DNA from: a virus
Length of the DNA: 64,000 nt
Virus genome (UHGV): UHGV-0170778
Direction: 5' to 3' (one strand)
Shown: one piece after another, positions 1 through 64,000 of the stretch
Numbering within the stretch: position 1 is the stretch's first letter
How the letters are laid out: each line of letters begins with the position of its first letter
Notes under the pieces: model-generated
Database searches by the model: none
What the model saw: only the letters and a program-made list of their open reading frames with translations
What the model was told of the DNA's origin: nothing
Program-made: the position numbers and the translations under genes

Positions 1-109
1 TTAACGCTATAAATGAATACATAAATCGTTATAATATAACACGAGACGAATTCATTGATCACATTGAAACCAAAGTAAATACGGGACATATCCCAATAAG
101 GAGAAACAA

Positions 110-1222
110 ATGAAATTCACACTAAATACAAAACCATTGTCAGATAGCTTGAATTTAGGTGTAATCAACAGCAATGTGTCTAAGTTCTACCAAAAAAGTA
201 CACTTGCTCAAATTACAGCTACTAAAACTACATTTAGAGTAAACTTAGAAGCAGCTTCTATTTTATCCGAGATTCAATTGAAAGGGTCGGGTGACGAAGA
301 TACTGAATCTGTTGCATTTGTAGATTGCTTGGTTCTGAAACAGCTTATTTCTACTATCAATACAGCTACAGTAACTTTTGAATTTACAGATTCTGGTTTG
401 ATTGTATATTCTGGTAAATCTAAGTTCACACTTCCTGAAGTAGTTGATTCTGATCTTGGCATTGAACTTGATAGGCCGGTAGATGACAATGAAGTAGAAG
501 GTAAGATTGCACTAGATAAAAACATTTGGAAATTTGTTAAAGATTATCAGCTATATGCTATTTCAATGTCTTTGATTTATCCTGTATATACAAAAGTATA
601 TGTAGGGAAAGACGGAGAAGTACTTGTAGGCGATTTTGATAATAGTTTGTTTACATATTCAAACAAAAGCAACTTAGGTTCTACTTGTTTGCTTACAGAT
701 ACAATTATCAATCTATTTGATTCTGTACCGGACGGAACAAACATCTACAAATCAGGCAAAAGTTATTATATGTCAACTGAAAGTGATGCTTATTCATTCA
801 GTGCTAAGTTTACGCCTTCTTATGAAGATGATGAAGGTGTAGGTACTTACAACGCACCTATTATTTTAGGGCTTATGTCTTCTGAACAAGATGATACTCC
901 CGTAAGAATTAAAGTATCTGATATGAATAAAGTCCTGAATCAGGCAGCACTGCTTTCAACTAGCACTGAAGATAGCATTACATTGAAATTTGACGGTTCC
1001 AGTCTTCATGTTTATGACAATAATGTTGACGCAGTAATTGAAGGAAATGGTCAATCAATTCAATATTCAGTTCCTTTCAAAACTACTATTTTGAAATCTG
1101 TCATTTCAAATGCACCAGAAGATGATGTAGCTATTTATCCTTTGTATACTGATGGATCTATCAATGGTGTTCGTTTCCAGTTCAAGGAACTTACTGTTGT
1201 TCTTGCAGGTGTGGAGGAGTAA
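110..1222 (+). CDS. dnaN: DNA polymerase III beta-type sliding clamp (DnaN-like)
   Basis: 370 aa, the DnaN size. N-terminus MKFTL resembles E. coli DnaN MKFTV. Motif LIVYSGKSKFTLPEVV resembles E. coli DnaN MLVRSGRSRFSLSTLP. AGGAG RBS 7 nt upstream. Lies beside clamp-loader genes. Confidence 0.65.
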   Translation: MKFTLNTKPLSDSLNLGVINSNVSKFYQKSTLAQITATKTTFRVNLEAASILSEIQLKGSGDEDTESVAFVDCLVLKQLISTINTATVTFEFTDSGLIVYSGKSKFTLPEVVDSDLGIELDRPVDDNEVEGKIALDKNIWKFVKDYQLYAISMSLIYPVYTKVYVGKDGEVLVGDFDNSLFTYSNKSNLGSTCLLTDTIINLFDSVPDGTNIYKSGKSYYMSTESDAYSFSAKFTPSYEDDEGVGTYNAPIILGLMSSEQDDTPVRIKVSDMNKVLNQAALLSTSTEDSITLKFDGSSLHVYDNNVDAVIEGNGQSIQYSVPFKTTILKSVISNAPEDDVAIYPLYTDGSINGVRFQFKELTVVLAGVEE

Positions 1223-2005
1223 ATGTCATTCAAAGCAATCAATCCTGATGCTTTGACGAAGTTTAATTCTGCAATATCTTCAGAGTTTATAAAAATGTAT
1301 GAAGGCTTTGTTTTATCAGACATACAAACTGATAGGATGAAGCCTTCATCTAAATCATTTGCTCCGTCAAGTATTAGATGTATGAGAAAAAGTTGGTTTC
1401 GGTTGAGAGGTAAAGAACCAGATAAGCTGAAATCTGTTGATGCTACATTAGAATTCAAAGCTAAGTTAGGTACAGCTATTCACGAAAATATACAAAGTAC
1501 ACTTTCATCTAATCTAGCAGAGAACTGGGTAGATACAAAGGATTACTTAAATAGTATACAGAATGAATGTAGCTGGCTTAAACAAGCTAAATTTGATGCG
1601 CATGGATTTGAAACTCGAGTTGAACTTTTTGAAATTCCTATCAGATTTAGTGTAGACGGAATTTTGAAACTTCAAAATGAACTATATCTACTAGAAATAA
1701 AAACATTAGATTTTGGGGATTTCAATGGTCTCACAGATATAAAGCAAAGTCATATAGATCAGGTAAAAACATATTTAACTTTATTAAATCTAGAAAATGC
1801 AATCGTTATGTATGTTGACAGACAATATGGATCTGTTAAGTGTTACAGCTATAGCATAAAGCAGTATGAACGAGATGAAATATTCAACAATATGCATCAT
1901 GTACTCAATTGTGTTGAAAGTAATATTGCACCTGACAGATTAGATTATTCTGATTACATGTGTACAAATTGTCCGTACAAGAAAAGTTGTAAGGAGTGGG
2001 GCTAA
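1223..2005 (+). CDS. PD-(D/E)XK nuclease with Cas4/RecB-like Cys cluster
   Basis: 260 aa. LLEIKTL matches the (D/E)xK core. One N-terminal Cys (IRCMRKSW) plus C-terminal CTNCPYKKSC, the pattern seen in Cas4/AddB-type Fe-S nucleases. Stop overlaps the dnaX start (TAATG). Confidence 0.55.
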   Translation: MSFKAINPDALTKFNSAISSEFIKMYEGFVLSDIQTDRMKPSSKSFAPSSIRCMRKSWFRLRGKEPDKLKSVDATLEFKAKLGTAIHENIQSTLSSNLAENWVDTKDYLNSIQNECSWLKQAKFDAHGFETRVELFEIPIRFSVDGILKLQNELYLLEIKTLDFGDFNGLTDIKQSHIDQVKTYLTLLNLENAIVMYVDRQYGSVKCYSYSIKQYERDEIFNNMHHVLNCVESNIAPDRLDYSDYMCTNCPYKKSCKEWG

Positions 2006-4365
2006 TGTCAAATAAACTTTCTTCAAAATCTCTGGCAGTAAAATATAGACCTAAAACATTTGAAGATGTAGTGGAACAGAGTGTAGTTACAGACATACTT
2101 AAAAACATTGCTACAAATTCTGATAATCTTACTCTCCGTAATTTTCTTTTGATTGGGTCTGCTGGAACAGGAAAGACTACTTGTGCAAGAATACTTGCAA
2201 ATGAATTGAATCATGGTGAGGGAGAACCTATTGAAATTGACGCAGCTTCTAACAATGGCGTAGACGCAATGCGAGGTATTGTAGATCAAGCTAAAACTTA
2301 TCCAATTGTAGGTAAGTATAAAGTGTTCATAATTGATGAATGTTTCCATAAAAATACACTTGTTGATACACCATTAGGCAAACGAAGAATTTCTGATATC
2401 AAACAAAATGATTTAGTTTACAATATGACTGGGACTGCTAGTGTTTCAAAGGTTTTGAAAAATAAAGTAAAAACTGATAACCTTGTATTAGTCTATGTTA
2501 ATGGTTCATCTATTTTAACAACAAAGGATCATCTATTCTTTACAAGTGATGGGTGGGTCAAAGCAAAAGATTTAGTTAAAGGTGATGTATTGTATGATAA
2601 CAAAACAATGCGAAGTTTGCGGCAAAATGTTTCAGTCTTATCCAAGCGACAATCGCAAAGCTTGCAGCAAGGAATGTGGGGAAATTCTTCGAGCAAAAAA
2701 CCTACAGAAATTTCTTTCAGAGAGACCAAAAACAGGATATACAAAAAAGTGTCCGATCTGTGGGAAAGTCTTTTATACACCTCAGTCAGTGAATTCGATA
2801 ACTTGTTCAAGCAAATGTTCCTATATTTACAAAAAACAACAAGGAATTTCAAAGAAGCAGACAGATATGTATGCTTCGCACAGGCAGGAATTTATTTGTC
2901 CTGTTTGCGGGAAGCATATGAACATCCGGAAGAGCGATCATCGGAAATATTGTTCAGTAGAATGTTCGGTGAAATCTCATCATATAGCCGAATTGCACCC
3001 AGATACCCAACTGCCCGCGAAGTCTTGTGTGATATGTGGAAATATGTTTATTCCGAAATCAAAACAAACGCAGACTTGCTCAAAGAGCTGCAGATATATT
3101 CTGATTGCTTCCAAAACACGAGGAAAAAAGAATCCAGAAGCGTCTGCACGGATGAAAGCTCACAACCCGATGGAAAATCCCGAAACTTTTGCGAAGATGA
3201 AAGCAACCAAGATGAAGAATGGGACATGGTCAAAGCCTTGTGTGAAGCGTGGCGGAAATGGGCATTTTACCAAGCCGCAGATACATCTTCATCAAGCATT
3301 AGGGAATGGATGGGTCTTAGAATATCCAGTGAAAACACATGTTTCAAAGCAGAACGAGATGCACTATCCTACGAATTACAAACTAGACCTTGCATTGCCG
3401 GAAAAGAAGCTTGGAGTCGAGGTGGATGGGAAAGACCACAATACGAAATCTCAACAGTTATTAGATCAGAAGAAAGTAACTTGCTTGGAGAATTTAGGGT
3501 GGACTGTGTTGAGGTTTTCAAACGAGGAAATAATGAACAACATTTCGAGCGTTATTTCAGTAATTCAGAATTATGTTCAGAAACTGTAGATATGTATGAT
3601 TTACAGATAGCAGGACATCCATCTTATTTCGTTGAAGGCGTTCTGGTTCATAATTGTCATGCCCTTAGTAACAGTTCTTGGCAAGCGTTATTGAAAGTTT
3701 TAGAAGAAGCTCCAGCTGCAAGTGTGTTCATGTTAGCTACAACAAATCCTGAAAAAATACCAGAAACAATTTTATCAAGAGTAATGACATTTCAGTTGTC
3801 TAAGATAAGTTTGTCTGGTATCTTTAATCGACTGAAGTATGTTTTAGATAAAGAAATTGAATCTGGAAGAAATATAAAATATGAAGAAGATGCAGTAAAC
3901 TTCATCGCTAAATTAGGTAATGGAGGTATGCGAGACAGCCTTACATTGCTAGATACAGCACTTTCTTATAGCAACAATATAACAATGGAGAATGTAGAAA
4001 AAAGTCTTAATCTTCCTAATTACAATGACTATTTTTCATTGCTTCAATCTATTGCAAAGAAAGACAACAAATCAATTATTGAAACAATATCTTCTGTTTA
4101 TAATTCAGGAGTTAATTTTGTAAAATGGTTTGAAGGTTTTCATTCATTTGTAATTAACATTGTTAAGTACATTAACATCCAAGATATTAACATGACAATG
4201 ATTCCAAGTACTTACTTAGATAAAATTTCTAAATATGGCCCTGCTCATTGTACAATATGCTTAAAACTGTCTAATATTCTAGTTAAACTTATTCATGAAT
4301 TAAAGTCAACAAACTATCAACAAGAAATGGCTATAACTTACTTATGTTCTGCTAAGAAAGGATAA
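2005..4365 (+). CDS. dnaX: DnaX-like clamp loader ATPase (tau/gamma family), interrupted by an intein
   Basis: KYRPKTFEDVV box, Walker A GSAGTGKTT, Walker B KVFIIDE. After the intein it resumes with CHALSNSSWQALLKVLEE, SRC-like ILSRV and sensor-2 GGMRDSLTLLD. The track start at 1996 is GTG; ATG at 2005 follows AAGGAG. Confidence 0.8.
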   Translation: MSNKLSSKSLAVKYRPKTFEDVVEQSVVTDILKNIATNSDNLTLRNFLLIGSAGTGKTTCARILANELNHGEGEPIEIDAASNNGVDAMRGIVDQAKTYPIVGKYKVFIIDECFHKNTLVDTPLGKRRISDIKQNDLVYNMTGTASVSKVLKNKVKTDNLVLVYVNGSSILTTKDHLFFTSDGWVKAKDLVKGDVLYDNKTMRSLRQNVSVLSKRQSQSLQQGMWGNSSSKKPTEISFRETKNRIYKKVSDLWESLLYTSVSEFDNLFKQMFLYLQKTTRNFKEADRYVCFAQAGIYLSCLREAYEHPEERSSEILFSRMFGEISSYSRIAPRYPTAREVLCDMWKYVYSEIKTNADLLKELQIYSDCFQNTRKKESRSVCTDESSQPDGKSRNFCEDESNQDEEWDMVKALCEAWRKWAFYQAADTSSSSIREWMGLRISSENTCFKAERDALSYELQTRPCIAGKEAWSRGGWERPQYEISTVIRSEESNLLGEFRVDCVEVFKRGNNEQHFERYFSNSELCSETVDMYDLQIAGHPSYFVEGVLVHNCHALSNSSWQALLKVLEEAPAASVFMLATTNPEKIPETILSRVMTFQLSKISLSGIFNRLKYVLDKEIESGRNIKYEEDAVNFIAKLGNGGMRDSLTLLDTALSYSNNITMENVEKSLNLPNYNDYFSLLQSIAKKDNKSIIETISSVYNSGVNFVKWFEGFHSFVINIVKYINIQDINMTMIPSTYLDKISKYGPAHCTICLKLSNILVKLIHELKSTNYQQEMAITYLCSAKKG
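2341..3654 (+). other. Intein (438 codons) inserted after the Walker B DE of DnaX
   Basis: Begins Cys (CFHKNTLVDTPLG, block A) with a TxxH block B (TTKDH). Ends VDMYDLQIAGHPSYFVEGVLVHN followed by the +1 Cys (blocks F/G). Removing it restores IIDE|CHALS, the canonical DnaX DExx box. The middle ~330 codons carry no recognisable LAGLIDADG or HNH motif in frame. Confidence 0.75.
2594..3589 (+). CDS. Zn-ribbon / Vsr(DUF559)-like homing-endonuclease-like gene nested in the +1 frame inside the intein
   Basis: +1 frame relative to dnaX/intein. Four CxxCGK...CSxxC zinc-ribbon modules. C-terminal KLGVEVDGKDHN...ENLGWTVLRF is the Vsr/DUF559-type nuclease signature. Paralogous to ORFs 34242..35939(-) and 36652..38211(+). 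Start uncertain (GTG 2582, ATG 2585 or ATG 2594; AAGGTG upstream). Confidence 0.6.
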   Translation: MITKQCEVCGKMFQSYPSDNRKACSKECGEILRAKNLQKFLSERPKTGYTKKCPICGKVFYTPQSVNSITCSSKCSYIYKKQQGISKKQTDMYASHRQEFICPVCGKHMNIRKSDHRKYCSVECSVKSHHIAELHPDTQLPAKSCVICGNMFIPKSKQTQTCSKSCRYILIASKTRGKKNPEASARMKAHNPMENPETFAKMKATKMKNGTWSKPCVKRGGNGHFTKPQIHLHQALGNGWVLEYPVKTHVSKQNEMHYPTNYKLDLALPEKKLGVEVDGKDHNTKSQQLLDQKKVTCLENLGWTVLRFSNEEIMNNISSVISVIQNYVQKL

Positions 4366-4369
4366 TTAG

Positions 4370-4930
4370 ATGCGACCTATAAAGTCTATAATAGAATCTA
4401 ATAGAGAAGATATACAAACAGCAAGAGAATTTTGTGATGATTTATATGACAAACAATTTGCTCCTTATTTCAAAGATACGCACGATCTTTTTGTTAGATT
4501 CCAAACAGATAGTAAGCCAATAACAAATGATGAGCTGTCGTCTATATTGACAATATGTCCGTTGAATATGATCAATGTTTCATCAAATCTAAGCGATCTA
4601 CGAAGACAGATGGAACTCTTCAAATTGAAGAATAAAGATATTAAAAATAATCTTTCTGGAAGTGAAAGTCTTCAAGATCTAGATGATTCAAGTTTAATTA
4701 TTGAAAATTCACTTATGATTTGTTTGTTTGACTCTGTTATAAAAAGAGTAGAAGGAGAAATTTCATACACTCGTGAATTGATCATGAGTGCAAAGAAATT
4801 ATGGGATTCTAGAATGAAAGAAAACGAACCTTCTCCTATTTCTGAAGTAGATGATAAGTTACCGGATTATACTTATCCAACTTCTGCAAAATCTAATAAA
4901 GATAATAGATCTAAATATATAATGGGGTGA
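4370..4930 (+). CDS. hypothetical protein
   Basis: 186 aa ORF packed tightly between dnaX and the recA-like gene. No recognisable motif. Confidence 0.35.
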   Translation: MRPIKSIIESNREDIQTAREFCDDLYDKQFAPYFKDTHDLFVRFQTDSKPITNDELSSILTICPLNMINVSSNLSDLRRQMELFKLKNKDIKNNLSGSESLQDLDDSSLIIENSLMICLFDSVIKRVEGEISYTRELIMSAKKLWDSRMKENEPSPISEVDDKLPDYTYPTSAKSNKDNRSKYIMG

Positions 4931-6084
4931 TACAATTGTCTACATATGCTGAAATTATCAAGAAAAAGAAAAAAGAATGGAACTGCGAAGGGCTTATGGA
5001 TGGGCACAATGCAGATCGAGGTCAAAAACTTCCTTTCTCGTCTCCTCTTATGAATTGGGCTACTTATGGGGGTATTCCTCGTAATAAGATTACTGAATTC
5101 TTCGGAGATCCGGGAGGAGGGAAGACCTCGACGGCAGTTGATGTTTGTAAGAACTGTATTGAAATTTTCAACAAAGAATACTCAGATAAAGTTGACTCAT
5201 TGAGAGAGCAAATTGCATCAGGTAACAAATCAGCTGTTTCTGAATTAGCAGATCTTGAAGATTTTGGTCCTAAAAAAGTACTTTACATTGATCTAGAACA
5301 TTCATTTGACGCTGCATGGTCAAAAACATTAGGTATTGATGAATCTGATATAGATGTAATGCAACCTCCTGATACTACCGCAGAAGAAATTATGCAAACA
5401 ATTCTAGATATAATTGAAACTGGCGAAGTAGGTATGATTGTTCTAGATTCTATTCCTTCACTTGTACCTAAGATGGAGCTAGAGAAAAACATTGGAGAAC
5501 GGACAGTATCTGCTCTTGCCGGACCTTTATCTGTATTTTGCAGAAAAGTAGTTTCTTTACTAACTAGATATCAATGTACATTGTTAATGATAAACCAAGT
5601 CAGAGACAATATGGATAATCCATATGTAGTTAATACTCCTGGAGGTAAAGCCCCTAAATTTTACTCGTCTCTTAGAATTCAGTTTAGAATTGGAGCTCCT
5701 GTAGATTTCCTCGGCATAGAACAGCCACAGAAATTTGAATCTCCTGCTGGATATCTAATAAAAGCTCAAATTGTAAAACAGAAGAGTGCACCTTGGGATA
5801 GAAAACAGGCTACTTATTATCTAATGTGCAAATCTGGAATTCGTCCAGATTTTGATTATGCTAATCTTGCAATCAACAAGTATGGGATAATCTGTAAGAA
5901 AGCAGCTTGGTTCACATTCACAGATCCACAAACAGGTGAAGTGTTAGAAAATGAATCTGGTATGCCTGTCAAAGTAAACGGACTTGCTCGTGTTTATGAT
6001 TACTTGAAAGAACATCCTGATTATTATAACAAATTGAAAGAATATATTACAAATGACATAAATGGAGCATCATCCGATGAATGA
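4927..6084 (+). CDS. RecA/UvsX-family recombinase
   Basis: Walker A FGDPGGGKTSTAVDV. MINQVRDNMDNPYVVNTPGGKAPKFYSSLRIQFR resembles RecA NQIR...GG.ALKFYASVRL. Start may be TTG 4936 (GGGGTG SD) rather than GTG 4927. Confidence 0.75.
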   Translation: MIQLSTYAEIIKKKKKEWNCEGLMDGHNADRGQKLPFSSPLMNWATYGGIPRNKITEFFGDPGGGKTSTAVDVCKNCIEIFNKEYSDKVDSLREQIASGNKSAVSELADLEDFGPKKVLYIDLEHSFDAAWSKTLGIDESDIDVMQPPDTTAEEIMQTILDIIETGEVGMIVLDSIPSLVPKMELEKNIGERTVSALAGPLSVFCRKVVSLLTRYQCTLLMINQVRDNMDNPYVVNTPGGKAPKFYSSLRIQFRIGAPVDFLGIEQPQKFESPAGYLIKAQIVKQKSAPWDRKQATYYLMCKSGIRPDFDYANLAINKYGIICKKAAWFTFTDPQTGEVLENESGMPVKVNGLARVYDYLKEHPDYYNKLKEYITNDINGASSDE

Positions 6085-6583
6085 AGTGACAAAAGATAAA
6101 AGTTCAAAACAAGAAAAAGCTGTTGCTGAATATCTAGGCGGAAATGTTGTCGTTGGTAGCGGAGCAAGGCAATTTCACCCTGGAGATGTTCTTTACGGTA
6201 GATATTTAATTGAATGCAAAACTCATATGCAAGTTCAAGATACAATCGTTTTCAAAAGATGCTTTTGGGACAAGATAAAAGACGAAGCTACTTCGCAATT
6301 CAAAGTACCTATGCTTGTCACAGATAATGGTACACAAAAGATAAAAAATACTTTTTGTATACTCCCATATAATTTTATACATCCATATTTCCGAGATGAA
6401 CTTATCTATGAAGTTTCGTTAAACATGAATATCAGAACTAATCTTATATTTCAGTTCAATGATATGAAATTAGATCTTTGCAAAGATGACGGTTTTGCAT
6501 ATTGTTATAATTTAGACTGGGGATGCGATAAAGTTTCAGTTTTGCCTTTATGTGCATTCAAACAGATATTAGAGGATGATTGA
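6077..6583 (+). CDS. putative PD-(D/E)XK nuclease (Hjc/RecU-like Holliday-junction resolvase candidate)
   Basis: GDVLYGRYLIECKTH gives D..ExK spacing typical of small resolvase-type nucleases. Sits next to the recombinase. ATG 6077 has a GGAG SD; the track start is 6062. Confidence 0.3.
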   Translation: MNEVTKDKSSKQEKAVAEYLGGNVVVGSGARQFHPGDVLYGRYLIECKTHMQVQDTIVFKRCFWDKIKDEATSQFKVPMLVTDNGTQKIKNTFCILPYNFIHPYFRDELIYEVSLNMNIRTNLIFQFNDMKLDLCKDDGFAYCYNLDWGCDKVSVLPLCAFKQILEDD

Positions 6584-7488
6584 ATATGCTTTCAATTCAA
6601 CAAGTAGGAAAAGAAATATTAGGAGATAATCCAAGTAACTTCTATGTTTTCTTAGGCAGTGAATATGGAATAAAGAAAAAGTATGTAGATCATCTATCTT
6701 TGTATTATGATGAAGTTATAGAGTTGGAGTATGTAGACGATGTTTTCAATCTTTTTAAGCAGAAGCATCTATTTGCTCCAAAACCAACACTGTATATTGT
6801 AAGATACGATAACAATTTTATTAAATCTATCAACAATAAAACAGAAGAATATATCAAGTCTTTGAAAATTGCTGGTACTATAGTTTGTATATATGAAGGT
6901 GATTCTATTGCTTCTAAGTGTAATAAGTATATTCCTGATATGTCTGTTTCTTTTGATAATATATCTGATGAATTATGTTTCAAATATTTGAAAAACGATT
7001 TCAAAGCGTTGAACGACACCGTGTTGAAATATATAGCAAAAAATTCACATGGATACTATCAAGCTAATATTATGTGTAATTCAATTGCTAATATATCCAA
7101 AGAAACTACATTACAGGACATTAAATATACATTTGATATAAACAATGAAACAACAGATGAAGAATTTAGACATAGTTTTATGAAAAAAGACTATGCTAAG
7201 TTAATAGATATGTTAGAAAGATACGAAGATTTAACTAATATTTATTATCTTATGCTCAATTCTTTGTTAGACATTGAAAAACAGCTAACATCTAGATACA
7301 AAAAAGCAAATGATTCAAATATATGGAATCTACAAGATGTTTACAACATGTTCATGAATGTATATCATGAGATAAAGAAAACAAGAAAAATTTCTTCATA
7401 TTCTATCAAATATAGTTTAGAGTATTTATTCAGCTTGCTTAATTATCAACAAATACCGTCTGTAGGTGATTTAGAATGGAATTTATAA
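6580..7488 (+). CDS. hypothetical protein; possible clamp-loader delta-like subunit
   Basis: 302 aa, immediately upstream of and overlapping an AAA+ clamp-loader subunit. Assignment rests on position only. Confidence 0.25.
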   Translation: MNMLSIQQVGKEILGDNPSNFYVFLGSEYGIKKKYVDHLSLYYDEVIELEYVDDVFNLFKQKHLFAPKPTLYIVRYDNNFIKSINNKTEEYIKSLKIAGTIVCIYEGDSIASKCNKYIPDMSVSFDNISDELCFKYLKNDFKALNDTVLKYIAKNSHGYYQANIMCNSIANISKETTLQDIKYTFDINNETTDEEFRHSFMKKDYAKLIDMLERYEDLTNIYYLMLNSLLDIEKQLTSRYKKANDSNIWNLQDVYNMFMNVYHEIKKTRKISSYSIKYSLEYLFSLLNYQQIPSVGDLEWNL

Positions 7489-8255
7489 ATCAAAAAGAAG
7501 CTATACTAGAGCTTAAAAGATATGCAGAATCTGATAAACATACTGTTCTTATTTCAGGCGTTTCTGGTTCTGGTAAATCTTATCTTGCTATGCAATACGC
7601 TAAGTTACTTAAAATTGATGATTCTGTCTTTGTAGAACCTAAAGTAAATAATTTGAAAGACGGTATTGCTCAGTGCATAGTTAACAATAAACCTATTGTT
7701 TTTTGTATTGAAAATCTAGATACTGGTGTGTCTGCAGCTTCATATTCTATACTTAAATTCATTGAAGAGCCTATGTCTACTATATACACAGTTATCACAT
7801 GTAGAAACATAAAACAGATTCCAGATACTATTTTAAGTCGTAGCTGCATGATTTCTTTGTGCCCTCCTACAAACGCAGATATTGATTTATATGCAAAGAA
7901 AACAGATTTGCTTCTGTATGAAAGACTGCATAATAAAAGTATATGGAAATGTGTTCATTCTTTCAAAGAAGTTGATGAATTATACAAATATTCTGTAGAT
8001 GAAATAGAATATATAGAGAATATAGTATCTAACATTTCTTCTAACAATAATGTGTCTTCTATTGTTTGGGCAATACAGAAATTACCTTCTGGAAAAGATG
8101 CTCCTATACATCTTGTTTTGAAGCACATTGCAGATTTAGATAATCGACAGTATATACATAAATGCTGTATTGATTGTTTGAATGACATAGATGCTAATGT
8201 TATCTCTAAAAATGCAGCAATAGCTAAATTTGTATTTGATTACAAATATGCATAA
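7476..8255 (+). CDS. AAA+ clamp-loader subunit (delta-prime/RFC-small-like)
   Basis: Walker A ISGVSGSGKSYLA, Walker-B-like IENLD, SRC motif ILSRSCMISL. Confidence 0.5.
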   Translation: MEFINQKEAILELKRYAESDKHTVLISGVSGSGKSYLAMQYAKLLKIDDSVFVEPKVNNLKDGIAQCIVNNKPIVFCIENLDTGVSAASYSILKFIEEPMSTIYTVITCRNIKQIPDTILSRSCMISLCPPTNADIDLYAKKTDLLLYERLHNKSIWKCVHSFKEVDELYKYSVDEIEYIENIVSNISSNNNVSSIVWAIQKLPSGKDAPIHLVLKHIADLDNRQYIHKCCIDCLNDIDANVISKNAAIAKFVFDYKYA

Positions 8256-8280
8256 TCGTTAATGTAATTGAGGTGTAATT

Positions 8281-9228
8281 ATGGTATATTATTATAGTGG
8301 TGGATTAACTAGAACAATGGCAGATATGTTGAAAAATGTACCTAATTTCGAGCCTATTGCTGTTCTAGTTTCTCAGCTTGATAGAAATTCAATTAAAAAG
8401 ATGTTTGAATATCAAGAAGAAGGTATAGTAAAGAAGCTATTTATTGATAGCGGTGCATATTCCGTACATACAGGAAAAGCTAAAGTAGACATTGATGAGT
8501 ATATTAGCTATGTAAATTCTATTGACGACCATATTGATGCAGTAGCTCAAGTTGATACTATTCCTGGAACATTTGGAAAGCCAAAATCTAAAGAAGATTA
8601 TGAAAACTCTTCTAAGAAATCGTGGGAGAACTTCTTGTATATGTATTACAAGATGAAGTCTCCAGAAAAGCTAATTCCTGTTTTTCATTATGGCGAGTCT
8701 TTTGACACTCTGAGAAATATGTTAGAGTGGAGAGACAAAGACGGAAATAAGCTAACTTATTTAGGTATCTCTCCCGCAAATGATAGTGCGCAGAAAGTTA
8801 AAAATGAATACATGAAAAATGTGTATGATGTTATTGCTGAATCATCTAATCCAAATGTAAGAACACATTTATTTGGAATGACATCATTAGATGCTTTATC
8901 TAAGTATCCTGCATATTCTGCAGACAGTGTATCTCATCGACTTATTGGCGGATACAATAAAATAATGGTACCTGAATTTGGTGTAATTTCACTTTCCAAG
9001 AGAAGTCGTACAACTAAATCTAAATCAAATATGAATTTCTTAGATACAGCAGACGAAATGGCTATTGCAAAATTGAAGAAATATTTAGATTCGTTAAATA
9101 TTACATTAGAGCAATGCGAAGATCATCACGCAGCAAGGTGTGTTGTTACAATGTGTACTATTGCTAAACACCTAAAAGATCATCCGTATCAGCCTACAAA
9201 TGTATGCAAGTCAAAGCGCCTTTTCTAA
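8281..9228 (+). CDS. dpdA: DpdA-like (tRNA-guanine transglycosylase-family) DNA 7-deazaguanine transglycosylase
   Basis: 315 aa. LFIDSGAYS near the N-terminus (DpdA-type DSGAF-like motif as I recall it). HLFGMTSLD TIM-barrel-like motif. C-terminal Cys/His cluster HHAARCVVTMCTIAKH. Directly upstream of a full preQ0/preQ1 biosynthesis operon. Confidence 0.5.
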   Translation: MVYYYSGGLTRTMADMLKNVPNFEPIAVLVSQLDRNSIKKMFEYQEEGIVKKLFIDSGAYSVHTGKAKVDIDEYISYVNSIDDHIDAVAQVDTIPGTFGKPKSKEDYENSSKKSWENFLYMYYKMKSPEKLIPVFHYGESFDTLRNMLEWRDKDGNKLTYLGISPANDSAQKVKNEYMKNVYDVIAESSNPNVRTHLFGMTSLDALSKYPAYSADSVSHRLIGGYNKIMVPEFGVISLSKRSRTTKSKSNMNFLDTADEMAIAKLKKYLDSLNITLEQCEDHHAARCVVTMCTIAKHLKDHPYQPTNVCKSKRLF

Positions 9229-9315
9229 AATCACCTTATATAGGGCAAGAAGTTAATATCTTCCAGTTTTGTAACTACTCTGACAGCCTGGAAGTTAAAT
9301 AATAAAAATAAGGAG

Positions 9316-10068
9316 ATGGTTGTATTGAATAACAATCTAAAGTCAAAAATTAAATCAGAGTGTAGAAATTGGAAGCTGTTGCTACAAGCAGTACCTTCAG
9401 GTGTTATGGCGATGTTCGCTGTATCAGTAATCCTCATGAATTTACTTGCAAATAAGGAAATCAATACAGGATTAAGCTGGTTAGCACTTGATTGTGGAAT
9501 TACTGTTTCGTGGCTCAGCTTTCTTTGTATGGATATGCTAACTAAACGGTTTGGTGCAAAAGCTGCTTTTCAGCTATCTATCACTGCTTGTGCTATCAAT
9601 CTTGTTGTTTGTGGTATTCTTTTTGTAGTATCCAAAATTCCTGGGAACTGGGGAGCATTCTATACATATCAAATTGATGTAGCGAATGAATCACTTAATG
9701 ATACCGTTGGAGGTACATGGTATGTTCTTTTAGGTAGTACTATTGCTTTTGTTTGCTCTTCTTTAACTAATTGTGTTTTGAATGCAGCTGTTGGTAAACT
9801 ATATAGAAAGAATAATTTTCTAGCGTACGCACTTCGTTCTTATAGTTCTACATTGATTGCACAGTTTGTTGATAACTTTATTTTTGCATTGATTGTTAGC
9901 CATACATTCTTTGGATGGAGTATGCTACAATGCGTAACTTGTGCATTTACTGGATGTATTGTAGAATTGATGTGTGAAGTAGTATTCAGTCCTATTGGAT
10001 ACAAAGTATGCAAAAAGTGGGAGTTTGACAATGTAGGATCACTCTATTTGGATATTGTAAATAGATAA
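9316..10068 (+). CDS. YhhQ/QPT-family queuosine-precursor transporter-like membrane protein
   Basis: 250 aa, strongly hydrophobic with several predicted TM helices. Sits inside the deazaguanine cluster. Start may be TTG 9325. Confidence 0.4.
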   Translation: MVVLNNNLKSKIKSECRNWKLLLQAVPSGVMAMFAVSVILMNLLANKEINTGLSWLALDCGITVSWLSFLCMDMLTKRFGAKAAFQLSITACAINLVVCGILFVVSKIPGNWGAFYTYQIDVANESLNDTVGGTWYVLLGSTIAFVCSSLTNCVLNAAVGKLYRKNNFLAYALRSYSSTLIAQFVDNFIFALIVSHTFFGWSMLQCVTCAFTGCIVELMCEVVFSPIGYKVCKKWEFDNVGSLYLDIVNR

Positions 10069-10080
10069 GGAGAATATAAT

Positions 10081-10761
10081 ATGATCAAAGTTGTAGTTAC
10101 AGGTTCTGCAAAAGGTATCGGAAAATCTCTAGTACAGAAAATCGATTTTGAATTATCTCGTCAGCCAGAAGATTATATGATTTACGGTATTGATGTAGAA
10201 AAAAGCAATTTGGATAAATGCTTAAGAAATTACACACACATCATTGCAGATGTGGGTGAAATGTATGAATTGCCTGATATCGAAGATGTAAACTATCTGG
10301 TAAACAATGCAGGTGTACAGAATAGTAAAGATGATATCAGAACTAATTTGATTGGTACTATCAATTGTACAAACAAATATGGTATTCAGCCAAGCATCCG
10401 ATCTATTGTGAATGTGTCTTCTGTAAGTGCACACAATGGAGCAGAATTCCCAGAATATGTAGCAAGTAAAGGCGGTATGCTGTCTTATACAGTTGCAGTT
10501 GCTAAGATGATTGCAAAATTTGGTGCAACTTGTAACAGCATATCTCCGGGTGGAGTAATTACTGATTTGAACAATATCGTTATGAATGATAAAGACAAAT
10601 GGGCTGCAATCATGGAAATGACTCCGCTTAAGAAATGGGCAACAAGAGAAGAAATTGCAGAATGGATTTATTTCATGCTGTTTGTGAATAAAAGTATGAC
10701 TGGACAGGATGTTTTAATTGACAACGGTGAAATGTTCAACCATACTTTCGTTTGGGACTAA
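10081..10761 (+). CDS. short-chain dehydrogenase/reductase (SDR)
   Basis: N-terminal [13 protein letters not shown] (TGxxxGIG), NNAG motif, catalytic YxxxK (YVASK). Confidence 0.65.
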
Positions 10762-10774
10762 TAAGGAGGATAAA

Positions 10775-11278
10775 ATGATCTACAAGGAACAAAAAACAGA
10801 CGGAATTACACTTTTAGGTAATCAGAATACAAAATATAAGTACGATTACGATCCGACTGTTCTAGAAAAATTTGAAAAGAAATTTGAAGATTCAAATGAA
10901 GACGAACAAGTAGTTAGCTTGGATTGTTTTGAGTTTGTGTCAAGATGTCCAATTACAGGTCAGCCGGATTTAGCAACAATTCATATTGCATATATTCCAA
11001 ACAAGTATATGGTAGAATCCAAATCATTGAAATTATACTTGTTCTCATTCCAGCAACATGGAGATTTTCATGAATCTTGTGTTCATATGATCATGCAGGA
11101 TCTTGTAGACTTGATTCATCCTAAGTATCTAGAAATCTATGGGGACTTTAATTCTCGAGGCGGGATTTCAATTCTTCCTTGGAGCTGTTATGCAGATGAA
11201 AATCACAAAGACTTGAAAAAGCAACGTCAGATTCAAGTTATGCAATATAACATGAGTCACAGACCTCGTACTTCTTGA
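10775..11278 (+). CDS. queF: NADPH-dependent 7-cyano-7-deazaguanine reductase QueF
   Basis: [13 protein letters not shown] matches the QueF E(x)3CP(x)TGQPD motif. ATG 10775 follows AAGGAGG; the track start at 10718 is TTG. Confidence 0.8.
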
Positions 11279-11362
11279 TTAACATATAGCATCAGACAGT
11301 GCTGTACACCTAGCTGATGTTAAAATATGAATATTTCAAAAACAGAAAGGAGACATAATATT

Positions 11363-12082
11363 ATGTCTAACAAAACTAATGAAAAAGCAGTTATTCTAAG
11401 TTCTGGAGGAGTTGATTCTACTACTTGCGTAGGTATTGCTGTAGAGCGTTTCGGAAAAGAAAATGTTTGCACAGTTTCAGTCTTCTATAACCAGAAACAT
11501 TCAAAAGAACTTGAATGCGCTCAGAAAGTAGCAAATCATTATGGTGTAGACCATACAGTTATTGATTTGTCAGGTACACATATTTTTGATGATAGCGAGT
11601 GTCCTTTGCTGAAAGGTAGCAATAAAAATATTCGTCATGAAAGTTATGCAGACCAAATTGCTAAAGACGGAGAAGGTATGGTAGAAACATATGTACCATT
11701 TAGAAATGGTCTTATGCTTTCTTCAGTAGCTGCATTTGCAGTTTCAAAGTATCCGGACAGCATTGTACATATTTATCTTGGCGCCCATGCAGATGATGCA
11801 GCTGGAAGTGCTTATGCAGACTGCTCTAAAGAGTTCACAGACGCAATGTACGAAGCTATTTCTATCGGTACTTATGATAAAGTAAAAGTAGAAGCTCCTC
11901 TAGTTAATATGAATAAAGCAGAGGTTGTAAAAACTGGACTTGAGCTTAATGTTCCATACAGATTGACTTGGAGCTGCTATGAAGGCGGTGATGTTCAGTG
12001 CGGTACATGCGGTACTTGTATCGACAGAAAAAATGCATTCAAGGCAAACGGAGTAGAAGATCCAGTTCCATATAAGGAGTAA
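11363..12082 (+). CDS. queC: 7-cyano-7-deazaguanine synthase QueC
   Basis: LSSGGVDSTTC PP-loop. C-terminal CGTCGTC zinc-binding Cys cluster. ATG 11363 follows AAAGGAG. Confidence 0.85.
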   Translation: MSNKTNEKAVILSSGGVDSTTCVGIAVERFGKENVCTVSVFYNQKHSKELECAQKVANHYGVDHTVIDLSGTHIFDDSECPLLKGSNKNIRHESYADQIAKDGEGMVETYVPFRNGLMLSSVAAFAVSKYPDSIVHIYLGAHADDAAGSAYADCSKEFTDAMYEAISIGTYDKVKVEAPLVNMNKAEVVKTGLELNVPYRLTWSCYEGGDVQCGTCGTCIDRKNAFKANGVEDPVPYKE

Positions 12083-12084
12083 AT

Positions 12085-12510
12085 ATGAAAGAATATGTAA
12101 CTTGGGGCAATGTAGAACGATTTGTTTTAGAGCTTGCTGATATTTCAAATAAATGTAATCGTCAATTTGATGGCGTTTACGGCCTACCTAGAGGTGGTCT
12201 TGTTATTGCTGTTATGGTTTCGCATGTACTCGATATTCCTCTTCTATCGGCACCTACTTCTAAGAGCTTGATTGTAGATGATATTTGCGATTCTGGAGAG
12301 TCATTACTTCATTATATCAAGAATACAAGTTCTGAGTACGAAGAAGCAAAAAGACCGTACATTGCAACTATATTTTGGAATGATAATGACTTAGGGATAA
12401 AACCAGATTTCTCTATGTTTAAGAAAAAAGATAGATGGATTGTGTTTCCTTGGGAAAAAGAACAACTACTCGTAGATATAGATGAAACAGAAAGGATTTG
12501 TCATGTATAA
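12085..12510 (+). CDS. Gpt-like (xanthine-guanine) phosphoribosyltransferase
   Basis: 141 aa. YVTWGNV, LPRGGLVIAV, LIVDDICDSGES and WIVFPWE parallel E. coli Gpt YIVTWDM, VSRGGLVPGA, IVIDDLVDTGGT and WIEQPWD. Confidence 0.6.
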   Translation: MKEYVTWGNVERFVLELADISNKCNRQFDGVYGLPRGGLVIAVMVSHVLDIPLLSAPTSKSLIVDDICDSGESLLHYIKNTSSEYEEAKRPYIATIFWNDNDLGIKPDFSMFKKKDRWIVFPWEKEQLLVDIDETERICHV

Positions 12511-12943
12511 ACTTAAAACTCGAATTGATTTTGAAGCAGCGCATAGACTCTATAATGTTAATACATATTCAGAAGAGTGTTCTGATAATCTTCACGGACA
12601 TTCTTATAAAGTTGATGTTGTAGTAGGAAGAGAAACTTTAAACAATGCAGATATGGTAATTGATTTCAAATTGTTGAAAGAGCGTTTACGAAAATGTATT
12701 GTAGATAAATTTGATCATTCATGCATTTTATGCATAGACGACCCTCTTGCAAAATATGTAAATAAATATTGCAAAAAAGTACATATTGTTCCAGAAAGTC
12801 CTACAGCAGAATACATGACAGCTGACTTTGCAGATAGAATTTCTTCTGAATTGATTAAAATAGACCCAGAAGTTGTTGTTCTTTCTGTATCCGTACATGA
12901 AACTGAGAATAATATAGCTACCTGGGAGAAATCTGATAAATGA
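12503..12943 (+). CDS. queD: 6-carboxy-5,6,7,8-tetrahydropterin synthase QueD
   Basis: AAHRL...CxxxHGH (NLHGHSYKVDV) zinc motif. Start ATG 12503 with AAAGGA SD. Confidence 0.8.
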   Translation: MYKLKTRIDFEAAHRLYNVNTYSEECSDNLHGHSYKVDVVVGRETLNNADMVIDFKLLKERLRKCIVDKFDHSCILCIDDPLAKYVNKYCKKVHIVPESPTAEYMTADFADRISSELIKIDPEVVVLSVSVHETENNIATWEKSDK

Positions 12944-13629
12944 AAATAAATGAAATTTTTTATAGCATTGAGGGAGAAGGCATCAGAGCTGGACATCCTT
13001 GTGTATTTATTCGAACATTCGGTTGTAATTTGAATTGTAGTTACTGTGATTCTCAGTATGCTTGCAAAGGTGATAATTACAAAGAGATGTCTATTGTAGA
13101 TATCTTAGATGAGGTAAAAAAGTATAATACTAGATATGTCACGATTACTGGTGGGGAACCATTGATTCAAGATGAAGAAGAAATGTCTTCATTGATTATG
13201 TGCTTGCTATCGTATAATTACTATGTAAATATTGAAACTAATGGTGCTGCAGATCTAGCATATTACAAAGAGATACGATGGAATGAAATTCCTCTCATTT
13301 GTGAAGGACAACTAATATTTACAATGGATTGGAAATCTGATTCTTGTGGTATGAGTAAATTCATGAATAAAGATAATCTGTCTTGTTTGACTGGATGCGA
13401 TGTACTTAAGTTTGTTGTAGGAAGCGAACAAGATCTAATTCAAATGAAAGAGCTATTGCAATCAGATAAATACCTATATAGTCGAGTTAATATATTTGTT
13501 AGCCCTGTATTTGGTGAAATTGATCCTAAATATATAGTTGAGTTTCTTAAACAAAACGGATTAGATAAAGTAAGATTGCAGCTACAGATTCACAAATTTA
13601 TTTGGGACCCGAATGAGCGAGGTGTATAA
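12940..13629 (+). CDS. queE: 7-carboxy-7-deazaguanine synthase QueE (radical SAM)
   Basis: [10 protein letters not shown] radical-SAM cluster loop and TGGEPL motif. Confidence 0.85.
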
Positions 13630-13630
13630 T

Positions 13631-14314
13631 ATGAATAATAAATTAAAAGTAACAACAAAGAAAAACGAGAATGTTACAGCTTCTTGTGCAAATGAAGAAT
13701 ACATGCAATGTATTTATGATGGGAAGCGTCATTTATCTGAGGAAAACTTCAATAAAATCAAAGAAGCAACAAAGATGATACTTGAAGCACTCGGAGAAGA
13801 TGTAAATCGAGAAGGGTTAAGAGAAACTCCTAAACGCGTTGCAAAATATTATGATGAAGTTTTTGAAGGCATTAGATATACTAATGATGAAATTGCTGAA
13901 AAGTTCAATAAATGTTTTGAGGATGTAGAAACAGGAGACCTTGTTGTTGTAGGAGATATTCCTATTTTTAGTTTCTGCGAGCATCATATGGCGCTTATTT
14001 ACAATGCAAAAGTAAGCGTAGGATATATTCCAAACGGCAAAGTAATTGGTCTCAGCAAGATTGCAAGAATTGCAGATATGGTAAGTAAGCGACTTCAGCT
14101 ACAAGAAAGAATTGGGACTGATATTGCTGAAATCTTATCTAAGATACTTGACACAGAAGATATCATTGTTGTTATTGAAGGAGAACATTCTTGTATGACA
14201 GCAAGAGGTGTCAAAAAGCCTGGGACTAGAACTCGGACAAGCGCTATTCGAGGTGCATTTGATTCAGATTCAGACCTTCGTCAAGAGTTCTACAATTTGG
14301 TTTTGTCTAAGTAA
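13631..14314 (+). CDS. folE: GTP cyclohydrolase I FolE
   Basis: FSFCEHHM active-site motif and GLSKIAR motif. ATG 13631 follows GAGGTG. Confidence 0.85.
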
Positions 14315-14357
14315 ATTCAACAAAATACAATTAAATCAACAAATACTATACAACCTT

Positions 14358-14424
14358 AAATATTGTTAGATTGTACATAAATATACATGTAATTAAGCAT
14401 TGTCGCTTATTTCTAACAATATTT
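14358..14424. promoter_or_regulatory. perfect 13-bp inverted repeat (AAATATTGTTAGA / TCTAACAATATTT) separated by 41 nt
   Basis: Lies in the 121-nt gap after folE. The right arm abuts the RBS of ORF 14436. Read directly from the sequence. Confidence 0.3.
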
Positions 14425-14435
14425 AGGGTGAATTT

Positions 14436-14696
14436 ATGATTACCAGAGAAAACATGACTACATTGATATCTGCTGCTGATGCAAAGACAACTGCAGATAC
14501 AGCATTTGAAGAACATAATGAGATGGCAGTAGCTGCTGCTATAAACGGACAAGCAAATTTAGGCGAGTATGACTGCTTATATCAAAGCTATATGTCTGAT
14601 GCGTTGATAGCTAAACTTAAAGCAAAAGGATATACAGTAGCAAAACTACCTAATTCTGTAGGACTACAATATGAAATAAGCTGGAAGAGTGCATAA
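14436..14696 (+). CDS. hypothetical protein
   Basis: 86 aa; GGGTG SD. Confidence 0.35.
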   Translation: MITRENMTTLISAADAKTTADTAFEEHNEMAVAAAINGQANLGEYDCLYQSYMSDALIAKLKAKGYTVAKLPNSVGLQYEISWKSA

Positions 14697-14698
14697 TC

Positions 14699-15094
14699 AT
14701 GCCTAAAATAGACAACTTCCGTTTTAATTTGAAAACAGTTGATGAAGTATACTCAAATGTAGTTGTATTCAACAGAAAATATATTCCATATTATATTTGG
14801 GTCAAATTTCCAATATGCATGAGATGTTCAAAAGTGGTCCAAATAGATTGTATATCTTCTAATCAATCGCAGATACAGCTTGCAGGAATAGAATATGAGA
14901 ACTGTTGGGCAAAGATACCTTACACTTCTTTGGATATATCTATTGGGCAACACACTTATAAGTTTTCTGTACTAGATAATAACTTAAATTGTATACAAGA
15001 TTTCTATTTTTCTTACATTGTTCAGTCAGATAATCCAAAAAAGGTGTATAATTACATGGACAATGACGAATGTAATTGTTCAGTCTGTAAATGA
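14699..15094 (+). CDS. hypothetical Cys-rich protein
   Basis: 131 aa; C-terminal CNCSVCK. Confidence 0.35.
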   Translation: MPKIDNFRFNLKTVDEVYSNVVVFNRKYIPYYIWVKFPICMRCSKVVQIDCISSNQSQIQLAGIEYENCWAKIPYTSLDISIGQHTYKFSVLDNNLNCIQDFYFSYIVQSDNPKKVYNYMDNDECNCSVCK

Positions 15095-15822
15095 AATTGA
15101 GGAAAGTTAACATGACACAAAGTAAAGATAAAATTTCAATTTTTAATTCTCATTCGTTCAAGAGATCTCCATACAAAGCAAAAATCATTTCTGCAATACA
15201 AAATCCAGTCAATAAGGAACTGTTATTTCAACTTAAAGATTATATTGACTTTGATTCTATTCCTGATAAATATAAATCAAAGAATAAACAAGTAACAGAC
15301 TCTGATAAGGATTTGATTAAAGAAGGTAAGAATAAAGAAACGTCAAATAAAGACGGAGTACATTCTACTGAACCAAGAGTAAATTTCAAAGAGAAGACGG
15401 ATTCAGAAGAAAAAGTAGATGATGCAAGCTCTGATGGTGCAGAAGATGTAGAACCAAAAAGCAAAAACGATAATGTAACTAGTTCGATTTCTATCAAAGC
15501 ACAAACAGTCTTGAATTCAGCATCATGTTGTGATGCAAACAAACTTCAGTCAGATGTCATTTTGGCTACATTGAATTCAATTGATAACACATCAGGTGTT
15601 TACAGAGTTACTTGTGTTGATCCTAATGAAGTATGGATATATTACAAAGACGATATAAACTTAAACAATGTTATGCCTAATGTTATTGATATCCTTGCTT
15701 CTTCTGGTTTCTATTATCTTACATTCAATCGACTTGCAAGAACTCAGAATGCAATTGTTTTTGAATTTGATCCGGCAAATGTAATAATCGGTGATGGAAA
15801 TGGGAAGACGGAAGAAGAATAA
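15091..15822 (+). CDS. hypothetical protein with low-complexity K/D/E-rich linker
   Basis: 243 aa; overlapping stop/start. Confidence 0.35.
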   Translation: MKLRKVNMTQSKDKISIFNSHSFKRSPYKAKIISAIQNPVNKELLFQLKDYIDFDSIPDKYKSKNKQVTDSDKDLIKEGKNKETSNKDGVHSTEPRVNFKEKTDSEEKVDDASSDGAEDVEPKSKNDNVTSSISIKAQTVLNSASCCDANKLQSDVILATLNSIDNTSGVYRVTCVDPNEVWIYYKDDINLNNVMPNVIDILASSGFYYLTFNRLARTQNAIVFEFDPANVIIGDGNGKTEEE

Positions 15823-16138
15823 CTTACCTATAACAGAAGATTTAGATTTCCATTATTTATTAACATTGATGCCTGCATTATCGAATAAAAAAGAATTTGC
15901 TTGGTTACCAGAGCTTTTTTCTATAATTGGATATGAAAGCTTGATAAATCTTTGCAAGTATGCAGGAGGAGAAACAATAACTATACCTACACTCGATGAG
16001 TTGTCAGATAGTTTATGTGCTCTCCAATATTTCTACGAAATAAACATAAAGAAAAGTAACATAGAATATTATCTACCTGAGTATATAAAACCTTTATACA
16101 ACAAGATAAAGGATGAATATAATGCTCAAAACAGTTGA
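15791..16138 (+). CDS. hypothetical protein
   Basis: 115 aa ORF. Confidence 0.3.
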   Translation: MMEMGRRKKNNLPITEDLDFHYLLTLMPALSNKKEFAWLPELFSIIGYESLINLCKYAGGETITIPTLDELSDSLCALQYFYEINIKKSNIEYYLPEYIKPLYNKIKDEYNAQNS

Positions 16139-16334
16139 AGAATATATAGAGAATTTAGAAGATATTCCATTTTCGTTGTTTTATAAACAATATATAATGG
16201 AAGTTCAAGATGAAAACATAGACAAAGAAGTTTCATATTTGATGCATTCGAGTCAATTGAATGTGTTAAATGTATCTGCATTGATAGATGAAACAGCTAA
16301 GGCGGTGAAATACACAAATGGTGAACTCCAGTGA
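16113..16334 (+). CDS. hypothetical protein
   Basis: 73 aa ORF. Confidence 0.3.
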   Translation: MNIMLKTVEEYIENLEDIPFSLFYKQYIMEVQDENIDKEVSYLMHSSQLNVLNVSALIDETAKAVKYTNGELQ

Positions 16335-16617
16335 TATTCAATTAGCTTACATAGATCTATATAAGAATATAAGAAAATATATATGGGATTTAGATTCAGT
16401 TGAGTTAATTGCTAAGATAGAAGATGAATCAAACAAAAGTTTTCCAGATGTCGGAAATTTGAATCATTTGTTAGATCAGCTAAAACAAATTTCAAAAGAA
16501 AATGAAATTGATAAAGAATTATTAAATTCTATTGATGATTTCAAACATATTATATCCGATGTAACTTCAGATGATATATACACATCTATAATTTCATTTA
16601 AGGAGATAATTCAATGA
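16318..16617 (+). CDS. hypothetical protein
   Basis: 99 aa ORF. Confidence 0.3.
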   Translation: MVNSSDIQLAYIDLYKNIRKYIWDLDSVELIAKIEDESNKSFPDVGNLNHLLDQLKQISKENEIDKELLNSIDDFKHIISDVTSDDIYTSIISFKEIIQ

Positions 16618-16826
16618 AAATTACAAAGAACAGCAAGATAGTTGCAAATGTAGAAGATGATAAGAAAGAACTAGTTGACATAGCTATTAAAGAAGCAAAA
16701 GACCATTTAGATAAAGCTAAAGATTCGTTATTATATATCATAAAGCATTCTGATGATAAAGAAACATTAGATAAAGCGAAACATGTTCTCAGCGAATTAC
16801 TGCCACTTAAGTTTGTGTTAGACTGA
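16614..16826 (+). CDS. hypothetical protein
   Basis: 70 aa ORF. Confidence 0.3.
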   Translation: MKITKNSKIVANVEDDKKELVDIAIKEAKDHLDKAKDSLLYIIKHSDDKETLDKAKHVLSELLPLKFVLD

Positions 16827-16837
16827 TTTATTAAAAT

Positions 16838-17374
16838 ATGGAAGATATCAAAACTTTTGATTATTCTGAAAACGGGTACAATAACGACCCATTATATAGG
16901 AAACAAAAAGAAGGCGTCTCCAAAATGAGGGCGTCTCTTTTGGCGTCCTCAGATAATAGTTCTATGATGGGAGCTATACAGGATATAACTGTAATGCGAA
17001 TATATCATCAGCTTGCTAGAATAATAAGATATACAGAGCTAATAGATAAACTTGAAGATAAACTGTATGAAGGGATAAATTTCGCCTTAGATACAACAGA
17101 TGCGTCGGATCCAAGTGTTTGGCTTATGCTGATGAAGACTCAAAAACAACTACAAGAGACTATGATTGAGTCTCAGAAACTAATCGACCCGTACATAACT
17201 ATGCTTCAAAACAGCGAAAAGTTTGTGAATGCAGTACAAACAGTAGAACCTGCAGAATCAGACATAATTGATGCTAGAAAACGTGACAATATAAGAATTG
17301 CAGCAAGATCTGTTTTGAACGAGTTAGATCAATTAGAATCTAGTCAAGACGAAACGAGCGATTCAGATGACTGA
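16838..17374 (+). CDS. hypothetical protein (possible small terminase subunit, by position only)
   Basis: 178 aa with acidic C-terminus, directly upstream of and overlapping terL. Confidence 0.25.
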   Translation: MEDIKTFDYSENGYNNDPLYRKQKEGVSKMRASLLASSDNSSMMGAIQDITVMRIYHQLARIIRYTELIDKLEDKLYEGINFALDTTDASDPSVWLMLMKTQKQLQETMIESQKLIDPYITMLQNSEKFVNAVQTVEPAESDIIDARKRDNIRIAARSVLNELDQLESSQDETSDSDD

Positions 17375-19292
17375 AACTGAGCAGATAGTAGACAGAATAA
17401 AGAAAATATATTCGTCCTCTACTAATGATCAAAAGAAGTATCTACGACAGATACTTGAAGAGTTAAGTGAATTTGGATATTCTGAAACATATCATAATAT
17501 ATGGTTAGCTGATTACAAAGAGATTCCAGTCGATAAGGAAACTTTCTTATGCGACCCAGAATACTTAGGTTCGTCTAATAATAATGGCAAATCAATATAT
17601 CCTGCTTGGCGAGATGTAATGGATGAGTTAGACCGAACAGGCAATCAATATTATGAAATTGTTTTTACTGGTGCAACTCGTACAGGCAAAACAAGTACAG
17701 CGGTTTCTGATGCTTCATATAATCTTTATAAACTAATGTGTTTAAGAGATCCACAGACTTATTTCGGATTGAAAAAAGTTTCTAGAATATCTGTATTTTT
17801 CTTCAATCTTACACAAACATTAGCAAGAGGTGTAGCTTTCAAAGAATTTATATCAACGCTTAATTCAAGTCCTTGGTTCCATAAACATGGACATTTCACA
17901 AAAAGTGAATCTAACCCTACATATGTTCCTGAAGGTGAACAAATAGAAATAACATATGGTTCTGATGCATCACACGCACTCGGGAAAGCCACATATCTCG
18001 TTATTTTCGACGAGTGCAACTTTGCACAGGCAGGAATCAAAGATGTAAACAAAGCAAAAGCCAGAATGAAAGAAAAGTACGATACACTTGTTGCTCGTGT
18101 AACTGGTACATTTGTGAAACAGGGTGAAGTATTTGGTAAAATCTATGTAATTAGTTCCAAACGAAGTGATTCAGACTTCATGGAAGAGTATGTTGAAGCA
18201 CAGCGACAAGCTGGAAATAAGCATATGTATATATTTGATAAGCCACAATGGGAAGTTTGGCCGCCTTCTAAATACACTTCATCAGAAAAGTTTCCAATTG
18301 CTCTAGGTGGCAAGAAACTGAAGAGTTTTGTAGTCCCAGATGACCAAAACAATGAAAATGGAATAGCAGAACTGAAAAAGCAAGGATATGAAATATTAAA
18401 TGTTCCTTTAGATAACAAAACGAGATTTCTTTCTGATTTCGATGTAGCTTTGAGGGACATAGCAGGAATTACTGTTCAAGGTTCTATGACATTTATATCT
18501 CAAGAAGTATTGGATGAAAATATAACAAAAGAAAGAAAGAATCCATTCTACACTGATATAGTTCAAATAGGCACAAAAGATGATTATTCGCTTGAAGAGT
18601 TCTTCCATATTGAAGAGGTAGACAATAGGTACAAGAAATACCCAATGTATATACATCTTGACTTGTCGTTGAATACAGATAAAACAGGTATATCTGGTAT
18701 ATGTCAATCTGGTAGAAAAGATATTGATATGCCTGACAATAAAACAATGTCACAGCCGACATTTACACATATATTTTCAGTTAGTTTAGAAGCACCTAGA
18801 GGCGATAAAATACCATATGATAAAATAACTAGATTTATATGCTGGCTACGAAATCAAGGATTCTATATAGCTGGAATAAGTCGAGATCAATTTCAAAGTG
18901 AGTATATGGGCCAGCTGCTAGAGGCACAGGGGTTTAATGTAGATAAATTATCGCTTGATAGAACACCTGACGGATATATGGCATTTAGGTCTATATTGTT
19001 AGAACATAGAATTGATTTACTTAATGTAGATTTATTGAATCATGAATTAACAAGGTTAGAAAGAGATGCAGTGACAGGTAAGGTAGATCATAGAGTCGGA
19101 GAAAGCAAGGATATGTCAGATTCAGTTGCAGGTTCTGTCTGGAATGCAACTTTGAAAAATGCACCTATTCCTGTATCTAGAAAGTCTGTTGCTTCTGCAA
19201 TAGGTAAAGTTAATTCTGTTGGAAGTGCTAGCAGGTATGGAGGTGCTTGTTCTCCAAATACCTTTTCTAGTATATACAAAAATTATAGATAG
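17367..19292 (+). CDS. terL: terminase large subunit
   Basis: 641 aa. Walker A FTGATRTGKTS. C-terminal nuclease region with Asp-rich motifs (IHLDLSLNTDKTG). Confidence 0.75.
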   Translation: MTETEQIVDRIKKIYSSSTNDQKKYLRQILEELSEFGYSETYHNIWLADYKEIPVDKETFLCDPEYLGSSNNNGKSIYPAWRDVMDELDRTGNQYYEIVFTGATRTGKTSTAVSDASYNLYKLMCLRDPQTYFGLKKVSRISVFFFNLTQTLARGVAFKEFISTLNSSPWFHKHGHFTKSESNPTYVPEGEQIEITYGSDASHALGKATYLVIFDECNFAQAGIKDVNKAKARMKEKYDTLVARVTGTFVKQGEVFGKIYVISSKRSDSDFMEEYVEAQRQAGNKHMYIFDKPQWEVWPPSKYTSSEKFPIALGGKKLKSFVVPDDQNNENGIAELKKQGYEILNVPLDNKTRFLSDFDVALRDIAGITVQGSMTFISQEVLDENITKERKNPFYTDIVQIGTKDDYSLEEFFHIEEVDNRYKKYPMYIHLDLSLNTDKTGISGICQSGRKDIDMPDNKTMSQPTFTHIFSVSLEAPRGDKIPYDKITRFICWLRNQGFYIAGISRDQFQSEYMGQLLEAQGFNVDKLSLDRTPDGYMAFRSILLEHRIDLLNVDLLNHELTRLERDAVTGKVDHRVGESKDMSDSVAGSVWNATLKNAPIPVSRKSVASAIGKVNSVGSASRYGGACSPNTFSSIYKNYR

Positions 19293-19305
19293 TGAGGTAA
19301 AATTT

Positions 19306-20922
19306 ATGAATTTAAGAAACCGTCTTAATCCAGGAACATTCATAGTACCTATCCCTATTGGAGCTATGATAACACTAACATACAATGAAGATGGAAATTT
19401 GTCTAGATGTATGTTAGGATGTGTTGGCGAAGATGTAGACAAAAGGATTGAGATATCAACTAATTTAGGAAACGACTTTTGTTTGTCTTTGATTAACGCA
19501 GGAACAGTTCCAGCAACAATTCCTTTGAAAGACGAAATTGTAAATGTAACAGGTGTTCTTTCTTTCAAATTAGAATCATTTGAAAATTTGCTTGGCAGTT
19601 TTCTAGACAATCAGAAATTGATTGTAAAGAAATATATTGATACTCCATATAAGTTCACCTTCTATGCTACATCTATGAAATCTACCTCAATGTTCCTTAG
19701 AGGTGGGTACAACATTCAGAATTGGTTGAAACTTTCTAAGTTCAATACACTTCCTAATGGGCTGTGCCCTGTTAATTCTGATCAATTTGGTCTTGATGAA
19801 TTTTTGCATCACATTAAATATCCTTTTGGGAAAGATGATATGATGGCTATTGCTATATTTGATAGCGTAGATAGTATTAAATATTACTGCGAAAATATTC
19901 ATCAATATCGAGTATGTGATTTGAAAGATGTATATGACGATATGGGATACTTATATTGCAATGTATACATGAAAGATGATGATTCAAAAATTGTAAAACG
20001 ACTTCCTTACGACTATTATATATCTAGTAACATTAAGCTGAAATCTAATATATGTATAAGAGATGATGATACATTCTTTGCTTACGGTACGTCTAAATGT
20101 AAAGATAAAGATATTCAGAACGAGGAGATTATAAGATGCAAGTATTGTGGTAATCTGTTCAATGCTGTAACTGAAGGGTGCAGATGTACAAATGAAGATT
20201 GCCCTTCAAGATTGCCTCAACGGATTAAACAATTCATGAATGTGATGCATATTCCTGAAGTAAGCAAATACAATATTCGAGATTTAGTGAATGAAGGATC
20301 ACTTTTATCTTTGCCAGATATATTTACATTAGATGAATATAAATACATAGAAGTCAATACTTCTCTAAAGAAGCTCGTTAGAGCAATTGTTCCAATAGAC
20401 TATATCAGATCTAACAAAGAAATAGATCAGCTTGTAGATTGTTGTCAGAATAACTCAGTTACGTTTTTACATTATCTTAAACATTTAGATAGAGTCGCAT
20501 TTGATTTGAATGTTGTTATGACAGAAGAGATGAATAAACTTATCAAATGGTTAGACAATGATTGCAATTTCTCTGATATTAACACTCTTTTGTCTATACC
20601 AAACATTATTGTAGAAAATTGCTGTAGACGATTTGATGGAGCTCCTATATTTAGAGGACAAACAGTTGTTATCACAGGTACTTTTATTCATGGTAGTCAT
20701 TCAGACATCAATGCAGTTGTAAGTAGCTATGACGCAAAGGTATCTGATAAACTAGATATTTCAAATATTGACAATATAAATTGTGTAGTTGTAGGTAGCT
20801 TAAATAAAAACACAGACAGTACAATTGTTTCTAATGCTAATTCAGCTGGAATTCCAATTTATACAGAGAAAGATTTCTTCCTTAAATATGGAATAGATGA
20901 CGATTTGAAGAACCTTAAATAA
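19306..20922 (+). CDS. protein with LigA-type Zn-finger/HhH/BRCT C-terminal module and unknown N-terminal domain
   Basis: CKYCGNLFNAVTEGCRCTNEDCPSRLPQRIKQF...LVNEGSL..PDIFTL parallels E. coli LigA CPVCGS..EGEAVARCTGGLIC...LKHF...LVEK...PADLFKL. C-terminal GQTVVITG...VVVG...AGIPIYTEKDF parallels the LigA BRCT GKTVVLTG...LVIAG...LGIEVIDEAE. No KxDG adenylation motif found. ATG 19306 with GAGG SD; the track start 19219 overlaps terL. Confidence 0.45.
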   Translation: MNLRNRLNPGTFIVPIPIGAMITLTYNEDGNLSRCMLGCVGEDVDKRIEISTNLGNDFCLSLINAGTVPATIPLKDEIVNVTGVLSFKLESFENLLGSFLDNQKLIVKKYIDTPYKFTFYATSMKSTSMFLRGGYNIQNWLKLSKFNTLPNGLCPVNSDQFGLDEFLHHIKYPFGKDDMMAIAIFDSVDSIKYYCENIHQYRVCDLKDVYDDMGYLYCNVYMKDDDSKIVKRLPYDYYISSNIKLKSNICIRDDDTFFAYGTSKCKDKDIQNEEIIRCKYCGNLFNAVTEGCRCTNEDCPSRLPQRIKQFMNVMHIPEVSKYNIRDLVNEGSLLSLPDIFTLDEYKYIEVNTSLKKLVRAIVPIDYIRSNKEIDQLVDCCQNNSVTFLHYLKHLDRVAFDLNVVMTEEMNKLIKWLDNDCNFSDINTLLSIPNIIVENCCRRFDGAPIFRGQTVVITGTFIHGSHSDINAVVSSYDAKVSDKLDISNIDNINCVVVGSLNKNTDSTIVSNANSAGIPIYTEKDFFLKYGIDDDLKNLK

Positions 20923-20953
20923 GGAAAGAAGAACTAAATGAAAGGAGCAAATT

Positions 20954-22459
20954 TTGGCTAATTGGTTGAAGCGTCTTTTGCCAAATAGACGCAAAAAAGA
21001 ATATGATTTGATGTCTTATTTGAAGTACCTTGCAACAGGGTCATTTTACAAGATGTCAGATGTCAGATCTGAATCTGATGCATTGAATATAAAAAATCAA
21101 ATAGATATAATGAGAGCACTTGCTGCTGATTCTCAAATCAACACAGCTCTTTCTTATTATGCTACAGATGCAACAACTACAAATTCTTCTGGGCAGATAA
21201 TATGGGCTACCTCAGAACGAAAGGAAATAGCAGATGTAATAAATCAACTATTCAAAGCTTGGAATATAAATTCTTATGCTCGTGACCATATACTTGAGCT
21301 AGCAACAATAGGAAATCTGTATATTCCAACAACATTGATGTATAAAGATCATTCATTGAGAATGAGAGAAAGAGTGGTTCTAGATAACAACACTATTCCA
21401 GATTCTGATTTCAATATAATCCCATCTACTAAGATAAGCCCAGATGCTATTCTTCATTTATATTATGAGGGTGAATCTAGAGGGTATATATACAAACCAG
21501 ATTCAGAAAACGAGTGGAATTCAGATATACAGAATCTTCCAGAAGATGCAGTTATTCATTTTTCTTTAGGTGGATTGTTAGGTGATTATACTATCAATTG
21601 TTATGATAAAGATAACAATGAAATAACTTATGATATAATGTTTGCAGAGCCTTTGATGGCCAAAGCAGTTCAGCCTACACAAACATTAAGTCTATTAGAA
21701 GACGCTGTTGTATTATCTTCTCTGTCAAAGACAATTAGGTTCATAAATGTAGACTGTGGAAATAATAACTTAGATGAGACAGAAATAGCACAAACATTGA
21801 CAGACATTAAAAATGCAATTGAGCAGAATATGTCCATCAATACTAATAGTGGCGATGTTCAGAGTTATGTTAATCCTCAAAGTCCAAATAATTTGATCTA
21901 TCTTCCAAAGATTGATGGTGCAGATCCAATAAGTATAACAGATTTGAATATGCAGACAGATCAAGAAGGAGATTCTAAACTATTAGATTATTACATGGAT
22001 AAAAAATTGTCAGTTTTAGGTGTACCTAAAGAGGCAATGAACTTCTCTAGTAATGAAGGTCTTGGTGGCGCTGGTTCTGTTATGTCTCAGAGATCTGCTC
22101 TTTATGCAAACTCTTTGAATCGTCTTATGACAGCATATATGCAAGGATGGACAAATGCGCTAAATACATACTTTATAAACCGTGGTATGTCAGGATTTGT
22201 AGATAACTTTGAATTGCATATGAATCCAATCATAACTCAGCAGTCTACTATTCAATTTGAAAGACGAGATTCTGCACTAAGTCAAGCTCAAGCTGTTGTA
22301 GATCTTTTCAAAGATGCTGGTATTGATAACAGAAAAGAATTAGGAATTGCACTGTCTGAGATATTGTCTGAAGTATTTCCGCAGATGGGGTCGTCTGCTA
22401 CCGGATGGAATATAGATCTAAGCGAAAGCGAGGAGGGTGGACTAAATGACACAGTTTGA
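20954..22459 (+). CDS. putative portal protein (by size and position only)
   Basis: 501 aa ORF downstream of terL in the head-morphogenesis position. No diagnostic motif recognised. Confidence 0.3.
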   Translation: MANWLKRLLPNRRKKEYDLMSYLKYLATGSFYKMSDVRSESDALNIKNQIDIMRALAADSQINTALSYYATDATTTNSSGQIIWATSERKEIADVINQLFKAWNINSYARDHILELATIGNLYIPTTLMYKDHSLRMRERVVLDNNTIPDSDFNIIPSTKISPDAILHLYYEGESRGYIYKPDSENEWNSDIQNLPEDAVIHFSLGGLLGDYTINCYDKDNNEITYDIMFAEPLMAKAVQPTQTLSLLEDAVVLSSLSKTIRFINVDCGNNNLDETEIAQTLTDIKNAIEQNMSINTNSGDVQSYVNPQSPNNLIYLPKIDGADPISITDLNMQTDQEGDSKLLDYYMDKKLSVLGVPKEAMNFSSNEGLGGAGSVMSQRSALYANSLNRLMTAYMQGWTNALNTYFINRGMSGFVDNFELHMNPIITQQSTIQFERRDSALSQAQAVVDLFKDAGIDNRKELGIALSEILSEVFPQMGSSATGWNIDLSESEEGGLNDTV

Positions 22460-22799
22460 TAAAGATGAATGGATGAATACATTCTTCAAAGAATTGAAAA
22501 CATATAATTCAACTAACTTCCGTACTTTATGCAGAGTTGATCTTTTAGAAGGTAGTCCTATTGCACACAAAGCTTTCAGCAGTGTTGTTACTAGATTCTT
22601 CATATTCTGTGAAAAGCATCCAGAGCTTTCAGCTACAGATGTTCGTATGCTTTACTTTGCATTGAGAATTGATATGATATCTAAATACTTTGCAGATTAT
22701 CCAGAATCTGATATGATTCAGCTGCAAGCGTTTCAGAATGAATTGAAGAAGTATGTTAGAGCAACAAGAAAACACACTGAGGTTTCTAATTATGAATAA
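22446..22799 (+). CDS. hypothetical protein
   Basis: 117 aa ORF. Confidence 0.3.
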   Translation: MTQFDKDEWMNTFFKELKTYNSTNFRTLCRVDLLEGSPIAHKAFSSVVTRFFIFCEKHPELSATDVRMLYFALRIDMISKYFADYPESDMIQLQAFQNELKKYVRATRKHTEVSNYE

Positions 22800-23406
22800 A
22801 GAGCTTAGATATGAAATATCAGATTGGCATCAATTAAGCAAATGTCTGTCTAATAACACAACAAAAACACACATAGAAGTGAGTGACATTGTAAACAATT
22901 GTGTATTGACAGGTATTAAAATATCTTTAATTCATGAGGATTTCGGTGCTTTATTTACATGTGTTCTTAATGCAAAAGGAAACATGATTTCAGAAACAGC
23001 TCCGAATATTGTTTATCAATTAGATGCACAAACAATATTAGATGAATTATATAAATACGGATACGTCATAACTTACAAAGCAGGTAAAAGTATATCCACA
23101 AAACAGCTCAATTATTTGATGACATTGAGAAAACTACATTTTGATAAACTAAGAATATTAAGTGTTTATGATGTAGATAGATTCGGGCATAATATACATA
23201 CGCAGTATATTGTTGCTTTCAATTCAAATAAAAACAAATATTGGCTCAATAATGCTTATTCATGTAGTAGAAATGAATTCAGCGAGTCAATATATAACGG
23301 AAGCGCTTGTAATATTTCTGGTATAAGCAAGAAGGAGAATTATGACTGGTCTTGGCTTTATAATTTTGTCGCAAATATTGATGATATTCTTTCTGATAAC
23401 GGATGA
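22792..23406 (+). CDS. hypothetical protein
   Basis: ATG 22792 (MNKELRYEI) is the likely start; the track start is 22753. Confidence 0.3.
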   Translation: MNKELRYEISDWHQLSKCLSNNTTKTHIEVSDIVNNCVLTGIKISLIHEDFGALFTCVLNAKGNMISETAPNIVYQLDAQTILDELYKYGYVITYKAGKSISTKQLNYLMTLRKLHFDKLRILSVYDVDRFGHNIHTQYIVAFNSNKNKYWLNNAYSCSRNEFSESIYNGSACNISGISKKENYDWSWLYNFVANIDDILSDNG

Positions 23407-23421
23407 TACAGGTGAAAACGA

Positions 23422-23967
23422 ATGATTTCTAATTTAATTGGAAAAGACATAGAACAGTATAGAATATATTATGACGAAGCACTTGCAGCTCAAGGAATAC
23501 CTTGTAAGTATCAATATCCTAATTTAGCAGAAACAAACAATCAAGGAGAGTCTGTAGTAGATAGCTATTCTGAGTATATAGATACATTTATATTCTTTGA
23601 TGGTTCTCCTAAGATAAAAACATTCAAAAGATATGGTTGGGTTGTGGAAAACAATTCCGACCTACCTTTTTTGATACATTGCAGTTTTAACTTGCCTGAG
23701 CTACAAAGAGATTGTTTATTTCATGTTTCTGGACAATACACTAACATGCCAGATAGAATATTTAGAGTAACTGAACTTACTTGTGATTTGCAAGCTCCTG
23801 ATCATATGATTGCTCAAGTAGTTCCTGTATATGGAAATGAAAGTAAAGATGTAGTAGGACGAACAGAGAAAGAAATTGAAACTACTTTCAACAAAAGCAA
23901 TCATTTTATAAAACAACCTGTAGATTACAGAGGCGATTACAGAAGTGAGCTTAAAGGAGATAGGTAA
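23422..23967 (+). CDS. hypothetical protein (neck/connector candidate by position)
   Basis: 181 aa, between the portal-like ORF and the sheath. Confidence 0.3.
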   Translation: MISNLIGKDIEQYRIYYDEALAAQGIPCKYQYPNLAETNNQGESVVDSYSEYIDTFIFFDGSPKIKTFKRYGWVVENNSDLPFLIHCSFNLPELQRDCLFHVSGQYTNMPDRIFRVTELTCDLQAPDHMIAQVVPVYGNESKDVVGRTEKEIETTFNKSNHFIKQPVDYRGDYRSELKGDR

Positions 23968-24569
23968 TGTTATATAAGTATGATAATGCAATAGTTGATG
24001 ATTTGAAGAGGAGCTTCAATCCAGAAAATGTACCAAATCCAGTTGTCAGCGTTGTATCTCCGGATCAAATTATTGGACTTGCTGCTCAATTACAGAATGA
24101 TTCTATCAAACTTCCTATTGTTGCATTAACAAGAAACCAAGAACAGATAGATTCAAGCCGTACTAACTTTACATCAATGCACAGAGGTGTAGCTACTGTA
24201 ATTGATAATGAAACAAATGAATTGTATCATGAAAAAGTAATTCCTATCACTTTATCATATAACTTAACTATTATAACTTCCAATACTGCAGATATGGACG
24301 AGATGATAAGAGAATTGATGTTTAAGTATATTAACATGTATTTTCTAACAATCAAACTACCTTATGAATCTAACAGAAAAATAAGATTTGGTGTTTCTCT
24401 TTCAAAGGATAGTGAAATAGATAGGACAAGCGGTGTGAGTGAATATCTAAGTAAAGGAAAACTTTATCAAAGTATACTTACATTGAATTGCGAGGGTGCT
24501 GTTTTAGTTTCATATACTCCAGTCAAGCTAAAAAGATTAGAATATGAAATAGATCCAATATCTAAGTGA
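23967..24569 (+). CDS. hypothetical protein (neck/tail-terminator candidate by position)
   Basis: 200 aa, directly upstream of the sheath. Confidence 0.3.
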   Translation: MLYKYDNAIVDDLKRSFNPENVPNPVVSVVSPDQIIGLAAQLQNDSIKLPIVALTRNQEQIDSSRTNFTSMHRGVATVIDNETNELYHEKVIPITLSYNLTIITSNTADMDEMIRELMFKYINMYFLTIKLPYESNRKIRFGVSLSKDSEIDRTSGVSEYLSKGKLYQSILTLNCEGAVLVSYTPVKLKRLEYEIDPISK

Positions 24570-24606
24570 AATCTAGAACCTTAAATAAAATCAAAGGAGA
24601 TTTAGT

Positions 24607-24834
24607 ATGAGATATTTGAATCTAAACAATTATTCTAGATCCTTTTACGGTGTAGAGTTTCATCCTTATGAAGAACACGATGTACCAGGATACATAAATG
24701 CAGACGGTTTCTTTCGTGTTGCGGATGTATCTAAGGAACCTCCTAAGATAGATAAACAACTTCCTAAAGATGTAACTGTAAAAAAGCTCGAAAAGAGTCA
24801 AACCAAATTAAAATCTAAACAGGAGGAAAAGTAA
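24607..24834 (+). CDS. hypothetical protein
   Basis: 75 aa, Lys-rich C-terminus. Confidence 0.3.
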   Translation: MRYLNLNNYSRSFYGVEFHPYEEHDVPGYINADGFFRVADVSKEPPKIDKQLPKDVTVKKLEKSQTKLKSKQEEK

Positions 24835-26829
24835 ATGGCTAAAATAGTCATAAATGAAATTTCACAAAACTATACATACAACATTGGTTCATCTTCTTTT
24901 GCAACTGTTGCATTTCCGATTACAGCTGCTTGGGGACCTGCTTTTGTTGACGAAGAGACTTCTTTCTTTCAGCCTGCATCAAAGGCAGCTGGAAAAACAA
25001 TAGACGATGCATTAGAAAATACTGCATTTATTAGATTCCCTGCAACTCAAGCAGGTCTAGAGGCATTTGTTTCTACTTATCGTGGACCAGAAACAAATTA
25101 TAGAATGACAAAAGATTATTCTTACTACATTGCAATGACTCTGCTTACTGCAGGATATGATGTTCTGGTGTGTCGTGTTTGCCCAGGAACGAAAGCAGAG
25201 GTTTGGTATGATTCAGATAAGCATTCATCTTCTGCAGTAGCTCCCACAAATGGATTGCATATATCTGCAAAATATCCTGGTAGTTTTGGTAATCAACTTT
25301 CTGTAGTTGTTAAAGAAGTGTCTAAAGGTACTGTATCTGTAACTACTGGAGAAGAAGCTCATCAGAAAACAGAAACTAAAGCTGCTCCTGAGGCCTATTG
25401 GAACTTGATTGTATATGCAGAAGATTCATCAGGTACAAGAACAGCAGTTGAGAATCTCTCATTTGTATGTGACGAAACTGATTCAACAGATACATTGCTT
25501 TATGTAGATGAAGTTTCTTCTTCTTTTATAGATATAACTAAAATAGGCAATATAAATGATGAGTTAATGCAGAGTAAAATGAGCACCATTGAACTGTCTG
25601 GCGGAGATGATTATGCAAAGGTCGATGGTTCAGCTACTTCTTCAACTTTATTAGCTGAAGCTGTAAAATACGCAACATATAGATACACTGCTGCATTAGG
25701 TACAGAGATCGGAGCAAATAGTAAATATGTTAAAGCTCTTACAGCTGTAGATGGGTCTAAGACAGATAAATCTAAAGCAAAAGCAATTCGACACAATGAG
25801 TGGGTATATTGTGCAGCTTACACAGTATATGATTTGTTGACAGACAGATTGTCCTACAATCCAAATAGAATTGTTTCTCCTGGTTGGGATGATCAGTGGT
25901 TTGAGTTTTTCGGAAGTAAAGTAGATGAATCTACTGGAATTACAGAAATTTCTCCTTTACATAAGAAATTGATGTATGTAGGATATTACAGCCGTTGCGG
26001 AACTGCATTGATCGACATCCCTCGTTCAGAGCCTAGAAAATTTGTATATAATGATAAAGTAGGCTCTGAAGGATATGCGCAGATGCTTTCAGCGTCCGGT
26101 ACAGCTACAAATGTAGGCATTGAAGGATCTACAGTAGTTGTAGCAGGACTTACAGACAATCTGTATGATACACATTCTGCTTTGTTTGCTCCTTGGGGAC
26201 AATATAAATACGTAGGAACAGGAAAGCAAAACGCTGCTGCTCCGTCATTCTTAGCATTGATGATCCAGAGAGCAATGATTCTAAATCAGTCACTTCAGTA
26301 TGAATGGGCTTTACCTACAAACAGACAGCATAATCTAAAAATCGGCAAACTTGATTACATTGTTAACAACAAACTTCTAAATGAGTGGCAGTCATTAGAA
26401 GGTGTAGGCGTAAATGTAATCACAGATATTCCAGGTTCAGGTACAACATTATGGGGCAACTCTACTCTATATGATGTTCCACCTGCAACATATCAAGCAC
26501 TTGCAAACCTTTCAACTCGTTATCTAGTAAACGCAGTAGAAGATGTAGCTTTCAGATGTGGTATGCAGATTACATTCCGCTACAATAACCAAGAAGCTTA
26601 CAGTTCATTCTATGCAGGATGTACTCCAATTCTAGACACTATGAAGAATGTAGGTGCAATTGAAGATTATTACATTGAGATGTCTGCTGACATTGATAAA
26701 TTATCTTCAGTCAATGCAAATACAGTTGTAGGTAAAATCTATCTAGTCGTAAACGGCGTAATCAATGATATCTACATCGACCTTATCGCATTGCCACAAG
26801 GTACAGATCTGAGTCAGTATAGAAGCTAA
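24835..26829 (+). CDS. tail sheath protein (T4 gp18-like)
   Basis: 664 aa. N-terminal ITAAWGPAF matches gp18 GKFQWGPAF. C-terminal TLWGNSTLYDVPPATYQALANLSTRYLVNAVEDVAFRCGMQITFRYNNQEAYSSF parallels gp18 VLYGDKTATSVPSPFDRINVRRLFNMLKTNIGRSSKYRLFELNNAFTRSSF. AGGAGG RBS. Confidence 0.8.
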   Translation: MAKIVINEISQNYTYNIGSSSFATVAFPITAAWGPAFVDEETSFFQPASKAAGKTIDDALENTAFIRFPATQAGLEAFVSTYRGPETNYRMTKDYSYYIAMTLLTAGYDVLVCRVCPGTKAEVWYDSDKHSSSAVAPTNGLHISAKYPGSFGNQLSVVVKEVSKGTVSVTTGEEAHQKTETKAAPEAYWNLIVYAEDSSGTRTAVENLSFVCDETDSTDTLLYVDEVSSSFIDITKIGNINDELMQSKMSTIELSGGDDYAKVDGSATSSTLLAEAVKYATYRYTAALGTEIGANSKYVKALTAVDGSKTDKSKAKAIRHNEWVYCAAYTVYDLLTDRLSYNPNRIVSPGWDDQWFEFFGSKVDESTGITEISPLHKKLMYVGYYSRCGTALIDIPRSEPRKFVYNDKVGSEGYAQMLSASGTATNVGIEGSTVVVAGLTDNLYDTHSALFAPWGQYKYVGTGKQNAAAPSFLALMIQRAMILNQSLQYEWALPTNRQHNLKIGKLDYIVNNKLLNEWQSLEGVGVNVITDIPGSGTTLWGNSTLYDVPPATYQALANLSTRYLVNAVEDVAFRCGMQITFRYNNQEAYSSFYAGCTPILDTMKNVGAIEDYYIEMSADIDKLSSVNANTVVGKIYLVVNGVINDIYIDLIALPQGTDLSQYRS

Positions 26830-26834
26830 TTCGT

Positions 26835-26917
26835 TATATATGTTGAAGAGGGACACCGACGGCCATCGTTGCTTTGCTTCCTTGACAAGTTAAGCTAACC
26901 TCTTCAACATACATATA
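26835..26917 (+). other. long imperfect hairpin (16-17 bp stem, ~47-nt GC-richer loop) downstream of the sheath gene
   Basis: ATATATGTTGAAGAGG ... CCTCTTCAACATACATATAT. Possible terminator or structured RNA. Confidence 0.3.
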
Positions 26918-26938
26918 TATTAGATTATAGGAGATATT

Positions 26939-27271
26939 ATGAAAATATACGCAAAGCAAGTAAATTCAGATTATCAACTTTTGTATCAACTTTTCTTAGA
27001 TGCACTAGAAGATAAAGTTCGTTCTTATGGTAAAGACATCTTAGATGATATGTTGTCTCCGATTGATCAGTACAACAATTCATTTATAGTAAAAGATGGA
27101 AGATACATACATGTAATTGAGGTAAAACGAGAAGATGGTAGTAGGTTTATCTTAAAGTACTATAAAGAAGACGAATTGAAATATATTGATTATTACAAGT
27201 CAGCAGAAAAGGCAGCTATTGCATGGTACTCAAAAATTGTGTATCCAGAAATATCTAAAAATAGATATTGA
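26939..27271 (+). CDS. hypothetical protein
   Basis: 110 aa; N-terminus MKIY. Confidence 0.35.
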   Translation: MKIYAKQVNSDYQLLYQLFLDALEDKVRSYGKDILDDMLSPIDQYNNSFIVKDGRYIHVIEVKREDGSRFILKYYKEDELKYIDYYKSAEKAAIAWYSKIVYPEISKNRY

Positions 27272-27300
27272 TATGTGTAGACAATAGAAAGTTATGATAT

Positions 27301-27837
27301 ATGGTAATAAACAAAATATTAACTAAAATAAAAATATATGATGTAAATGAATTTGCTCACAAAGTGTATGAGAATTATGAATATTTTAATAAGCTTTGTA
27401 GACAATTAGCGGATGCTTTAGGGTACATGGTAGATGCTAATATCAGATATTCGGACAGTTCTATTGAATTTATACAAGATGACGCAGGAGGGCACCTAAT
27501 CATTAGTATAAATGTTAAATACATTTCAGGGAACAAATATCTGGAGAATTCCACCTATTATAAAGACACAGAGTGTTATGTGGAAAGGATAGGCGATACT
27601 TTTAAGATAATATTCCCATTTGTAAGAATGAATGTAGTACCTGAAAACATACCTCATAGCCAAATTCGAAACTTTAATTTTTTTGTAAATTATTTTGTAG
27701 AGAGTTTTCTTTATTGCTATTTGGGATATAGTTCTTTTACTTTTGATATCTATGACGCATTAGAATCACGTTATGCAGATATTGATCAAAGACGACGAGA
27801 GATAATTAGTTATAAAAATAGATTTATGGAGGAATAA
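27301..27837 (+). CDS. hypothetical protein
   Basis: 178 aa. Confidence 0.35.
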   Translation: MVINKILTKIKIYDVNEFAHKVYENYEYFNKLCRQLADALGYMVDANIRYSDSSIEFIQDDAGGHLIISINVKYISGNKYLENSTYYKDTECYVERIGDTFKIIFPFVRMNVVPENIPHSQIRNFNFFVNYFVESFLYCYLGYSSFTFDIYDALESRYADIDQRRREIISYKNRFMEE

Positions 27838-27839
27838 AA

Positions 27840-28226
27840 ATGAAAATATATATTAAATGTAATAGTTCTGACTTTAAGATTTCTTATAGAGGAAATTACA
27901 ATCTGGATAACAAGCTAGTAAGTAAAGATAAATTCATAAATGATATGAAGAATTTCTTTGCACGTGTTTTACCTGATTTTGGAATCTATTCTGTTATAAT
28001 CAGCAATGCAAAATTGGATATGAATATAACAGACACAGATGTAAAAGGTTTTAATTTTGAAGAAGATGACAGATTAGGTATTTCGTTCAATATTTCTGCA
28101 AACGGTCAAAAATTGAACGTTTCTACAGAATATGTATATGTTGATGATGAATTTGTAAATGCAGATGATATATATGACAGAACAGATGAAGCTCAAGAGA
28201 TAGGAGAATTATTGTCTGGTGAATAA
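27840..28226 (+). CDS. hypothetical protein
   Basis: 128 aa. The MKIYIKCNSSDFKISY N-terminus resembles ORF 58300 (MKIYVRCSNDVEDY). Confidence 0.35.
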   Translation: MKIYIKCNSSDFKISYRGNYNLDNKLVSKDKFINDMKNFFARVLPDFGIYSVIISNAKLDMNITDTDVKGFNFEEDDRLGISFNISANGQKLNVSTEYVYVDDEFVNADDIYDRTDEAQEIGELLSGE

Positions 28227-28276
28227 ATAAATCAAAAAGAGCTATTGTAGCTAAATAAAATAAAGGATTACGCAAA

Positions 28277-28459
28277 ATGAAAATATATACATCTAGATGG
28301 GTAGATAAACCTGGGGAGATGTTAGATTTAGGTAATAAATTAGCTGATTTATTTGTTACTACTAATATACATGAATATCTCAGTGAAGATGAAATGGATC
28401 AGATAGCAGAAGTTTCAGATATGCTAAAAGATGTTGCTAAGTTGATGAAAGAAAAATAA
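28277..28459 (+). CDS. hypothetical protein
   Basis: 60 aa; N-terminus MKIY. Confidence 0.3.
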   Translation: MKIYTSRWVDKPGEMLDLGNKLADLFVTTNIHEYLSEDEMDQIAEVSDMLKDVAKLMKEK

Positions 28460-28485
28460 TTTAGTGTATATAGCCGAATAGCCCA

Positions 28486-28520
28486 AGCAGCAAGACTTTG
28501 ATCTTGCTGCTGTTTCTATA
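28486..28520 (+). terminator. rho-independent terminator (cassette copy 1)
   Basis: AAGCAGCAAGA-CTTTGA-TCTTGCTGCT stem-loop followed by a T-rich run. Confidence 0.55.
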
Positions 28521-28549
28521 TTAAAACATTAAGAAACTATTAAGATCTA

Positions 28550-28578
28550 TTGAAATTAGGTCAATATTTCGTTATAAT
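28550..28578 (+). promoter_or_regulatory. sigma-A-type promoter TTGAAA-17-TATAAT (cassette copy 1)
   Basis: Exact 17-nt spacing, about 50 nt upstream of ORF 28629. Confidence 0.55.
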
Positions 28579-28628
28579 ATGTATGTGTAAAGTAGATAAA
28601 TTGATACACACAGGGAGAAAAATACAAA

Positions 28629-29495
28629 ATGGATACAAATGTTGACTATGAGAATCTGAAAGAAATTACAGTAAACACACAAGAAGAATTAAACAGAATA
28701 CCGCTTGATTTCAAAGGAAGAATTTATGTAGAGTTTGGTACTTATGATAATCCAGCTATTGTTGAGAATGAGTATAGTTTAAGGGTTGTTGCTAGAAAAG
28801 GTTCATGTATAGAAGCTAGAAAAGACGCATATGTTGAGGCTGAAGATAAATCAATGGTTATTGCTCGAGAGGAGTCCAATGCAGTTGCGAATGATAATTC
28901 AAGCATTGAGGCTCGAGATAATTCAAAAGTTTATGCATATAATACTTCAAGAATTGTTGCTTGGGGTCGTTCAAGAGTTTTCTCTGAGGATGATGCAATC
29001 ATTGAAGCTCGAGAGCATTCGACAGTTAAAGCTTGGAAGAGGTCAATCATCGCTGCATATGATAGGTCAACCGTCATTGCTTACAATAAGTCTAGTGTTG
29101 TTGCTTGGGGTAAGTCAAAAGTTCATTCTGAGAATAGATGCAGCGTTGAGACTCATGATCAGTCAAAGGTGACTGCGTTAGGGTATTCAAAAGTTGAGGC
29201 ATATGATCAGTCAACTGTTCAAGCTTATCAACAGTCAGACGTTGTGTCCTATGATAATTCAGTTGTTGTTGCTAAAGAGTCAGCAATCGTTAATTCTTAT
29301 GATAATTCAATCGTTGTTGCTAATGGGCATTCAAGCGTAGAGGCTGAAGGAAAATCATTAGTTACTGCTCATAACAATTCTAGCGTTGTTGCTCGTGACA
29401 ATTCAGACGTTACGGCTATGGATGATTCAACTGTTGAGTCCTATGATAATTCAACTGTTGAGCTTCGCGATAATGCACAGCTGGTCAATGCGTAA
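28629..29495 (+). CDS. decapeptide tandem-repeat protein (predicted beta-solenoid)
   Basis: 288 aa. About 20 consecutive 10-residue units of the pattern x-S-x-V-x-A-x-(D/N/G)-x-S, for example YDNSVVVAKE, SAIVNSYDNS, IVVANGHSSV. GGGAG RBS. Confidence 0.6.
   Translation: MDTNVDYENLKEITVNTQEELNRIPLDFKGRIYVEFGTYDNPAIVENEYSLRVVARKGSCIEARKDAYVEAEDKSMVIAREESNAVANDNSSIEARDNSKVYAYNTSRIVAWGRSRVFSEDDAIIEAREHSTVKAWKRSIIAAYDRSTVIAYNKSSVVAWGKSKVHSENRCSVETHDQSKVTALGYSKVEAYDQSTVQAYQQSDVVSYDNSVVVAKESAIVNSYDNSIVVANGHSSVEAEGKSLVTAHNNSSVVARDNSDVTAMDDSTVESYDNSTVELRDNAQLVNA
28860..29485 (+). repeat. about 20 degenerate in-frame 30-bp tandem repeats, coding
   Basis: The GATAATTCAA(N)GTTGTTGCT(N)... period of 30 nt is visible directly. 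Boundaries approximate. Confidence 0.6.
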
Positions 29496-29542
29496 AGTTT
29501 GTAGGTAAATATATAAGCAGTCAGGACATTATATTTAACAAA

Positions 29543-29577
29543 AGCAGCAAGAAATTGATCTTGCTGCTATTTTTATG
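29543..29577 (+). terminator. rho-independent terminator (cassette copy 2)
   Basis: AGCAGCAAGA-AATTGA-TCTTGCTGCT followed by ATTTTTAT. Confidence 0.6.
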
Positions 29578-29607
29578 TCCAAAATATTAAAAAACTATTA
29601 AGAACAC

Positions 29608-29636
29608 TTGAATTTATATCAATATTTCGTTATAAT
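29608..29636 (+). promoter_or_regulatory. sigma-A-type promoter TTGAAT-17-TATAAT (cassette copy 2)
   Basis: Identical over ~110 nt to copy 3 at 38761-38860. Confidence 0.6.
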
Positions 29637-29670
29637 ATATGTGTAATAAAAGATAGCGGAGGTTAATATT

Positions 29671-29865
29671 ATGTCTACTCTAAAAGAATTATATAAAACA
29701 GAGAAGGGTTTCGACAAAGGTGCAACTCTTTCAGTTTATGAATACTCAGACGGAAGTATACATTATACTTTTCGTGATAGACTTGGAAAACCTTCTAATG
29801 TAGATGGTCACAATGAAGCAGAATTTCTGATTGAAACTTTTAATATGCAGAAACAGAATGCATGA
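29671..29865 (+). CDS. hypothetical protein
   Basis: 64 aa; GGAGG RBS. Confidence 0.4.
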   Translation: MSTLKELYKTEKGFDKGATLSVYEYSDGSIHYTFRDRLGKPSNVDGHNEAEFLIETFNMQKQNA

Positions 29866-29894
29866 AGATTGATTTTTGGAAAGGAGAAAGCACA

Positions 29895-30098
29895 ATGCCA
29901 AGAGTATTGACAGTGGACGGTAGTGTAAAAATCGGAGCATACAGTTTTCCTGATAGGAAAAAGCCCTGTATATGTGTCGAGAAAGGAAACGCTTGTGTTG
30001 TGTACGGCTCTTTCATTGATATTGACCGTGCAAAAGAATTTATGGATGAACTCGCAGCTCTTGTGGGTGCGAGGAATGATAAGGAGGACGAAGAATGA
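29895..30098 (+). CDS. hypothetical protein
   Basis: ATG 29895 follows AAGGAG; the track start is 29862. Confidence 0.35.
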   Translation: MPRVLTVDGSVKIGAYSFPDRKKPCICVEKGNACVVYGSFIDIDRAKEFMDELAALVGARNDKEDEE

Positions 30099-30265
30099 CA
30101 AACTACGAGCGAATAAAAAATATGAGCATTGATGAAATGGCGAACGCCATAAAAAAAGGCCATTTCGGAGACCCGTGTGAGCATTGTTCTTTAAGAAACG
30201 AACCATGTGCATTCTTATGTGTTAAGGGTATTTTAATGTGGCTTAATAGTGGGTTGAAGGAATGA
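30095..30265 (+). CDS. small Cys-containing protein, paralog of ORF 30262
   Basis: 56 aa, below the track cutoff. MTNYERIKNMSIDEMANAI...CEHC...C versus MTNFERIKNMSVDEMASEI...CKEC...C in the next ORF. AGGAGG RBS. Confidence 0.45.
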   Translation: MTNYERIKNMSIDEMANAIKKGHFGDPCEHCSLRNEPCAFLCVKGILMWLNSGLKE

Positions 30266-30453
30266 CGAATTTTGAGCGAATCAAAAATATGAGTGTTGAT
30301 GAAATGGCATCCGAGATTGATAGAATTTCTCATTATTTATGTGATGATTACGGAGGTTACGGATGTAAAGAATGTCCATTTAATTTTTTAGAAAATCGAA
30401 ATTGTAATGCAACAGAATTTGCAAACTGGCTCAATAGTGAGGTAAAAGAATGA
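30262..30453 (+). CDS. small Cys-containing protein, tandem paralog of ORF 30095
   Basis: 63 aa; overlapping stop/start ATGA. Confidence 0.45.
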   Translation: MTNFERIKNMSVDEMASEIDRISHYLCDDYGGYGCKECPFNFLENRNCNATEFANWLNSEVKE

Positions 30454-30821
30454 TAAATAAAACAATGTATGAAAAAGAAAAAGAAATTACTGACAAAATA
30501 GATGCAAAAGAAGCAATAAAAATGTTTCAAAATCTTATATTTGCAGAAAATCATAGAATTGCAGAAAACCATTGTAGAAAACTTGCAATAAAAGCCCTTG
30601 AAAAGCAAACACCACAAAAGCCTATCAAAGAAACGGTAAATCGTGGTATATCAGCATCGGGCGAATATGACATTGATTTTAATTATCTTTGTCCAAATTG
30701 CACGACTGTTGTTGGTGACTATGAAACCAATGATTTTTTTATAAATTTTGCCCCGAGTGTGGTCAAGCATTGGATTGGGGTAAGAGGCCTATTAATTATG
30801 AAATTTATTTTCAAAATCTAA
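30450..30821 (+). CDS. hypothetical protein with CPNC zinc-ribbon-like motif
   Basis: 123 aa. Confidence 0.35.
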   Translation: MINKTMYEKEKEITDKIDAKEAIKMFQNLIFAENHRIAENHCRKLAIKALEKQTPQKPIKETVNRGISASGEYDIDFNYLCPNCTTVVGDYETNDFFINFAPSVVKHWIGVRGLLIMKFIFKI

Positions 30822-30996
30822 CCGCTCTAATGAACAGGTATAACGACGATAATGAAAATTGCATTACATGCAAAGATTGTCTAAATTACGGGCCTTGTGC
30901 AGCCCCATTTAAGTGTGACGATAATACTAGCGTGTATTTCTGTGATGAATTTGTAAACAAAAATTGCAGTGATATTGAGTTAAAGGAGAAAACAAA

Positions 30997-31218
30997 ATGA
31001 GTAATCTCACGCTTAACAACGGCTGGATTAGTGTAAATGACAGACTACCGGACACAAGTAGATATGTGATTGCGTGTTCCGATTTACAAGACGTATTCGA
31101 ATGTTGGTATCGCACCATAGACAAATGTTGGGTAAGACACGGCCATATAGTTGTTGAAAACATTACGCATTGGCGAGAACTACCTGACCCGCCGATAATG
31201 GAGGAGAGCAAAGAATGA
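30997..31218 (+). CDS. DUF551-like phage protein (paralog A)
   Basis: NGWISVNDRLPD...VIACSD...ITHWRELPDPP. Family name is from memory. Confidence 0.45.
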   Translation: MSNLTLNNGWISVNDRLPDTSRYVIACSDLQDVFECWYRTIDKCWVRHGHIVVENITHWRELPDPPIMEESKE

Positions 31219-31540
31219 CTTGTAAAGATTGTCCACATTTTGATGTGTGCAAAATGTATGGTGCATTCCATACAAAGACACGCTGGAAATCATCGGCAAC
31301 ATCCACGATAATCCCGAATTGTTGAAAGGAATAAAAAATGTTTAACTATAAAAAAGCCATACAGAGATATAGAGTTGCTAAAATTTTTGGATTACCTTTT
31401 AAGTTACGCATTAAAGTGTTTTTCAGGGGCAAAGGAACTCCAAAAGAAAATTTTGAAAAAAAGATAATTAATCATAAAAAAGGAGAGCAGGAATGACAGA
31501 TGAAGATGAAATCAATATTGACATCGATTGCTTATAAGCA

Positions 31541-31849
31541 ATGCTTATATATGCAAAACTGGAAAGGAGTAGAAGAATGAACTTAAATTTTGCTGACATT
31601 ATTAAAGACACAAAACTTATTAACCGTTTCTTAAAATGCCACGATGACAGCATTTTAACAGATAACGGTTGGATTAGTGTAAACGACAAACTTCCAAATA
31701 ACGATGAAGACGTAATTGCGCTGTCTGATTCTGGAGATTCACTTGTCTGTCGATATAATAATGATATGAAGCGTTGGGAAAAGTACGGTTTTACATTAGA
31801 TATGAATTTTATTTATTGGAGAGAACTGTACAAATACAGAAAGGATTAA
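31541..31849 (+). CDS. DUF551-like phage protein (paralog B)
   Basis: DNGWISVNDKLPNNDEDVIALSD...FIYWRELYKY, paralogous to ORF 30997. Confidence 0.45.
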   Translation: MLIYAKLERSRRMNLNFADIIKDTKLINRFLKCHDDSILTDNGWISVNDKLPNNDEDVIALSDSGDSLVCRYNNDMKRWEKYGFTLDMNFIYWRELYKYRKD

Positions 31850-31853
31850 GTCA

Positions 31854-32228
31854 ATGACCAACAAAGAAAGAAAACAGACCGGTCTGTTGCATTCAGCAGA
31901 TGAACTGAAACGGCTCATTTTAGAACACCAAGAGTTGCCGATTTTGGTACTTGCCGGAGATAATGCGAACACTGGCGACTATGGCTTTATGAGTTGTAGC
32001 CGTGTACGCGCACAAGAAGGCGAGTTTCTTGATTGTAAGCAGAAAATCGACGCATGCAAGTGCTACACAGATAGGGATGACTTTGAAGACGATGTGGCAG
32101 ATTTTTTGGCTGGTGAAGAACAGTATAGAGATTTGCCGGACGATGAATTTAATGCCCTCGTTGAGCAAACAGTCAATGAGTACGATGATTTTTGGAAGCC
32201 ATGCATTCTATTGCATGTAGACAATTGA
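31854..32228 (+). CDS. hypothetical acidic protein
   Basis: 124 aa. Confidence 0.35.
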   Translation: MTNKERKQTGLLHSADELKRLILEHQELPILVLAGDNANTGDYGFMSCSRVRAQEGEFLDCKQKIDACKCYTDRDDFEDDVADFLAGEEQYRDLPDDEFNALVEQTVNEYDDFWKPCILLHVDN

Positions 32229-32397
32229 GGAGGATTAACTATGATGCTCTCATGTAATCGATTTGCGTTTATTCCACATTTGTGTCTTGAATGCAAACGT
32301 TATATTTGGCTTGAGGGATATAGAAGAGCTGAAGTTTGGAAAAAATCTGTAGATATGAACATCAAAGAAAATATTTGCAAAAGTTGTCTAGAAAAAT

Positions 32398-32610
32398 TTG
32401 ATGTTGGGATTGATAAATGAAAGGAGAAAAATGGCTGACAAATTTGTTATTTGCAATAACGAAGACGAAATAAGATCGAATGAATCATGTTATGGTAATC
32501 AAACATTTGAAATTTCGGCAAAAGATCTTATAGCTCTTTTTGAAGGAAAGACACTTGCTGCAATGGTAAATGATGAATACGGTATATTTATTGAAATAGA
32601 GCCAACTTAG
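32398..32610 (+). CDS. hypothetical protein
   Basis: 70 aa; GGAG RBS. Confidence 0.35.
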   Translation: MMLGLINERRKMADKFVICNNEDEIRSNESCYGNQTFEISAKDLIALFEGKTLAAMVNDEYGIFIEIEPT

Positions 32611-32816
32611 AATCTCAAGGAGAATCAAGCATGAAATTTATAGAGGTAGAAGAATGAAAGCAGGAGCACATAGAAAAAAGTATAAGTATATACCGCCTGA
32701 AAAGAGAGTAAGCAAAAAAGAGCAAGAAAGGATAATGCGTAGGGAGCTTCGTAAAGCTATGCGAAAAGCAAGTCCGTTTTATGCTTGGGTTGAAGATAAT
32801 TGTGAAAGGTATTTTG

Positions 32817-33032
32817 ATGATGAAGTGTGAAAATTGTATTCATTTTGAGCTTTGTCCTGTGTGGGACAAGGATAACAATCGCCCTTATAAAGACGGCTAT
32901 AGTTATTTCTGTCAAAATTACAGTAGATTCATAGATAAATCGCAAATAATCAAGTTACCTATGAAGACAACAGATAAACTGAAAGAAGAATTAACAAAAT
33001 ACTGTTACGAAAGGTGTGTTGATGAGTTATGA
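32817..33032 (+). CDS. small CxxC protein (MKCENCIHFELC family)
   Basis: ATG 32817 follows a GAAAGG SD. Related to MTCKDC(Y/P)H(Y/F)xVCK ORFs at 31216 and 33029. Confidence 0.35.
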   Translation: MMKCENCIHFELCPVWDKDNNRPYKDGYSYFCQNYSRFIDKSQIIKLPMKTTDKLKEELTKYCYERCVDEL

Positions 33033-33430
33033 CTTGCAAAGATTGTTACCACTATGGTGTATGCAAATTTTATAATAAGAATTTACCAGAAGAATATGAC
33101 CATATTGAGTGGCAATGCGACAGTTTCAAGGACAAATCATGCATTGTTGAATTGCCCTGTAAGGCTGGGGAAACAGTATATTGTCTTGATGACATTGTAG
33201 ATAATGAATTATGTGCTGACTGTGAACACTATTATGAGGGTGGTATGGGTGATTATCCGAGTTGTCAAAAAACTCGTTATGGTTTTAGACCTGCAAAATG
33301 TATCGAAATTATCGAGATAGTCGCAGATAATGATTTCGTGTTGAAATATTACAACGAGTTTGGTGAAAAAATATTTCTCACCAAAGAGGAAGCAGAAGCA
33401 AAACTGAAGGAGTTGAACGGAAATGAATAA
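33029..33430 (+). CDS. small CxxC protein (MTCKDCYHYGVCK family)
   Basis: 133 aa with three CxxC pairs. Paralog of the 31216..31326 mini-ORF MTCKDCPHFDVCK. Confidence 0.4.
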   Translation: MTCKDCYHYGVCKFYNKNLPEEYDHIEWQCDSFKDKSCIVELPCKAGETVYCLDDIVDNELCADCEHYYEGGMGDYPSCQKTRYGFRPAKCIEIIEIVADNDFVLKYYNEFGEKIFLTKEEAEAKLKELNGNE

Positions 33431-33629
33431 AGAATTAGCAAGATATTTTGTGAAATTGATTGCGGAAGATTTGCAATTTTCATTCAATGGGATGGGTATT
33501 CCAAGTTATCTTTGTGAATGGTTAGAAAATCAGTTAATACAAGAAAATTATGATGAAGTCGAAGAATTTATAAAGAAAAGATATGACGAACGCGAAAGCA
33601 CAAGAAAGAAAACACGTGATGAAACTTAA
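33423..33629 (+). CDS. hypothetical protein
   Basis: 68 aa. Confidence 0.3.
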   Translation: MNKELARYFVKLIAEDLQFSFNGMGIPSYLCEWLENQLIQENYDEVEEFIKKRYDERESTRKKTRDET

Positions 33630-33667
33630 AATTATTGATAGCTTAAAATCAAGGAGGTAAGTTAGCT

Positions 33668-34129
33668 TTGGAAATAGATGAAATGAAATATTTCCTTAGT
33701 AATGAACTAAGTGAACTTTCAGATATAACAGGGATGTACTTTGATATTCAGTCAGTTGTATATCGAGAAAATTTACATATATGCATTCAAAAATTAAAGT
33801 TAAGGGCATTTCATCAAGATATCTGCTTTGAATGTAAACTAGACATAAACAATGCAATAGCACACTTTGCTTCTTTGATAGCTATGTGCTATGTTATAGA
33901 TGGTGAATATTTATATGAAACAGACAGCTTACTTTATGCTAACCAATTCAAAGCACAAAAATTCGTCATCGAAGTTGTAGATAAGTTCAATGAAATATAC
34001 AACAACTGCAAAGATGTAGAAAAGAGCATAAACGCACTTGAAGCATTTTATGAAACAAACTATGAAGTAAACACACAGGTTGACGATGAAAGATCATTTA
34101 GTATGAGTAAGGATAATAGTGAACTATGA
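33668..34129 (+). CDS. hypothetical protein
   Basis: 153 aa; GGAGG RBS. Confidence 0.35.
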   Translation: MEIDEMKYFLSNELSELSDITGMYFDIQSVVYRENLHICIQKLKLRAFHQDICFECKLDINNAIAHFASLIAMCYVIDGEYLYETDSLLYANQFKAQKFVIEVVDKFNEIYNNCKDVEKSINALEAFYETNYEVNTQVDDERSFSMSKDNSEL

Positions 34130-34241
34130 CACATTAGATGCGTTGTTGTACAGAGTATGTCTACTATATTGCAATGCAAGACTAAAGTATTCATATATGT
34201 ACATAGAAATGACCAGGTAAATTACCTGTTCTGTATTTTTG

Positions 34242-35939
34242 TTATTTTACATATGCATAAACAGCTTGACCACAATCATAAACAGGTAACCATCCGTGAT
34301 CAATCATCAATTCTTCATTTGAGGTTCCTTTTCCGTAATCTGTGTTGAAAAGTTGATCGTATCCTCGTTGACGTAAGAGATTTGCAGTTATTTTATTATT
34401 CTCCAACGACCATATTTCTTGAGGAGGTGTATTCTTAACAAAATGCATACCTAATTTGCTATAAACAGATCCGTCAAATTTAGATAAATCACAATAGGAA
34501 ATTATATTGTTCAGATGATAATGAGAGACGGCGTATTTGAAGAGTTTTGAAGCCCCGCCAGTAATTTTATATCTACTGTTTGAGCAAAGTCGAAGAAGTT
34601 CATATTGATAGTTTCTATTATATCTAGAATTACCAAAAGTCATCACTTCAACAAGTTCTCCTTTATACATCAATCCTACTCGAATATTCTGTCCTTTACA
34701 TGTATTCTGGATATGATACTTACATAAGAATTCGTCGCATTCTTTCTTACCTATCTCTACAATTTTGCAGTTACGGGCATATATAACTTCTTTCTTTGTC
34801 AATAGCTGGATGACTTTGTCCCAGTTATCCCAATCAAAGATATGAATACATCTGAATCCGTTTTCTTTAGCAATATTAGTCTTCTCTAAATGGTAACCTT
34901 TATCTACAGTAACATTCCAATGGTTTCCAACAATGTTGTGAGTATAAGTAGGATCAATTTCTATTAGAATGTTAGTGTCAAGTATGTGTAAGTCGTAAAA
35001 TTTTCCACTTAGATAAAATTCTAACTCTCCGTTTTCATTTGCTGCTTTTACAGCATCTAAAAATTTCAAATTTGTTTTAGATATCCTGTTTTTTCTGCAC
35101 TGAGCGTCATTTGTCAAGCAGCCATAAGGAACTCCGTATTTCTTCATACATGTTTCTTGTATTTTCATTTGAATTGTTTCAGATTTTGAAGGGTTATCTA
35201 CTCCTAAGTGTTCGATCCAAGTCTGCTTTGCTTTTTCGTCTATTTCGTCAGGCCAAAAAGACCCATAGTTCGCTATTCTATGTTCCATAGCTATTTTATT
35301 TATTGATTCCACCTGCATTGGATTTTCTTTTCCATATCGTTCCATCATTGTTTGTTTTGCTTTTTCTGTAAATTGATCTATTTTAGATGGATTAGCTTTG
35401 CCATACTTTGCCTCCATAGTTGCTTTGTATTTATCATATAACTGTTTACTCTGTAAAGTAGTAGGAGCACCGTATCGTTCAGTCATAGTTTTCATTGATT
35501 TTTTCTTTATTTCTGGATCGCTCAATGCCCAGTCAACACCAAATTTCTTCTGGTTAGATGCTTTTGCTTTTTCATAAAATTGATCTGATTGCAAAGCAAA
35601 TTCAACACCATACTTATCTTTCATAGATTTTCTGTGATGAGCTTGAACTTCTTTGTTTTGCATAGGATGATCTACACCATATTTTTCTCTACATCTCATC
35701 TTTCGTAATTGAGCTTTACATTCTTTGGAACACGGAGGAGGCTGTTGTCTTGAATTCCATATCATTTGTTTACCACAAACAGGGCAAGGAACATAATGAT
35801 CGTCATTACATATTTTAGTAGAACTTCTTTCTGGCATAAATATTTTGCCACATATAACACATTTCTTCGGACTCTTTGGAACACCTTTAGGCATATAATA
35901 AATCTCACTTTCAATATTATTATTAAATATAAGGTACAT
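34242..35939 (-). CDS. Zn-ribbon / Vsr-like homing-endonuclease-like protein with extra C-terminal domain
   Basis: The only convincing minus-strand gene in the window. N-terminal CVICGK...CPVCGK zinc ribbons and repeated KYG(V)..P.Q modules. Nuclease core ILIEIDPTYTHN...GFRCIHIFDWD. A ~190-aa C-terminal domain (ARNCKIVEI...YHIQNTCKGQ...LLRLCS) is shared with ORF 36652. Confidence 0.55.
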   Translation of the reverse strand: MYLIFNNNIESEIYYMPKGVPKSPKKCVICGKIFMPERSSTKICNDDHYVPCPVCGKQMIWNSRQQPPPCSKECKAQLRKMRCREKYGVDHPMQNKEVQAHHRKSMKDKYGVEFALQSDQFYEKAKASNQKKFGVDWALSDPEIKKKSMKTMTERYGAPTTLQSKQLYDKYKATMEAKYGKANPSKIDQFTEKAKQTMMERYGKENPMQVESINKIAMEHRIANYGSFWPDEIDEKAKQTWIEHLGVDNPSKSETIQMKIQETCMKKYGVPYGCLTNDAQCRKNRISKTNLKFLDAVKAANENGELEFYLSGKFYDLHILDTNILIEIDPTYTHNIVGNHWNVTVDKGYHLEKTNIAKENGFRCIHIFDWDNWDKVIQLLTKKEVIYARNCKIVEIGKKECDEFLCKYHIQNTCKGQNIRVGLMYKGELVEVMTFGNSRYNRNYQYELLRLCSNSRYKITGGASKLFKYAVSHYHLNNIISYCDLSKFDGSVYSKLGMHFVKNTPPQEIWSLENNKITANLLRQRGYDQLFNTDYGKGTSNEELMIDHGWLPVYDCGQAVYAYVK

Positions 35940-36022
35940 ATAATATAACGAAATTCAAAAACGAATTGAAACCTTATATACTCATAGAACAACAAAGTTA
36001 AAAATATAAAGGAGATTTATAT

Positions 36023-36568
36023 ATGTTTACACCATTAGCAATGGGAACAAATCACATGTTAGGCGTAGATTCTTATGTCCCCCTAACAACAAACAACTTT
36101 GAAATTCGAGTGTATAACATGGATGGAAGTGTACCAACAGAATTCTCAGAATTGTTAACATTGAGCACTGATGAAATTGGAGCTATCCAGGAAGAAGAAG
36201 ATCAGATCGTTGTACATTATGGAAATGGTCTAATCAAATTCCCGAGTAAAGTATCTTTCAACGATGTAGACTGGACATTGAATTGCTATTGCTCTCCTAA
36301 TGTTTATGAAAATCTTCGTGCTTGGAGAAAAATGGTTTATGATCCTGATACAGAGAGAATGGGTCTTCCTACGGAGTATATGAAGCAAGTCTATTTCATT
36401 AGATATGATGGCCAAGGAAATTGCAGAGATGTAATTAAGTGTCCAGGCTGCTGGCCAGGAGCTCTCAATAATGGTTCCATGAACCAGACTGGTGGTGAAC
36501 TAGTTAAAGTAAGTTTGCCGCTAGTTATTTCCAGAGTCATCTACTTGAAACCTGAAGATTTTCAGTAA
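36023..36568 (+). CDS. tail tube protein (T4 gp19-like)
   Basis: 181 aa. FEIRVYNMDG, SFNDVDWTLNCY and IKCPGCWPG...ELVKVSLPLVISRVIY parallel gp19 FQVEISYLGQ, FDDWTVTVMN and IKGLWPTN...EVTLALDY. Confidence 0.6.
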   Translation: MFTPLAMGTNHMLGVDSYVPLTTNNFEIRVYNMDGSVPTEFSELLTLSTDEIGAIQEEEDQIVVHYGNGLIKFPSKVSFNDVDWTLNCYCSPNVYENLRAWRKMVYDPDTERMGLPTEYMKQVYFIRYDGQGNCRDVIKCPGCWPGALNNGSMNQTGGELVKVSLPLVISRVIYLKPEDFQ

Positions 36569-36651
36569 TTGAAGTCAAAATTTACAGTCAAGGCAAGCTA
36601 AGGAACATAACCTTTTATCTATTCGTTATATAGATAGGAGGTTATGTTTTT

Positions 36652-38211
36652 ATGATCAAAAAATGTAAGATATGCGGAAAAGAGTTTGAAGCATATGGTA
36701 CTTCTGAATATTGCCCAGGCCCTCACTATAAAAAATGTGCTGTTTGTGGTAAAGAGTTTGAATGGGATAGATTGCATCCTAAGAAATGTTGTTCGAGGAA
36801 ATGTGCAGCAGCTCTTCGACTTTCTACTATATCATCAGAAACAAGAATATGCGAACTTTGTGGGAAAGAATTTCATCCTAATAATAGTACGCAAAAATAC
36901 TGTAAAGATGATCATTACAGACCTTGTCCTGTGTGTGGGAAACCAATTAAAATAACTGAAGACACAAGCATTACTTCTTGTTGTTCTGTTGAATGTAGTA
37001 ATGAGCTTAGAAAGAGGACATGTATTGATAAATATGGAGTTCCTATTGTATCTCAGAATGACGAAATACGACAGAAATTGAGTCAAGCTTCAATAGAATC
37101 AGAAAATAAGAGAAAAGAAACATGTATCAAACGATATGGAGTTGAATTCGCTTCTAAATATTCTGAGGTTAGAAGAAAAATATCGAATACAGTTAAAAGC
37201 AAAGAATGTCAAAGTAGAATTAGAAATACGACACAACACAAGTATGGAGTTCCGTTCGTAATGCAATGCGAAGAAGGATTATCTAGATATAGAAAAACAA
37301 TAGAATCTAAATATGGAGTTCCATATTTTTGTATGACAGATAAATGCAAAGACTCGCAAGGGAAAGTAATTTCGACTCTAAATAAAAGTTTTGGAAACTT
37401 ATTGAGTCAAAATAACATACCATATACATTTGAATACAAGATAGAGAATAGATCGTATGATATTTGCGTCCCTGGATCAAAAACACTGATCGAAATTGAT
37501 CCTACATATACTCATAATGTTATTGGAAATTGTTGGGGACCTGGCTTAGAGATCAATTATCATATAGAGAAGACAAAATTAGCAAATGAATATGGATTCA
37601 GGTGTATTCATATTTGGGATTGGGATGATTGGGATAAGATAATAAATATCATCAGGCCAAAATCCGTCATATATGCTAGAAAATGTAAAATAAGTGTGAT
37701 TGATCGAAAAACAGCAGAATCTTTTGAAATTGATAATCATTTACAAGGCGCTGTAAAAGGACAATCTATTTGCTTAGGTCTATTTTATTGCAATGATCTA
37801 GTACAGGTCATGACTTTCGGTAAACCTAGGTACAATAAAAACTACGATTGGGAACTGCTTAGACTCTGTTCCATTTCTGATTATGCAGTTGTAGGCGGAG
37901 CAGAGAAGCTATGGAAATATTTCATAAGTAGACATGTATCAGATTCAGTTATTTCTTATTGTGATTTGTCTAAATTCAAAGGAGATGTTTACACGAGATT
38001 AGGTATGTCCTTAGACTTTGTAAACGAACCCAATAAAATATGGTCTAAGAAATCTGAAATGATAACCAATAACTTACTCCTTCAACGAGGGTACGATCAA
38101 TTATTCAATACAAATTATGGAAAGGGGACCTCAAACGAAGAATTGATGCTGGAACACGGATGGTTGCCGGTTTATGATTGTGGTCAAGCAAGATATACAT
38201 GGAGTAATTGA
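36652..38211 (+). CDS. Zn-ribbon / Vsr-like homing-endonuclease-like protein with extra C-terminal domain (paralog of 34242..35939)
   Basis: CKICGK, CAVCGK, CELCGK, CPVCGK ribbons. RYGVEFASKYSEVRRK-type repeats. LIEIDPTYTHN...GFRCIHIWDWDDWDKI nuclease core. C-terminal domain collinear with the minus-strand paralog. Confidence 0.55.
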   Translation: MIKKCKICGKEFEAYGTSEYCPGPHYKKCAVCGKEFEWDRLHPKKCCSRKCAAALRLSTISSETRICELCGKEFHPNNSTQKYCKDDHYRPCPVCGKPIKITEDTSITSCCSVECSNELRKRTCIDKYGVPIVSQNDEIRQKLSQASIESENKRKETCIKRYGVEFASKYSEVRRKISNTVKSKECQSRIRNTTQHKYGVPFVMQCEEGLSRYRKTIESKYGVPYFCMTDKCKDSQGKVISTLNKSFGNLLSQNNIPYTFEYKIENRSYDICVPGSKTLIEIDPTYTHNVIGNCWGPGLEINYHIEKTKLANEYGFRCIHIWDWDDWDKIINIIRPKSVIYARKCKISVIDRKTAESFEIDNHLQGAVKGQSICLGLFYCNDLVQVMTFGKPRYNKNYDWELLRLCSISDYAVVGGAEKLWKYFISRHVSDSVISYCDLSKFKGDVYTRLGMSLDFVNEPNKIWSKKSEMITNNLLLQRGYDQLFNTNYGKGTSNEELMLEHGWLPVYDCGQARYTWSN

Positions 38212-38363
38212 TTGTAAATTGCATACTAGTATGATATTTTGAATATGTATGCATGAAATTTAATTCAATGATATGTATAATATATAATACAGTAATTAAA
38301 TAAAAATAGTCATCTAAATATAACCTTATTTACGTGTAAATAAATATTATTAAGGAGTTTATC

Positions 38364-38732
38364 ATGAAAATCAAACGTACTAAAGTCAATTGTTCAACTG
38401 ATTCTGACGGATATATGTTTATCGATGAGCTTGAAAGACTTGTTAAAGAGGAATATGGTGACAAAACAGAATTTTATTCTGAACCTTCTGCACAAGGAGA
38501 TTATACAGGGTACGATATGATTCAAGTCATTTTACCTCATGATATATATGATGTTGAAGAAGACTATATCTTTAACTTTTCTTTCAAACTTAAGGAGGAA
38601 GATTCAGTTATACAAGATGTAGGATATTTAGATGCAGCTAAACATTACTTCGATATTATCAAAGATGAAATTGATGAATCCAGAAAATATTATACAGATG
38701 AGTATGATGATGAATACGATGAGTATGCCTAA
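38364..38732 (+). CDS. hypothetical acidic protein
   Basis: 122 aa, D/E/Y-rich C-terminus. Confidence 0.35.
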   Translation: MKIKRTKVNCSTDSDGYMFIDELERLVKEEYGDKTEFYSEPSAQGDYTGYDMIQVILPHDIYDVEEDYIFNFSFKLKEEDSVIQDVGYLDAAKHYFDIIKDEIDESRKYYTDEYDDEYDEYA

Positions 38733-38745
38733 TTAAAATCAAAAC

Positions 38746-38777
38746 GCAGCAAGATCAAATTCTTGCTGCTATTTTTA
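38746..38777 (+). terminator. rho-independent terminator (cassette copy 3)
   Basis: GCAGCAAGA-TCAAAT-TCTTGCTGC followed by TATTTTTAT. Confidence 0.6.
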
Positions 38778-38809
38778 TGTCCAAAATATTAAAAAACTAT
38801 TAAGAACAC

Positions 38810-38838
38810 TTGAATTTATATCAATATTTCGTTATAAT
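38810..38838 (+). promoter_or_regulatory. sigma-A-type promoter TTGAAT-17-TATAAT (cassette copy 3)
   Basis: Identical to copy 2. Confidence 0.6.
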
Positions 38839-38917
38839 ATATGTGTAATAAAAGATAAATAGATGTAATGAGGTGTCACAAAGAACTACAAACCTACCAA
38901 TACAGAAAGGTGTTTAT

Positions 38918-39071
38918 TATGAAGTATTATGTAATATCTTATGAAAACGGAGAAACAAGATACGGTGAATTTGCAGACTATATGAGTGCGTTAAATTATG
39001 CAGAAAGCCGTAACGGAGGTTATGAATTTACGATTGAAGAATATGACAGCGAAGATGATTACTTTTGCTAA
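38918..39071 (+). CDS. hypothetical small acidic protein
   Basis: 51 aa, GAAAGGTG SD; the track start is 38868. Confidence 0.3.
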
Positions 39072-39089
39072 TTGAAAGGAGTATTACAC

Positions 39090-39902
39090 ATGACTAAAAC
39101 AGAATTGAGAGAGGTACTCGATTTGCATCAGAAATGGCTGAATCTTGAAGACGATGGAGTCAGAGCTAATCTGCATGATTGTGATCTAAGTGGTGCTGAC
39201 TTGCAAGGTGTAGATTTAAGTAGGGCTAACCTGCTGAGAGCAAATCTACACGGAGCTGATTTACGAGGAGCATATTTAGGTGGGTGTAACTTGTATGAAG
39301 CTGATCTCAGTTGCGCAGATATGCAAGGAGCTATCTTTCACAATGCTAACTTTACAGGAGCTAACCTTCGAGAATCAAATCTAAGCGGTTCTGATATGTT
39401 TTTAGCTAACTTGAAGAGAGCAAATTTGCAAAAAGCTAATTTAGTAGAAGCAGACCTATTTCAAGCTAACTTGAAGAGAGCAAATTTGCGTGAATCTGAC
39501 TTGCGTGAAGCTAACCTAGTAGGGGCTGACTTACGGGGAGCAGATTTGCGTAGTGCAAGAAATGTACCTTTCATTCCTCTCATTTGTCCGGAAAAGGGTG
39601 AATTTACTTCTTTCATTAGATGTGGTGACTATATTGTAGAACTTTTGATTCCAGCTGACGCTAAACGGTTTTCTGCAACCACAAGAAGATGCTGGGCAAA
39701 TTATGCTAAAGTTCTGTCAATCACAACATTGTCTGGAGACCCTGTCGAAACGATTAGTGTAACAGATACTGAAGTTTCTCCAAACATTGTATACACAGTC
39801 GGAGAATTTGTATATCCGAATTACTTTAGTGATGACCGGTGGGACGAATATTACGGTGGTATCTATTTTTTCATCAATCGACAAGAAGCTGTAAACCATT
39901 GA
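39090..39902 (+). CDS. pentapeptide-repeat protein (Qnr/MfpA-like fold)
   Basis: About 28 consecutive A(D/N)LxX pentapeptides (ANLHDCDLSGADLQGVDLSRANLLRANLHGADLRGAYLGGCNLYEADLSCADMQGA...), followed by a ~120-aa non-repeat C-terminal domain. ATG 39090 follows AAAGGAG. Confidence 0.8.
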   Translation: MTKTELREVLDLHQKWLNLEDDGVRANLHDCDLSGADLQGVDLSRANLLRANLHGADLRGAYLGGCNLYEADLSCADMQGAIFHNANFTGANLRESNLSGSDMFLANLKRANLQKANLVEADLFQANLKRANLRESDLREANLVGADLRGADLRSARNVPFIPLICPEKGEFTSFIRCGDYIVELLIPADAKRFSATTRRCWANYAKVLSITTLSGDPVETISVTDTEVSPNIVYTVGEFVYPNYFSDDRWDEYYGGIYFFINRQEAVNH

Positions 39903-39921
39903 CGAAAAGGAGAAAATAGAT

Positions 39922-40110
39922 ATGAATAAGGAATATCGTTATGGTATGCTACACAGACCTTACGGTATTGGATGTCAACCTAGTAAAGGTCTAATTCTCG
40001 CTTACGGTGAATATCCAAACTTCGGCAAGAAGTATTTCAGTGTATTAGTATACGACAGAAAATTGACTAAGAAAGAAATTGACGAATATGAACTGGAGGA
40101 AATCAAATGA
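39922..40110 (+). CDS. hypothetical protein
   Basis: 62 aa; AAAGGAG RBS. Confidence 0.35.
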   Translation: MNKEYRYGMLHRPYGIGCQPSKGLILAYGEYPNFGKKYFSVLVYDRKLTKKEIDEYELEEIK

Positions 40111-40292
40111 GAGTGGAGTATGTCGTTAATAACTATACATTAAGAGCTAAAGTAAAAACAACTCCTAAACATAAACTAGTCGATGTAGATCGAATTGATC
40201 GCAACCACACGAAGCTCATCTACCGAAATCTAACTCAGCAAGAAAAAGAATTCACTGATAAAGTTCTTGCTAAAAAAGGTAAAGTAGAATAA
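40107..40292 (+). CDS. hypothetical protein
   Basis: 61 aa. Confidence 0.3.
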   Translation: MRVEYVVNNYTLRAKVKTTPKHKLVDVDRIDRNHTKLIYRNLTQQEKEFTDKVLAKKGKVE

Positions 40293-40337
40293 TATCAAAA
40301 ACAAATTACCTTTTATATTATACAGAAAGAAACAATT

Positions 40338-40778
40338 ATGAAAATGTATTTGAAATCCTCTAGATCTAATGGTCAAATAGGTATTTGGTGGTACACAGAT
40401 AATAAAGATATATGGGCCAAATTAAAACCTACAGATCAAGGGTATCTAGACGGTTTATATTATCAGTACGACAATACAACAAATCATCTGAATGCTTGGA
40501 GACAAGTAGTATCAGATAATGTTGAAAACAGAGAAGAAGCAAACACAATCATTGCTAAAGGTTACAAGTCATTAGAACGAGGAAGAGTAATCTACAACAC
40601 AGCAACACAATGCTATGAAGTAATTTGTAGTAAAGAACTTGTAAACGATAAAGAGTTCAGAGATAAATTAGTTGATGTATTCAATTTATCTGGTAATAGG
40701 GTAGAATTCAATGCTCTTTCTCATTACTATAAATCAGAGTTGACTGGAAACCCTGCTTTAGATTCATTTGAATATTAA
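40338..40778 (+). CDS. hypothetical protein
   Basis: 146 aa. Confidence 0.35.
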   Translation: MKMYLKSSRSNGQIGIWWYTDNKDIWAKLKPTDQGYLDGLYYQYDNTTNHLNAWRQVVSDNVENREEANTIIAKGYKSLERGRVIYNTATQCYEVICSKELVNDKEFRDKLVDVFNLSGNRVEFNALSHYYKSELTGNPALDSFEY

Positions 40779-40847
40779 GTTTGAACATATACAAATTTAA
40801 TATTAAATTAAATATATAAATTCTAAAACCGTTAGGAGAAAAACAAA

Positions 40848-41633
40848 ATGCCAGTATCAGAAAAAATTCAGCTTCTAGGAAAAGGAATGTACAAAGACAT
40901 TCCAGATGAGCTGACACTAAACGCAATCCCAACATCTGCTGAACTTGATTATGTAGGTGGAGATGATTTTGACAAAACAATGATTGAAAAAATCTTCCCA
41001 CAAGCGATTACAGAAGACATTAACTTCAGCGAACTACTTCAAATAGATTATCAGTGGATCTGTAGATGTTTAAGAATTCTAAATTATGGTCCATATCATA
41101 CAACAAATAACATCATGTGTTCAGCTTGTGGAGAAGTATCCTCCGGAGAATATCAAGTAGACCTAAGAACAGTAAATTGTGTTCCAATCCCTGCTGGAAC
41201 AAAGAATGAATTCCAGTTAACAAAAGAAAGCTTCATCGACTTCGACGGAGAAATCACATTCAAGATGTTAACAATGAAAGAGCTCTTTGCATCACAGCAA
41301 GATAAGACATTTGCAAACAAAGATGGATCCATCAACAAACAGCTTTCCAGAATCTGTTATATGATTAAGTCATTCAAAGGAAAAACAGGTATGCTTCCAC
41401 TTGAAGTAAAAACACTTATCAACAAGAAGCTATCACCTGCTGATTTCGTAATCTTGAGAAACAAGATGGATGAGATGACTGACTTCGGTCTAAGAGCAGG
41501 AGGAACATGTACTTGTCCAAAATGCGGAAATACAACAGCAGCATATCTTGCTCTAGTAGATGAAAGATTTTTTCGCCCGACCGTGGGAGATCTCTACGCA
41601 TGGAGAGACGATCCAGATCGCAGGAAAGACTAA
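40848..41633 (+). CDS. putative tail assembly chaperone (G-like) with C4 zinc ribbon
   Basis: 261 aa between the tube and tape-measure genes. CSACGE...CTCPKCGN. Its 3' end overlaps a +1-frame ORF, 41560..41832. Confidence 0.4.
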   Translation: MPVSEKIQLLGKGMYKDIPDELTLNAIPTSAELDYVGGDDFDKTMIEKIFPQAITEDINFSELLQIDYQWICRCLRILNYGPYHTTNNIMCSACGEVSSGEYQVDLRTVNCVPIPAGTKNEFQLTKESFIDFDGEITFKMLTMKELFASQQDKTFANKDGSINKQLSRICYMIKSFKGKTGMLPLEVKTLINKKLSPADFVILRNKMDEMTDFGLRAGGTCTCPKCGNTTAAYLALVDERFFRPTVGDLYAWRDDPDRRKD

Positions 41634-41832
41634 AACATTCGCAGAAGTAAGACAACAACAATACGAAAACATAGTAGACGAAACATTATTCATAGCAAGA
41701 GCATCAGAAGGTGCAGTATCAGCTGATTGGATAATGACACAACCAATATTTATCAGAAAGAAATATGTAGAATCGTTTACAGAAGAATTGAAACAGCGAG
41801 AAGCTGAAATGAAGAAAGTAAAAAACAAATAA
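41560..41832 (+). CDS. +1-frame extension ORF (candidate frameshift product, GT-like)
   Basis: Overlaps the end of ORF 40848 by 74 nt in the +1 frame. Lies directly before the tape-measure gene. Confidence 0.35.
   Translation: MKDFFARPWEISTHGETIQIAGKTKTFAEVRQQQYENIVDETLFIARASEGAVSADWIMTQPIFIRKKYVESFTEELKQREAEMKKVKNK
41565..41576 (+). other. candidate programmed frameshift site AGA-TTT-TTT-CGC
   Basis: In frame 0 it reads R-F-F-R. A +1 slip of tRNA-Phe from UUU to UUC enters the 41560 frame, just before the rare CGC codon. Confidence 0.35.
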
Positions 41833-41844
41833 AAGACGGCGTCT

Positions 41845-41895
41845 GGGTAGGATAAACTTCTAAGGGTTGCGGGGAGTTGTCCTACCCTTTTATAT
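41845..41895 (+). terminator. putative terminator
   Basis: GGGTAGGA...TCCTACCC stem followed by TTTTATATT, between the chaperone and the tape measure. Confidence 0.4.
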
Positions 41896-41930
41896 TGTAT
41901 ATAAGAAACAAAACATCTAGGAGTGATAAT

Positions 41931-44909
41931 ATGGCAGACAGAAATCCAGATGCTAATATATTACAGAATGAATTCAAAGTAAAGTCCGATGACGGCAATG
42001 AAACAACTGCAAGACGGAAAGGGGCTAATCCTAAGAATTCAGAAGAATATTTGAAAGCAATATATGATCTACTTAAAGATTCTACTAGATCATCACAATC
42101 ATCTGCAAAAAGAAAGCAGAGTGATATTGATGTAGATAACATATTTAGAAATAAACATGCTTTCAAAAATTCTGGAAAAGGTGTACTTGACGGATTTGAA
42201 GATGCACTTAAAGAACAAATACTAGGAGATAACTTCAAAAAAGAAGTGAGTAAATCTTTAAGTGGATTTGCAGATTCATTAGGCGTAAGTGTAAAGGACT
42301 TGCCGAATGGTATTGGACAGAAACTAGGCAAAGATCTATTTACAGAGTTAGGTAAATCAAAAGCCGGAGCAAAAGTAGCTAATACATTTACAAAAGCAGG
42401 TAGTCAAGCAGCCTCTGCAATTACTGGAGGATTAAGTACTGCAACTAAAGTAATTAAAGACGGAGGGTCTGTTTTATCTGCAGGTGTAAAAGGATTAGGA
42501 ACTGCTGCAGCTGCTGTTGGTCCTGAATTATTAGCTATAGGTGCTGCAGCTTCTGTTGTAACAGTTGCTTTGCTTGCTATAGATCCTGCGCTAGAAGGGT
42601 TTGTAAATTACGCAAAAACAGCTCTCAAGACGATGAATAGAGACAATGATCAGCGAAAGAAAAATACAGAGCTGATGAAAAAGCGTCTTGAAGCTGATGT
42701 TAATACGCTTGTTGAACAACCATTTGCAATACTAAAGCAATCAGCACAAGAAGTATATGATGCTTGGGACAAAAATGTAAGACTGATCAATGCAACTCAA
42801 GGGTATAACAAATCAGACTTACAGAACTTGATGTCTAATTATGCTTCTAGACTTCGTTCAGAAGGATTAGATAATGTAATAAGCGGTACAAGTATCATTG
42901 ATAATTTAGCTTCCGTTCTACAATCTGGGCTATCTGGAAGAGTAGCAGAAGAATTTGCATACTTAGCTACAAAGCTGAATGCAGAGATACCAACACAAGA
43001 CTTTTTCAATTATGCAGATACATATGCTTCACTTGCTGCTAATGCTATAAAGAATGGTGCATCTCAATCAGAAGCAATCAGTTATGCAAACTCACAGCTA
43101 GAACAATTTGCTAGTGATATACTTTATGCTTCAAGACAGCTGTCAGGTGGGTTCAGTACAGGACTTAAGAACGCAAGTACATTATTTGAACAGTCTACTA
43201 AAATAGCAACAGCTGCTAAAACAGGTAATGCGTCACAGATAGCTGGAGTACTTACATCTGTTTCTGCAATAGTAGGAGCAGTAGCACCTGATCTTACAGA
43301 TTCAATAACATCTGCTATATATGATACAGCAACAGGTGGAAACACCTCACAGATAGTTGCATTAAGATCGCTTGCAGGCATAAATGCATCTAATACAGAA
43401 TTCTTACAACAGCTTGCAAGAGACCCACAAGGTGTATTTTCAACACTATTTTCCAATCTAGCAAATCTCCAGAATATGTCCAAGAGCAACTATATGGAGG
43501 TTGCAGAAGGTTTATCCGATGTATTTGGAATTTCGTCTGAAGCATTTCAACGAATAGATTTCAATTACTTAGCAAAAGCTATATCTCAGATGAATTTGAA
43601 CAATGCTTCTTTATCTGAGAACTTAGAGCATCTAGCTTCGGGACAAACAACTACAACAACTGAACAGCTTAAGATGCAACAGATAAACAAGTATTTGATA
43701 GATGAAGGTCTGTCTTATGTACTTGATAATGAAGCAACACGAGCTATTCAAGAGCATATGTGGGATGAACAGCTTGCAAGACAAATGACTGAAGCTGAAT
43801 ACGCTGTTAACTTGCAAGGGTCTGCACTTGACTACTTAGAAAGTATTGTCCATACTATATCTAATTTGCTCAAGTTATTGAATCCGTATTATGCTATAGC
43901 AAACGGTGTATCTAATCTTGCAAAAACTGCAATAGCAGCTAACAAGCAAAGAGATGCTGTGAAAACTCTTCTGAAAGCATCGAATGTAGGGTCTGCAAAT
44001 GCAAGAACATTCTATAATCTAAGCACTCCAGGTATAGATGCTGGATTAACATCTGGGTTGATCAGCATGATGTATGGATTAAAATTATCTTCAGGTAGTT
44101 CTTCGTCCTTACAAAGAAGAGTCAAATCTGTATATGGGTGGGGTACCTTAAGCAAATCACAAGCAGCAGCAATACAAGGACATATAGCATCACCTTATAC
44201 ATTCACAGACACATCTGTAGCAAGTGGGACATCATTATCATCTTCTGCTGCAAGTTCTGCACGAGTAGAAAAAATGCTTGCTACTATGGAGTCCATGGCA
44301 AGTGCACAGAATAAAGATAAATCATACAAGTACTCTTATTCGGATTGGGCTAAAACAGCAAGACGATATGGTATATCTAATTTAGATGAAGCATTAGAAG
44401 CTGCTGGATATTCTACATCAGATGTAAAATATCAATATGAACAATATCAAACATTATCTGCAGCAAAGCAGCAGCAAGAAAGACTCGAGAAAGAAGAAGA
44501 AACTTGGGACATGTTATTAACAAATGTACCTGATATTGATACATTGATAAAAAATAGTATAGTCCCTAAGTTAGAGTCAATAGGTATTGATCTTAATAAG
44601 TTCTTGACACAATGGATAAACTACTATGTGAAACATACAGCATACTTAGAAGCAACTAGATATAAGAGTTCTGATTATGATAAGATACGGAAAAAAGAAA
44701 AGAAGGGTTCAGATTCTATAGTTGCTAAACTTGCAAATACATTAACAAGTAACTTAGTAGATATAAAAGACCCAACAGTTCAGACAAATGTTTTACTTGC
44801 AGAGATGCTGAAAGTGTTAACTACCATAATGCAACAGAACAATAACAAAACAACAAGCACAGAACTTGCAGATTCTTTGAAAGGTCTGTCATTAGGGTTG
44901 CTTAAATAA
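41931..44909 (+). CDS. tail tape measure protein
   Basis: 992 aa, A/S/G/T/L-rich with long predicted helical segments. Position after the chaperone with frameshift. ATG 41931 follows GGAGTG; the track start 41877 is non-ATG. Confidence 0.6.
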   Translation: MADRNPDANILQNEFKVKSDDGNETTARRKGANPKNSEEYLKAIYDLLKDSTRSSQSSAKRKQSDIDVDNIFRNKHAFKNSGKGVLDGFEDALKEQILGDNFKKEVSKSLSGFADSLGVSVKDLPNGIGQKLGKDLFTELGKSKAGAKVANTFTKAGSQAASAITGGLSTATKVIKDGGSVLSAGVKGLGTAAAAVGPELLAIGAAASVVTVALLAIDPALEGFVNYAKTALKTMNRDNDQRKKNTELMKKRLEADVNTLVEQPFAILKQSAQEVYDAWDKNVRLINATQGYNKSDLQNLMSNYASRLRSEGLDNVISGTSIIDNLASVLQSGLSGRVAEEFAYLATKLNAEIPTQDFFNYADTYASLAANAIKNGASQSEAISYANSQLEQFASDILYASRQLSGGFSTGLKNASTLFEQSTKIATAAKTGNASQIAGVLTSVSAIVGAVAPDLTDSITSAIYDTATGGNTSQIVALRSLAGINASNTEFLQQLARDPQGVFSTLFSNLANLQNMSKSNYMEVAEGLSDVFGISSEAFQRIDFNYLAKAISQMNLNNASLSENLEHLASGQTTTTTEQLKMQQINKYLIDEGLSYVLDNEATRAIQEHMWDEQLARQMTEAEYAVNLQGSALDYLESIVHTISNLLKLLNPYYAIANGVSNLAKTAIAANKQRDAVKTLLKASNVGSANARTFYNLSTPGIDAGLTSGLISMMYGLKLSSGSSSSLQRRVKSVYGWGTLSKSQAAAIQGHIASPYTFTDTSVASGTSLSSSAASSARVEKMLATMESMASAQNKDKSYKYSYSDWAKTARRYGISNLDEALEAAGYSTSDVKYQYEQYQTLSAAKQQQERLEKEEETWDMLLTNVPDIDTLIKNSIVPKLESIGIDLNKFLTQWINYYVKHTAYLEATRYKSSDYDKIRKKEKKGSDSIVAKLANTLTSNLVDIKDPTVQTNVLLAEMLKVLTTIMQQNNNKTTSTELADSLKGLSLGLLK

Positions 44910-44963
44910 CACCTATTATATACATGACCGTTACAGAAACATTCTATACAGAGGAGTTAATCA

Positions 44964-47603
44964 ATGAACTTCAAAACATTTAGTGTAAATACTACTAATA
45001 TATTCCCTATTGCTAACACCACAAAAGGTGGGCAGCTTGTAACAGAATTCAATCTAAAATCAAGAGAAAGTGTTGCAACAGACCCTAATGTGAAATATAC
45101 ATACGGTCCGTCATATACACATGGACAAGATGATTTTGCAATAGGGACAGCAACAGACTCTGAAACAGGAGCAAGCATATCTACAACAGTATTACAGATA
45201 AGTCCAGGAAGATGTGTTCTAAATGGACATTTTGTAGAAAACTTAGTCGATATGCAAATTGATATTGTTCAAGCAAACGCGCAAGCAAAGAAATTAGGGC
45301 AGTCACTTATTCAAGGAGTATGCTGCGTAGGGCTTAAAGCAATGTATAGCACAGAAGTAAACATTGCAGGCAGCTTGCAAGCAGAGAACAATGATACAGA
45401 TTTATATGAAGGCGTTCAGGTAGTTATTCTTCCTGTTGCAGAATTCAAACTTCCATCAGATGTACCTGATAACCAAAATGAAGTAACAGCTCATCTTAAA
45501 CTAGGTACATTCACATACAACAATGGAATCATAAAATCATCTATATCACAGAACACAGATAAGATAAAAAATATTGACGGTTCTCGCATATACAATATTG
45601 ATTCATTGTTATCAAAACAATATATTTCTAAAGCAAACTTAGATCCGCATAAGCTGTATACATTCGCAACAAAGAATGTGGATGATTCAAGTGACTTACA
45701 AGACACTTGGTGCGATTCTACAGATTCATTGATGGTTTGGGACTCTTCTCCGCAAGAAGAAAAACTAACCAAAACATCTGATAATCCGAAAGAAGCGTCA
45801 TTTAAGATTGATAGCTCAACAGAACAGATAAAACTTGTTGTTCCTCATAAACAAATAGACGGTATGAGAAATACACATGGAGAAGCAACATATTATGTTC
45901 CCAAAACATTGAACATACCTGTTGCAGATTATGACAATTCTACTCCGGGTACAGTTAGTTCTTCGTTTATAAAAACAATAAAGAAAATAGAAGATAAAGT
46001 TAAAAATCTATACAGCAATAACAAGGAAAAAGTAACCCAAGGAAATCTAATTGGTGTTATAAATGTATTAGATGCAGATAACTCATTGCCTACAATCAAT
46101 AAATCATGGGCAATTGGTGATTATATCTTAGTAGTACAAGACACATTAGTTGGATCTTCTGCAGATTCAGAAAGAGATCCTTCTACAATGTATATAGTTA
46201 CACCTGGATATGTTAAAACAGTTAAATATATTGCAGATCCTTCTTCATTGTCAGGTATGTGTGTTGGAACAGTTTCAGGTACAGATCCTGGAGAGACAAC
46301 AAACACACCTAGTTACTTCGATTTCAGCATAGAAGAGTACAGAGGTATTCCAAATAAAGATTACTTAGTTTATGTATATGTTAATCCAGAAACCAATGCA
46401 AGCACTAAGTTTTATTATCAAATTGCAACCTCTTCTGGAAATGATTGGAGCGAGCCTATTATGCTTACTGCTTCAATTCCTTATGCAACAGAAGATCTAG
46501 TTGGTGGATTCAAAAATGTACCGGATGATGCAATAGACGAAGGATATATCAAGATTGACGAAAACGGACATCTAGTTCTAATTGACTACAGTCTACTTCG
46601 TTCTGGTACACTTGCATATCAGCTTGGAGAAGATTACACATCTCCTTCAGGAATTACAAATGAAGCAATACAAGATGAACTAAACGATTATGTAAACGAT
46701 AGAGTTGCATTTGCTAACTTAGAACAACGAGCGAAAAAAGGTTCTTCTGCAAATGTAATTGATATTACTTTGAACTTAAGCAAAGAAGAGGAAGAATCAA
46801 CAATAACAATACAGAATATTGATTCTAGATTCAATACTTGTGTTTACCTCCATATAGCAGGAACAGAAGTTGACAGTAATACTATTATAAACATAGTAAA
46901 TTGTGAGAAGATAAGAATAGATAGTAACATTGGTGGAGTTAACGGAAACAAGCCTAGAATAAATCTTTATAATTCTTGTTTATACTATGATTCAGGTGTA
47001 CTTAGTACATTGAATAGCATTTCAGGATTGAGCTTGTGGTATGAAAAGTATGAAAACACAGATCCTGATATTCTAGTAAACAACATGACTGTACAAGCTG
47101 TAAATAGTCCTATCATTGCTGAATCAACAGATTTCTGGGCAACAGACACTCCAAATGATAACCATTTTAGATATGCTTTACAAAGTGTAACATATGGAAA
47201 AGATGGCAACATAATTGGATTTGGTATATACATAAATAACTCAACTACATCGAACATTATGGACGGTAGGTCTATATATGTATCTGATTTTACTATTCCT
47301 CAAGGGTCTGCTCTAACATATCCAGAAAACAGAGTAACTAACAAATTGAAGATATCTGGAGCATTTGTAACATCTTATGCAACAACACTTGAAGACGGAA
47401 CAACAGGATATCAAGTAATTGAAACAATGTTCTCTGCAGTAACTGGTACATATGACGGAGAGTCTATTGAGAAGGGAGTTATTTCGTTCAGCGTAAATGC
47501 AAATAAAGTGTATGGTACAGTTTATGGTATAACTCCAGGAGATCCAATAGATGCTTGGGACTCTGGTGCATATCATGTATTTACAGGAGGAGCATTGAAC
47601 TAA
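44964..47603 (+). CDS. large tail/baseplate structural protein (hypothetical)
   Basis: 879 aa immediately after the tape measure. Confidence 0.35.
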   Translation: MNFKTFSVNTTNIFPIANTTKGGQLVTEFNLKSRESVATDPNVKYTYGPSYTHGQDDFAIGTATDSETGASISTTVLQISPGRCVLNGHFVENLVDMQIDIVQANAQAKKLGQSLIQGVCCVGLKAMYSTEVNIAGSLQAENNDTDLYEGVQVVILPVAEFKLPSDVPDNQNEVTAHLKLGTFTYNNGIIKSSISQNTDKIKNIDGSRIYNIDSLLSKQYISKANLDPHKLYTFATKNVDDSSDLQDTWCDSTDSLMVWDSSPQEEKLTKTSDNPKEASFKIDSSTEQIKLVVPHKQIDGMRNTHGEATYYVPKTLNIPVADYDNSTPGTVSSSFIKTIKKIEDKVKNLYSNNKEKVTQGNLIGVINVLDADNSLPTINKSWAIGDYILVVQDTLVGSSADSERDPSTMYIVTPGYVKTVKYIADPSSLSGMCVGTVSGTDPGETTNTPSYFDFSIEEYRGIPNKDYLVYVYVNPETNASTKFYYQIATSSGNDWSEPIMLTASIPYATEDLVGGFKNVPDDAIDEGYIKIDENGHLVLIDYSLLRSGTLAYQLGEDYTSPSGITNEAIQDELNDYVNDRVAFANLEQRAKKGSSANVIDITLNLSKEEEESTITIQNIDSRFNTCVYLHIAGTEVDSNTIINIVNCEKIRIDSNIGGVNGNKPRINLYNSCLYYDSGVLSTLNSISGLSLWYEKYENTDPDILVNNMTVQAVNSPIIAESTDFWATDTPNDNHFRYALQSVTYGKDGNIIGFGIYINNSTTSNIMDGRSIYVSDFTIPQGSALTYPENRVTNKLKISGAFVTSYATTLEDGTTGYQVIETMFSAVTGTYDGESIEKGVISFSVNANKVYGTVYGITPGDPIDAWDSGAYHVFTGGALN

Positions 47604-47604
47604 G

Positions 47605-48159
47605 ATGTCATTTACAAAAGATTTAGTTAAGATACATCTGATAAATGAAGGTTACTTACCTAACTATCCATACCATCTAATATCAGATGAGGAAATGTGT
47701 GATGCATTTATACATGAAGATGAAGGGTACTTTTTTGATGAGTACCCTCTTCTCTCTGATAAAGAAGAAACATCTAACGCATATAAAGATTTAGTAAATG
47801 TAATCAAATATTTCATAGCCGAATTGAAGTTATCAAAACAGGACAGTTATGAACTTCCAGATTGGATATACTCTTATATGTTAGGAAAAGTAATAAGTGT
47901 AAATTCGGACATACTTGATATACACGATTTGATCTATCCATTAGGTGTAGATAATATAGAGGATATATTTGATGCAAAATGTGAAGATAGATGTTTAGAA
48001 ATAAGTAAACTTCAAGTATCTGTTATGGAAACATATAAATTGAAAGACTCTTCTGGAAACTATATCATAGGAGCCAATGGTAATCCATTAACAAATAGAC
48101 CTCCTACGATATTTGGAGAACCTCATATAATAAAGTATATAAGAGTAAATATCCTTTAA
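47605..48159 (+). CDS. hypothetical tail protein
   Basis: 184 aa. Confidence 0.3.
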   Translation: MSFTKDLVKIHLINEGYLPNYPYHLISDEEMCDAFIHEDEGYFFDEYPLLSDKEETSNAYKDLVNVIKYFIAELKLSKQDSYELPDWIYSYMLGKVISVNSDILDIHDLIYPLGVDNIEDIFDAKCEDRCLEISKLQVSVMETYKLKDSSGNYIIGANGNPLTNRPPTIFGEPHIIKYIRVNIL

Positions 48160-48177
48160 GAAAGGCAGAGATAATGT

Positions 48178-49191
48178 ATGCAATTTTTATCTATATCTGA
48201 TAACACTACATTATCACAATTAAATAGTTTAGTAGGGCATGAAAATACAGATGCTATATTGAATGTTAATGGGTTGAAACGAGCTCCAAAAGTAGGAAAA
48301 CAACTTGTTGATAAAGCTAATAGTATAATAAATTCAGAAGATGTTAAACCTGTAAATTGGCAGAAAAAATTATCTGTCCTTAATACATTTACAGGTGATT
48401 CTGATATATATGAATATGCATCATTGTTAGGTTCCGATGGTTGGAAAGTATTATCTACTATAAACACATTTCCAAGTATGTTAAGGATACCGGAGTCTAT
48501 AACACTTCCAGATAACTTCCAGATACTAGGAAATAATCAGCCTGTGTCTAGAGATGTATATGAAAAAGTAAGAAGTTATTTGATAGAAGAGCCTCATGAA
48601 ATAGATCCAAAAGTATTCAACACATTTCAAAATGTTTCTAATTCTAGTATACTCGGATATGATGTAGGTAAAAATCCAATTGACTGGTTCAACCTACCTT
48701 GGGGTAAAATATCATTATATTCCTCCATAAATAATGAATATGTAGATTTCCCAGTATATCCAGAAACTATTAGTGATGGTGTAAGCGCTACATATGATAC
48801 AATGCCTGATATGATTTATCAATATGAACCATGGCAAACATATCAAAGTTCAGGCCCTCGCACAATAACATATGAATTTCATATGCATAGAGATATGTGG
48901 TCAGGTAATCATAATGATGGTAGATGTTATGATTTAGTTAATTTCTGTAAAGCTCAGTGTTATGCAGAATACAGTGGTGCTGCAGTGAATACATCTACAT
49001 GTACAATGTATATATCTGGTAAATCTCATCTTTCTGGTATTGTTACACAAGTAGAAGAAGATTGGGGAGGCCCATTGGGGCATGATGGATGGTACTTAGA
49101 ACTAACACTTAGAATAACAATGACAGAAGTATCTCAGAAAGCATTGAATTATCAAAGTGTAAGAAATGAAAGGACAACATATTCAATATGA
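48178..49191 (+). CDS. tail protein with N-terminal LysM-like motif
   Basis: DNTTLSQLNSLVGHENTDAILNVNGLKRAPKVGKQLV resembles the LysM pattern. Confidence 0.35.
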   Translation: MQFLSISDNTTLSQLNSLVGHENTDAILNVNGLKRAPKVGKQLVDKANSIINSEDVKPVNWQKKLSVLNTFTGDSDIYEYASLLGSDGWKVLSTINTFPSMLRIPESITLPDNFQILGNNQPVSRDVYEKVRSYLIEEPHEIDPKVFNTFQNVSNSSILGYDVGKNPIDWFNLPWGKISLYSSINNEYVDFPVYPETISDGVSATYDTMPDMIYQYEPWQTYQSSGPRTITYEFHMHRDMWSGNHNDGRCYDLVNFCKAQCYAEYSGAAVNTSTCTMYISGKSHLSGIVTQVEEDWGGPLGHDGWYLELTLRITMTEVSQKALNYQSVRNERTTYSI

Positions 49192-49625
49192 GTTATGTAA
49201 AGCCTATATACTATAACACATTAGATCCTTACATTCAAATTGAACATGAAGGTATTCAATATACAACATGCAGGGATTTTAATCATATAAGCAGATACAA
49301 AGGGCTTCGTCAAATAATACACTGTCCAGATACATCAAGATACATATCGCTAGAAACACCTAATTCCATTTCTATAAATGATCTTGATTTCGATTACTAT
49401 GAGGTTCCAAAATCAGAAGAAAACAGATTAGATATAATTGCAAATAAATTCTTAGGATCTCCACAATATAGTTGGGTCATAAGTTACATAAACGGTATAG
49501 AAGACGGTTTTACAGTAAGAGAAGGACAGAAGATAAAGATAATCAGAAGTTTTACAGATCTATTCAATAAAGGTGAGATACTCGCAACAATATCTGCACT
49601 TACATTGAATTTAGGGTCTGAGTAA
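49188..49625 (+). CDS. tail protein with LysM-like domain
   Basis: YEVPKSEENRLDIIANKFLGSPQYSWVISYINGIEDGFTVREGQKIKI matches the LysM consensus Y.V..GD.L..IA..Y.....L...N........GQ.L.IP. Confidence 0.4.
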   Translation: MSYVKPIYYNTLDPYIQIEHEGIQYTTCRDFNHISRYKGLRQIIHCPDTSRYISLETPNSISINDLDFDYYEVPKSEENRLDIIANKFLGSPQYSWVISYINGIEDGFTVREGQKIKIIRSFTDLFNKGEILATISALTLNLGSE

Positions 49626-49648
49626 ATATAGATGAAAGGAGATTAGGT

Positions 49649-51103
49649 ATGAAGAAACAACCATTTGTTACATTTGTTTTAGCTGGTGTGTCTCTCACAG
49701 ACTTCGGCTGGAAAATACCTTCTCCGTTTTCTTCTCTAGAATTAACAAACAGTGAAATATCTTCAATGACAAGCTGGACATTAAATTGTATGGTATCAGG
49801 AGATTCAGATAAACAAGTAAATGTAGCTTCATTTGAAGCATTGCTTTATAGCGCAGCACAAGCAGCATCTTCTAATCCAAATACAGCTGGTATTCCTGTT
49901 TCTTTCAATTTTGGATGGTTAGATGATGACGGAAATGTAGTCGAGTATCTATCATACCAAGGATTTTCAATAAACTTTGATGTAAGTGTGTCTGGTAGAT
50001 ATATGAACTACACCATGAAAGGATACGCTTCTACTGTTGTTCAAAGTAGTATGCCTGTACTTAGAATACCTGCAATAACAGGAATAGTCCAACCGTCTGC
50101 TATAGTAGAATCTCTTGCAAAGTCAATAAAAGCAACTTCATATTATCAATTAGACATTGATCACAATGACGCTCCAACACTTGTTAATCACAATGCACTT
50201 ACAACATCATTTAACAGATATGTTAGAGGTACATTCGCACCTACAGATGATTATGATAACTTCCCTGGACTTTTACCATTAAGTAAATCATACAGTGGGT
50301 CAAGAGATGCAGCTGGGTTGAAATATCCTTTCAAGAAATTAAGTCAAGTGATGAATAATTTGAAATCAAGTCCTCTTTCTAATTTCTTGAAACAAAGCAA
50401 TACAGATACTACACCACAATGTTCATCATTTTCTTATTGGGTAGATGAACCGACAATGAATAAGCCAGGTGTAATACATTACAAAAGTAATGCTAATCTG
50501 TTAACAAAACAGAGCGGTCAAGTATTACAATATGGTACAGCAGATACAAATGTATTATCAATTTCAGGTTCATATAATGGTGTAGCATATAATATGACTG
50601 ATATGAATTTCACTCAACTTGGTTTTGCTGTAGATGGTAGCGGTAATACAATTATGAAAGGCGCCGAAGTTGTTAATAGCTGGAGTTCATCTCTTGCAGA
50701 TACATTCCAGACATCTAACATAATCAATGATGTAAATGCACTTGCATCTCAGTTCAGCGGAGATTTCTCTGTTGAAATTCCAGGTTCACTTAAAGTATAT
50801 GAAGTAGCTCAACCTATATCTTTAATCGTACTTTCAGGAAATACATTATCTCCTATATCAGGGATATACAATATTGTATCTGTAACACATAGGCTGTCAA
50901 ATACATTTATCACAACATTAAAGATACAAAGACTTGTAATGAGTTCTGCAAATACAACAGCAAGCTATCAAGGAATATATGTATCTGGTTCAAGCAAATA
51001 TCCTAGAAGCTCGTTTACTCCTACATCTAATATAAAATCACCTTATTCTGTAGATCTAGGCATAATGTATCCAACATTCGAGCACATGCAAATTTCGTTA
51101 TAA
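49649..51103 (+). CDS. hypothetical tail/baseplate protein
   Basis: 484 aa. Confidence 0.3.
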   Translation: MKKQPFVTFVLAGVSLTDFGWKIPSPFSSLELTNSEISSMTSWTLNCMVSGDSDKQVNVASFEALLYSAAQAASSNPNTAGIPVSFNFGWLDDDGNVVEYLSYQGFSINFDVSVSGRYMNYTMKGYASTVVQSSMPVLRIPAITGIVQPSAIVESLAKSIKATSYYQLDIDHNDAPTLVNHNALTTSFNRYVRGTFAPTDDYDNFPGLLPLSKSYSGSRDAAGLKYPFKKLSQVMNNLKSSPLSNFLKQSNTDTTPQCSSFSYWVDEPTMNKPGVIHYKSNANLLTKQSGQVLQYGTADTNVLSISGSYNGVAYNMTDMNFTQLGFAVDGSGNTIMKGAEVVNSWSSSLADTFQTSNIINDVNALASQFSGDFSVEIPGSLKVYEVAQPISLIVLSGNTLSPISGIYNIVSVTHRLSNTFITTLKIQRLVMSSANTTASYQGIYVSGSSKYPRSSFTPTSNIKSPYSVDLGIMYPTFEHMQISL

Positions 51104-51108
51104 ATAAT

Positions 51109-51651
51109 ATGGAACAAAATATATTTAAGACCATTAAATATTCACCACTAACAAAATCAAAATTAAATATATTGATACCATATATAGACGACAATATATC
51201 TGATCTATATAAAAAGTATAAAATATACAACACTGGTGTTTATGCTAATTCAGATTCGACAAAGAATGTTTACAGCGTAGCTTCCGGTGTTGTTCTATTT
51301 ATAGTTAAGTCATATGATAATAAATTAGCAATCACAATACAATTTGACGCAGATGTTTGTTTTATATACTCAGGGATAACAAAAACAAACCTTTCAGAGA
51401 ATGATGTAGTAAACCAAGGTCAGTTAATAGGTCAATATTCTGATAAATTTCATTTTCAGTATTTGAAAAGAAACTATATTTCTACTAACAACCAAAATAT
51501 AAATGTTGGGACATCATATATCTATAACATGAGTTATTTTCAACTTGATCCTATTGATTTTGTAGAAGGTAAAAAAGATCTAGATAAAGAAAGCATAATA
51601 AGTGAATCAGAAATAAACCCTCTTTTAGAAACAGATTTCGGTGAAGGATAA
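51109..51651 (+). CDS. hypothetical protein
   Basis: 180 aa. Confidence 0.3.
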   Translation: MEQNIFKTIKYSPLTKSKLNILIPYIDDNISDLYKKYKIYNTGVYANSDSTKNVYSVASGVVLFIVKSYDNKLAITIQFDADVCFIYSGITKTNLSENDVVNQGQLIGQYSDKFHFQYLKRNYISTNNQNINVGTSYIYNMSYFQLDPIDFVEGKKDLDKESIISESEINPLLETDFGEG

Positions 51652-52787
51652 TGGCAGCATACAAAGTAGTTATAGGTCCAAAAACATTTACACTTAGAAT
51701 AGATACAGATGGTGCAAGCAAGAATTATGGATCTACAAGTCATCAAAGTCAAACATCATTTACATTCAATGGTAAATCAATAGCAGCAGATAAAGTTCCT
51801 TTCATAGTTAAACCTATATCTGATAAAAGTACGAAAATGGGGCAATGCGCTGTTTTAATTGATAACAATAAACATACTAACACTTATTGTATAATAGGCG
51901 ACGCTGGTCCATCTGCTAATGGATGGGGCGAGGTTTCACTTAAAACTGCGTGGAACTTAGGTTACTCTGAAAAACAAGCAAATGGATCAAGAGGACCTCA
52001 TTCTAATTTTACAATTATTGTATTTACAGATAGTGTACCTAAATGGGACAGTAAAAAAGATCTTAATTCTCAAATAGAGGAAGAATGCAAGAAACGATGT
52101 GAAACATATAAACAAGTAGTACAGACTTACACAGCTAAATCTGCACATAATGCTTCATCAGGAGAATCGTATGATCCTTCTATAGTTGTTACTACAGGCA
52201 CATATAAAGAATCACAACAACTTGTTAATCTAGATGTGATCAAACAGTATCTGATAACAATAAATAGAAATACAGATGTTAGTAAGTTGAATTTCAGTAA
52301 GCTCAAAAAAGAAGATGTTGTTGGTGCAATGGTAGAAGCTGGATACTATATGAATTCAAAACGACATATAGCTTCTAGGTTTAGAAATCCAAGTATTGAC
52401 CTACAAGTAAAAACATTAAATAGAAACAATATTCTTTACGGACTGTATACATACTCAAGAGCTAATTCAGTTGTAGAAGCTAAGAAAGAGCTAGAACAGT
52501 TAGAATATGTATTAGACCAATATCCACCAATCCTTGGAATCTGGGTCAGAATTCAGCTTCACGGAAAAACAAAAGCAATAAATGATAAAATATTAGATGA
52601 ATACAGATCTAAACTAGTTGAATACGGATTGAAATCCAAGATCGGTATAATAGCAACTAAATCTGAATTAAATAATATACACTGGAAAAATCACAAGAAC
52701 AATTGGTTCCTTTGGTATATAGATAAAGTAAAAAACATAGACACAGTAGATGATCAACTATTGACACCTACATTTTTTGATATTTAA
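51651..52787 (+). CDS. hypothetical tail-associated protein
   Basis: 378 aa, upstream of the tail lysin. Confidence 0.3.
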   Translation: MAAYKVVIGPKTFTLRIDTDGASKNYGSTSHQSQTSFTFNGKSIAADKVPFIVKPISDKSTKMGQCAVLIDNNKHTNTYCIIGDAGPSANGWGEVSLKTAWNLGYSEKQANGSRGPHSNFTIIVFTDSVPKWDSKKDLNSQIEEECKKRCETYKQVVQTYTAKSAHNASSGESYDPSIVVTTGTYKESQQLVNLDVIKQYLITINRNTDVSKLNFSKLKKEDVVGAMVEAGYYMNSKRHIASRFRNPSIDLQVKTLNRNNILYGLYTYSRANSVVEAKKELEQLEYVLDQYPPILGIWVRIQLHGKTKAINDKILDEYRSKLVEYGLKSKIGIIATKSELNNIHWKNHKNNWFLWYIDKVKNIDTVDDQLLTPTFFDI

Positions 52788-52789
52788 TT

Positions 52790-54394
52790 ATGGGAAAGTA
52801 TAGATCACCATTTGGAAGAAAAGTTAGAGTATCAACACCATTTCATAAACCTGGTAGCTGGGCTGCTGGGTTTCATACTGGTGTGGATCTTGTGCCGATA
52901 GATGGATCCAAACATCCTCCGTTGTACGCGATAGCTAATTGTACTATACTCAATTCGTCTGGTGGAAGTTCTTATGGAAATCATATCATAGCAAGAACAA
53001 CAGACAATCGTGTTTTCTTAATGGCACATATGCGAGACAAACCGCTTGTTAAACCTGGACAAAAAGTGTATGCAGGACAACAAGTAGGGTACATGGGCAA
53101 TACTGGTAACTCTTTTGGTGAGCATTTACATATTGAAGTAGAAACATCAACTAAATGGGCATACAACTCTCATTTAGTTAATCCATTAGATTACATAGAT
53201 ATAAATAAATTTTCTAATTCAGGTTGCTCTTCAACTTCTATAATCGATACTTTCATAAAAGAAGCTGAATCGCACAAAGGACAACAAGGCGATTGGGTTT
53301 GGAAACGAATGGGTCGTCCTGTAGGAGAAGCATGGTGTGCTTCTTTTATATGTGCGTGTGCGGATAAAGTAGGAAAACTATTAAACTATGTAATATACAA
53401 CAGTCCCTCTGTTCGTAGAATGGTAACAGAAGGGCAGAAGAAGAAATATGGGAAGTACTTAAAAGGACCTATGTATGGAAATTCTCCTACACCTCAAAAA
53501 GGAGACTTGATTACATTTGATGAAGGGTTCAATACTTCTGGATATGATCACATAGGGATAGTAATCAAAGTATCTAAATCTAGAGTATTCACAATTGAAG
53601 GTAATGTAGGTGGAAGAGGTAGTAGATACAATCATGTTGACTATAGAGATTATTCAAGAACAAACAAGATGATATCTGGGTACTATCGTCCGGATTGGTC
53701 TAAGGTAGACGAATCATATACAACAGAGGAAGATGAATCTGTTGTAGAGCTCGCTCCTTTGTATGATCATCTAAATGATAGAAATGATATGACACTTAGA
53801 GAGGTAGGGTACATATATAACAACCAACCTTCTATAAAACAAAGTAATGTAGGGCTTGTTGTTATAAATTATACAGATATGCTTTACAACATTTTTGAAG
53901 TTGTAGCAAGACAAGGTACACAGAATAACAATAATCCACAGTACAGCACAGCAAGTTTATCTGCAGGTCCAAAAAATACAATAAATTTCTTAGTTGACAA
54001 AGGATTGAATACAGCAGCAGCTGTTGGAATAGCAGCAAATATAAAACACGAAAGTAGTTTCAATACAGCGTCAATAGGTGATAATGGAACATCTTTTGGA
54101 ATATGTCAGTGGCATCTAGATCGTGGGGATAACATGAAAAAGATGGCTGGCAAGAATTGGAAAACAAATTTAACAGGTCAATTAAATTATTTATGGTATG
54201 AATTAACAAATAGCTACAAATATTCTGTACTTAGTCCTTTGCGTTCTGTTTCTAATACATTATCAGGAGCTAAAAAAGCAGCAGATATATTTGTACGACA
54301 TTTTGAAGTTCCTGCAAACATAGACTATCAGTCAGAGCAAAGACAGAAGACTGCAACAAAATATTGGGGCAAATTGAAACAATATCTACAGTAA
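52790..54394 (+). CDS. tail-associated multidomain peptidoglycan hydrolase (M23 peptidase + CHAP-like + lytic-transglycosylase-like)
   Basis: M23: GFHTGVDL (HxGxD) and GEHLHIEV (HxH). CHAP-like Cys/His: GEAWCASFICAC...DHIGIVIKV. Transglycosylase-like: HESSFNTASIGDNGTSFGICQWH (ES..N...G.SFG..Q). Confidence 0.7.
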   Translation: MGKYRSPFGRKVRVSTPFHKPGSWAAGFHTGVDLVPIDGSKHPPLYAIANCTILNSSGGSSYGNHIIARTTDNRVFLMAHMRDKPLVKPGQKVYAGQQVGYMGNTGNSFGEHLHIEVETSTKWAYNSHLVNPLDYIDINKFSNSGCSSTSIIDTFIKEAESHKGQQGDWVWKRMGRPVGEAWCASFICACADKVGKLLNYVIYNSPSVRRMVTEGQKKKYGKYLKGPMYGNSPTPQKGDLITFDEGFNTSGYDHIGIVIKVSKSRVFTIEGNVGGRGSRYNHVDYRDYSRTNKMISGYYRPDWSKVDESYTTEEDESVVELAPLYDHLNDRNDMTLREVGYIYNNQPSIKQSNVGLVVINYTDMLYNIFEVVARQGTQNNNNPQYSTASLSAGPKNTINFLVDKGLNTAAAVGIAANIKHESSFNTASIGDNGTSFGICQWHLDRGDNMKKMAGKNWKTNLTGQLNYLWYELTNSYKYSVLSPLRSVSNTLSGAKKAADIFVRHFEVPANIDYQSEQRQKTATKYWGKLKQYLQ

Positions 54395-54403
54395 GGTGAT
54401 AAT

Positions 54404-54703
54404 ATGATAACATATGGATATGCAAAAGATTATTACTACACAGACGCAGGAACGCTCATGGTCAAAGTTAGAATTCCATCTATTCATGGTGCTTACAGTC
54501 AAGCTGATTACAAAGGTAAAACAATTCGTAATTATGTGGTAGATAGTGATCTTCCTTATTATCCTTCACTTTTGTTACAGCATTTGCCTACTGACGGAGA
54601 TGTTGTAGCATTGATGTCATCTAATAATAGTAAAAATAATCTGCTTGTTATTGGATTAACAGGCGGGTCATATAATTCAGGTAATACAAATCTAGAGGAT
54701 TAA
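54404..54703 (+). CDS. hypothetical protein
   Basis: 99 aa. Confidence 0.3.
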   Translation: MITYGYAKDYYYTDAGTLMVKVRIPSIHGAYSQADYKGKTIRNYVVDSDLPYYPSLLLQHLPTDGDVVALMSSNNSKNNLLVIGLTGGSYNSGNTNLED

Positions 54704-54705
54704 AT

Positions 54706-55137
54706 ATGTCAACTTCTTCACTTGCTTTTCCAAATTTAATAGATGTTGCTAGAAACAAAGTATCTGTTTTAGAAAATGACGCATCTGTAGTAAACAGAAC
54801 CCGTCTACTTATACTTACAGAGCCGAATGAATTATACAATTCATTAGATTTCGGTGTAGGTCTAAAACAGTATTTGTGGCAATACAATACAAAGAATGTC
54901 AAAGCAATAATTCAAGATAGAATCATTGCACAGCTTAGGAAATATGAACCTTGTTGTGTTCCAGACCAAACAGTATTTTCTGACGGCCTTATTTCTGACA
55001 GCGAATATGACTCAATGTATGTAAAAGAACAAGATAAATTGAAGATGACAGTAGGATTGAAAACATCATATAGCGACAATGTTTCTATTGATCTATCCGA
55101 TGTTTATACTTTGATCAACGGAGGTAAATCTAATTGA
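54706..55137 (+). CDS. putative baseplate wedge protein (gp25/W-like, by size and order)
   Basis: 143 aa directly upstream of a ~640-aa ORF, matching the conserved W-J order of myovirus baseplates. Confidence 0.3.
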   Translation: MSTSSLAFPNLIDVARNKVSVLENDASVVNRTRLLILTEPNELYNSLDFGVGLKQYLWQYNTKNVKAIIQDRIIAQLRKYEPCCVPDQTVFSDGLISDSEYDSMYVKEQDKLKMTVGLKTSYSDNVSIDLSDVYTLINGGKSN

Positions 55138-57053
55138 AAACATCTGAATATTATCAGAACGGAATGATAAAATATACATCTAGAGATTATGAATCAATAA
55201 TGGAGGAGTTTTGGGAACTTGTTCCTAAATTGACAGATCTTTGGAAACCAGAAGCAGATGCAGATCCAGGAGTAGTGCTTGGAAAATATCTAGCTTCTAT
55301 TGCAAGTATGCTTGGAGTTAATTTAGATTGGTTAGCAAATGAACTTTTTGCTCCGTCTGTTACTCAGAGAAAAAATGCAGAAAAACTATTCGATTTAATT
55401 GGATATAACTTAGTGTGGTACACAGCAGCAAAAACCGAAGTTACTTTCAAAAACAACACAACACAAGATTTAACATTAAACTTTTCATTTAATGGGAATA
55501 ACTTTGCTACACTTAATGCGTACACAGATATAACACAACAACCTAGAGTAATAACTTATAATATAATTCCATTCACTAATGTGTATGGAGCAAAAGACAC
55601 AAGGAGTAAAAGAGAAACAACTACTGATAATGTTGACATCTTCACGAAATCAGATAAAGTTCGTCTTGCTCCTGGAGGAAGTGTAACTCGTGTAGCTGTA
55701 GAAGGTGAGCTAAGGCAAGTAAGTGTTTCTGTAGCAGACATCAAGAGTAACAACTATATAATCAATCTACCATCTCAGCATGTAGATACAACAGCAATTT
55801 GGGTTGTAGCTAAACCTTCGTTATCAGAATCATCAGAATATTTGAAAACACAATGGATACAAGTAGACTCTCCTTCAGAATTCATTGTACCAGAACCTAG
55901 ATTTGCAGTAACATATGATTCATATTCAAATGCAAGAATTCAAGTATCTAATTATCTCAATCAGCTTGAAAATTATGATAACAACTGGATAATGGTATAT
56001 TGGTTAGATTGTTCAGGTGTTATTGGGAGCGTAGGTAAAAATGTATTAAGCAATTACCTAGAAGCTGCTACAGATGGTGACACAACAGTAAGCGATTCAT
56101 CTGGAGACATTACAATTTCTAATCTTTCCAATACTGTAGAACTTCCACACACTCATACAGTAACAGGAAAGAGTCCAGAAACAGCAAAAGAAGCATATTA
56201 TAATAGTAGAAATTATATAAACACATTTGATTCTTTAGTCACTTTACCAGATTTCAATAGATTTTTGAATAGAGAAGCAGGAGTCGATTGTGGATTAGTT
56301 ATAGATTGCCAAAAGGCATTAGAAATTAACTTAGCTATCTACAACGATAAGAATCTAACAGATACTCAGAAATCTAAGATGTATATTACAAACAATGATT
56401 TCCCAGCATCTGGAGATACAGTGCTGGATTGGGGCAAAGTGCTTAATTTAGGATTTGATCCTACAGATCCACAGAAATTTGTATTTGCAGCAAATTTCAA
56501 AAAATATACAGCGATGTGTTATGCTATACATAATGATTTCCAGAATAGCGATTTTGGACAAAGTCAAACATCTAATGCACAAATAAGAAATGTAAGAAAA
56601 TTCATTCAATATAAACCACCTATAATGTTCATTGATAATGTAGTTGCAGATTATAAACCTCTACAAGCAATGACAGTAGAATTAGAATTTGGATATGTTA
56701 GAGTATTTCCTTGGTACTGTGTAGGTACTATAACACCTTATTCTCCTGTTGATAGTATGAATGCAGAGAACATAATCAATAAAGTAAAAGAAGATTTAGC
56801 TCTTTACTTTTCTCCTGCTAATCGACAAATAGGGCAGAAACCTACTTTGATGGAAGTAGTAGATGTAATAGAAAAAGCAGATGATAGAATTCGTCATTTT
56901 GATCCAGGTGCTCCTGGAACTAAGAATTATGGAATAGTATGGGACAAATGTGATATAGAATACTTCAACCCAATTTCATTTGCTCAATATGAAACATTAG
57001 ATAATTCTACATTGAATATTCGAATCAATCCTGATTATTTGATTGAAAGCTAA
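55134..57053 (+). CDS. putative baseplate J-like (gp6-like) protein
   Basis: 639 aa. Assignment by position and size. Confidence 0.3.
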   Translation: MKTSEYYQNGMIKYTSRDYESIMEEFWELVPKLTDLWKPEADADPGVVLGKYLASIASMLGVNLDWLANELFAPSVTQRKNAEKLFDLIGYNLVWYTAAKTEVTFKNNTTQDLTLNFSFNGNNFATLNAYTDITQQPRVITYNIIPFTNVYGAKDTRSKRETTTDNVDIFTKSDKVRLAPGGSVTRVAVEGELRQVSVSVADIKSNNYIINLPSQHVDTTAIWVVAKPSLSESSEYLKTQWIQVDSPSEFIVPEPRFAVTYDSYSNARIQVSNYLNQLENYDNNWIMVYWLDCSGVIGSVGKNVLSNYLEAATDGDTTVSDSSGDITISNLSNTVELPHTHTVTGKSPETAKEAYYNSRNYINTFDSLVTLPDFNRFLNREAGVDCGLVIDCQKALEINLAIYNDKNLTDTQKSKMYITNNDFPASGDTVLDWGKVLNLGFDPTDPQKFVFAANFKKYTAMCYAIHNDFQNSDFGQSQTSNAQIRNVRKFIQYKPPIMFIDNVVADYKPLQAMTVELEFGYVRVFPWYCVGTITPYSPVDSMNAENIINKVKEDLALYFSPANRQIGQKPTLMEVVDVIEKADDRIRHFDPGAPGTKNYGIVWDKCDIEYFNPISFAQYETLDNSTLNIRINPDYLIES

Positions 57054-57064
57054 TTGGAGGTACA

Positions 57065-58303
57065 ATGATGGATTTCAAAGATATATCTGTACCAGAAATA
57101 TATAAATCAAGTCAAGATTTTAGATTCTTCCTTGACTGGTTCAATACTGCATTAACTAAGATAAAATATGACACAGAGAATTTATCTGACATATATGACC
57201 CATTGAGATGCCCAGACAACTTAGTCTGGGCTCTTGCTGATACTATGGGATACAAATTTGATGATAGATTACCTATATCTTTCAATAGACTTGTGCTTCT
57301 TTACTTTATGAGCATGATTCGTAACAAAGGAAGTAATGACGGGGTAACACTTGCAGCAGAAATCAATCTAGCCCAATTCAAATTATTGATGAATGCGTCA
57401 GGATATACAGATGAAAATGGTGATGTTCATCAACCTAAAAACATATTATATAGTAGACTTGATGATACTTCTATACCTGTAAATGCTGTATATGTTACTT
57501 CTAATGTTGAAGAAGGATATATCGACATAGTATACTTTTCAACAAATATACCAAAAGATGCATGTATCGAATATGTAAGACCATTAGGTATGTATTGTTT
57601 CCAACATGCAGGAGTTAGAATGGATACTAGAACAAAAATATCTATTGATTCTAGATTAACTAATATAAATGATATACTTACAAATTCTGGAATAGTCAAG
57701 ATGAACTTTGGTCCTACCTACTTGACACACTATACAAGAAGAGATTATGCTTCATTGCAGAAAATGGAAGTGATCACAGACAATGATAAACAGCATGCAC
57801 AGCCTTCCGAAAAAAGAGATAATACTATGTATCCTGCAAATGAATATGTAAATATTACAGCATTGAAAAAACTTGGAAATCCTGGATATAGAACAATCTA
57901 TTCATTACAACTAAGTAACAATGAAGAAGTGATGAAGGCTTTGATAGATCCAATATTCAGTTTAGGTCAAGGTCCTTTAGATGTAACTGTTGAATATGCT
58001 GATGATTATCTAAAATATCCATATAAAGATAAATATGCAAATGCAACTCCAAACGAAGATACAGCTAAAGCACATAATTTAAGATATGATTTGGAAAGAG
58101 AAACTTCTATCACATCAAATGTATACACTGATGATAACCCGAAATTGAGACCAGAAACACAGCCTGCTGTTAATCCTATGATGGCATCTATTGGAGATTC
58201 AATAGCCTTAAATTCGGATAATACACTTTATACTGATGTAGATAAAACTACTGGAGAAATCAAACAGGTTAGTAGCACAGACAAGAAAGGCAAGAATTCA
58301 TGA
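57065..58303 (+). CDS. hypothetical baseplate/tail protein
   Basis: 412 aa. Confidence 0.3.
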   Translation: MMDFKDISVPEIYKSSQDFRFFLDWFNTALTKIKYDTENLSDIYDPLRCPDNLVWALADTMGYKFDDRLPISFNRLVLLYFMSMIRNKGSNDGVTLAAEINLAQFKLLMNASGYTDENGDVHQPKNILYSRLDDTSIPVNAVYVTSNVEEGYIDIVYFSTNIPKDACIEYVRPLGMYCFQHAGVRMDTRTKISIDSRLTNINDILTNSGIVKMNFGPTYLTHYTRRDYASLQKMEVITDNDKQHAQPSEKRDNTMYPANEYVNITALKKLGNPGYRTIYSLQLSNNEEVMKALIDPIFSLGQGPLDVTVEYADDYLKYPYKDKYANATPNEDTAKAHNLRYDLERETSITSNVYTDDNPKLRPETQPAVNPMMASIGDSIALNSDNTLYTDVDKTTGEIKQVSSTDKKGKNS

Positions 58304-58821
58304 AGATATATGTAAGATGCTCTAATGATGTAGAAGATTATAGAGACTGTGTTATAGAAAAATTAGACACAGGATATTCTGTATATGACAGTTCTGGAAA
58401 CGAATTAACTTCTGGATTAGAAGATATATATGAAGCAAAAGATTATGTAGATGCATTGAACAAAGACGATATTGATTTCAATAAGTATTTATCTGAAGAT
58501 GTAAATACTATCAAAGTATTGTATCGATCATTTTCAGACGACCAAAAGCAAGCATTTGATGAATATATGACATATTATTTGTATGCCGATTTCTTGAGAT
58601 ATTGTAGCATATCTCTAGATGAGGACAACGCTATTCAGCAAAATGTTTTATTCAAAAAACAACCAGTATCTATTGATTCAATACATAACGCATACAATCA
58701 ATTCCTAAAGGTGACTAAACATAAATCGTTCAAATTCTATAAAATACTTGTTAACACTGAAAGAACAGATATGTCTGAAAAGTATAAAATACATTTTGAA
58801 CATAGATATGTACAACCTTAA
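58300..58821 (+). CDS. hypothetical protein
   Basis: 173 aa; the N-terminus resembles ORF 27840. Confidence 0.3.
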   Translation: MKIYVRCSNDVEDYRDCVIEKLDTGYSVYDSSGNELTSGLEDIYEAKDYVDALNKDDIDFNKYLSEDVNTIKVLYRSFSDDQKQAFDEYMTYYLYADFLRYCSISLDEDNAIQQNVLFKKQPVSIDSIHNAYNQFLKVTKHKSFKFYKILVNTERTDMSEKYKIHFEHRYVQP

Positions 58822-58849
58822 TTATTTGTAGAGAGAAGGTACTTAGTTT

Positions 58850-59155
58850 ATGGCAAATACACCTAAATCTTTAGATGACATAGTTCCTATTGCTCAAGGA
58901 CCTGCTACTGCAATAGCGCCTGGATCAGAAGAAGAAAAGAAAGACCAACAAACAGGATATACTAATCCTAATCTTCACAGACGAATTGTCGAAGGAGAAG
59001 ATGTTTCTAATGAAGATAAATCATTTGAATTATCTGGATATTCTGGATCTTCTATATCTGTTTCATATAAATTAGGGGTACACGGAACTAATTCATATAG
59101 AACAACAGATTATGTAGTACATGATGAAAATTCTACTACATCTGAAATTCCGTAA
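58850..59155 (+). CDS. hypothetical protein
   Basis: 101 aa. Confidence 0.3.
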   Translation: MANTPKSLDDIVPIAQGPATAIAPGSEEEKKDQQTGYTNPNLHRRIVEGEDVSNEDKSFELSGYSGSSISVSYKLGVHGTNSYRTTDYVVHDENSTTSEIP

Positions 59156-59173
59156 TGTCTAAGTAGGTATATT

Positions 59174-59413
59174 ATGAACAATACAGGTCAGAAACATAAG
59201 AAATATGTTTTCAATATTTATCAATATGGTAGATTGATTGATACATTAGTGTTCAATGATTTTGGTGCAGCAAAACAATACTATTATAGAACATGGGCTC
59301 ATTATGATGTAGCTACTGTACCAATAGTAGATGGAAAAGAGCTAACTCTAACAGAAGCTGATAGATTATTTGAATACGCTAGATATTTATGGGAGTATAA
59401 AAGTGTCCAATAG
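59174..59413 (+). CDS. hypothetical protein
   Basis: 79 aa. Confidence 0.3.
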   Translation: MNNTGQKHKKYVFNIYQYGRLIDTLVFNDFGAAKQYYYRTWAHYDVATVPIVDGKELTLTEADRLFEYARYLWEYKSVQ

Positions 59414-60536
59414 TTTAACACCTAACAAAAATTTAGGTATCAAACACAATGTAACATTTAGAGTAATAGATGAACGAACTGGAAATGTTGTTCAAACATA
59501 TCAAGGGCATAATTCAGCAACAAACTCATTGTTGTATGGAATAGCTCATTATCTAAAAGGTGATGGAGTTCTTAATCAAGGTGCTCATATGCTAAGTTCA
59601 TTTGTTCCTAGATATATAAGTTTAGGCACAATGGGACTTTCTAGTCAAGAAGAAGACGAAAATCATTTGCCTGTAGGTATTGGTGGTACCCCTAATCCAG
59701 ATGACCCAAATGATGAAGAAAACAGATTTGTTAATTACATGTCACATAGACCTGGATACGGTGCTGACGGATATGACATAAATCTAAATAATGGTCGAGA
59801 TGTTTTTGGATTAGGTAAACCGTTTTCAAAAACTGATAATGTAATATCTGGTACAACAGAAACATTGAAACTAGGAGATATAAACAACGATGGAGTAGTA
59901 GATGTGAATGATCTGCTTCTTCTAGTTGATTATATGTGTGATAAAGTAACATTATCTGAAAAACAATTGAAATGTGCAGACATTGATAAGGACGGACATA
60001 TTGATTGTGAAGATGTTCAATTGCTTCGCCAAGCTATTGATAATAAAACAGATCTAGGTACAATTGAATATACAAACACAACTTATCAAACAATAAATTG
60101 TGAGTTGATATCTAATTCATTTCCTCGTCAGCTCATTTCGTATAGAGAAATAATACCAGAAACAAAAGCAGAACAGCCTCAAACAATTGATGTTGTATAC
60201 AGTGCAATGATATCAACAGGGGCACTATCACAATTCAGAGATCCTGGTAAAGATTATATATTTATAACAGAAGCAGGTTTATGGTCAAGTGATGAATATA
60301 CTGATGGTGCAGATAACGGACTTTTAGCTGGATATCGGCTTGTTCCTACAAATGATAACTATTGGGATATGACCGAACCGTCAAATAGAATGCAGCTTAA
60401 GCGTTCAATCCTGAGAGTAGGAATAAATCAAGTAGTTCAAGTTATTTGGAAAATACAAATAGGGTCAATTGATGATATACTTGATTACTATCATGTAAAT
60501 ACAATATCTGATACAGGAAGTGAAACAGATGTATAA
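59403..60536 (+). CDS. structural/fibre-like protein with internal type-I dockerin-like module
   Basis: GDINNDGVVDVNDLLLLVDYMCDK followed by CADIDKDGHIDCEDVQLLRQAID. These are two ~22-residue segments, each with a Ca-loop DxNxDGxVD and a DLLLL-type helix, as in cellulosomal dockerins. Probable GTG start at 59403 (GGGAG SD); the track start 59370 is TTG. Confidence 0.55.
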   Translation: MSNSLTPNKNLGIKHNVTFRVIDERTGNVVQTYQGHNSATNSLLYGIAHYLKGDGVLNQGAHMLSSFVPRYISLGTMGLSSQEEDENHLPVGIGGTPNPDDPNDEENRFVNYMSHRPGYGADGYDINLNNGRDVFGLGKPFSKTDNVISGTTETLKLGDINNDGVVDVNDLLLLVDYMCDKVTLSEKQLKCADIDKDGHIDCEDVQLLRQAIDNKTDLGTIEYTNTTYQTINCELISNSFPRQLISYREIIPETKAEQPQTIDVVYSAMISTGALSQFRDPGKDYIFITEAGLWSSDEYTDGADNGLLAGYRLVPTNDNYWDMTEPSNRMQLKRSILRVGINQVVQVIWKIQIGSIDDILDYYHVNTISDTGSETDV

Positions 60537-60774
60537 CGATGATTTCAGTTATTACAGAGACAAACTAACAACAATGAGTAATTACATATTGGACTGTGCA
60601 GGATGGATGGATAGATTAGCAACATATGAGGATATCTATCAATCCGATATTGACGCATTAGAAGATATTGTACAAGACATTGTTGATGGCGTTAGTCGTC
60701 TAGAAAATGAAATAAAAGCAATACGAAAATTTAGTTTAAGGAGAAGTCTCGATGAAACGAAAAGTAACGATTAA
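60520..60774 (+). CDS. hypothetical protein
   Basis: 84 aa. Confidence 0.3.
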   Translation: MKQMYNDDFSYYRDKLTTMSNYILDCAGWMDRLATYEDIYQSDIDALEDIVQDIVDGVSRLENEIKAIRKFSLRRSLDETKSND

Positions 60775-61099
60775 AGCAAATAACAGCTCAGATAGATTAG
60801 AAAATCCAGCATATTCAAAATTAAATTCTGAGTGCCAGTCAGCTGGGTACAGACTTGATTATGCTGTATGGATTAAAAATAGACTGTTTCTGAGCATAAT
60901 TCCTGTAGCTAATTACGCAACGGAGCTTACCTTAGATAGGAAAGAACCTAACACTGTCAGAGCACAGACAACTGCATATGGTTCACTATCTCTGGACAAA
61001 TACAAAGATTTTGCAGACCAAGTAGCTAAAACTGCTCATCTACTTAGAGTTTTAGAAGAGTTTGATTTTGACAAATTGCCTCATGAGGACGAGGAGTAA
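60752..61099 (+). CDS. hypothetical protein
   Basis: 115 aa. Confidence 0.3.
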   Translation: MKRKVTIKANNSSDRLENPAYSKLNSECQSAGYRLDYAVWIKNRLFLSIIPVANYATELTLDRKEPNTVRAQTTAYGSLSLDKYKDFADQVAKTAHLLRVLEEFDFDKLPHEDEE

Positions 61100-61102
61100 T
61101 AA

Positions 61103-61462
61103 ATGGAACAATACATTTTTACACCATCTAGTGTTCTAGATTTGTTAACACAGATAGATGAACTTAAAGATTATGATATTGGTCTAACAGAGACATTTGA
61201 CAATCAGTTTAGGTTGACTATTGGAGATTCTGTATATGATATAAATTCAGAAAATACTGATATTGTAAGTATAGATGACTCTGCGTTAAACAACATTGTT
61301 GGACTGAATGAAGATACTTATGAAGATCTTCAAGAGTCTGGAAGTGTTGAAATTGAAAACAAAGATGTAGATATAACATCTGGCATCATAAAAGAAGCAC
61401 TTAAAACTTTGCTTGTAGGCGGTATGGTTCGCTTAACAGGTAAACTCCTAAGGAACAAATGA
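61103..61462 (+). CDS. hypothetical protein
   Basis: 119 aa, acidic. Confidence 0.3.
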   Translation: MEQYIFTPSSVLDLLTQIDELKDYDIGLTETFDNQFRLTIGDSVYDINSENTDIVSIDDSALNNIVGLNEDTYEDLQESGSVEIENKDVDITSGIIKEALKTLLVGGMVRLTGKLLRNK

Positions 61463-61477
61463 TGGAGGGTATACAAT

Positions 61478-62803
61478 ATGGCAAAGAATAATTCTATATT
61501 AGGCACATTCAGCGGTGAATGCGCCGATTCTGCTATTACTAACTTGAATGGGATGGACATTAGCAGAGAAGTATTTGAAAAACTATTTGAGTCTGATGAA
61601 TATAAAAAAGCATTAGAGTGTAAACAGTACATCGGATTTTTAGGACATCCAGAAGACCCTGATTGTCAAGATTACAAAGATGCTTGCATTACAATGACAG
61701 ATTGCAGAATTGATGATGACGGCAAAGTTTATGGTGATTTTGATCTAATTGACACACCTACAGGACGAGTTGTAAAGGCATTTATCGACGCAGGTGTAAA
61801 GTTTGGCATTTCTATCAGAGGTGCAGGCGACTTAATTGGAAATTCAGTAGACCCAGATACTTTTGTATTTAGAGGCTTTGACTTAGTTTCATTTCCTGCT
61901 TATCCAGACGCTATTCCTACATTTACAGAAATAGCAGCTTCAACAGATATGCAAAAACGAAAGAAATATCAGAAAGTATGCAAGTCACTTAAAGATAACC
62001 TATCTTCTATTACAAGTTCCTCTGCAATAGATGTAATGAAGTCTCAATTTGCTCCACAGTCTGATGAATATAAATCACTTCAAGATAGAGAAGATGAACT
62101 TTCTAAAAATTCTGTAGTTGATATAGATGACGATATGGAAGAAATCTATGCAGAAAAAGTTCGTGACTTAGTAGATGCTTATGTAGAAGAGCACGAAAAA
62201 GCAGAGTCTGCTCTATCCGAACTTGATAGAGTTAGAAAAAGATCAAAGGATGAGCTTGATCAGTCTCAGAGAGTATCTAACCGCATAAAAAGAATTGCAA
62301 GTTCTCAGCTTGCTTCTGTTAAACAAGAAGTTGTAAAAGCAAATAAACAGATAGATTCTTTGAAATCTAAAATAATTGCAACCAGAAATGCCAACCTTAT
62401 ATACGAACAAGAGATAGAGAAACAGAAGAAAAAGATTTCTGAACAGACACAGATTATTTCTAGTTTGAAGGCTTATCGCTCTGAAACCGTCTTAGCGAAA
62501 AAAGAACTTCAGTCTAGAACATCTAACTTAGATGCAGAGAATAAGAAGTTGATGTCAGAAAAAGCATCTCTTGAAAAGGTAATCGCAAGTTACCAAGACG
62601 CATTTGCTAGCTTATATGCGTTAAACATCGGTGCTAATCTAAATGATTCTGTTACAGTAACTGCTTCAACAAGTGTACAAGAGTTAAAATCTATGATAAA
62701 CAAATGTTCACATGGTAAGCAGATTTCGAAATCAAATTCAGTATATGCTTCAGCTTCAATAGAAGATGTAGCAGATAATGACGAAAATTTGATTTGTCTA
62801 TGA
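61478..62803 (+). CDS. putative prohead protease / scaffolding protein
   Basis: 441 aa. A ~170-aa globular N-terminal domain is followed by ~250 aa of coiled-coil-like, K/E/Q-rich sequence. It sits immediately upstream of the major capsid gene. Confidence 0.35.
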   Translation: MAKNNSILGTFSGECADSAITNLNGMDISREVFEKLFESDEYKKALECKQYIGFLGHPEDPDCQDYKDACITMTDCRIDDDGKVYGDFDLIDTPTGRVVKAFIDAGVKFGISIRGAGDLIGNSVDPDTFVFRGFDLVSFPAYPDAIPTFTEIAASTDMQKRKKYQKVCKSLKDNLSSITSSSAIDVMKSQFAPQSDEYKSLQDREDELSKNSVVDIDDDMEEIYAEKVRDLVDAYVEEHEKAESALSELDRVRKRSKDELDQSQRVSNRIKRIASSQLASVKQEVVKANKQIDSLKSKIIATRNANLIYEQEIEKQKKKISEQTQIISSLKAYRSETVLAKKELQSRTSNLDAENKKLMSEKASLEKVIASYQDAFASLYALNIGANLNDSVTVTASTSVQELKSMINKCSHGKQISKSNSVYASASIEDVADNDENLICL

Positions 62804-62850
62804 TTCTATCTTCAATAAAATTTTAATATATTTATAGGAGTGTAAATAAA

Positions 62851-64000
62851 ATGGCTATCAAAAGAACAAGCTATGCGCCTACACAGCGCACTCGTAGACC
62901 TGTTACTGCCAGCCAGAGCATTACCTCCGGTGCTACTCGTCGTCAGTCAGCTCCTTCTAAGGTGATGGCTAACATGCAGCAGCTTTCTCCGGAGAAGCGC
63001 GCCTTTGCTCGTCAGCTGATTTCTAATACTCAGCGTCAGTCAAAGATTATGGCAGCTACAAACACATCAAACATCATGGCTAAGCCCGAGTTCATGGACC
63101 TTCTGCCTCTGTTCGTTCAGAAGCTGATTGTTGCTGATGTATTCGGTACTGTAGCAATGAGATCTCGTCAGCAGATTATCCCTTATTTCAAGGTAACTGC
63201 TGAGAACACAAAGGGCGAGACTCAGGCTAACACAATCCTGAACAGCCCGATGGTAAACCGTCAGGGTAGAGATGCAAATTATTCTAGCAATATTGTTAAG
63301 AATGAGATTGTTGCTTCTGCTACTGGTTCTTTCCAGACTGCAAACCTGATGTATACTCCAGTACTTCCTGGTTCTGTTACTGTTTCTGCTAATCTTGCAG
63401 CTGGTGTTAAGAAGTATTTCGATGACCGTACTGGTAAATTAGTAGATGCTGAGGGTAGAGACAAAGGCACTATTGAATATGCAACTGGTAAAATCAACTT
63501 GACTACTCCTGAAACACTTGCCTCTGGTGATTCTGTTACCGCTACTTACATGTATGATAATGAGACTGTAGGTCCTCATCCGACTTCCGACACTACTCTT
63601 GACCATGGTCAGTATGGTGCTCGTATGGGCAAGTTGTCACTTCAGTTAGATGAATTCGACATGAAAGCTACTGCTCATCAGCTTGCTTGCTATTGGAGTG
63701 TTTACTCTGCATTTGCTGCTCAGAATGAGTATGGTGCTTCTGTTGCTGATATGGCTCGTGAAGCTGCTATGTCTGAGATCACTGCTGAGATTAACACAGA
63801 AGGCTTCCAGCTGTTGAAGAATGCTTCAATGTATCAGCCTCAGTTCAACTGGGATGCAGCTCCTGTACTGTCTGGCTCTGTTGTTCCTTCTGATTACTTG
63901 AACATGTTCAAGCTGAAGCTGAACCAGGCTGCTGCTAGTGTATATCAGGCAACTAACCTTGCTCGTCCGAACAGACTTGTAGTTGGTACTAACGCTGCTG
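62851..64000 (+). CDS. major capsid protein, T4 gp23-like (partial; continues past the window end)
   Basis: Not in the ORF track because there is no stop within the window. ATG 62851 follows GGAGTG. PLFVQKLIVADVFGTVAMRSRQQIIPYF parallels gp23 P.LIAFDIVGVQPM..P.GQIFAL. Arg-rich N-terminal propeptide-like region. Confidence 0.6.
   Translation, partial: MAIKRTSYAPTQRTRRPVTASQSITSGATRRQSAPSKVMANMQQLSPEKRAFARQLISNTQRQSKIMAATNTSNIMAKPEFMDLLPLFVQKLIVADVFGTVAMRSRQQIIPYFKVTAENTKGETQANTILNSPMVNRQGRDANYSSNIVKNEIVASATGSFQTANLMYTPVLPGSVTVSANLAAGVKKYFDDRTGKLVDAEGRDKGTIEYATGKINLTTPETLASGDSVTATYMYDNETVGPHPTSDTTLDHGQYGARMGKLSLQLDEFDMKATAHQLACYWSVYSAFAAQNEYGASVADMAREAAMSEITAEINTEGFQLLKNASMYQPQFNWDAAPVLSGSVVPSDYLNMFKLKLNQAAASVYQATNLARPNRLVVGTNAA

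What the first reader, a model, noticed from the sequence alone, without database searches (positions are those of the whole stretch)
26830..36022. 9 kb hyperplastic accessory island inserted between the tail sheath and tail tube genes
Sheath and tube genes are normally adjacent in myoviruses. Here they are separated by about 25 small genes. These include paralogous pairs: MTNYERIKNMSIDEMA and MTNFERIKNMSVDEMA at 30095 and 30262; DUF551-like at 30997 and 31541; MTCKDC-H--VCK at 31216 and 33029 with a related ORF at 32817. The island also holds several CxxC mini-proteins, two promoter cassettes and an antisense homing endonuclease gene. Tandem paralog duplication and the cassettes indicate ongoing gain and shuffling of morons in a late-gene region.
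Basis: seen in the sequence. Interest (0 to 1): 0.55.

Follow-up and report, generated by a model that had tools for sequence, protein, structure and literature searches.

The report
Fast-changing accessory gene region splitting tail genes
In an uncultured large tailed phage, the 9 kb between the tail sheath and tail tube genes is a real hot spot where small accessory genes, repeated terminator-promoter cassettes and selfish nuclease genes are swapped between near-identical phages; this kind of region is already known from T4-like phages.

Summary
Sheath (24835-26829) and tube (36023-36568) are separated by 9.2 kb holding 22-24 genes. These include three small paralogous families, nine CxxC proteins, two about 100-nt terminator-promoter cassettes and an antisense Hef-like homing endonuclease.

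I compared eight genomes with an identical tube protein and about 93-98% identical flanks. Their sheath-tube intervals hold 66 orthologue groups; only 2 occur in all eight and 37 are singletons. Module order is rearranged, and complete intervals measure 9.2, 9.6 and 13.2 kb. Flanking DNA aligns 100%.

Homology breakpoints sit at gene boundaries: 16 of 23 lie within 30 nt, against 23% by chance. One sister genome carries a chimeric cassette, which points to crossover inside the cassette.

Sister islands hold Tad8 anti-Thoeris genes, GIY-YIG and Hef-like endonucleases and a TnpB insertion.

Two corrections. The paralogs are old (42-43% identity), not recent tandem duplicates. The locus is a long-standing plastic region of the lineage, not one insertion.

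This is a hyperplastic region with PeSL-like cassettes, as described in T4-type phages, found in a distant uncultured lineage. I file it as a new member of a known kind.

The parts
24835..26829 (+). Tail sheath gene; conserved left flank
   Evidence: phrog_23, E 1.9e-12. 83-96% identical homologues exist. The upstream 10 kb is about 95.6% identical to sister K119.
26830..26920 (+). Structured 91-nt element right after the sheath stop. It begins with the motif TTCGTTATA. A sense Hef-like endonuclease gene is inserted just after it in L051 and L048.
   Evidence: RNA fold -26 kcal/mol, z -4.0. Motif. Insertion junction.
26939..27271 (+). g26939, 110 aa. Left-anchor gene kept in sisters at 94% identity.
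27301..28226 (+). g27301 (178 aa) and g27840 (128 aa). A two-gene indel, absent from K119, L051 and L045.
   Evidence: blastn breakpoints at 27289 and 28257
28277..28459 (+). g28277, 60 aa. Kept in sisters at 88-97% identity.
28485..28586 (+). Terminator-promoter cassette 1: hairpin 28487-28510, T run, TTGAAA-17-TATAAT at 28550-28578
   Evidence: Hairpin -18 kcal/mol, z -5.4.
28629..29495 (+). g28629, 288 aa. Acidic protein built from an 8-residue repeat, predicted as a beta-solenoid. It is flanked by cassettes 1 and 2, so its layout is moron-like.
   Evidence: 24/48-nt periodic repeats. phrog_15773. Single-sequence AF2 pLDDT 92.8; only weak generic beta-helix matches. Net charge -15.
29542..29644 (+). 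Terminator-promoter cassette 2
   Evidence: Its closest copies in sisters sit at the downstream-of-tube position.
29671..30098 (+). g29671 (64 aa; shared with K119, L056, L057) and g29862 (78 aa)
30095..30453 (+). Paralog pair g30095 and g30262, the MTN(Y/F)ERIKNMS family (phrog_2999)
   Evidence: 42% identity, E 8e-11. phrog_2999, E 4e-10 and 2e-6. 1-3 copies in sisters.
30450..30821 (+). g30450, 123 aa, one CxxC
30830..31000 (+). Cys-family member 1 (inner ATG of ORF 30770-31000)
30997..31218 (+). DUF551 protein, 73 aa
   Evidence: PF04448, E 2e-12, 48 bits
31215..31325 (+). 36-aa truncated Cys-family ORF, likely a remnant. The depositor did not call it.
31338..31496 (+). g31338, 52 aa, basic
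31541..31849 (+). DUF551-like paralog
   Evidence: blastp E 1e-15 to g30997. Pfam 21.6 bits against a cut-off of 22.
31854..32830 (+). g31854 (124 aa), g32241 (59 aa, 2x CxxC), g32398 (about 60-70 aa) and g32654 (58 aa). These modules sit in a different order in L056 and L057.
32817..33430 (+). Cys-family members g32781 (from Met 32817) and g33029 (133 aa). Conserved motif C3-x2-C6-x5-C12-x17-C30.
33423..33629 (+). g33423, 68 aa. In sisters a Tad8-containing module follows here; the window lacks it.
33668..34129 (+). g33668, 148-153 aa. Right-anchor gene, present in all 8 sister genomes.
   Evidence: 93-96% nt identity
34242..35939 (-). Antisense Hef-like (DUF7487) free-standing homing endonuclease gene. 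Four sisters carry a deletion of about 237 nt inside it (238 nt, with a frameshift, in L051).
35936..35954 (-). Cassette-like -10 element (ATTTCGTTATATTATATGT) upstream of the antisense endonuclease gene
   Evidence: (I12)
36023..36568 (+). Tail tube gene. A conserved islet bracketed by the two endonuclease genes.
   Evidence: phrog_4542. The identical protein occurs on 24 or more contigs. 97-99% nt identity.
36576..38328 (+). Sense Hef-like endonuclease module (gene 36652-38211) with its own TTCGTTATA element at 36622. Absent from K119 and L053.
   Evidence: 39% identity to the antisense copy. Empty site shown.
38745..38845 (+). Terminator-promoter cassette 3, in the second plastic stretch downstream of the tube gene

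Best explanation
This is a hyperplastic region (HPR) of a large uncultured myovirus with a T4-type portal. It is a long-standing recombination hot spot at the sheath-tube junction, where small, mostly orphan and mostly acidic accessory genes are gained, lost, replaced and reordered as gene-sized modules.

Three processes are inferred to drive this:
1. Homologous exchange within repeated terminator-promoter cassettes of about 100 nt. These resemble the PeSLs of T4-type phages. They also give the modules their own sigma-70-type, probably early, transcription and shield the tail genes from read-through.
2. Recombination at short conserved gene-boundary or N-terminal sequences.
3. Double-strand-break repair started by free-standing homing endonucleases that nest around the tube gene: Hef-like here, plus GIY-YIG in sisters. 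Occasional TnpB element insertions add to this.

The cargo is probably host-takeover or anti-defence genes.

Shown: the anatomy, the population-level mosaicism, breakpoints at gene boundaries, one chimeric cassette, and presence/absence polymorphisms of mobile elements.

Inferred: promoter and terminator activity, expression timing, the recombination mechanism, endonuclease activity and cargo function.
For: Plasticity is confined to this locus. Window versus sisters aligns 100% per kb over 15-26 kb and 41-48 kb. It aligns 0-86% over 27-33 kb and only partly over 36.6-40.7 kb.

Gene content. Eight genomes share an identical tube protein. Their intervals hold 66 orthologue groups; 2 are universal and 37 are singletons. 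Module order differs in L056 and L057. Complete intervals are 9196, 9626 and 13230 bp.

More distant relatives. None of the 23 small proteins is found near the tube gene of 40 IMG/VR relatives, apart from one DUF551. The gap there ranges from 16 bp to more than 9.9 kb. Loci without endonuclease genes have gaps of 1 kb or less; loci with them have 2.3 kb or more.

Breakpoints. 16 of 23 distinct homology breakpoints lie within 30 nt of a gene start or stop, against 23% expected; 0 of 5000 simulations reach this.

Cassettes:
- Exactly 3 copies in 64 kb, all in the plastic zone, with 0 expected.
- Hairpins fold at -16 to -18 kcal/mol, z -4.6 to -5.4, and are followed by T runs.
- They hold the best sigma-70-like matches of the region.
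- Sisters carry 1-4 copies in their islands, with different left and right neighbour genes.
- L051_4871 is a chimera: the 5' half of one cassette type joined to the 3' tail of another.
- Nine contig ends of independent assemblies fall inside cassette copies.

Mobile elements:
- The sense endonuclease gene is absent from K119 and L053.
- The antisense gene is degenerate in L051.
- A 1433-bp TnpB insertion sits after 35977 in L052 (the L055 alignment shows the same junction).
- A 670-aa Hef-like gene follows the sheath in L051 and L048.
- GIY-YIG genes occur in four sister islands.

Cargo. Tad8 (PF25189) occurs in at least four sister islands, E 5e-21 to 7e-30. DarA_C lies at window 39922-40110.

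Precedent. PeSL-mediated shuffling in HPRs: PMC2839356, PMC4122927. Endonuclease genes bracketing essential genes: PMC10448857.
Against: Function and timing. No expression data exist, so promoter and terminator function and early timing are consensus-level predictions only.

Cassettes. The window's island has only two, and most of its breakpoints are not at cassettes. Cassette exchange can therefore explain only part of the shuffling. The chimeric cassette is a single case. g28629, the one gene flanked by cassettes, is present in every sister whose left end is seen, so no excision product was observed.

Endonucleases. The link between endonuclease genes and gap size is partly built in, and the loci are phylogenetically related.

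Cargo. No window island protein matches a known anti-defence family. Tad8 is in sisters only.

Lineage. The phage is only distantly related to T4 (portal 24% identical or less), so the HPR/PeSL framework is applied by analogy.
Confidence: 0.8

Rival explanations
1. This is a stable, lineage-specific block of early or middle genes that happens to lie between sheath and tube. It is inherited vertically. The differences seen are ordinary sequence divergence, not modular exchange.
For: The separation of sheath and tube is widespread in the lineage. The window's own arrangement is stable across three assemblies at 99.75-100% identity. The anchor genes g26939, g28277, g28629 and g33668 and the antisense endonuclease gene are conserved in sisters.
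Against: Genomes with identical tube proteins and 93-98% identical flanks share only 2 of 66 orthologue groups across all eight. Blocks of 91-95% identity alternate with unalignable DNA. Module order differs between genomes. Divergence alone cannot produce such sharp breakpoints at gene boundaries.
Confidence: 0.05
2. The island is essentially a nest of homing endonucleases. Repeated homing and decay of Hef-like and GIY-YIG genes at the conserved sheath and tube targets, with co-conversion of neighbouring DNA, accounts for all the variability. On this view the cassettes are ordinary regulatory signals with no role in recombination.
For: Endonuclease genes or remnants fill 0.5-4.2 kb of the gap in 12 of 15 distinct IMG/VR loci. 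Loci without them have gaps of 1 kb or less. Presence/absence and degenerate copies occur in sisters. Nuclease genes are known to mark boundaries of exchange between phages (PMC10448857).
Against: The most variable stretch of the window (29.9-33.6 kb) is 1-4 kb from the nearest endonuclease gene. It varies between sisters that share the same antisense copy. The chimeric cassette, and the swap of cassette types between the island and downstream positions, point to exchange inside cassettes.
Confidence: 0.12
3. Metagenome assembly artefact: the island is a chimeric join of fragments from different phages at repeated cassettes.
For: Nine contig ends fall inside cassette repeats, so these repeats do confuse assemblers.
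Against: The stretch 30311-39491 is reproduced at 99.75% identity in L058, from a different ENA assembly accession. The stretch up to 29588 is reproduced at 100% in a Logan assembly. Several contigs of 118-126 kb span the whole interval with collinear flanks.
Confidence: 0.03

Closest known systems
Hyperplastic regions (HPRs) with PeSL promoter/stem-loop cassettes of T4-type phages (phi1/RB49, PST/T4, nt-1/KVP40; PMC2839356, PMC4122927)
   Same: Clusters of small orphan genes lie between conserved core blocks. Indels and replacements distinguish about 95% identical phages. Repeated composite motifs of about 100 nt combine a sigma-70-like promoter with a stable stem-loop, and they sit preferentially in the plastic region and upstream of orphan genes. 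One gene is flanked by two cassettes, as ORF192 is in RB49.
   Different: The lineage is uncultured and only distantly related (portal 24% identical or less to any cultured phage). Its ribosome-binding sites and promoters look Gram-positive-like, which is my inference. The region splits sheath from tube. I know of no T4-type HPR reported at that junction, but I did not check this systematically. Only 2-4 cassettes occur per island, against dozens per T4-type genome. The hairpin lies upstream of the -35 box with an invariant 9-bp stem. No mini-circles or reporter activity could be tested.
Free-standing Hef-type homing endonucleases (Sandegren et al. 2005, as cited in PMC3239194, which assigns Hef-type enzymes to the Vsr-like 'EDxHD' family) and 'HEG islands' (PMC10448857)
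   Same: The window's two endonucleases align over 98% of their length with the gene annotated Hef in Campylobacter phage IBB_35 (27% identity, E 7e-44). They are free-standing, lie next to an essential structural gene, bracket it, and show presence/absence among close relatives.
   Different: They are only 27% identical to annotated Hef genes. The catalytic motif and cleavage were not verified. The bracketed unit is a single 546-bp gene, not an island of more than 10 kb.
Campylobacter T4-related phages CP220/CPt10 (PMC2853527)
   Same: T4-like structural genes are dispersed: sheath gene CPT_0053 and tube gene CPT_0058 are separated by intervening genes. These genomes also carry putative homing endonucleases and IS605-type TnpB elements.
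   Different: The lineage is different. No cassette-bounded small-gene island was described there.
Morons of lambdoid and P2-like prophages (my own knowledge: Juhala/Hendrix definition)
   Same: g28629 has a predicted promoter upstream and a terminator downstream, and it sits between tail genes transcribed in the same direction.
   Different: The other island genes lack individual promoter/terminator pairs. Base composition is not distinct. The phage is probably virulent, so benefit to a lysogen is unlikely.

Membership tests
Hyperplastic region (HPR) of T4-type phages | Cluster of small, mostly orphan, non-core genes between blocks of conserved core genes | tested here: met
   22-24 genes. 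Only DUF551 and DUF7487 pass the Pfam cut-off; the PHROG hits are all of unknown function. Flanks align 100%.
Hyperplastic region (HPR) of T4-type phages | Content differs by indels and replacements between closely related phages | tested here: met
   66 orthologue groups in 8 genomes with identical tube protein; 2 universal, 37 singletons. Mosaic blocks.
Hyperplastic region (HPR) of T4-type phages | The phage belongs to the T4 superfamily | tested here: inconclusive
   T4-type portal (PF07230), but 24% identity or less to any cultured phage. The sheath has no tblastn match in 50,697 phage records.
PeSL (promoter-early stem-loop) cassette | Sigma-70-like -35/-10 promoter combined with a stable stem-loop in a conserved repeat of about 100 nt | tested here: met
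   TTGAAW-17-TATAAT plus a 9-10-bp GC-rich hairpin at -16 to -18 kcal/mol. 3 copies against 0 expected.
PeSL (promoter-early stem-loop) cassette | Preferential location in plastic regions, next to variable orphan genes | tested here: met
   All 3 copies in the 64-kb window lie in the 27-40.7 kb plastic zone. In sisters they join different neighbour genes.
PeSL (promoter-early stem-loop) cassette | Recombination between copies produces indels or replacements | tested here: inconclusive
   One chimeric cassette (L051_4871), and cassette types swapped between the island and downstream positions. No excision product of the cassette-flanked gene was seen.
PeSL (promoter-early stem-loop) cassette | Demonstrated promoter and terminator activity; mini-circle formation | not testable with these tools
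   Needs reporter assays, RNA-seq, and PCR or long reads.
Hef-type / DUF7487 free-standing homing endonuclease | Sequence membership | tested here: met
   PF24308, E 7e-34 and 5e-13. phrog_3339, E 1.6e-87 and 9.6e-71. Full-length match to annotated Hef.
Hef-type / DUF7487 free-standing homing endonuclease | Presence/absence at the same site among close relatives (mobility) | tested here: met
   The sense copy (36576-38328) is absent from K119 and L053 with an intact empty site. An extra copy follows the sheath in L051 and L048.
Hef-type / DUF7487 free-standing homing endonuclease | Site-specific cleavage of the endonuclease-free allele | not testable with these tools
   Biochemistry is needed. 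No PDB sequence match for the nuclease domain.
Moron | Single gene with its own promoter and terminator inserted between late genes, absent from relatives, with atypical composition | tested here: inconclusive
   g28629 has the promoter-gene-terminator layout. But it is present in all sisters whose left end is seen, and its GC content is not atypical.
Anti-defence gene island | Holds at least one recognised anti-defence gene | tested here: not met
   No window island protein matches one. Sister islands carry Tad8, and window 39922-40110 (outside the island) is DarA_C.

The most novel reading that the evidence does not exclude
The sheath-tube junction of this gut-phage lineage works as a population-level exchange locus for anti-defence genes. 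Early-promoter cassettes make any imported gene immediately expressible. The pair of inverted Hef-like endonucleases bracketing the essential tube gene drives preferential inheritance of the adjacent cargo in co-infections. On this reading the orphan families here (the MTN, Cys and DUF551 families and the acidic beta-solenoid) would be new inhibitors of bacterial immunity.
Probability: 0.25. Interest if true: 0.6.

Novelty: new member of a known kind. Interest (0 to 1): 0.45.

Why it matters
It extends the HPR/PeSL style of phage genome evolution to an uncultured lineage far from T4. That style combines gene-sized modules, portable terminator-promoter junctions and nested homing endonucleases. 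Until now it was described for T4-type phages of Gram-negative hosts.

It also gives a natural-population snapshot: at least 8 genomes with identical tube proteins but very different islands.

Practically, the island and its sister versions carry Tad8 anti-Thoeris genes. They are therefore a compact place to look for new anti-defence or host-takeover genes by association. The cassette sequence is a simple probe for finding such loci.

Tried and rejected
1. Cultured relatives. megablast of the region and tblastn of the sheath against 50,697 phage records found nothing. Synteny therefore had to come from metagenomes.

2. IMG/VR relatives (tube 64-85% identical) are too distant to judge conservation of small genes. 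Closer genomes came from exact-protein look-ups.

3. Zinc-ribbon test of the Cys family. AF2 with an 83-sequence alignment gave pLDDT 69 overall and 53-57 over the Cys motif. Foldseek against the PDB found nothing with E below 1. Not confirmed and not refuted.

4. g28629. The single-sequence AF2 model is a confident beta-solenoid (pLDDT 92.8), but only generic beta-helix matches with E 0.06 or higher were found. No function can be inferred, and repeat proteins can give over-confident models.

5. Endonuclease fold. PDB sequence search and NCBIfam gave only a weak YacG-like zinc-finger hit.

6. T4-type late promoter TATAAATA is not enriched: 9 found against 11 expected.

7. Rfam and tRNA scans of the region found nothing.

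8. Co-conversion sweep of the tube gene was considered and rejected. The tube is 97-99% identical in nucleotides with an identical protein, which fits purifying selection.

9. Integron-like or MITE-like readings of the cassettes were rejected. There is no integrase and there are no terminal inverted repeats. The TnpB element ends carry no cassette hairpin.

Full report
**Observation**

The window carries a tail sheath gene at 24835-26829 (phrog_23, E 1.9e-12) and a tail tube gene at 36023-36568 (phrog_4542, E 1.9e-10). Between them lie 9193 bp. I read 23 small ORFs on the + strand and one 565-aa antisense ORF. The depositor's gene calls on the source contig give 22 genes. That contig is ENA ERZ1307801 NODE_54, 118,880 bp.

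The listed paralogs are real:
- g30095/g30262: 42% identity, E 8e-11.
- g30997/g31541: 43% identity, E 1e-15.
- g31215/g33029: 73% over 15 aa.
- g32781/g33029: 31% over 68 aa, E 6e-8.
- A fourth Cys-family member lies at about 30830-31000.

DUF551 is confirmed for g30997 (48 bits). It is borderline for g31541 (21.6 bits against a cut-off of 22). Nine of the 23 small proteins carry CxxC.

The antisense ORF is a DUF7487 / phrog_3339 homing endonuclease. It aligns end to end with genes annotated Hef in Campylobacter phages (27% identity, E 7e-44). Hef-type enzymes have been assigned to the Vsr-like EDxHD family (PMC3239194).

A 39%-identical paralog lies on the + strand just after the tube gene, at 36652-38211.

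**The cassettes**

The 'two promoter cassettes' are at 28485-28586 and 29542-29644, and they flank g28629. Each has a perfect 9-10-bp hairpin (GCAGCAAGA-N6-TCTTGCTGC; -16 to -18 kcal/mol, z -4.6 to -5.4). A T run follows, and about 45 nt later comes TTGAAW-17-TATAAT.

Both the hairpin pattern and the 20-nt promoter core occur exactly three times in the 64-kb window, with 0 expected. The third copy is at 38745-38845, downstream of the tube gene.

The shorter core TTCGTTATA occurs 7 times (0.64 expected). It lies right after the sheath stop, in the three cassettes, upstream of each endonuclease gene, and once at 51094.

**Test of the refutation criterion**

No cultured phage resembles this one. 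megablast of the region and tblastn of the sheath found nothing. The portal is 24% identical or less to portals of Streptococcus, Listeria and Bacillus phages and T4-like phages.

Forty IMG/VR relatives have tube proteins 64-85% identical. Their sheath-tube gaps run from 16 bp (L011, L016, L018) through 0.5, 1, 2.3 and 4.6-7.5 kb to more than 9.9 kb. None of the window's 23 small proteins appears near their tube genes, apart from one DUF551.

In these relatives, Hef-like genes or remnants fill 0.5-4.2 kb of the gap. Loci without endonuclease genes have gaps of 1 kb or less.

The decisive comparison uses genomes whose tube protein is identical to the window's. There are 24 or more such contigs, and 10 were fetched. 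Their flanks are 93-98% identical in nucleotides.
- Per-kb alignment is 100% over window 15-26 kb and 41-48 kb. It falls to 0-86% over 27-33 kb and is partial over 36.6-40.7 kb.
- Across eight such genomes the interval holds 66 orthologue groups (70% identity or more). Only two are universal: the g33668-like gene and the antisense endonuclease. Thirty-seven are singletons.
- Complete intervals measure 9196, 9626 and 13230 bp.
- Modules 12-13 precede modules 10-11 in L056 and L057 but follow them in the window.

The window's arrangement is reproduced in other assemblies. L058 is 99.75% identical over 9.2 kb and L044 is 100% identical. This excludes a misassembly.

**How the shuffling happens**

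Twenty-three distinct homology breakpoints were mapped in the island. Sixteen lie within 30 nt of a gene start or stop, against 23% expected; 0 of 5000 simulations reach this. Exchange is therefore in gene-sized modules.

In sister genomes, cassettes join different left neighbours (groups 3, 4, 17, 26, 38, 46) to different right neighbours (groups 4, 18, 27, 39).

In the cassette alignment, L051_4871 combines the 5' half of one cassette type with the 3' tail of another. This is what a crossover inside the conserved promoter core would give. The window's cassette 2 is closest to the downstream-of-tube copies of its sisters, and the reverse also holds.

Nine contig ends of independent assemblies fall inside cassette copies. 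The cassettes therefore behave as true dispersed repeats.

This matches the PeSL model for T4-type hyperplastic regions. In that model, promoter/stem-loop cassettes of about 100 bp both regulate orphan genes and serve as recombination points (PMC2839356, PMC4122927).

The match is partial. Only two cassettes lie in the window's island, and most breakpoints sit at plain gene boundaries. One breakpoint (33064) falls just after the conserved 5' end shared by the Cys-family genes.

**Mobile elements**

The locus is also a nest of selfish elements:
- The sense endonuclease module (36576-38328) is cleanly absent from K119 and L053.
- The antisense gene has a deletion of about 237 nt within its repeat region in four sisters. 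In L051 the gap is 238 nt and the gene is split.
- A 670-aa Hef-like gene sits directly after the sheath in L051 and L048.
- GIY-YIG endonuclease genes occur in four sister islands.
- A 1433-bp TnpB element is inserted between the antisense endonuclease gene and the tube gene in L052, and the L055 alignment shows the same junction.
- In the more distant L038, the tube gene is interrupted by an ORF-less group II intron.

Endonuclease genes bracketing essential genes, and marking boundaries of exchange, have been described before (PMC10448857). Endonuclease-driven amplification of anti-defence loci has also been reported (PMC13096335).

**Cargo**

Most window island proteins are orphans or belong to families of unknown function. 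Sixteen of the 23 have a net negative charge.

The three multi-copy families (MTN/phrog_2999, Cys, DUF551) occur nowhere else in the 64-kb window. Their copy number varies from 0 to 4 among sisters.

The Cys family has 433 unnamed homologues in the large protein collection, some on contigs of several hundred kb. Its invariant or near-invariant residues include C3, C6, C12 and C30. AF2 is not confident over this motif, and no fold match was found.

g28629 is predicted as an acidic beta-solenoid with only generic matches.

At least four sister islands carry Tad8, a type II Thoeris inhibitor domain (E 5e-21 to 7e-30). The window's downstream plastic stretch has a DarA_C protein (39922-40110) and a pentapeptide/DUF5758 protein. 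Tad3-Tad8 are reported to bind TIR domains or Thoeris effectors (PMC13243611).

An anti-defence or host-takeover role for the cargo is therefore plausible. For the window's own genes it is unproven.

1. The paralogs are old: 42-43% protein identity, with DNA similarity only in 49-67-nt patches. They do not show recent tandem duplication.
2. The island is not a single insertion. It is a long-standing hot spot of the lineage.
3. The tube gene is a conserved islet inside a plastic zone of about 14 kb, bracketed by two inverted endonuclease paralogs.

**Verdict**

This is a well-supported hyperplastic region with PeSL-like cassettes and nested Hef-like endonucleases. It is a new member of a known kind. 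It is notable for its position between sheath and tube, for the distant uncultured lineage, and for the clear population-level evidence.

Separation of sheath and tube genes, with endonuclease and TnpB genes elsewhere in the same genomes, is already known in Campylobacter T4-related phages (PMC2853527).

Noticed in passing
window 36576-40740: A second, smaller plastic stretch lies downstream of the tube gene. It holds the polymorphic sense Hef-like endonuclease gene, cassette 3 (38745-38845), a replaced small gene after the cassette, a pentapeptide+DUF5758 protein (39072-39902) and a DarA_C protein (39922-40110). An indel of about 280 bp lies at 40455-40738.
   Followed up: partly
L052 8534-9955 and L055 (same position; after window 35977); L051 14567-15996 (after window about 40122): IS605-type TnpB-only elements (OrfB_IS605 plus Cas12f1-like TNB) are inserted in sister phage genomes without a visible target duplication. 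One sits between the antisense endonuclease gene and the tube gene.
   Followed up: partly
L038 9435-10000: In a more distant relative the tube gene is split after about codon 21-23 by an ORF-less group II intron of about 565 nt. Rfam RF02004 scores 63 bits (gathering 34.5) and RF00029 scores 57.5 bits (gathering 40).
   Followed up: partly
window 28496-28501, 29553-29558, 38755-38760 and the same sites in L049-L057: The 9-bp stems of the cassette hairpins are invariant, while the 6-nt loops differ in nearly every copy. At the orthologous downstream position, L051 has TTCAAT and L057 has its exact reverse complement ATTGAA. This suggests loop inversion by template switching within the palindrome.
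   Followed up: partly
contig ends of L044, L045, L047, L053, L055, L056 (both ends), L057 (both ends): Nine ends of independent metagenome contigs fall inside cassette copies. L056 and L057 are contigs that run exactly from cassette 2 to cassette 3. This is most simply assembly breakage at repeats. Circular cassette-bounded molecules were not excluded.
   Followed up: no
window 25195-25759: There is a variable segment inside the sheath gene. It is 83% identical or unaligned against about 95% for the rest. Sheath lengths run from 653 to 689 aa in close relatives. In L002 and L022 the sheath match is split in two by 0.2-0.6 kb.
   Followed up: no
window 34623-34860 region (nt 35085-35316 on + coordinates): A deletion of about 237 nt in the antisense endonuclease gene of four sisters removes roughly residues 208-286. 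This lies in the tandem 'KYGV..P.Q' repeat array (direct repeats D8 and D17). The presumed DNA-binding repeat array therefore changes copy number.
   Followed up: partly
window 2603-2968: The sense endonuclease gives a weak tblastn match here (31% over 123 aa, E 2e-5). The match falls inside or overlapping the 789-aa ORF 1996-4365 and the alternative-frame ORF 2582-3589. It may be another zinc-finger or endonuclease-related module.
   Followed up: no
L030 10001-10540 and 18439-20511: In this relative the sheath homologue lies about 8 kb downstream of the tube gene on the same strand, so the gene order is reversed.
   Followed up: no
window 19219-20922: The ORF between the MJ0330_N-domain gene and the portal gene has a weak match to the C-terminal part of NAD-dependent DNA ligase LigA (E 2e-15, far below the family cut-off).
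   Followed up: no

What the first reader, a model, noticed from the sequence alone, without database searches (positions are those of the whole stretch)
28460..29670. Repeated terminator-plus-promoter cassettes (three copies, two near-identical over ~110 nt) driving repeat-protein genes
Copies at about 28486..28578, 29543..29636 and 38746..38838 each consist of a GCAGCAAGA/TCTTGCTGC hairpin plus T-run, about 30 nt of A-rich spacer, and a TTGAA(T/A)-17-TATAAT promoter. Copies 2 and 3 are identical from the hairpin through AATAAAAGATA. Each is followed about 35-80 nt later by an accessory gene: the decapeptide-repeat protein, the small-ORF island, and the small ORF plus pentapeptide-repeat protein. 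This mirrors the PeSL (promoter-early stem-loop) modules of T4-type phages, which act as recombination hot spots that shuffle early accessory genes. The near-identity of copies 2 and 3 suggests recent cassette-mediated exchange.
Basis: seen in the sequence. Interest (0 to 1): 0.65.

Follow-up and report, generated by a model that had tools for sequence, protein, structure and literature searches.

The report
Repeated terminator-promoter cassettes in gut phage
A roughly 115-base terminator-plus-promoter unit is repeated inside the tail-gene cluster of an uncultured, distantly T4-like gut phage, where it most likely switches on small accessory genes and also serves as a site where gene blocks are swapped, much like the PeSL cassettes of T4-type phages.

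Summary
Three direct copies sit at 28486-28605, 29543-29655 and 38746-38865. Each has an invariant 9-10 bp hairpin with a T-run, an A/T-rich stretch, a TTGAA(A/T)-17-TATAAT promoter and a short conserved leader. Copies 2 and 3 are identical over 97 nt.

The window is a ~119 kb metagenomic myovirus with a T4-like core (portal, gp23, prohead protease, gp13) and no close GenBank relative. The cassettes lie between tail sheath and tail tube and after the tube module. They head islands of small ORFs and beta-solenoid repeat proteins.

In about 20 related contigs the cassettes are conserved but the genes around them differ widely. Copies B and C are identical within each of three genomes yet differ between genomes. 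Cassette halves occur in all combinations. One genome looks like a deletion between two direct cassettes.

This supports a PeSL-like reading by analogy, not homology. Three caveats apply:
- Promoter and terminator activity are inferred from sequence only.
- Only about 5% of synteny breakpoints fall in cassettes, so they are not the main driver of mosaicism.
- The 288-aa protein has octapeptide repeats, not decapeptide repeats.

It is a new member of a known kind, of moderate interest.

The parts
28486..28605 (+). Cassette A. Hairpin 28486-28511 (10-bp stem, loop CTTTGA), T-rich tail GTTTCTATATT, A/T-rich stretch, -35 TTGAAA 28550-28555, -10 TATAAT 28573-28578, and a conserved leader to about 28605.
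   Evidence: conserved at the same site in L004, L024, L050 and L097-L104
29543..29655 (+). Cassette B. Hairpin 29543-29568 (loop AATTGA), tail ATTTTTATGT, A/T-rich stretch, -35 TTGAAT 29608-29613, -10 29631-29636, leader to 29655. Positions 29559-29655 are identical to cassette C.
38746..38865 (+). Cassette C. Hairpin 38746-38769 (loop TCAAAT, close to the reverse complement of the A and B loops), tail, -35 38810-38815, -10 38833-38838, leader. Homology to relatives breaks at 38865.
28629..29495 (+). 288-aa octapeptide-repeat beta-solenoid protein, bracketed by promoter A and terminator B in a moron-like unit.
   Evidence: phrog_15773; pLDDT 88.5; no PDB relative
29671..34129 (+). Island of about 17 small + strand ORFs headed by promoter B. 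Its content is mosaic and differs in every related genome. Only DUF551 is recognisable.
38919..40110 (+). First genes headed by promoter C: a 50-aa ORF (a variable allele), the pentapeptide-repeat + DUF5758 protein (39090-39902), and a DarA_C-like 62-aa protein (39922-40110).
24835..26829 (+). Tail sheath gene, the conserved left anchor of the sheath-tube hypervariable gap.
   Evidence: phrog_23
36023..36568 (+). Tail tube gene, the conserved right anchor. It is 100% identical in many contigs that have different islands.
   Evidence: (phrog_4542)
34214..34228 (.). Terminator-like hairpin, flagged on both strands, between the end of island B (+) and the convergent HNH gene (-).
41845..41893 (+). 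Strong hairpin (GGGTAGGA...TCCTACCC) plus TTTTAT that closes the gene block after cassette C, just before the 992-aa tape-measure-sized gene.
35970..35982 (+). AACCTTATATA motif 52 nt upstream of the tube gene, one of about 11 AACCTT(A/T)3-4 sites lying 30-90 nt upstream of mostly structural genes. It is a candidate phage late promoter that would restart late transcription after the island.
36576..38328 (+). Insertion carrying an HNH (DUF7487) homing-endonuclease gene between the tube and the 122-aa gene. It is absent from L002 and L006, lies about 0.4 kb upstream of cassette C, and carries a degenerate sigma70-like site at 38253-38281.

Best explanation
Each copy is a composite regulatory cassette with two working parts. 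An intrinsic terminator (hairpin plus T-run) ends transcription coming from the preceding, mostly structural, genes. A strong host-type (sigma70/sigmaA) promoter with an A/T-rich upstream region then starts transcription of an accessory-gene block inserted in the tail-gene cluster of a distantly T4-like gut myovirus. These accessory genes are beta-solenoid repeat proteins, a DarA_C-like protein and many ORFans, and relatives also carry Tad8-like genes. They are probably expressed early or independently of the late programme.

Because about 100 nt of the cassette is nearly identical at several sites in direct orientation, the phage's homologous recombination uses the copies as portable homology. 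A RecA/UvsX-like gene is present to support this. The outcome is gene conversion between copies, deletion or insertion of the blocks between them, and replacement of the block downstream of a cassette.

Shown here: the repeat and its anatomy, its conservation, the variable gene content around it, concerted evolution, and chimeric copies. Inferred: terminator and promoter activity, early timing, and the recombination mechanism.
For: Promoter evidence. The three cassettes are the only intergenic TTGnnn-16..18-TATAAT sites on the + strand in 64 kb; the other two hits lie inside coding regions.

Terminator evidence.
- The stems are invariant in most copies while the loops vary freely and even invert.
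- One cassette (L064) has a different hairpin, AGCTCGC/GCGGGCT, at the same position before the same TATTTTTAT tail.

Context. The cassettes lie between sheath and tube and after the tube module. The contig has Portal_T4, Gp23, Peptidase_S77 and T4 gp13 domains, and relatives carry a RecA_N protein. Candidate late-promoter motifs follow each island, and terminator-like hairpins close the islands.

Recombination evidence.
- B and C differ at 0 of 67 positions within the window, within L004 and within the UMEG assembly, but at 1-3 positions between genomes at the same site.
- The GATCGGTTAAAGATTAAG leader module sits behind both alpha-type and beta-type cassette 5' halves in several independent assemblies. 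Tail type and leader type occur in all four combinations, which is a four-gamete signal.
- L004 joins the upstream context of site B to the downstream context of the internal cassette B2 of the L005/L097 type. This is what a deletion between two direct cassettes would produce.
- In L096 a junction falls inside the cassette core.
- At least five different genes directly follow cassette B across genomes.
- The genes flanking different copies are unrelated, so the copies are not leftovers of a segmental duplication.
Against: There is no transcript or reporter data.
- The T-run of copy A is weak (GTTTCTAT).
- Only 13 of 266 distinct synteny breakpoints fall in cassettes, about 5% against about 2% of the length. 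Most shuffling inside the islands happens at cassette-free gene boundaries.
- Cassette B is the left anchor of a variable island, so junctions at its 3' edge are expected whatever the mechanism. The cassette-free right anchor, upstream of the 153-aa gene, has just as many alternatives.
- All sequences are short-read metagenome assemblies, and a de Bruijn assembler could homogenise near-identical repeats, which would inflate the B = C identity.
- The near-invariance of the 17-mer CAATATTTCGTTATAAT, which includes half of the spacer, is stronger than a plain sigma70 promoter needs and is not explained.
Confidence: 0.75

Rival explanations
1. The cassettes are ordinary paralogous regulatory regions kept similar only by selection for a strong promoter and terminator. 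The mosaicism around them comes from general illegitimate recombination and from repair of homing-endonuclease cuts, with no special role for the cassettes as recombination substrates.
For: Breakpoints are only about 2.5-fold enriched in cassettes, and most junctions are cassette-free. The cassette-free boundary upstream of the 153-aa gene is as polymorphic as the 3' edge of cassette B. The region is dense in mobile genes: HNH/DUF7487, GIY-YIG and TnpB, and HNH genes lie about 0.4-0.7 kb upstream of cassettes A (L004), C (window) and directly upstream of D.
Against: Selection alone does not explain why genome-specific variants are shared by B and C within a genome. It also does not explain the four-gamete pattern of cassette halves or the B x B2 fusion in L004.
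Confidence: 0.17
2. The hairpin and the invariant 17-mer form a specific recognition site for a dedicated enzyme, such as a nuclease, a resolvase or an integron-like recombinase acting on the extruded hairpin. Under this reading the cassette is a site-specific gene-capture platform rather than passive homology.
For: The 17-mer is identical in nearly all hairpin-associated copies while the neighbouring spacer and -35 positions vary. Hairpin loops flip to their exact reverse complement at orthologous sites (site A CTTTGA vs TCAAAG; site C TTCAAT vs ATTGAA), which shows that the DNA hairpin is prone to rearrangement. At site D an HNH gene ends exactly where the hairpin should be.
Against: No integrase or recombinase was seen near the cassettes. 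Most genes in the islands are not individually flanked by hairpins. Junctions fall at different places within the cassette: the 5' edge, the core, just after the -10, and 20 nt into the leader. That pattern fits homologous exchange rather than a fixed cleavage site. Loop inversion is a known outcome of replication template switching at perfect hairpins (PMC8794818).
Confidence: 0.05
3. The near-identity of copies and the chimeric arrangements are artefacts of short-read metagenome assembly, caused by repeat collapse or by switching between strains or sites at a shared 100-nt repeat.
For: Many contigs end exactly in a cassette: L006, L009, L010, L014, L024, L064, L081 and L095. This shows that assemblers struggle at these repeats.
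Against: The same architectures recur in independent samples and assemblers: L005 matches L008, L002 resembles L006, L097 matches L098, and the window matches L011 and L082. Copies A and D stay distinct from B and C within the same assembly. The repeat, at most 116 nt, is shorter than typical reads and shorter than the final k of the k119/k141 assemblies.
Confidence: 0.03

Closest known systems
PeSL (promoter-early stem-loop) cassettes of T4-type phages (Arbiol et al. 2010, PMC2839356; Comeau et al. 2014, PMC4122927)
   Same: Both are composite intergenic units of a sigma70-like promoter, an A/T-rich upstream region and a stem-loop terminator, conserved over about 100 bp and present in several direct copies. 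Both sit in hyperplastic regions full of ORFans between conserved core genes, are associated with indels and replacements between close relatives, and show chimeric copies consistent with recombination between cassettes. Both are proposed to insulate late virion genes from early accessory transcription.
   Different: There is no sequence homology: the stems here are GCAGCAAGA/TCTTGCTGC, whereas T4-type PeSLs typically have GGGG...CCCC stems. Here the hairpin always lies upstream of the promoter, while T4 PeSL stem-loops often lie between or over the -35 and -10. The host phage is not a member of the T4 subfamily described in those papers (its capsid protein is at most 29% identical to any GenBank phage) and probably infects a Gram-positive gut bacterium. 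There are few copies per island (2-4), not eight in 5 kb. Mini-circles and activity were not tested.
Morons of lambdoid/HK97-like phages (Juhala/Hendrix concept; discussed in PMC2839356)
   Same: The 288-aa gene with its own promoter (A) and a terminator behind it (hairpin B), inserted between genes of the tail cluster, has the classic moron layout.
   Different: Morons are not thought to move through conserved flanking regulatory sequences, whereas here the flanking elements are near-identical repeats showing conversion and chimeras. No base-composition anomaly is seen (GC about 0.34 throughout). This phage looks lytic, so prophage expression is not at issue.
Integron gene cassettes with attC hairpins
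   Same: Both involve hairpin-forming repeats bordering exchangeable gene blocks behind a promoter.
   Different: No integrase was seen. The hairpins here are perfect short stems followed by T-runs, which marks them as terminators. Most genes in the islands lack their own hairpin. Junction positions vary within the cassette.
Loop inversions at perfect hairpins by replication template switching (PMC8794818; also known from chloroplast non-coding hairpins, from my own knowledge)
   Same: The 6-nt loops flip to their exact reverse complement while the stems stay unchanged, at orthologous sites A and C.
   Different: Here it is seen in a phage terminator repeat family, and it is combined with copying of loops between paralogous sites.

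Membership tests
PeSL cassettes (T4-type phages) | Strong sigma70-like promoter (-35, -10) with an A/T-rich region upstream | tested here: met
   TTGAA(A/T)-17-TATAAT scores 10-11 of 12, with 24-25 A/T in the 30 nt upstream. These are the only intergenic sites of this type in the window.
PeSL cassettes (T4-type phages) | Adjacent stable stem-loop able to act as terminator or attenuator | tested here: met
   9-10 bp stems, -15.7 to -18.3 kcal/mol, z below -4, followed by a T-run. This rests on structure and sequence only.
PeSL cassettes (T4-type phages) | [quoted passage not shown] | tested here: met
   Three copies in the window, a fourth in the same contig, and more in related contigs.
PeSL cassettes (T4-type phages) | Concentration in hyperplastic regions, and association with indels or replacements between close relatives | tested here: met
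   The sheath-tube gap and the post-tube block are hypervariable among contigs that are 95-100% identical in flanking core genes. However, only about 5% of breakpoints lie in cassettes.
PeSL cassettes (T4-type phages) | Recombination between copies: chimeric cassettes, deletions, mini-circles | tested here: inconclusive
   Comparative signals are positive: concerted evolution, the four-gamete pattern and the B x B2 fusion. Mini-circles and direct recombinants cannot be tested with these tools, and all data are assemblies.
PeSL cassettes (T4-type phages) | Measured promoter and terminator activity | not testable with these tools
   No expression data are available. Rfam gives no hit.
PeSL cassettes (T4-type phages) | Host genome is a T4-like phage of the subfamily described in the PeSL papers, and the cassette shares sequence with known PeSLs | tested here: not met
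   T4-like core domains are present (Portal_T4, Gp23, Peptidase_S77, gp13). However, the capsid protein is at most 29% identical to any GenBank phage, the nearest being Bacillus, Streptococcus and Listeria myoviruses. The sheath has no tblastn hit. The stems are unlike the GGGG/CCCC PeSL stems. This is therefore an analogue, not a homologous member.
Moron | A gene with its own promoter and terminator inserted between genes of a conserved late operon | tested here: met
   Promoter A, the 288-aa gene and hairpin B lie between sheath and tube.
Moron | Acquisition independent of conserved flanking sequences; often a deviant base composition | tested here: not met
   The flanks are near-identical repeats, and GC is uniform.
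Integron cassette array | An integrase, plus an attC-type imperfect hairpin at the end of every cassette | tested here: not met
   No integrase appears among the called genes or Pfam hits of the loci. Most island genes lack a hairpin.

The most novel reading that the evidence does not exclude
The cassette may be more than passive homology. The near-invariant 17-mer and the flip-prone perfect hairpin could form a recognition or initiation site: a cruciform or hairpin cut by one of the phage's many HNH/GIY-YIG nucleases or by a resolvase. That would actively target double-strand breaks, and so gene capture and loss, to these points. The sheath-tube gap would then be an integrase-free, integron-like acquisition platform for early-expressed counter-defence genes in a lytic gut phage.
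Probability: 0.1. Interest if true: 0.75.

Novelty: new member of a known kind. Interest (0 to 1): 0.45.

Why it matters
PeSL-type mobile regulatory cassettes have, in the papers found here, been described almost only for T4-like phages of Gram-negative hosts. Finding a non-homologous but architecturally equivalent system in an uncultured human-gut myovirus that is only remotely T4-like suggests the design has arisen more than once. The design has two parts: accessory genes are insulated and switched on by a portable terminator-promoter unit, and that same unit serves as recombination homology. It also marks the sheath-tube gap of this abundant gut phage lineage as a fast-turnover locus. That locus carries likely counter-defence genes (DarA_C-like, Tad8-like, pentapeptide and octapeptide solenoids), which makes it a practical place to look for new anti-defence functions. 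Finally, it gives precise, testable coordinates for transcript starts, transcript ends and recombination products.

Tried and rejected
- Megablast of 27000-31000 and tblastn of the sheath against GenBank phages found nothing. Only the gp23-like capsid protein found distant relatives.
- An IMG/VR scan for the 20-mer gave one unrelated giant-virus contig.
- A genome-contig scan for the 19-mer gave seven hits, all without cassette context, so they are chance matches and give no host or prophage clue.
- Most of the 61 metagenome hits to the 18-mer were also chance. About ten belong to this phage group.
- Rfam found no family in the window.
- Segmental duplication of "cassette + gene" is rejected. 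The flanking genes of different copies are unrelated, and the two pentapeptide proteins share only generic repeat similarity.
- I first labelled the L002/L005 cassette as the orthologue of site A. The longer loci showed it is an extra internal cassette, B2.
- I tested whether the 166-aa gene after the 288-aa gene in L004 encodes the missing DUF7666 domain. It does not.
- A Foldseek search of the PDB with the solenoid model gave no significant match.
- PHROG and Pfam scans of the island ORFs and of the L064 genes gave almost nothing.
- MITE or transposon ends are rejected: there are no terminal inverted repeats beyond the hairpin and no target duplications in the alignments.
Full report
OBSERVATION. 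The repeat is real and sits at the stated coordinates. The pattern GCAGCAAGA-N6-TCTTGCTGC occurs exactly three times in 64 kb, at 28487-28510, 29544-29567 and 38746-38769, all on the + strand. None of 100 shuffles gave a match. The 20-mer TCAATATTTCGTTATAATAT also occurs three times, against 0.03 expected. The promoter scan ranks the three sites among the best sigma70-type matches: TTGAAA-17-TATAAT ending at 28578, and TTGAAT-17-TATAAT ending at 29636 and 38838. My own scan for TTGnnn-16..18-TATAAT found five + strand sites in the window. The three cassettes are the only intergenic ones, and each has an A/T-rich 30 nt upstream. The hairpins fold at -15.7 to -18.3 kcal/mol with z-scores of -4.2 to -5.3, and each is followed by a T-rich tail. 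Copies B and C are identical over 29559-29655 = 38761-38857 (97 nt), and the identity stops exactly at those limits. Copy A is about 84% identical to them.

There are two corrections to the finding. First, the 288-aa protein downstream of copy A has an 8-residue period, not 10. Its DNA repeats are spaced 24/48 nt, and the translation and the AlphaFold model, with one strand every 8 residues, agree. Second, three is only the count inside the window.

WHAT THE GENOME IS. The window is 100% identical to ENA contig ERZ1307801 NODE_54 (118,880 bp). It is about 33% GC, and nearly all genes are on the + strand. The cassettes sit inside the tail-gene cluster. The tail sheath is at 24835-26829 and the tail tube at 36023-36568, with 9.2 kb of small ORFs between them. 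In T4 the sheath and tube genes are adjacent (established knowledge). Precomputed Pfam hits on the same contig show Portal_T4, Gp23, Peptidase_S77 and T4 gp13. Relatives carry a RecA_N protein, a DnaB-type helicase, a split family-A DNA polymerase and a full 7-deazaguanine pathway. No close GenBank phage exists. The gp23-like capsid protein is at most 29% identical to those of Bacillus, Streptococcus and Listeria myoviruses. Strong Shine-Dalgarno sites, CHAP/M23 lysin domains and a dockerin domain point to a Gram-positive gut host. That host assignment is an inference.

ANATOMY AND LIKELY FUNCTION. Each unit begins 13-48 nt after the stop codon of the upstream gene. It consists of:
- a 9-10 bp hairpin;
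- a T-rich tail, in two types: alpha CTGTTTCTATA and beta CTATTTTTATGTCC;
- an A/T-rich stretch (AAAATATTAAGAAACTATTAAGA);
- a -35 element, a 17-nt spacer and a TATAAT -10;
- a 20-40 nt leader that comes in a few types.

The terminator reading rests on four points:
- the position of the hairpin and the T-run after it;
- invariant stems combined with freely varying loops, which even invert;
- a G-to-wobble change in one copy (L024);
- a cassette in L064 with a different hairpin (AGCTCGC/GCGGGCT) at the same place before the same tail.

The islands are closed downstream by other terminator-like hairpins (34214-34228 and 41845-41893). The structural genes after each island are preceded by a different motif, AACCTT(A/T)3-4, found at about 11 sites 30-90 nt upstream of start codons. 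These include the tube, the 122-aa gene and the tape-measure-sized gene. This motif is a candidate late promoter.

The most economical model is that late transcription units end at the cassette hairpins and restart at their own promoters, while the accessory blocks are read by unmodified host polymerase from the cassette promoters. None of this has been measured.

COMPARATIVE EVIDENCE. Exact-protein look-ups and a metagenome pattern scan retrieved about 20 distinct related contigs from independent gut samples. The cassettes are present in all of them at the same framework positions: sheath - 106/110-aa gene - (variable genes) - 60-aa gene - A - 288-aa gene - (optional gene) - B - island - 153-aa gene - HNH - tube - (HNH) - 122-aa gene - C. 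A fourth site, D, has the promoter half only, and an HNH gene ends where its hairpin should be. It lies between gp23 and gp13, about 2.2 kb beyond the window's right end, and heads an 86-aa ORF and another pentapeptide protein. Longer islands carry an extra internal cassette, B2 (L002, L005, L006, L097, L098). Contigs L020 and L064 carry copies in regions not seen here.

Gene content around the cassettes differs in almost every genome, although the core genes are 95-100% identical. At least five different genes directly follow cassette B. Three different genes precede A. Two alleles follow C, with the switch 20 nt into the leader at 38865.

EVIDENCE THAT THE COPIES RECOMBINE.
(i) Concerted evolution. 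Over the 67 nt from the tail to the -10, B and C differ at 0 positions within the window, within L004 and within the UMEG assembly. The same site differs at 1-3 positions between those genomes.
(ii) Reassortment of halves. The alpha and beta tails occur with the A-type, C-type and GATCGGTT-type leaders in all four informative combinations. The GATCGGTT leader with its gene block sits behind site B in L004, L012 and L103, and behind B2 in L002, L005, L006 and L097.
(iii) Deletion signature. L004 joins the upstream context of B directly to the downstream context of B2 (the 136-aa gene). This is the product expected from an exchange between two direct cassettes in an L005/L097-like genome.
(iv) Junction inside the core. 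In L096, homology to cassette A starts only at ATATTTCGTTATAAT, and the hairpin, the A/T-rich stretch and the -35 are gone.
(v) Unrelated flanks. Genes flanking different copies are unrelated, so uniform decay of a segmental duplication cannot explain copies that are 85-100% identical.
(vi) Loop flips. The loops flip to their exact reverse complement at orthologous sites: A has CTTTGA in the window and L004 against TCAAAG in L050, L100, L103 and L104; C has TTCAAT in L004 against ATTGAA in L010. This is the known signature of template switching at a perfect hairpin (PMC8794818) and shows the DNA hairpin is active in replication or recombination.

LIMITS. A census of synteny breakpoints (HSPs of at least 200 nt and at least 85% identity, all genome pairs) puts 13 of 266 distinct breakpoints in cassettes, about 5% against about 2% of the sequence. 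The cassettes are therefore recurrent junctions, but most shuffling inside the islands occurs at ordinary gene boundaries. The cassette-free right anchor of the island is as polymorphic as the 3' edge of cassette B. Homing endonucleases (HNH/DUF7487, GIY-YIG) and TnpB insertions are abundant nearby and may supply the breaks. All data are short-read assemblies, and many contigs end inside a cassette. Repeat homogenisation by assemblers therefore has to be excluded at read level, although the same architectures recur in independent samples and copies A and D remain distinct. The near-invariance of the 17-mer CAATATTTCGTTATAAT is stronger than a plain promoter requires and remains unexplained. 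The only exceptions seen are TCTAAT in L102 and a truncated copy in L096.

COMPARISON WITH KNOWN SYSTEMS. PeSLs are described as sigma70-like promoters with an A/T-rich upstream region and a stem-loop terminator, conserved over about 100 bp, concentrated in hyperplastic regions, associated with ORFan indels between close relatives, and recombining with one another (PMC2839356; PMC4122927). The cassettes here meet the anatomical, positional and comparative criteria. They do not meet the taxonomic or sequence criteria: the host genome is not a T4-subfamily phage, the stems are unrelated, and the hairpin always lies upstream of the promoter. Activity and mini-circles could not be tested. I therefore file them as a functional analogue, that is, a new and independently derived member of the PeSL kind of element, not as a homologous PeSL. 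The A-288aa-B unit also has the layout of a moron, but morons are not defined by repeated flanks. An integron-like reading fails because there is no integrase and no per-gene hairpin.

THE GENES DRIVEN.
- Cassette A heads a 288-aa octapeptide beta-solenoid (pLDDT 88.5). It has no PDB relative, and its homologues usually carry a C-terminal DUF7666 domain that this copy lacks.
- Cassette B heads ORFans plus a DUF551 protein.
- Cassette C heads a 50-aa ORF, a pentapeptide-repeat + DUF5758 protein and a DarA_C-like protein.
- Relatives carry Tad8-like genes and further pentapeptide proteins in the same islands.

A counter-defence or host-takeover role is plausible but inferred.

VERDICT. It is a new member of a known kind and of moderate interest.

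Noticed in passing
window 28487-28510, 38746-38769; L050, L100, L103, L104 (site A); L004 and L010 (site C): The 6-nt hairpin loops invert to their exact reverse complement at orthologous sites while the stems stay unchanged (CTTTGA vs TCAAAG; TTCAAT vs ATTGAA). Loops are also shared between paralogous sites within a genome; in L103, A and B are both TCAAAG.
   Followed up: partly
window 9233, 14352, 16089, 20911, 24577, 35970, 36609, 38322, 40308, 41884, 58814: The motif AACCTT(A/T)3-4 (for example AACCTTAAATA, AACCTTATATA) lies 30-90 nt upstream of many, mostly structural, genes. It is a candidate late promoter and resembles the T4 late TATAAATA box. Overall enrichment is modest: 16 matches against 8.9 expected for ACCTTWWWT.
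   Followed up: partly
window 28629-29495: The 288-aa protein is an octapeptide-repeat beta-solenoid of about 26 turns (AF2 pLDDT 88.5) with no significant PDB match. Its metagenomic homologues usually end in a DUF7666 domain that is missing here.
   Followed up: partly
window 36576-38328, 34242-35939 (-); L004 487-2499; L073 12993-14606: Free-standing HNH (DUF7487) homing-endonuclease genes are present or absent between genomes: after the sheath, on both sides of the tube, and after gp23. The 36576-38328 insertion is absent from L002 and L006.
   Followed up: partly
L004 14698-15951; L005 8658-9911: TnpB/OrfB_IS605 (Cas12f-like) genes are inserted in the tail cluster of some relatives, in L005 directly upstream of the tube gene.
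   Followed up: no
window 2005-4365; L076-L079: The clamp-loader-like gene is 786 aa here but 493 aa in L077. Relatives show intein or LAGLIDADG hits, so the window copy probably carries an intein. In relatives the family-A DNA polymerase is split, in some of them by a GIY-YIG gene.
   Followed up: no
window 9325-14314: A complete 7-deazaguanine (queuosine-precursor) gene set is present: Vut_1-like, a short-chain dehydrogenase, QueF, QueC, a phosphoribosyl transferase, QueD, QueE and a GTP cyclohydrolase. This suggests modified DNA.
   Followed up: partly
window 26835-26915: A long inverted repeat (ATATATGTTGAAGAGG ... CCTCTTCAACATACATATATAT, -26 kcal/mol) lies just after the sheath gene. The 670-aa HNH gene of L004, L103, L104 and L105 is inserted at about 26919.
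   Followed up: no
window 59403-60536: A 377-aa protein in the structural region has a Dockerin_1 hit (precomputed Pfam), which is unusual for a phage and a possible clue to a cellulosome-bearing clostridial host.
   Followed up: no
window 62804-64000: The start of the gp23-like capsid gene is markedly richer in G+C (0.40 against about 0.33) than the rest of the window.
   Followed up: no
window 30093-30141 / 30260-30308 and 31018-31084 / 31664-31730: Adjacent small ORFs inside island B are paralogous pairs (86% and 70% DNA identity; one pair is DUF551-like), so the island also grows by local tandem duplication.
   Followed up: no
window 26-35; L073 12948-12965; window 36622-36634: The string TCGTTATAAT, or TCGTTATATAG, recurs outside the cassettes upstream of the 370-aa gene and of two HNH genes, without a -35. 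It may be a phage-specific promoter element shared with the cassette core.
   Followed up: no
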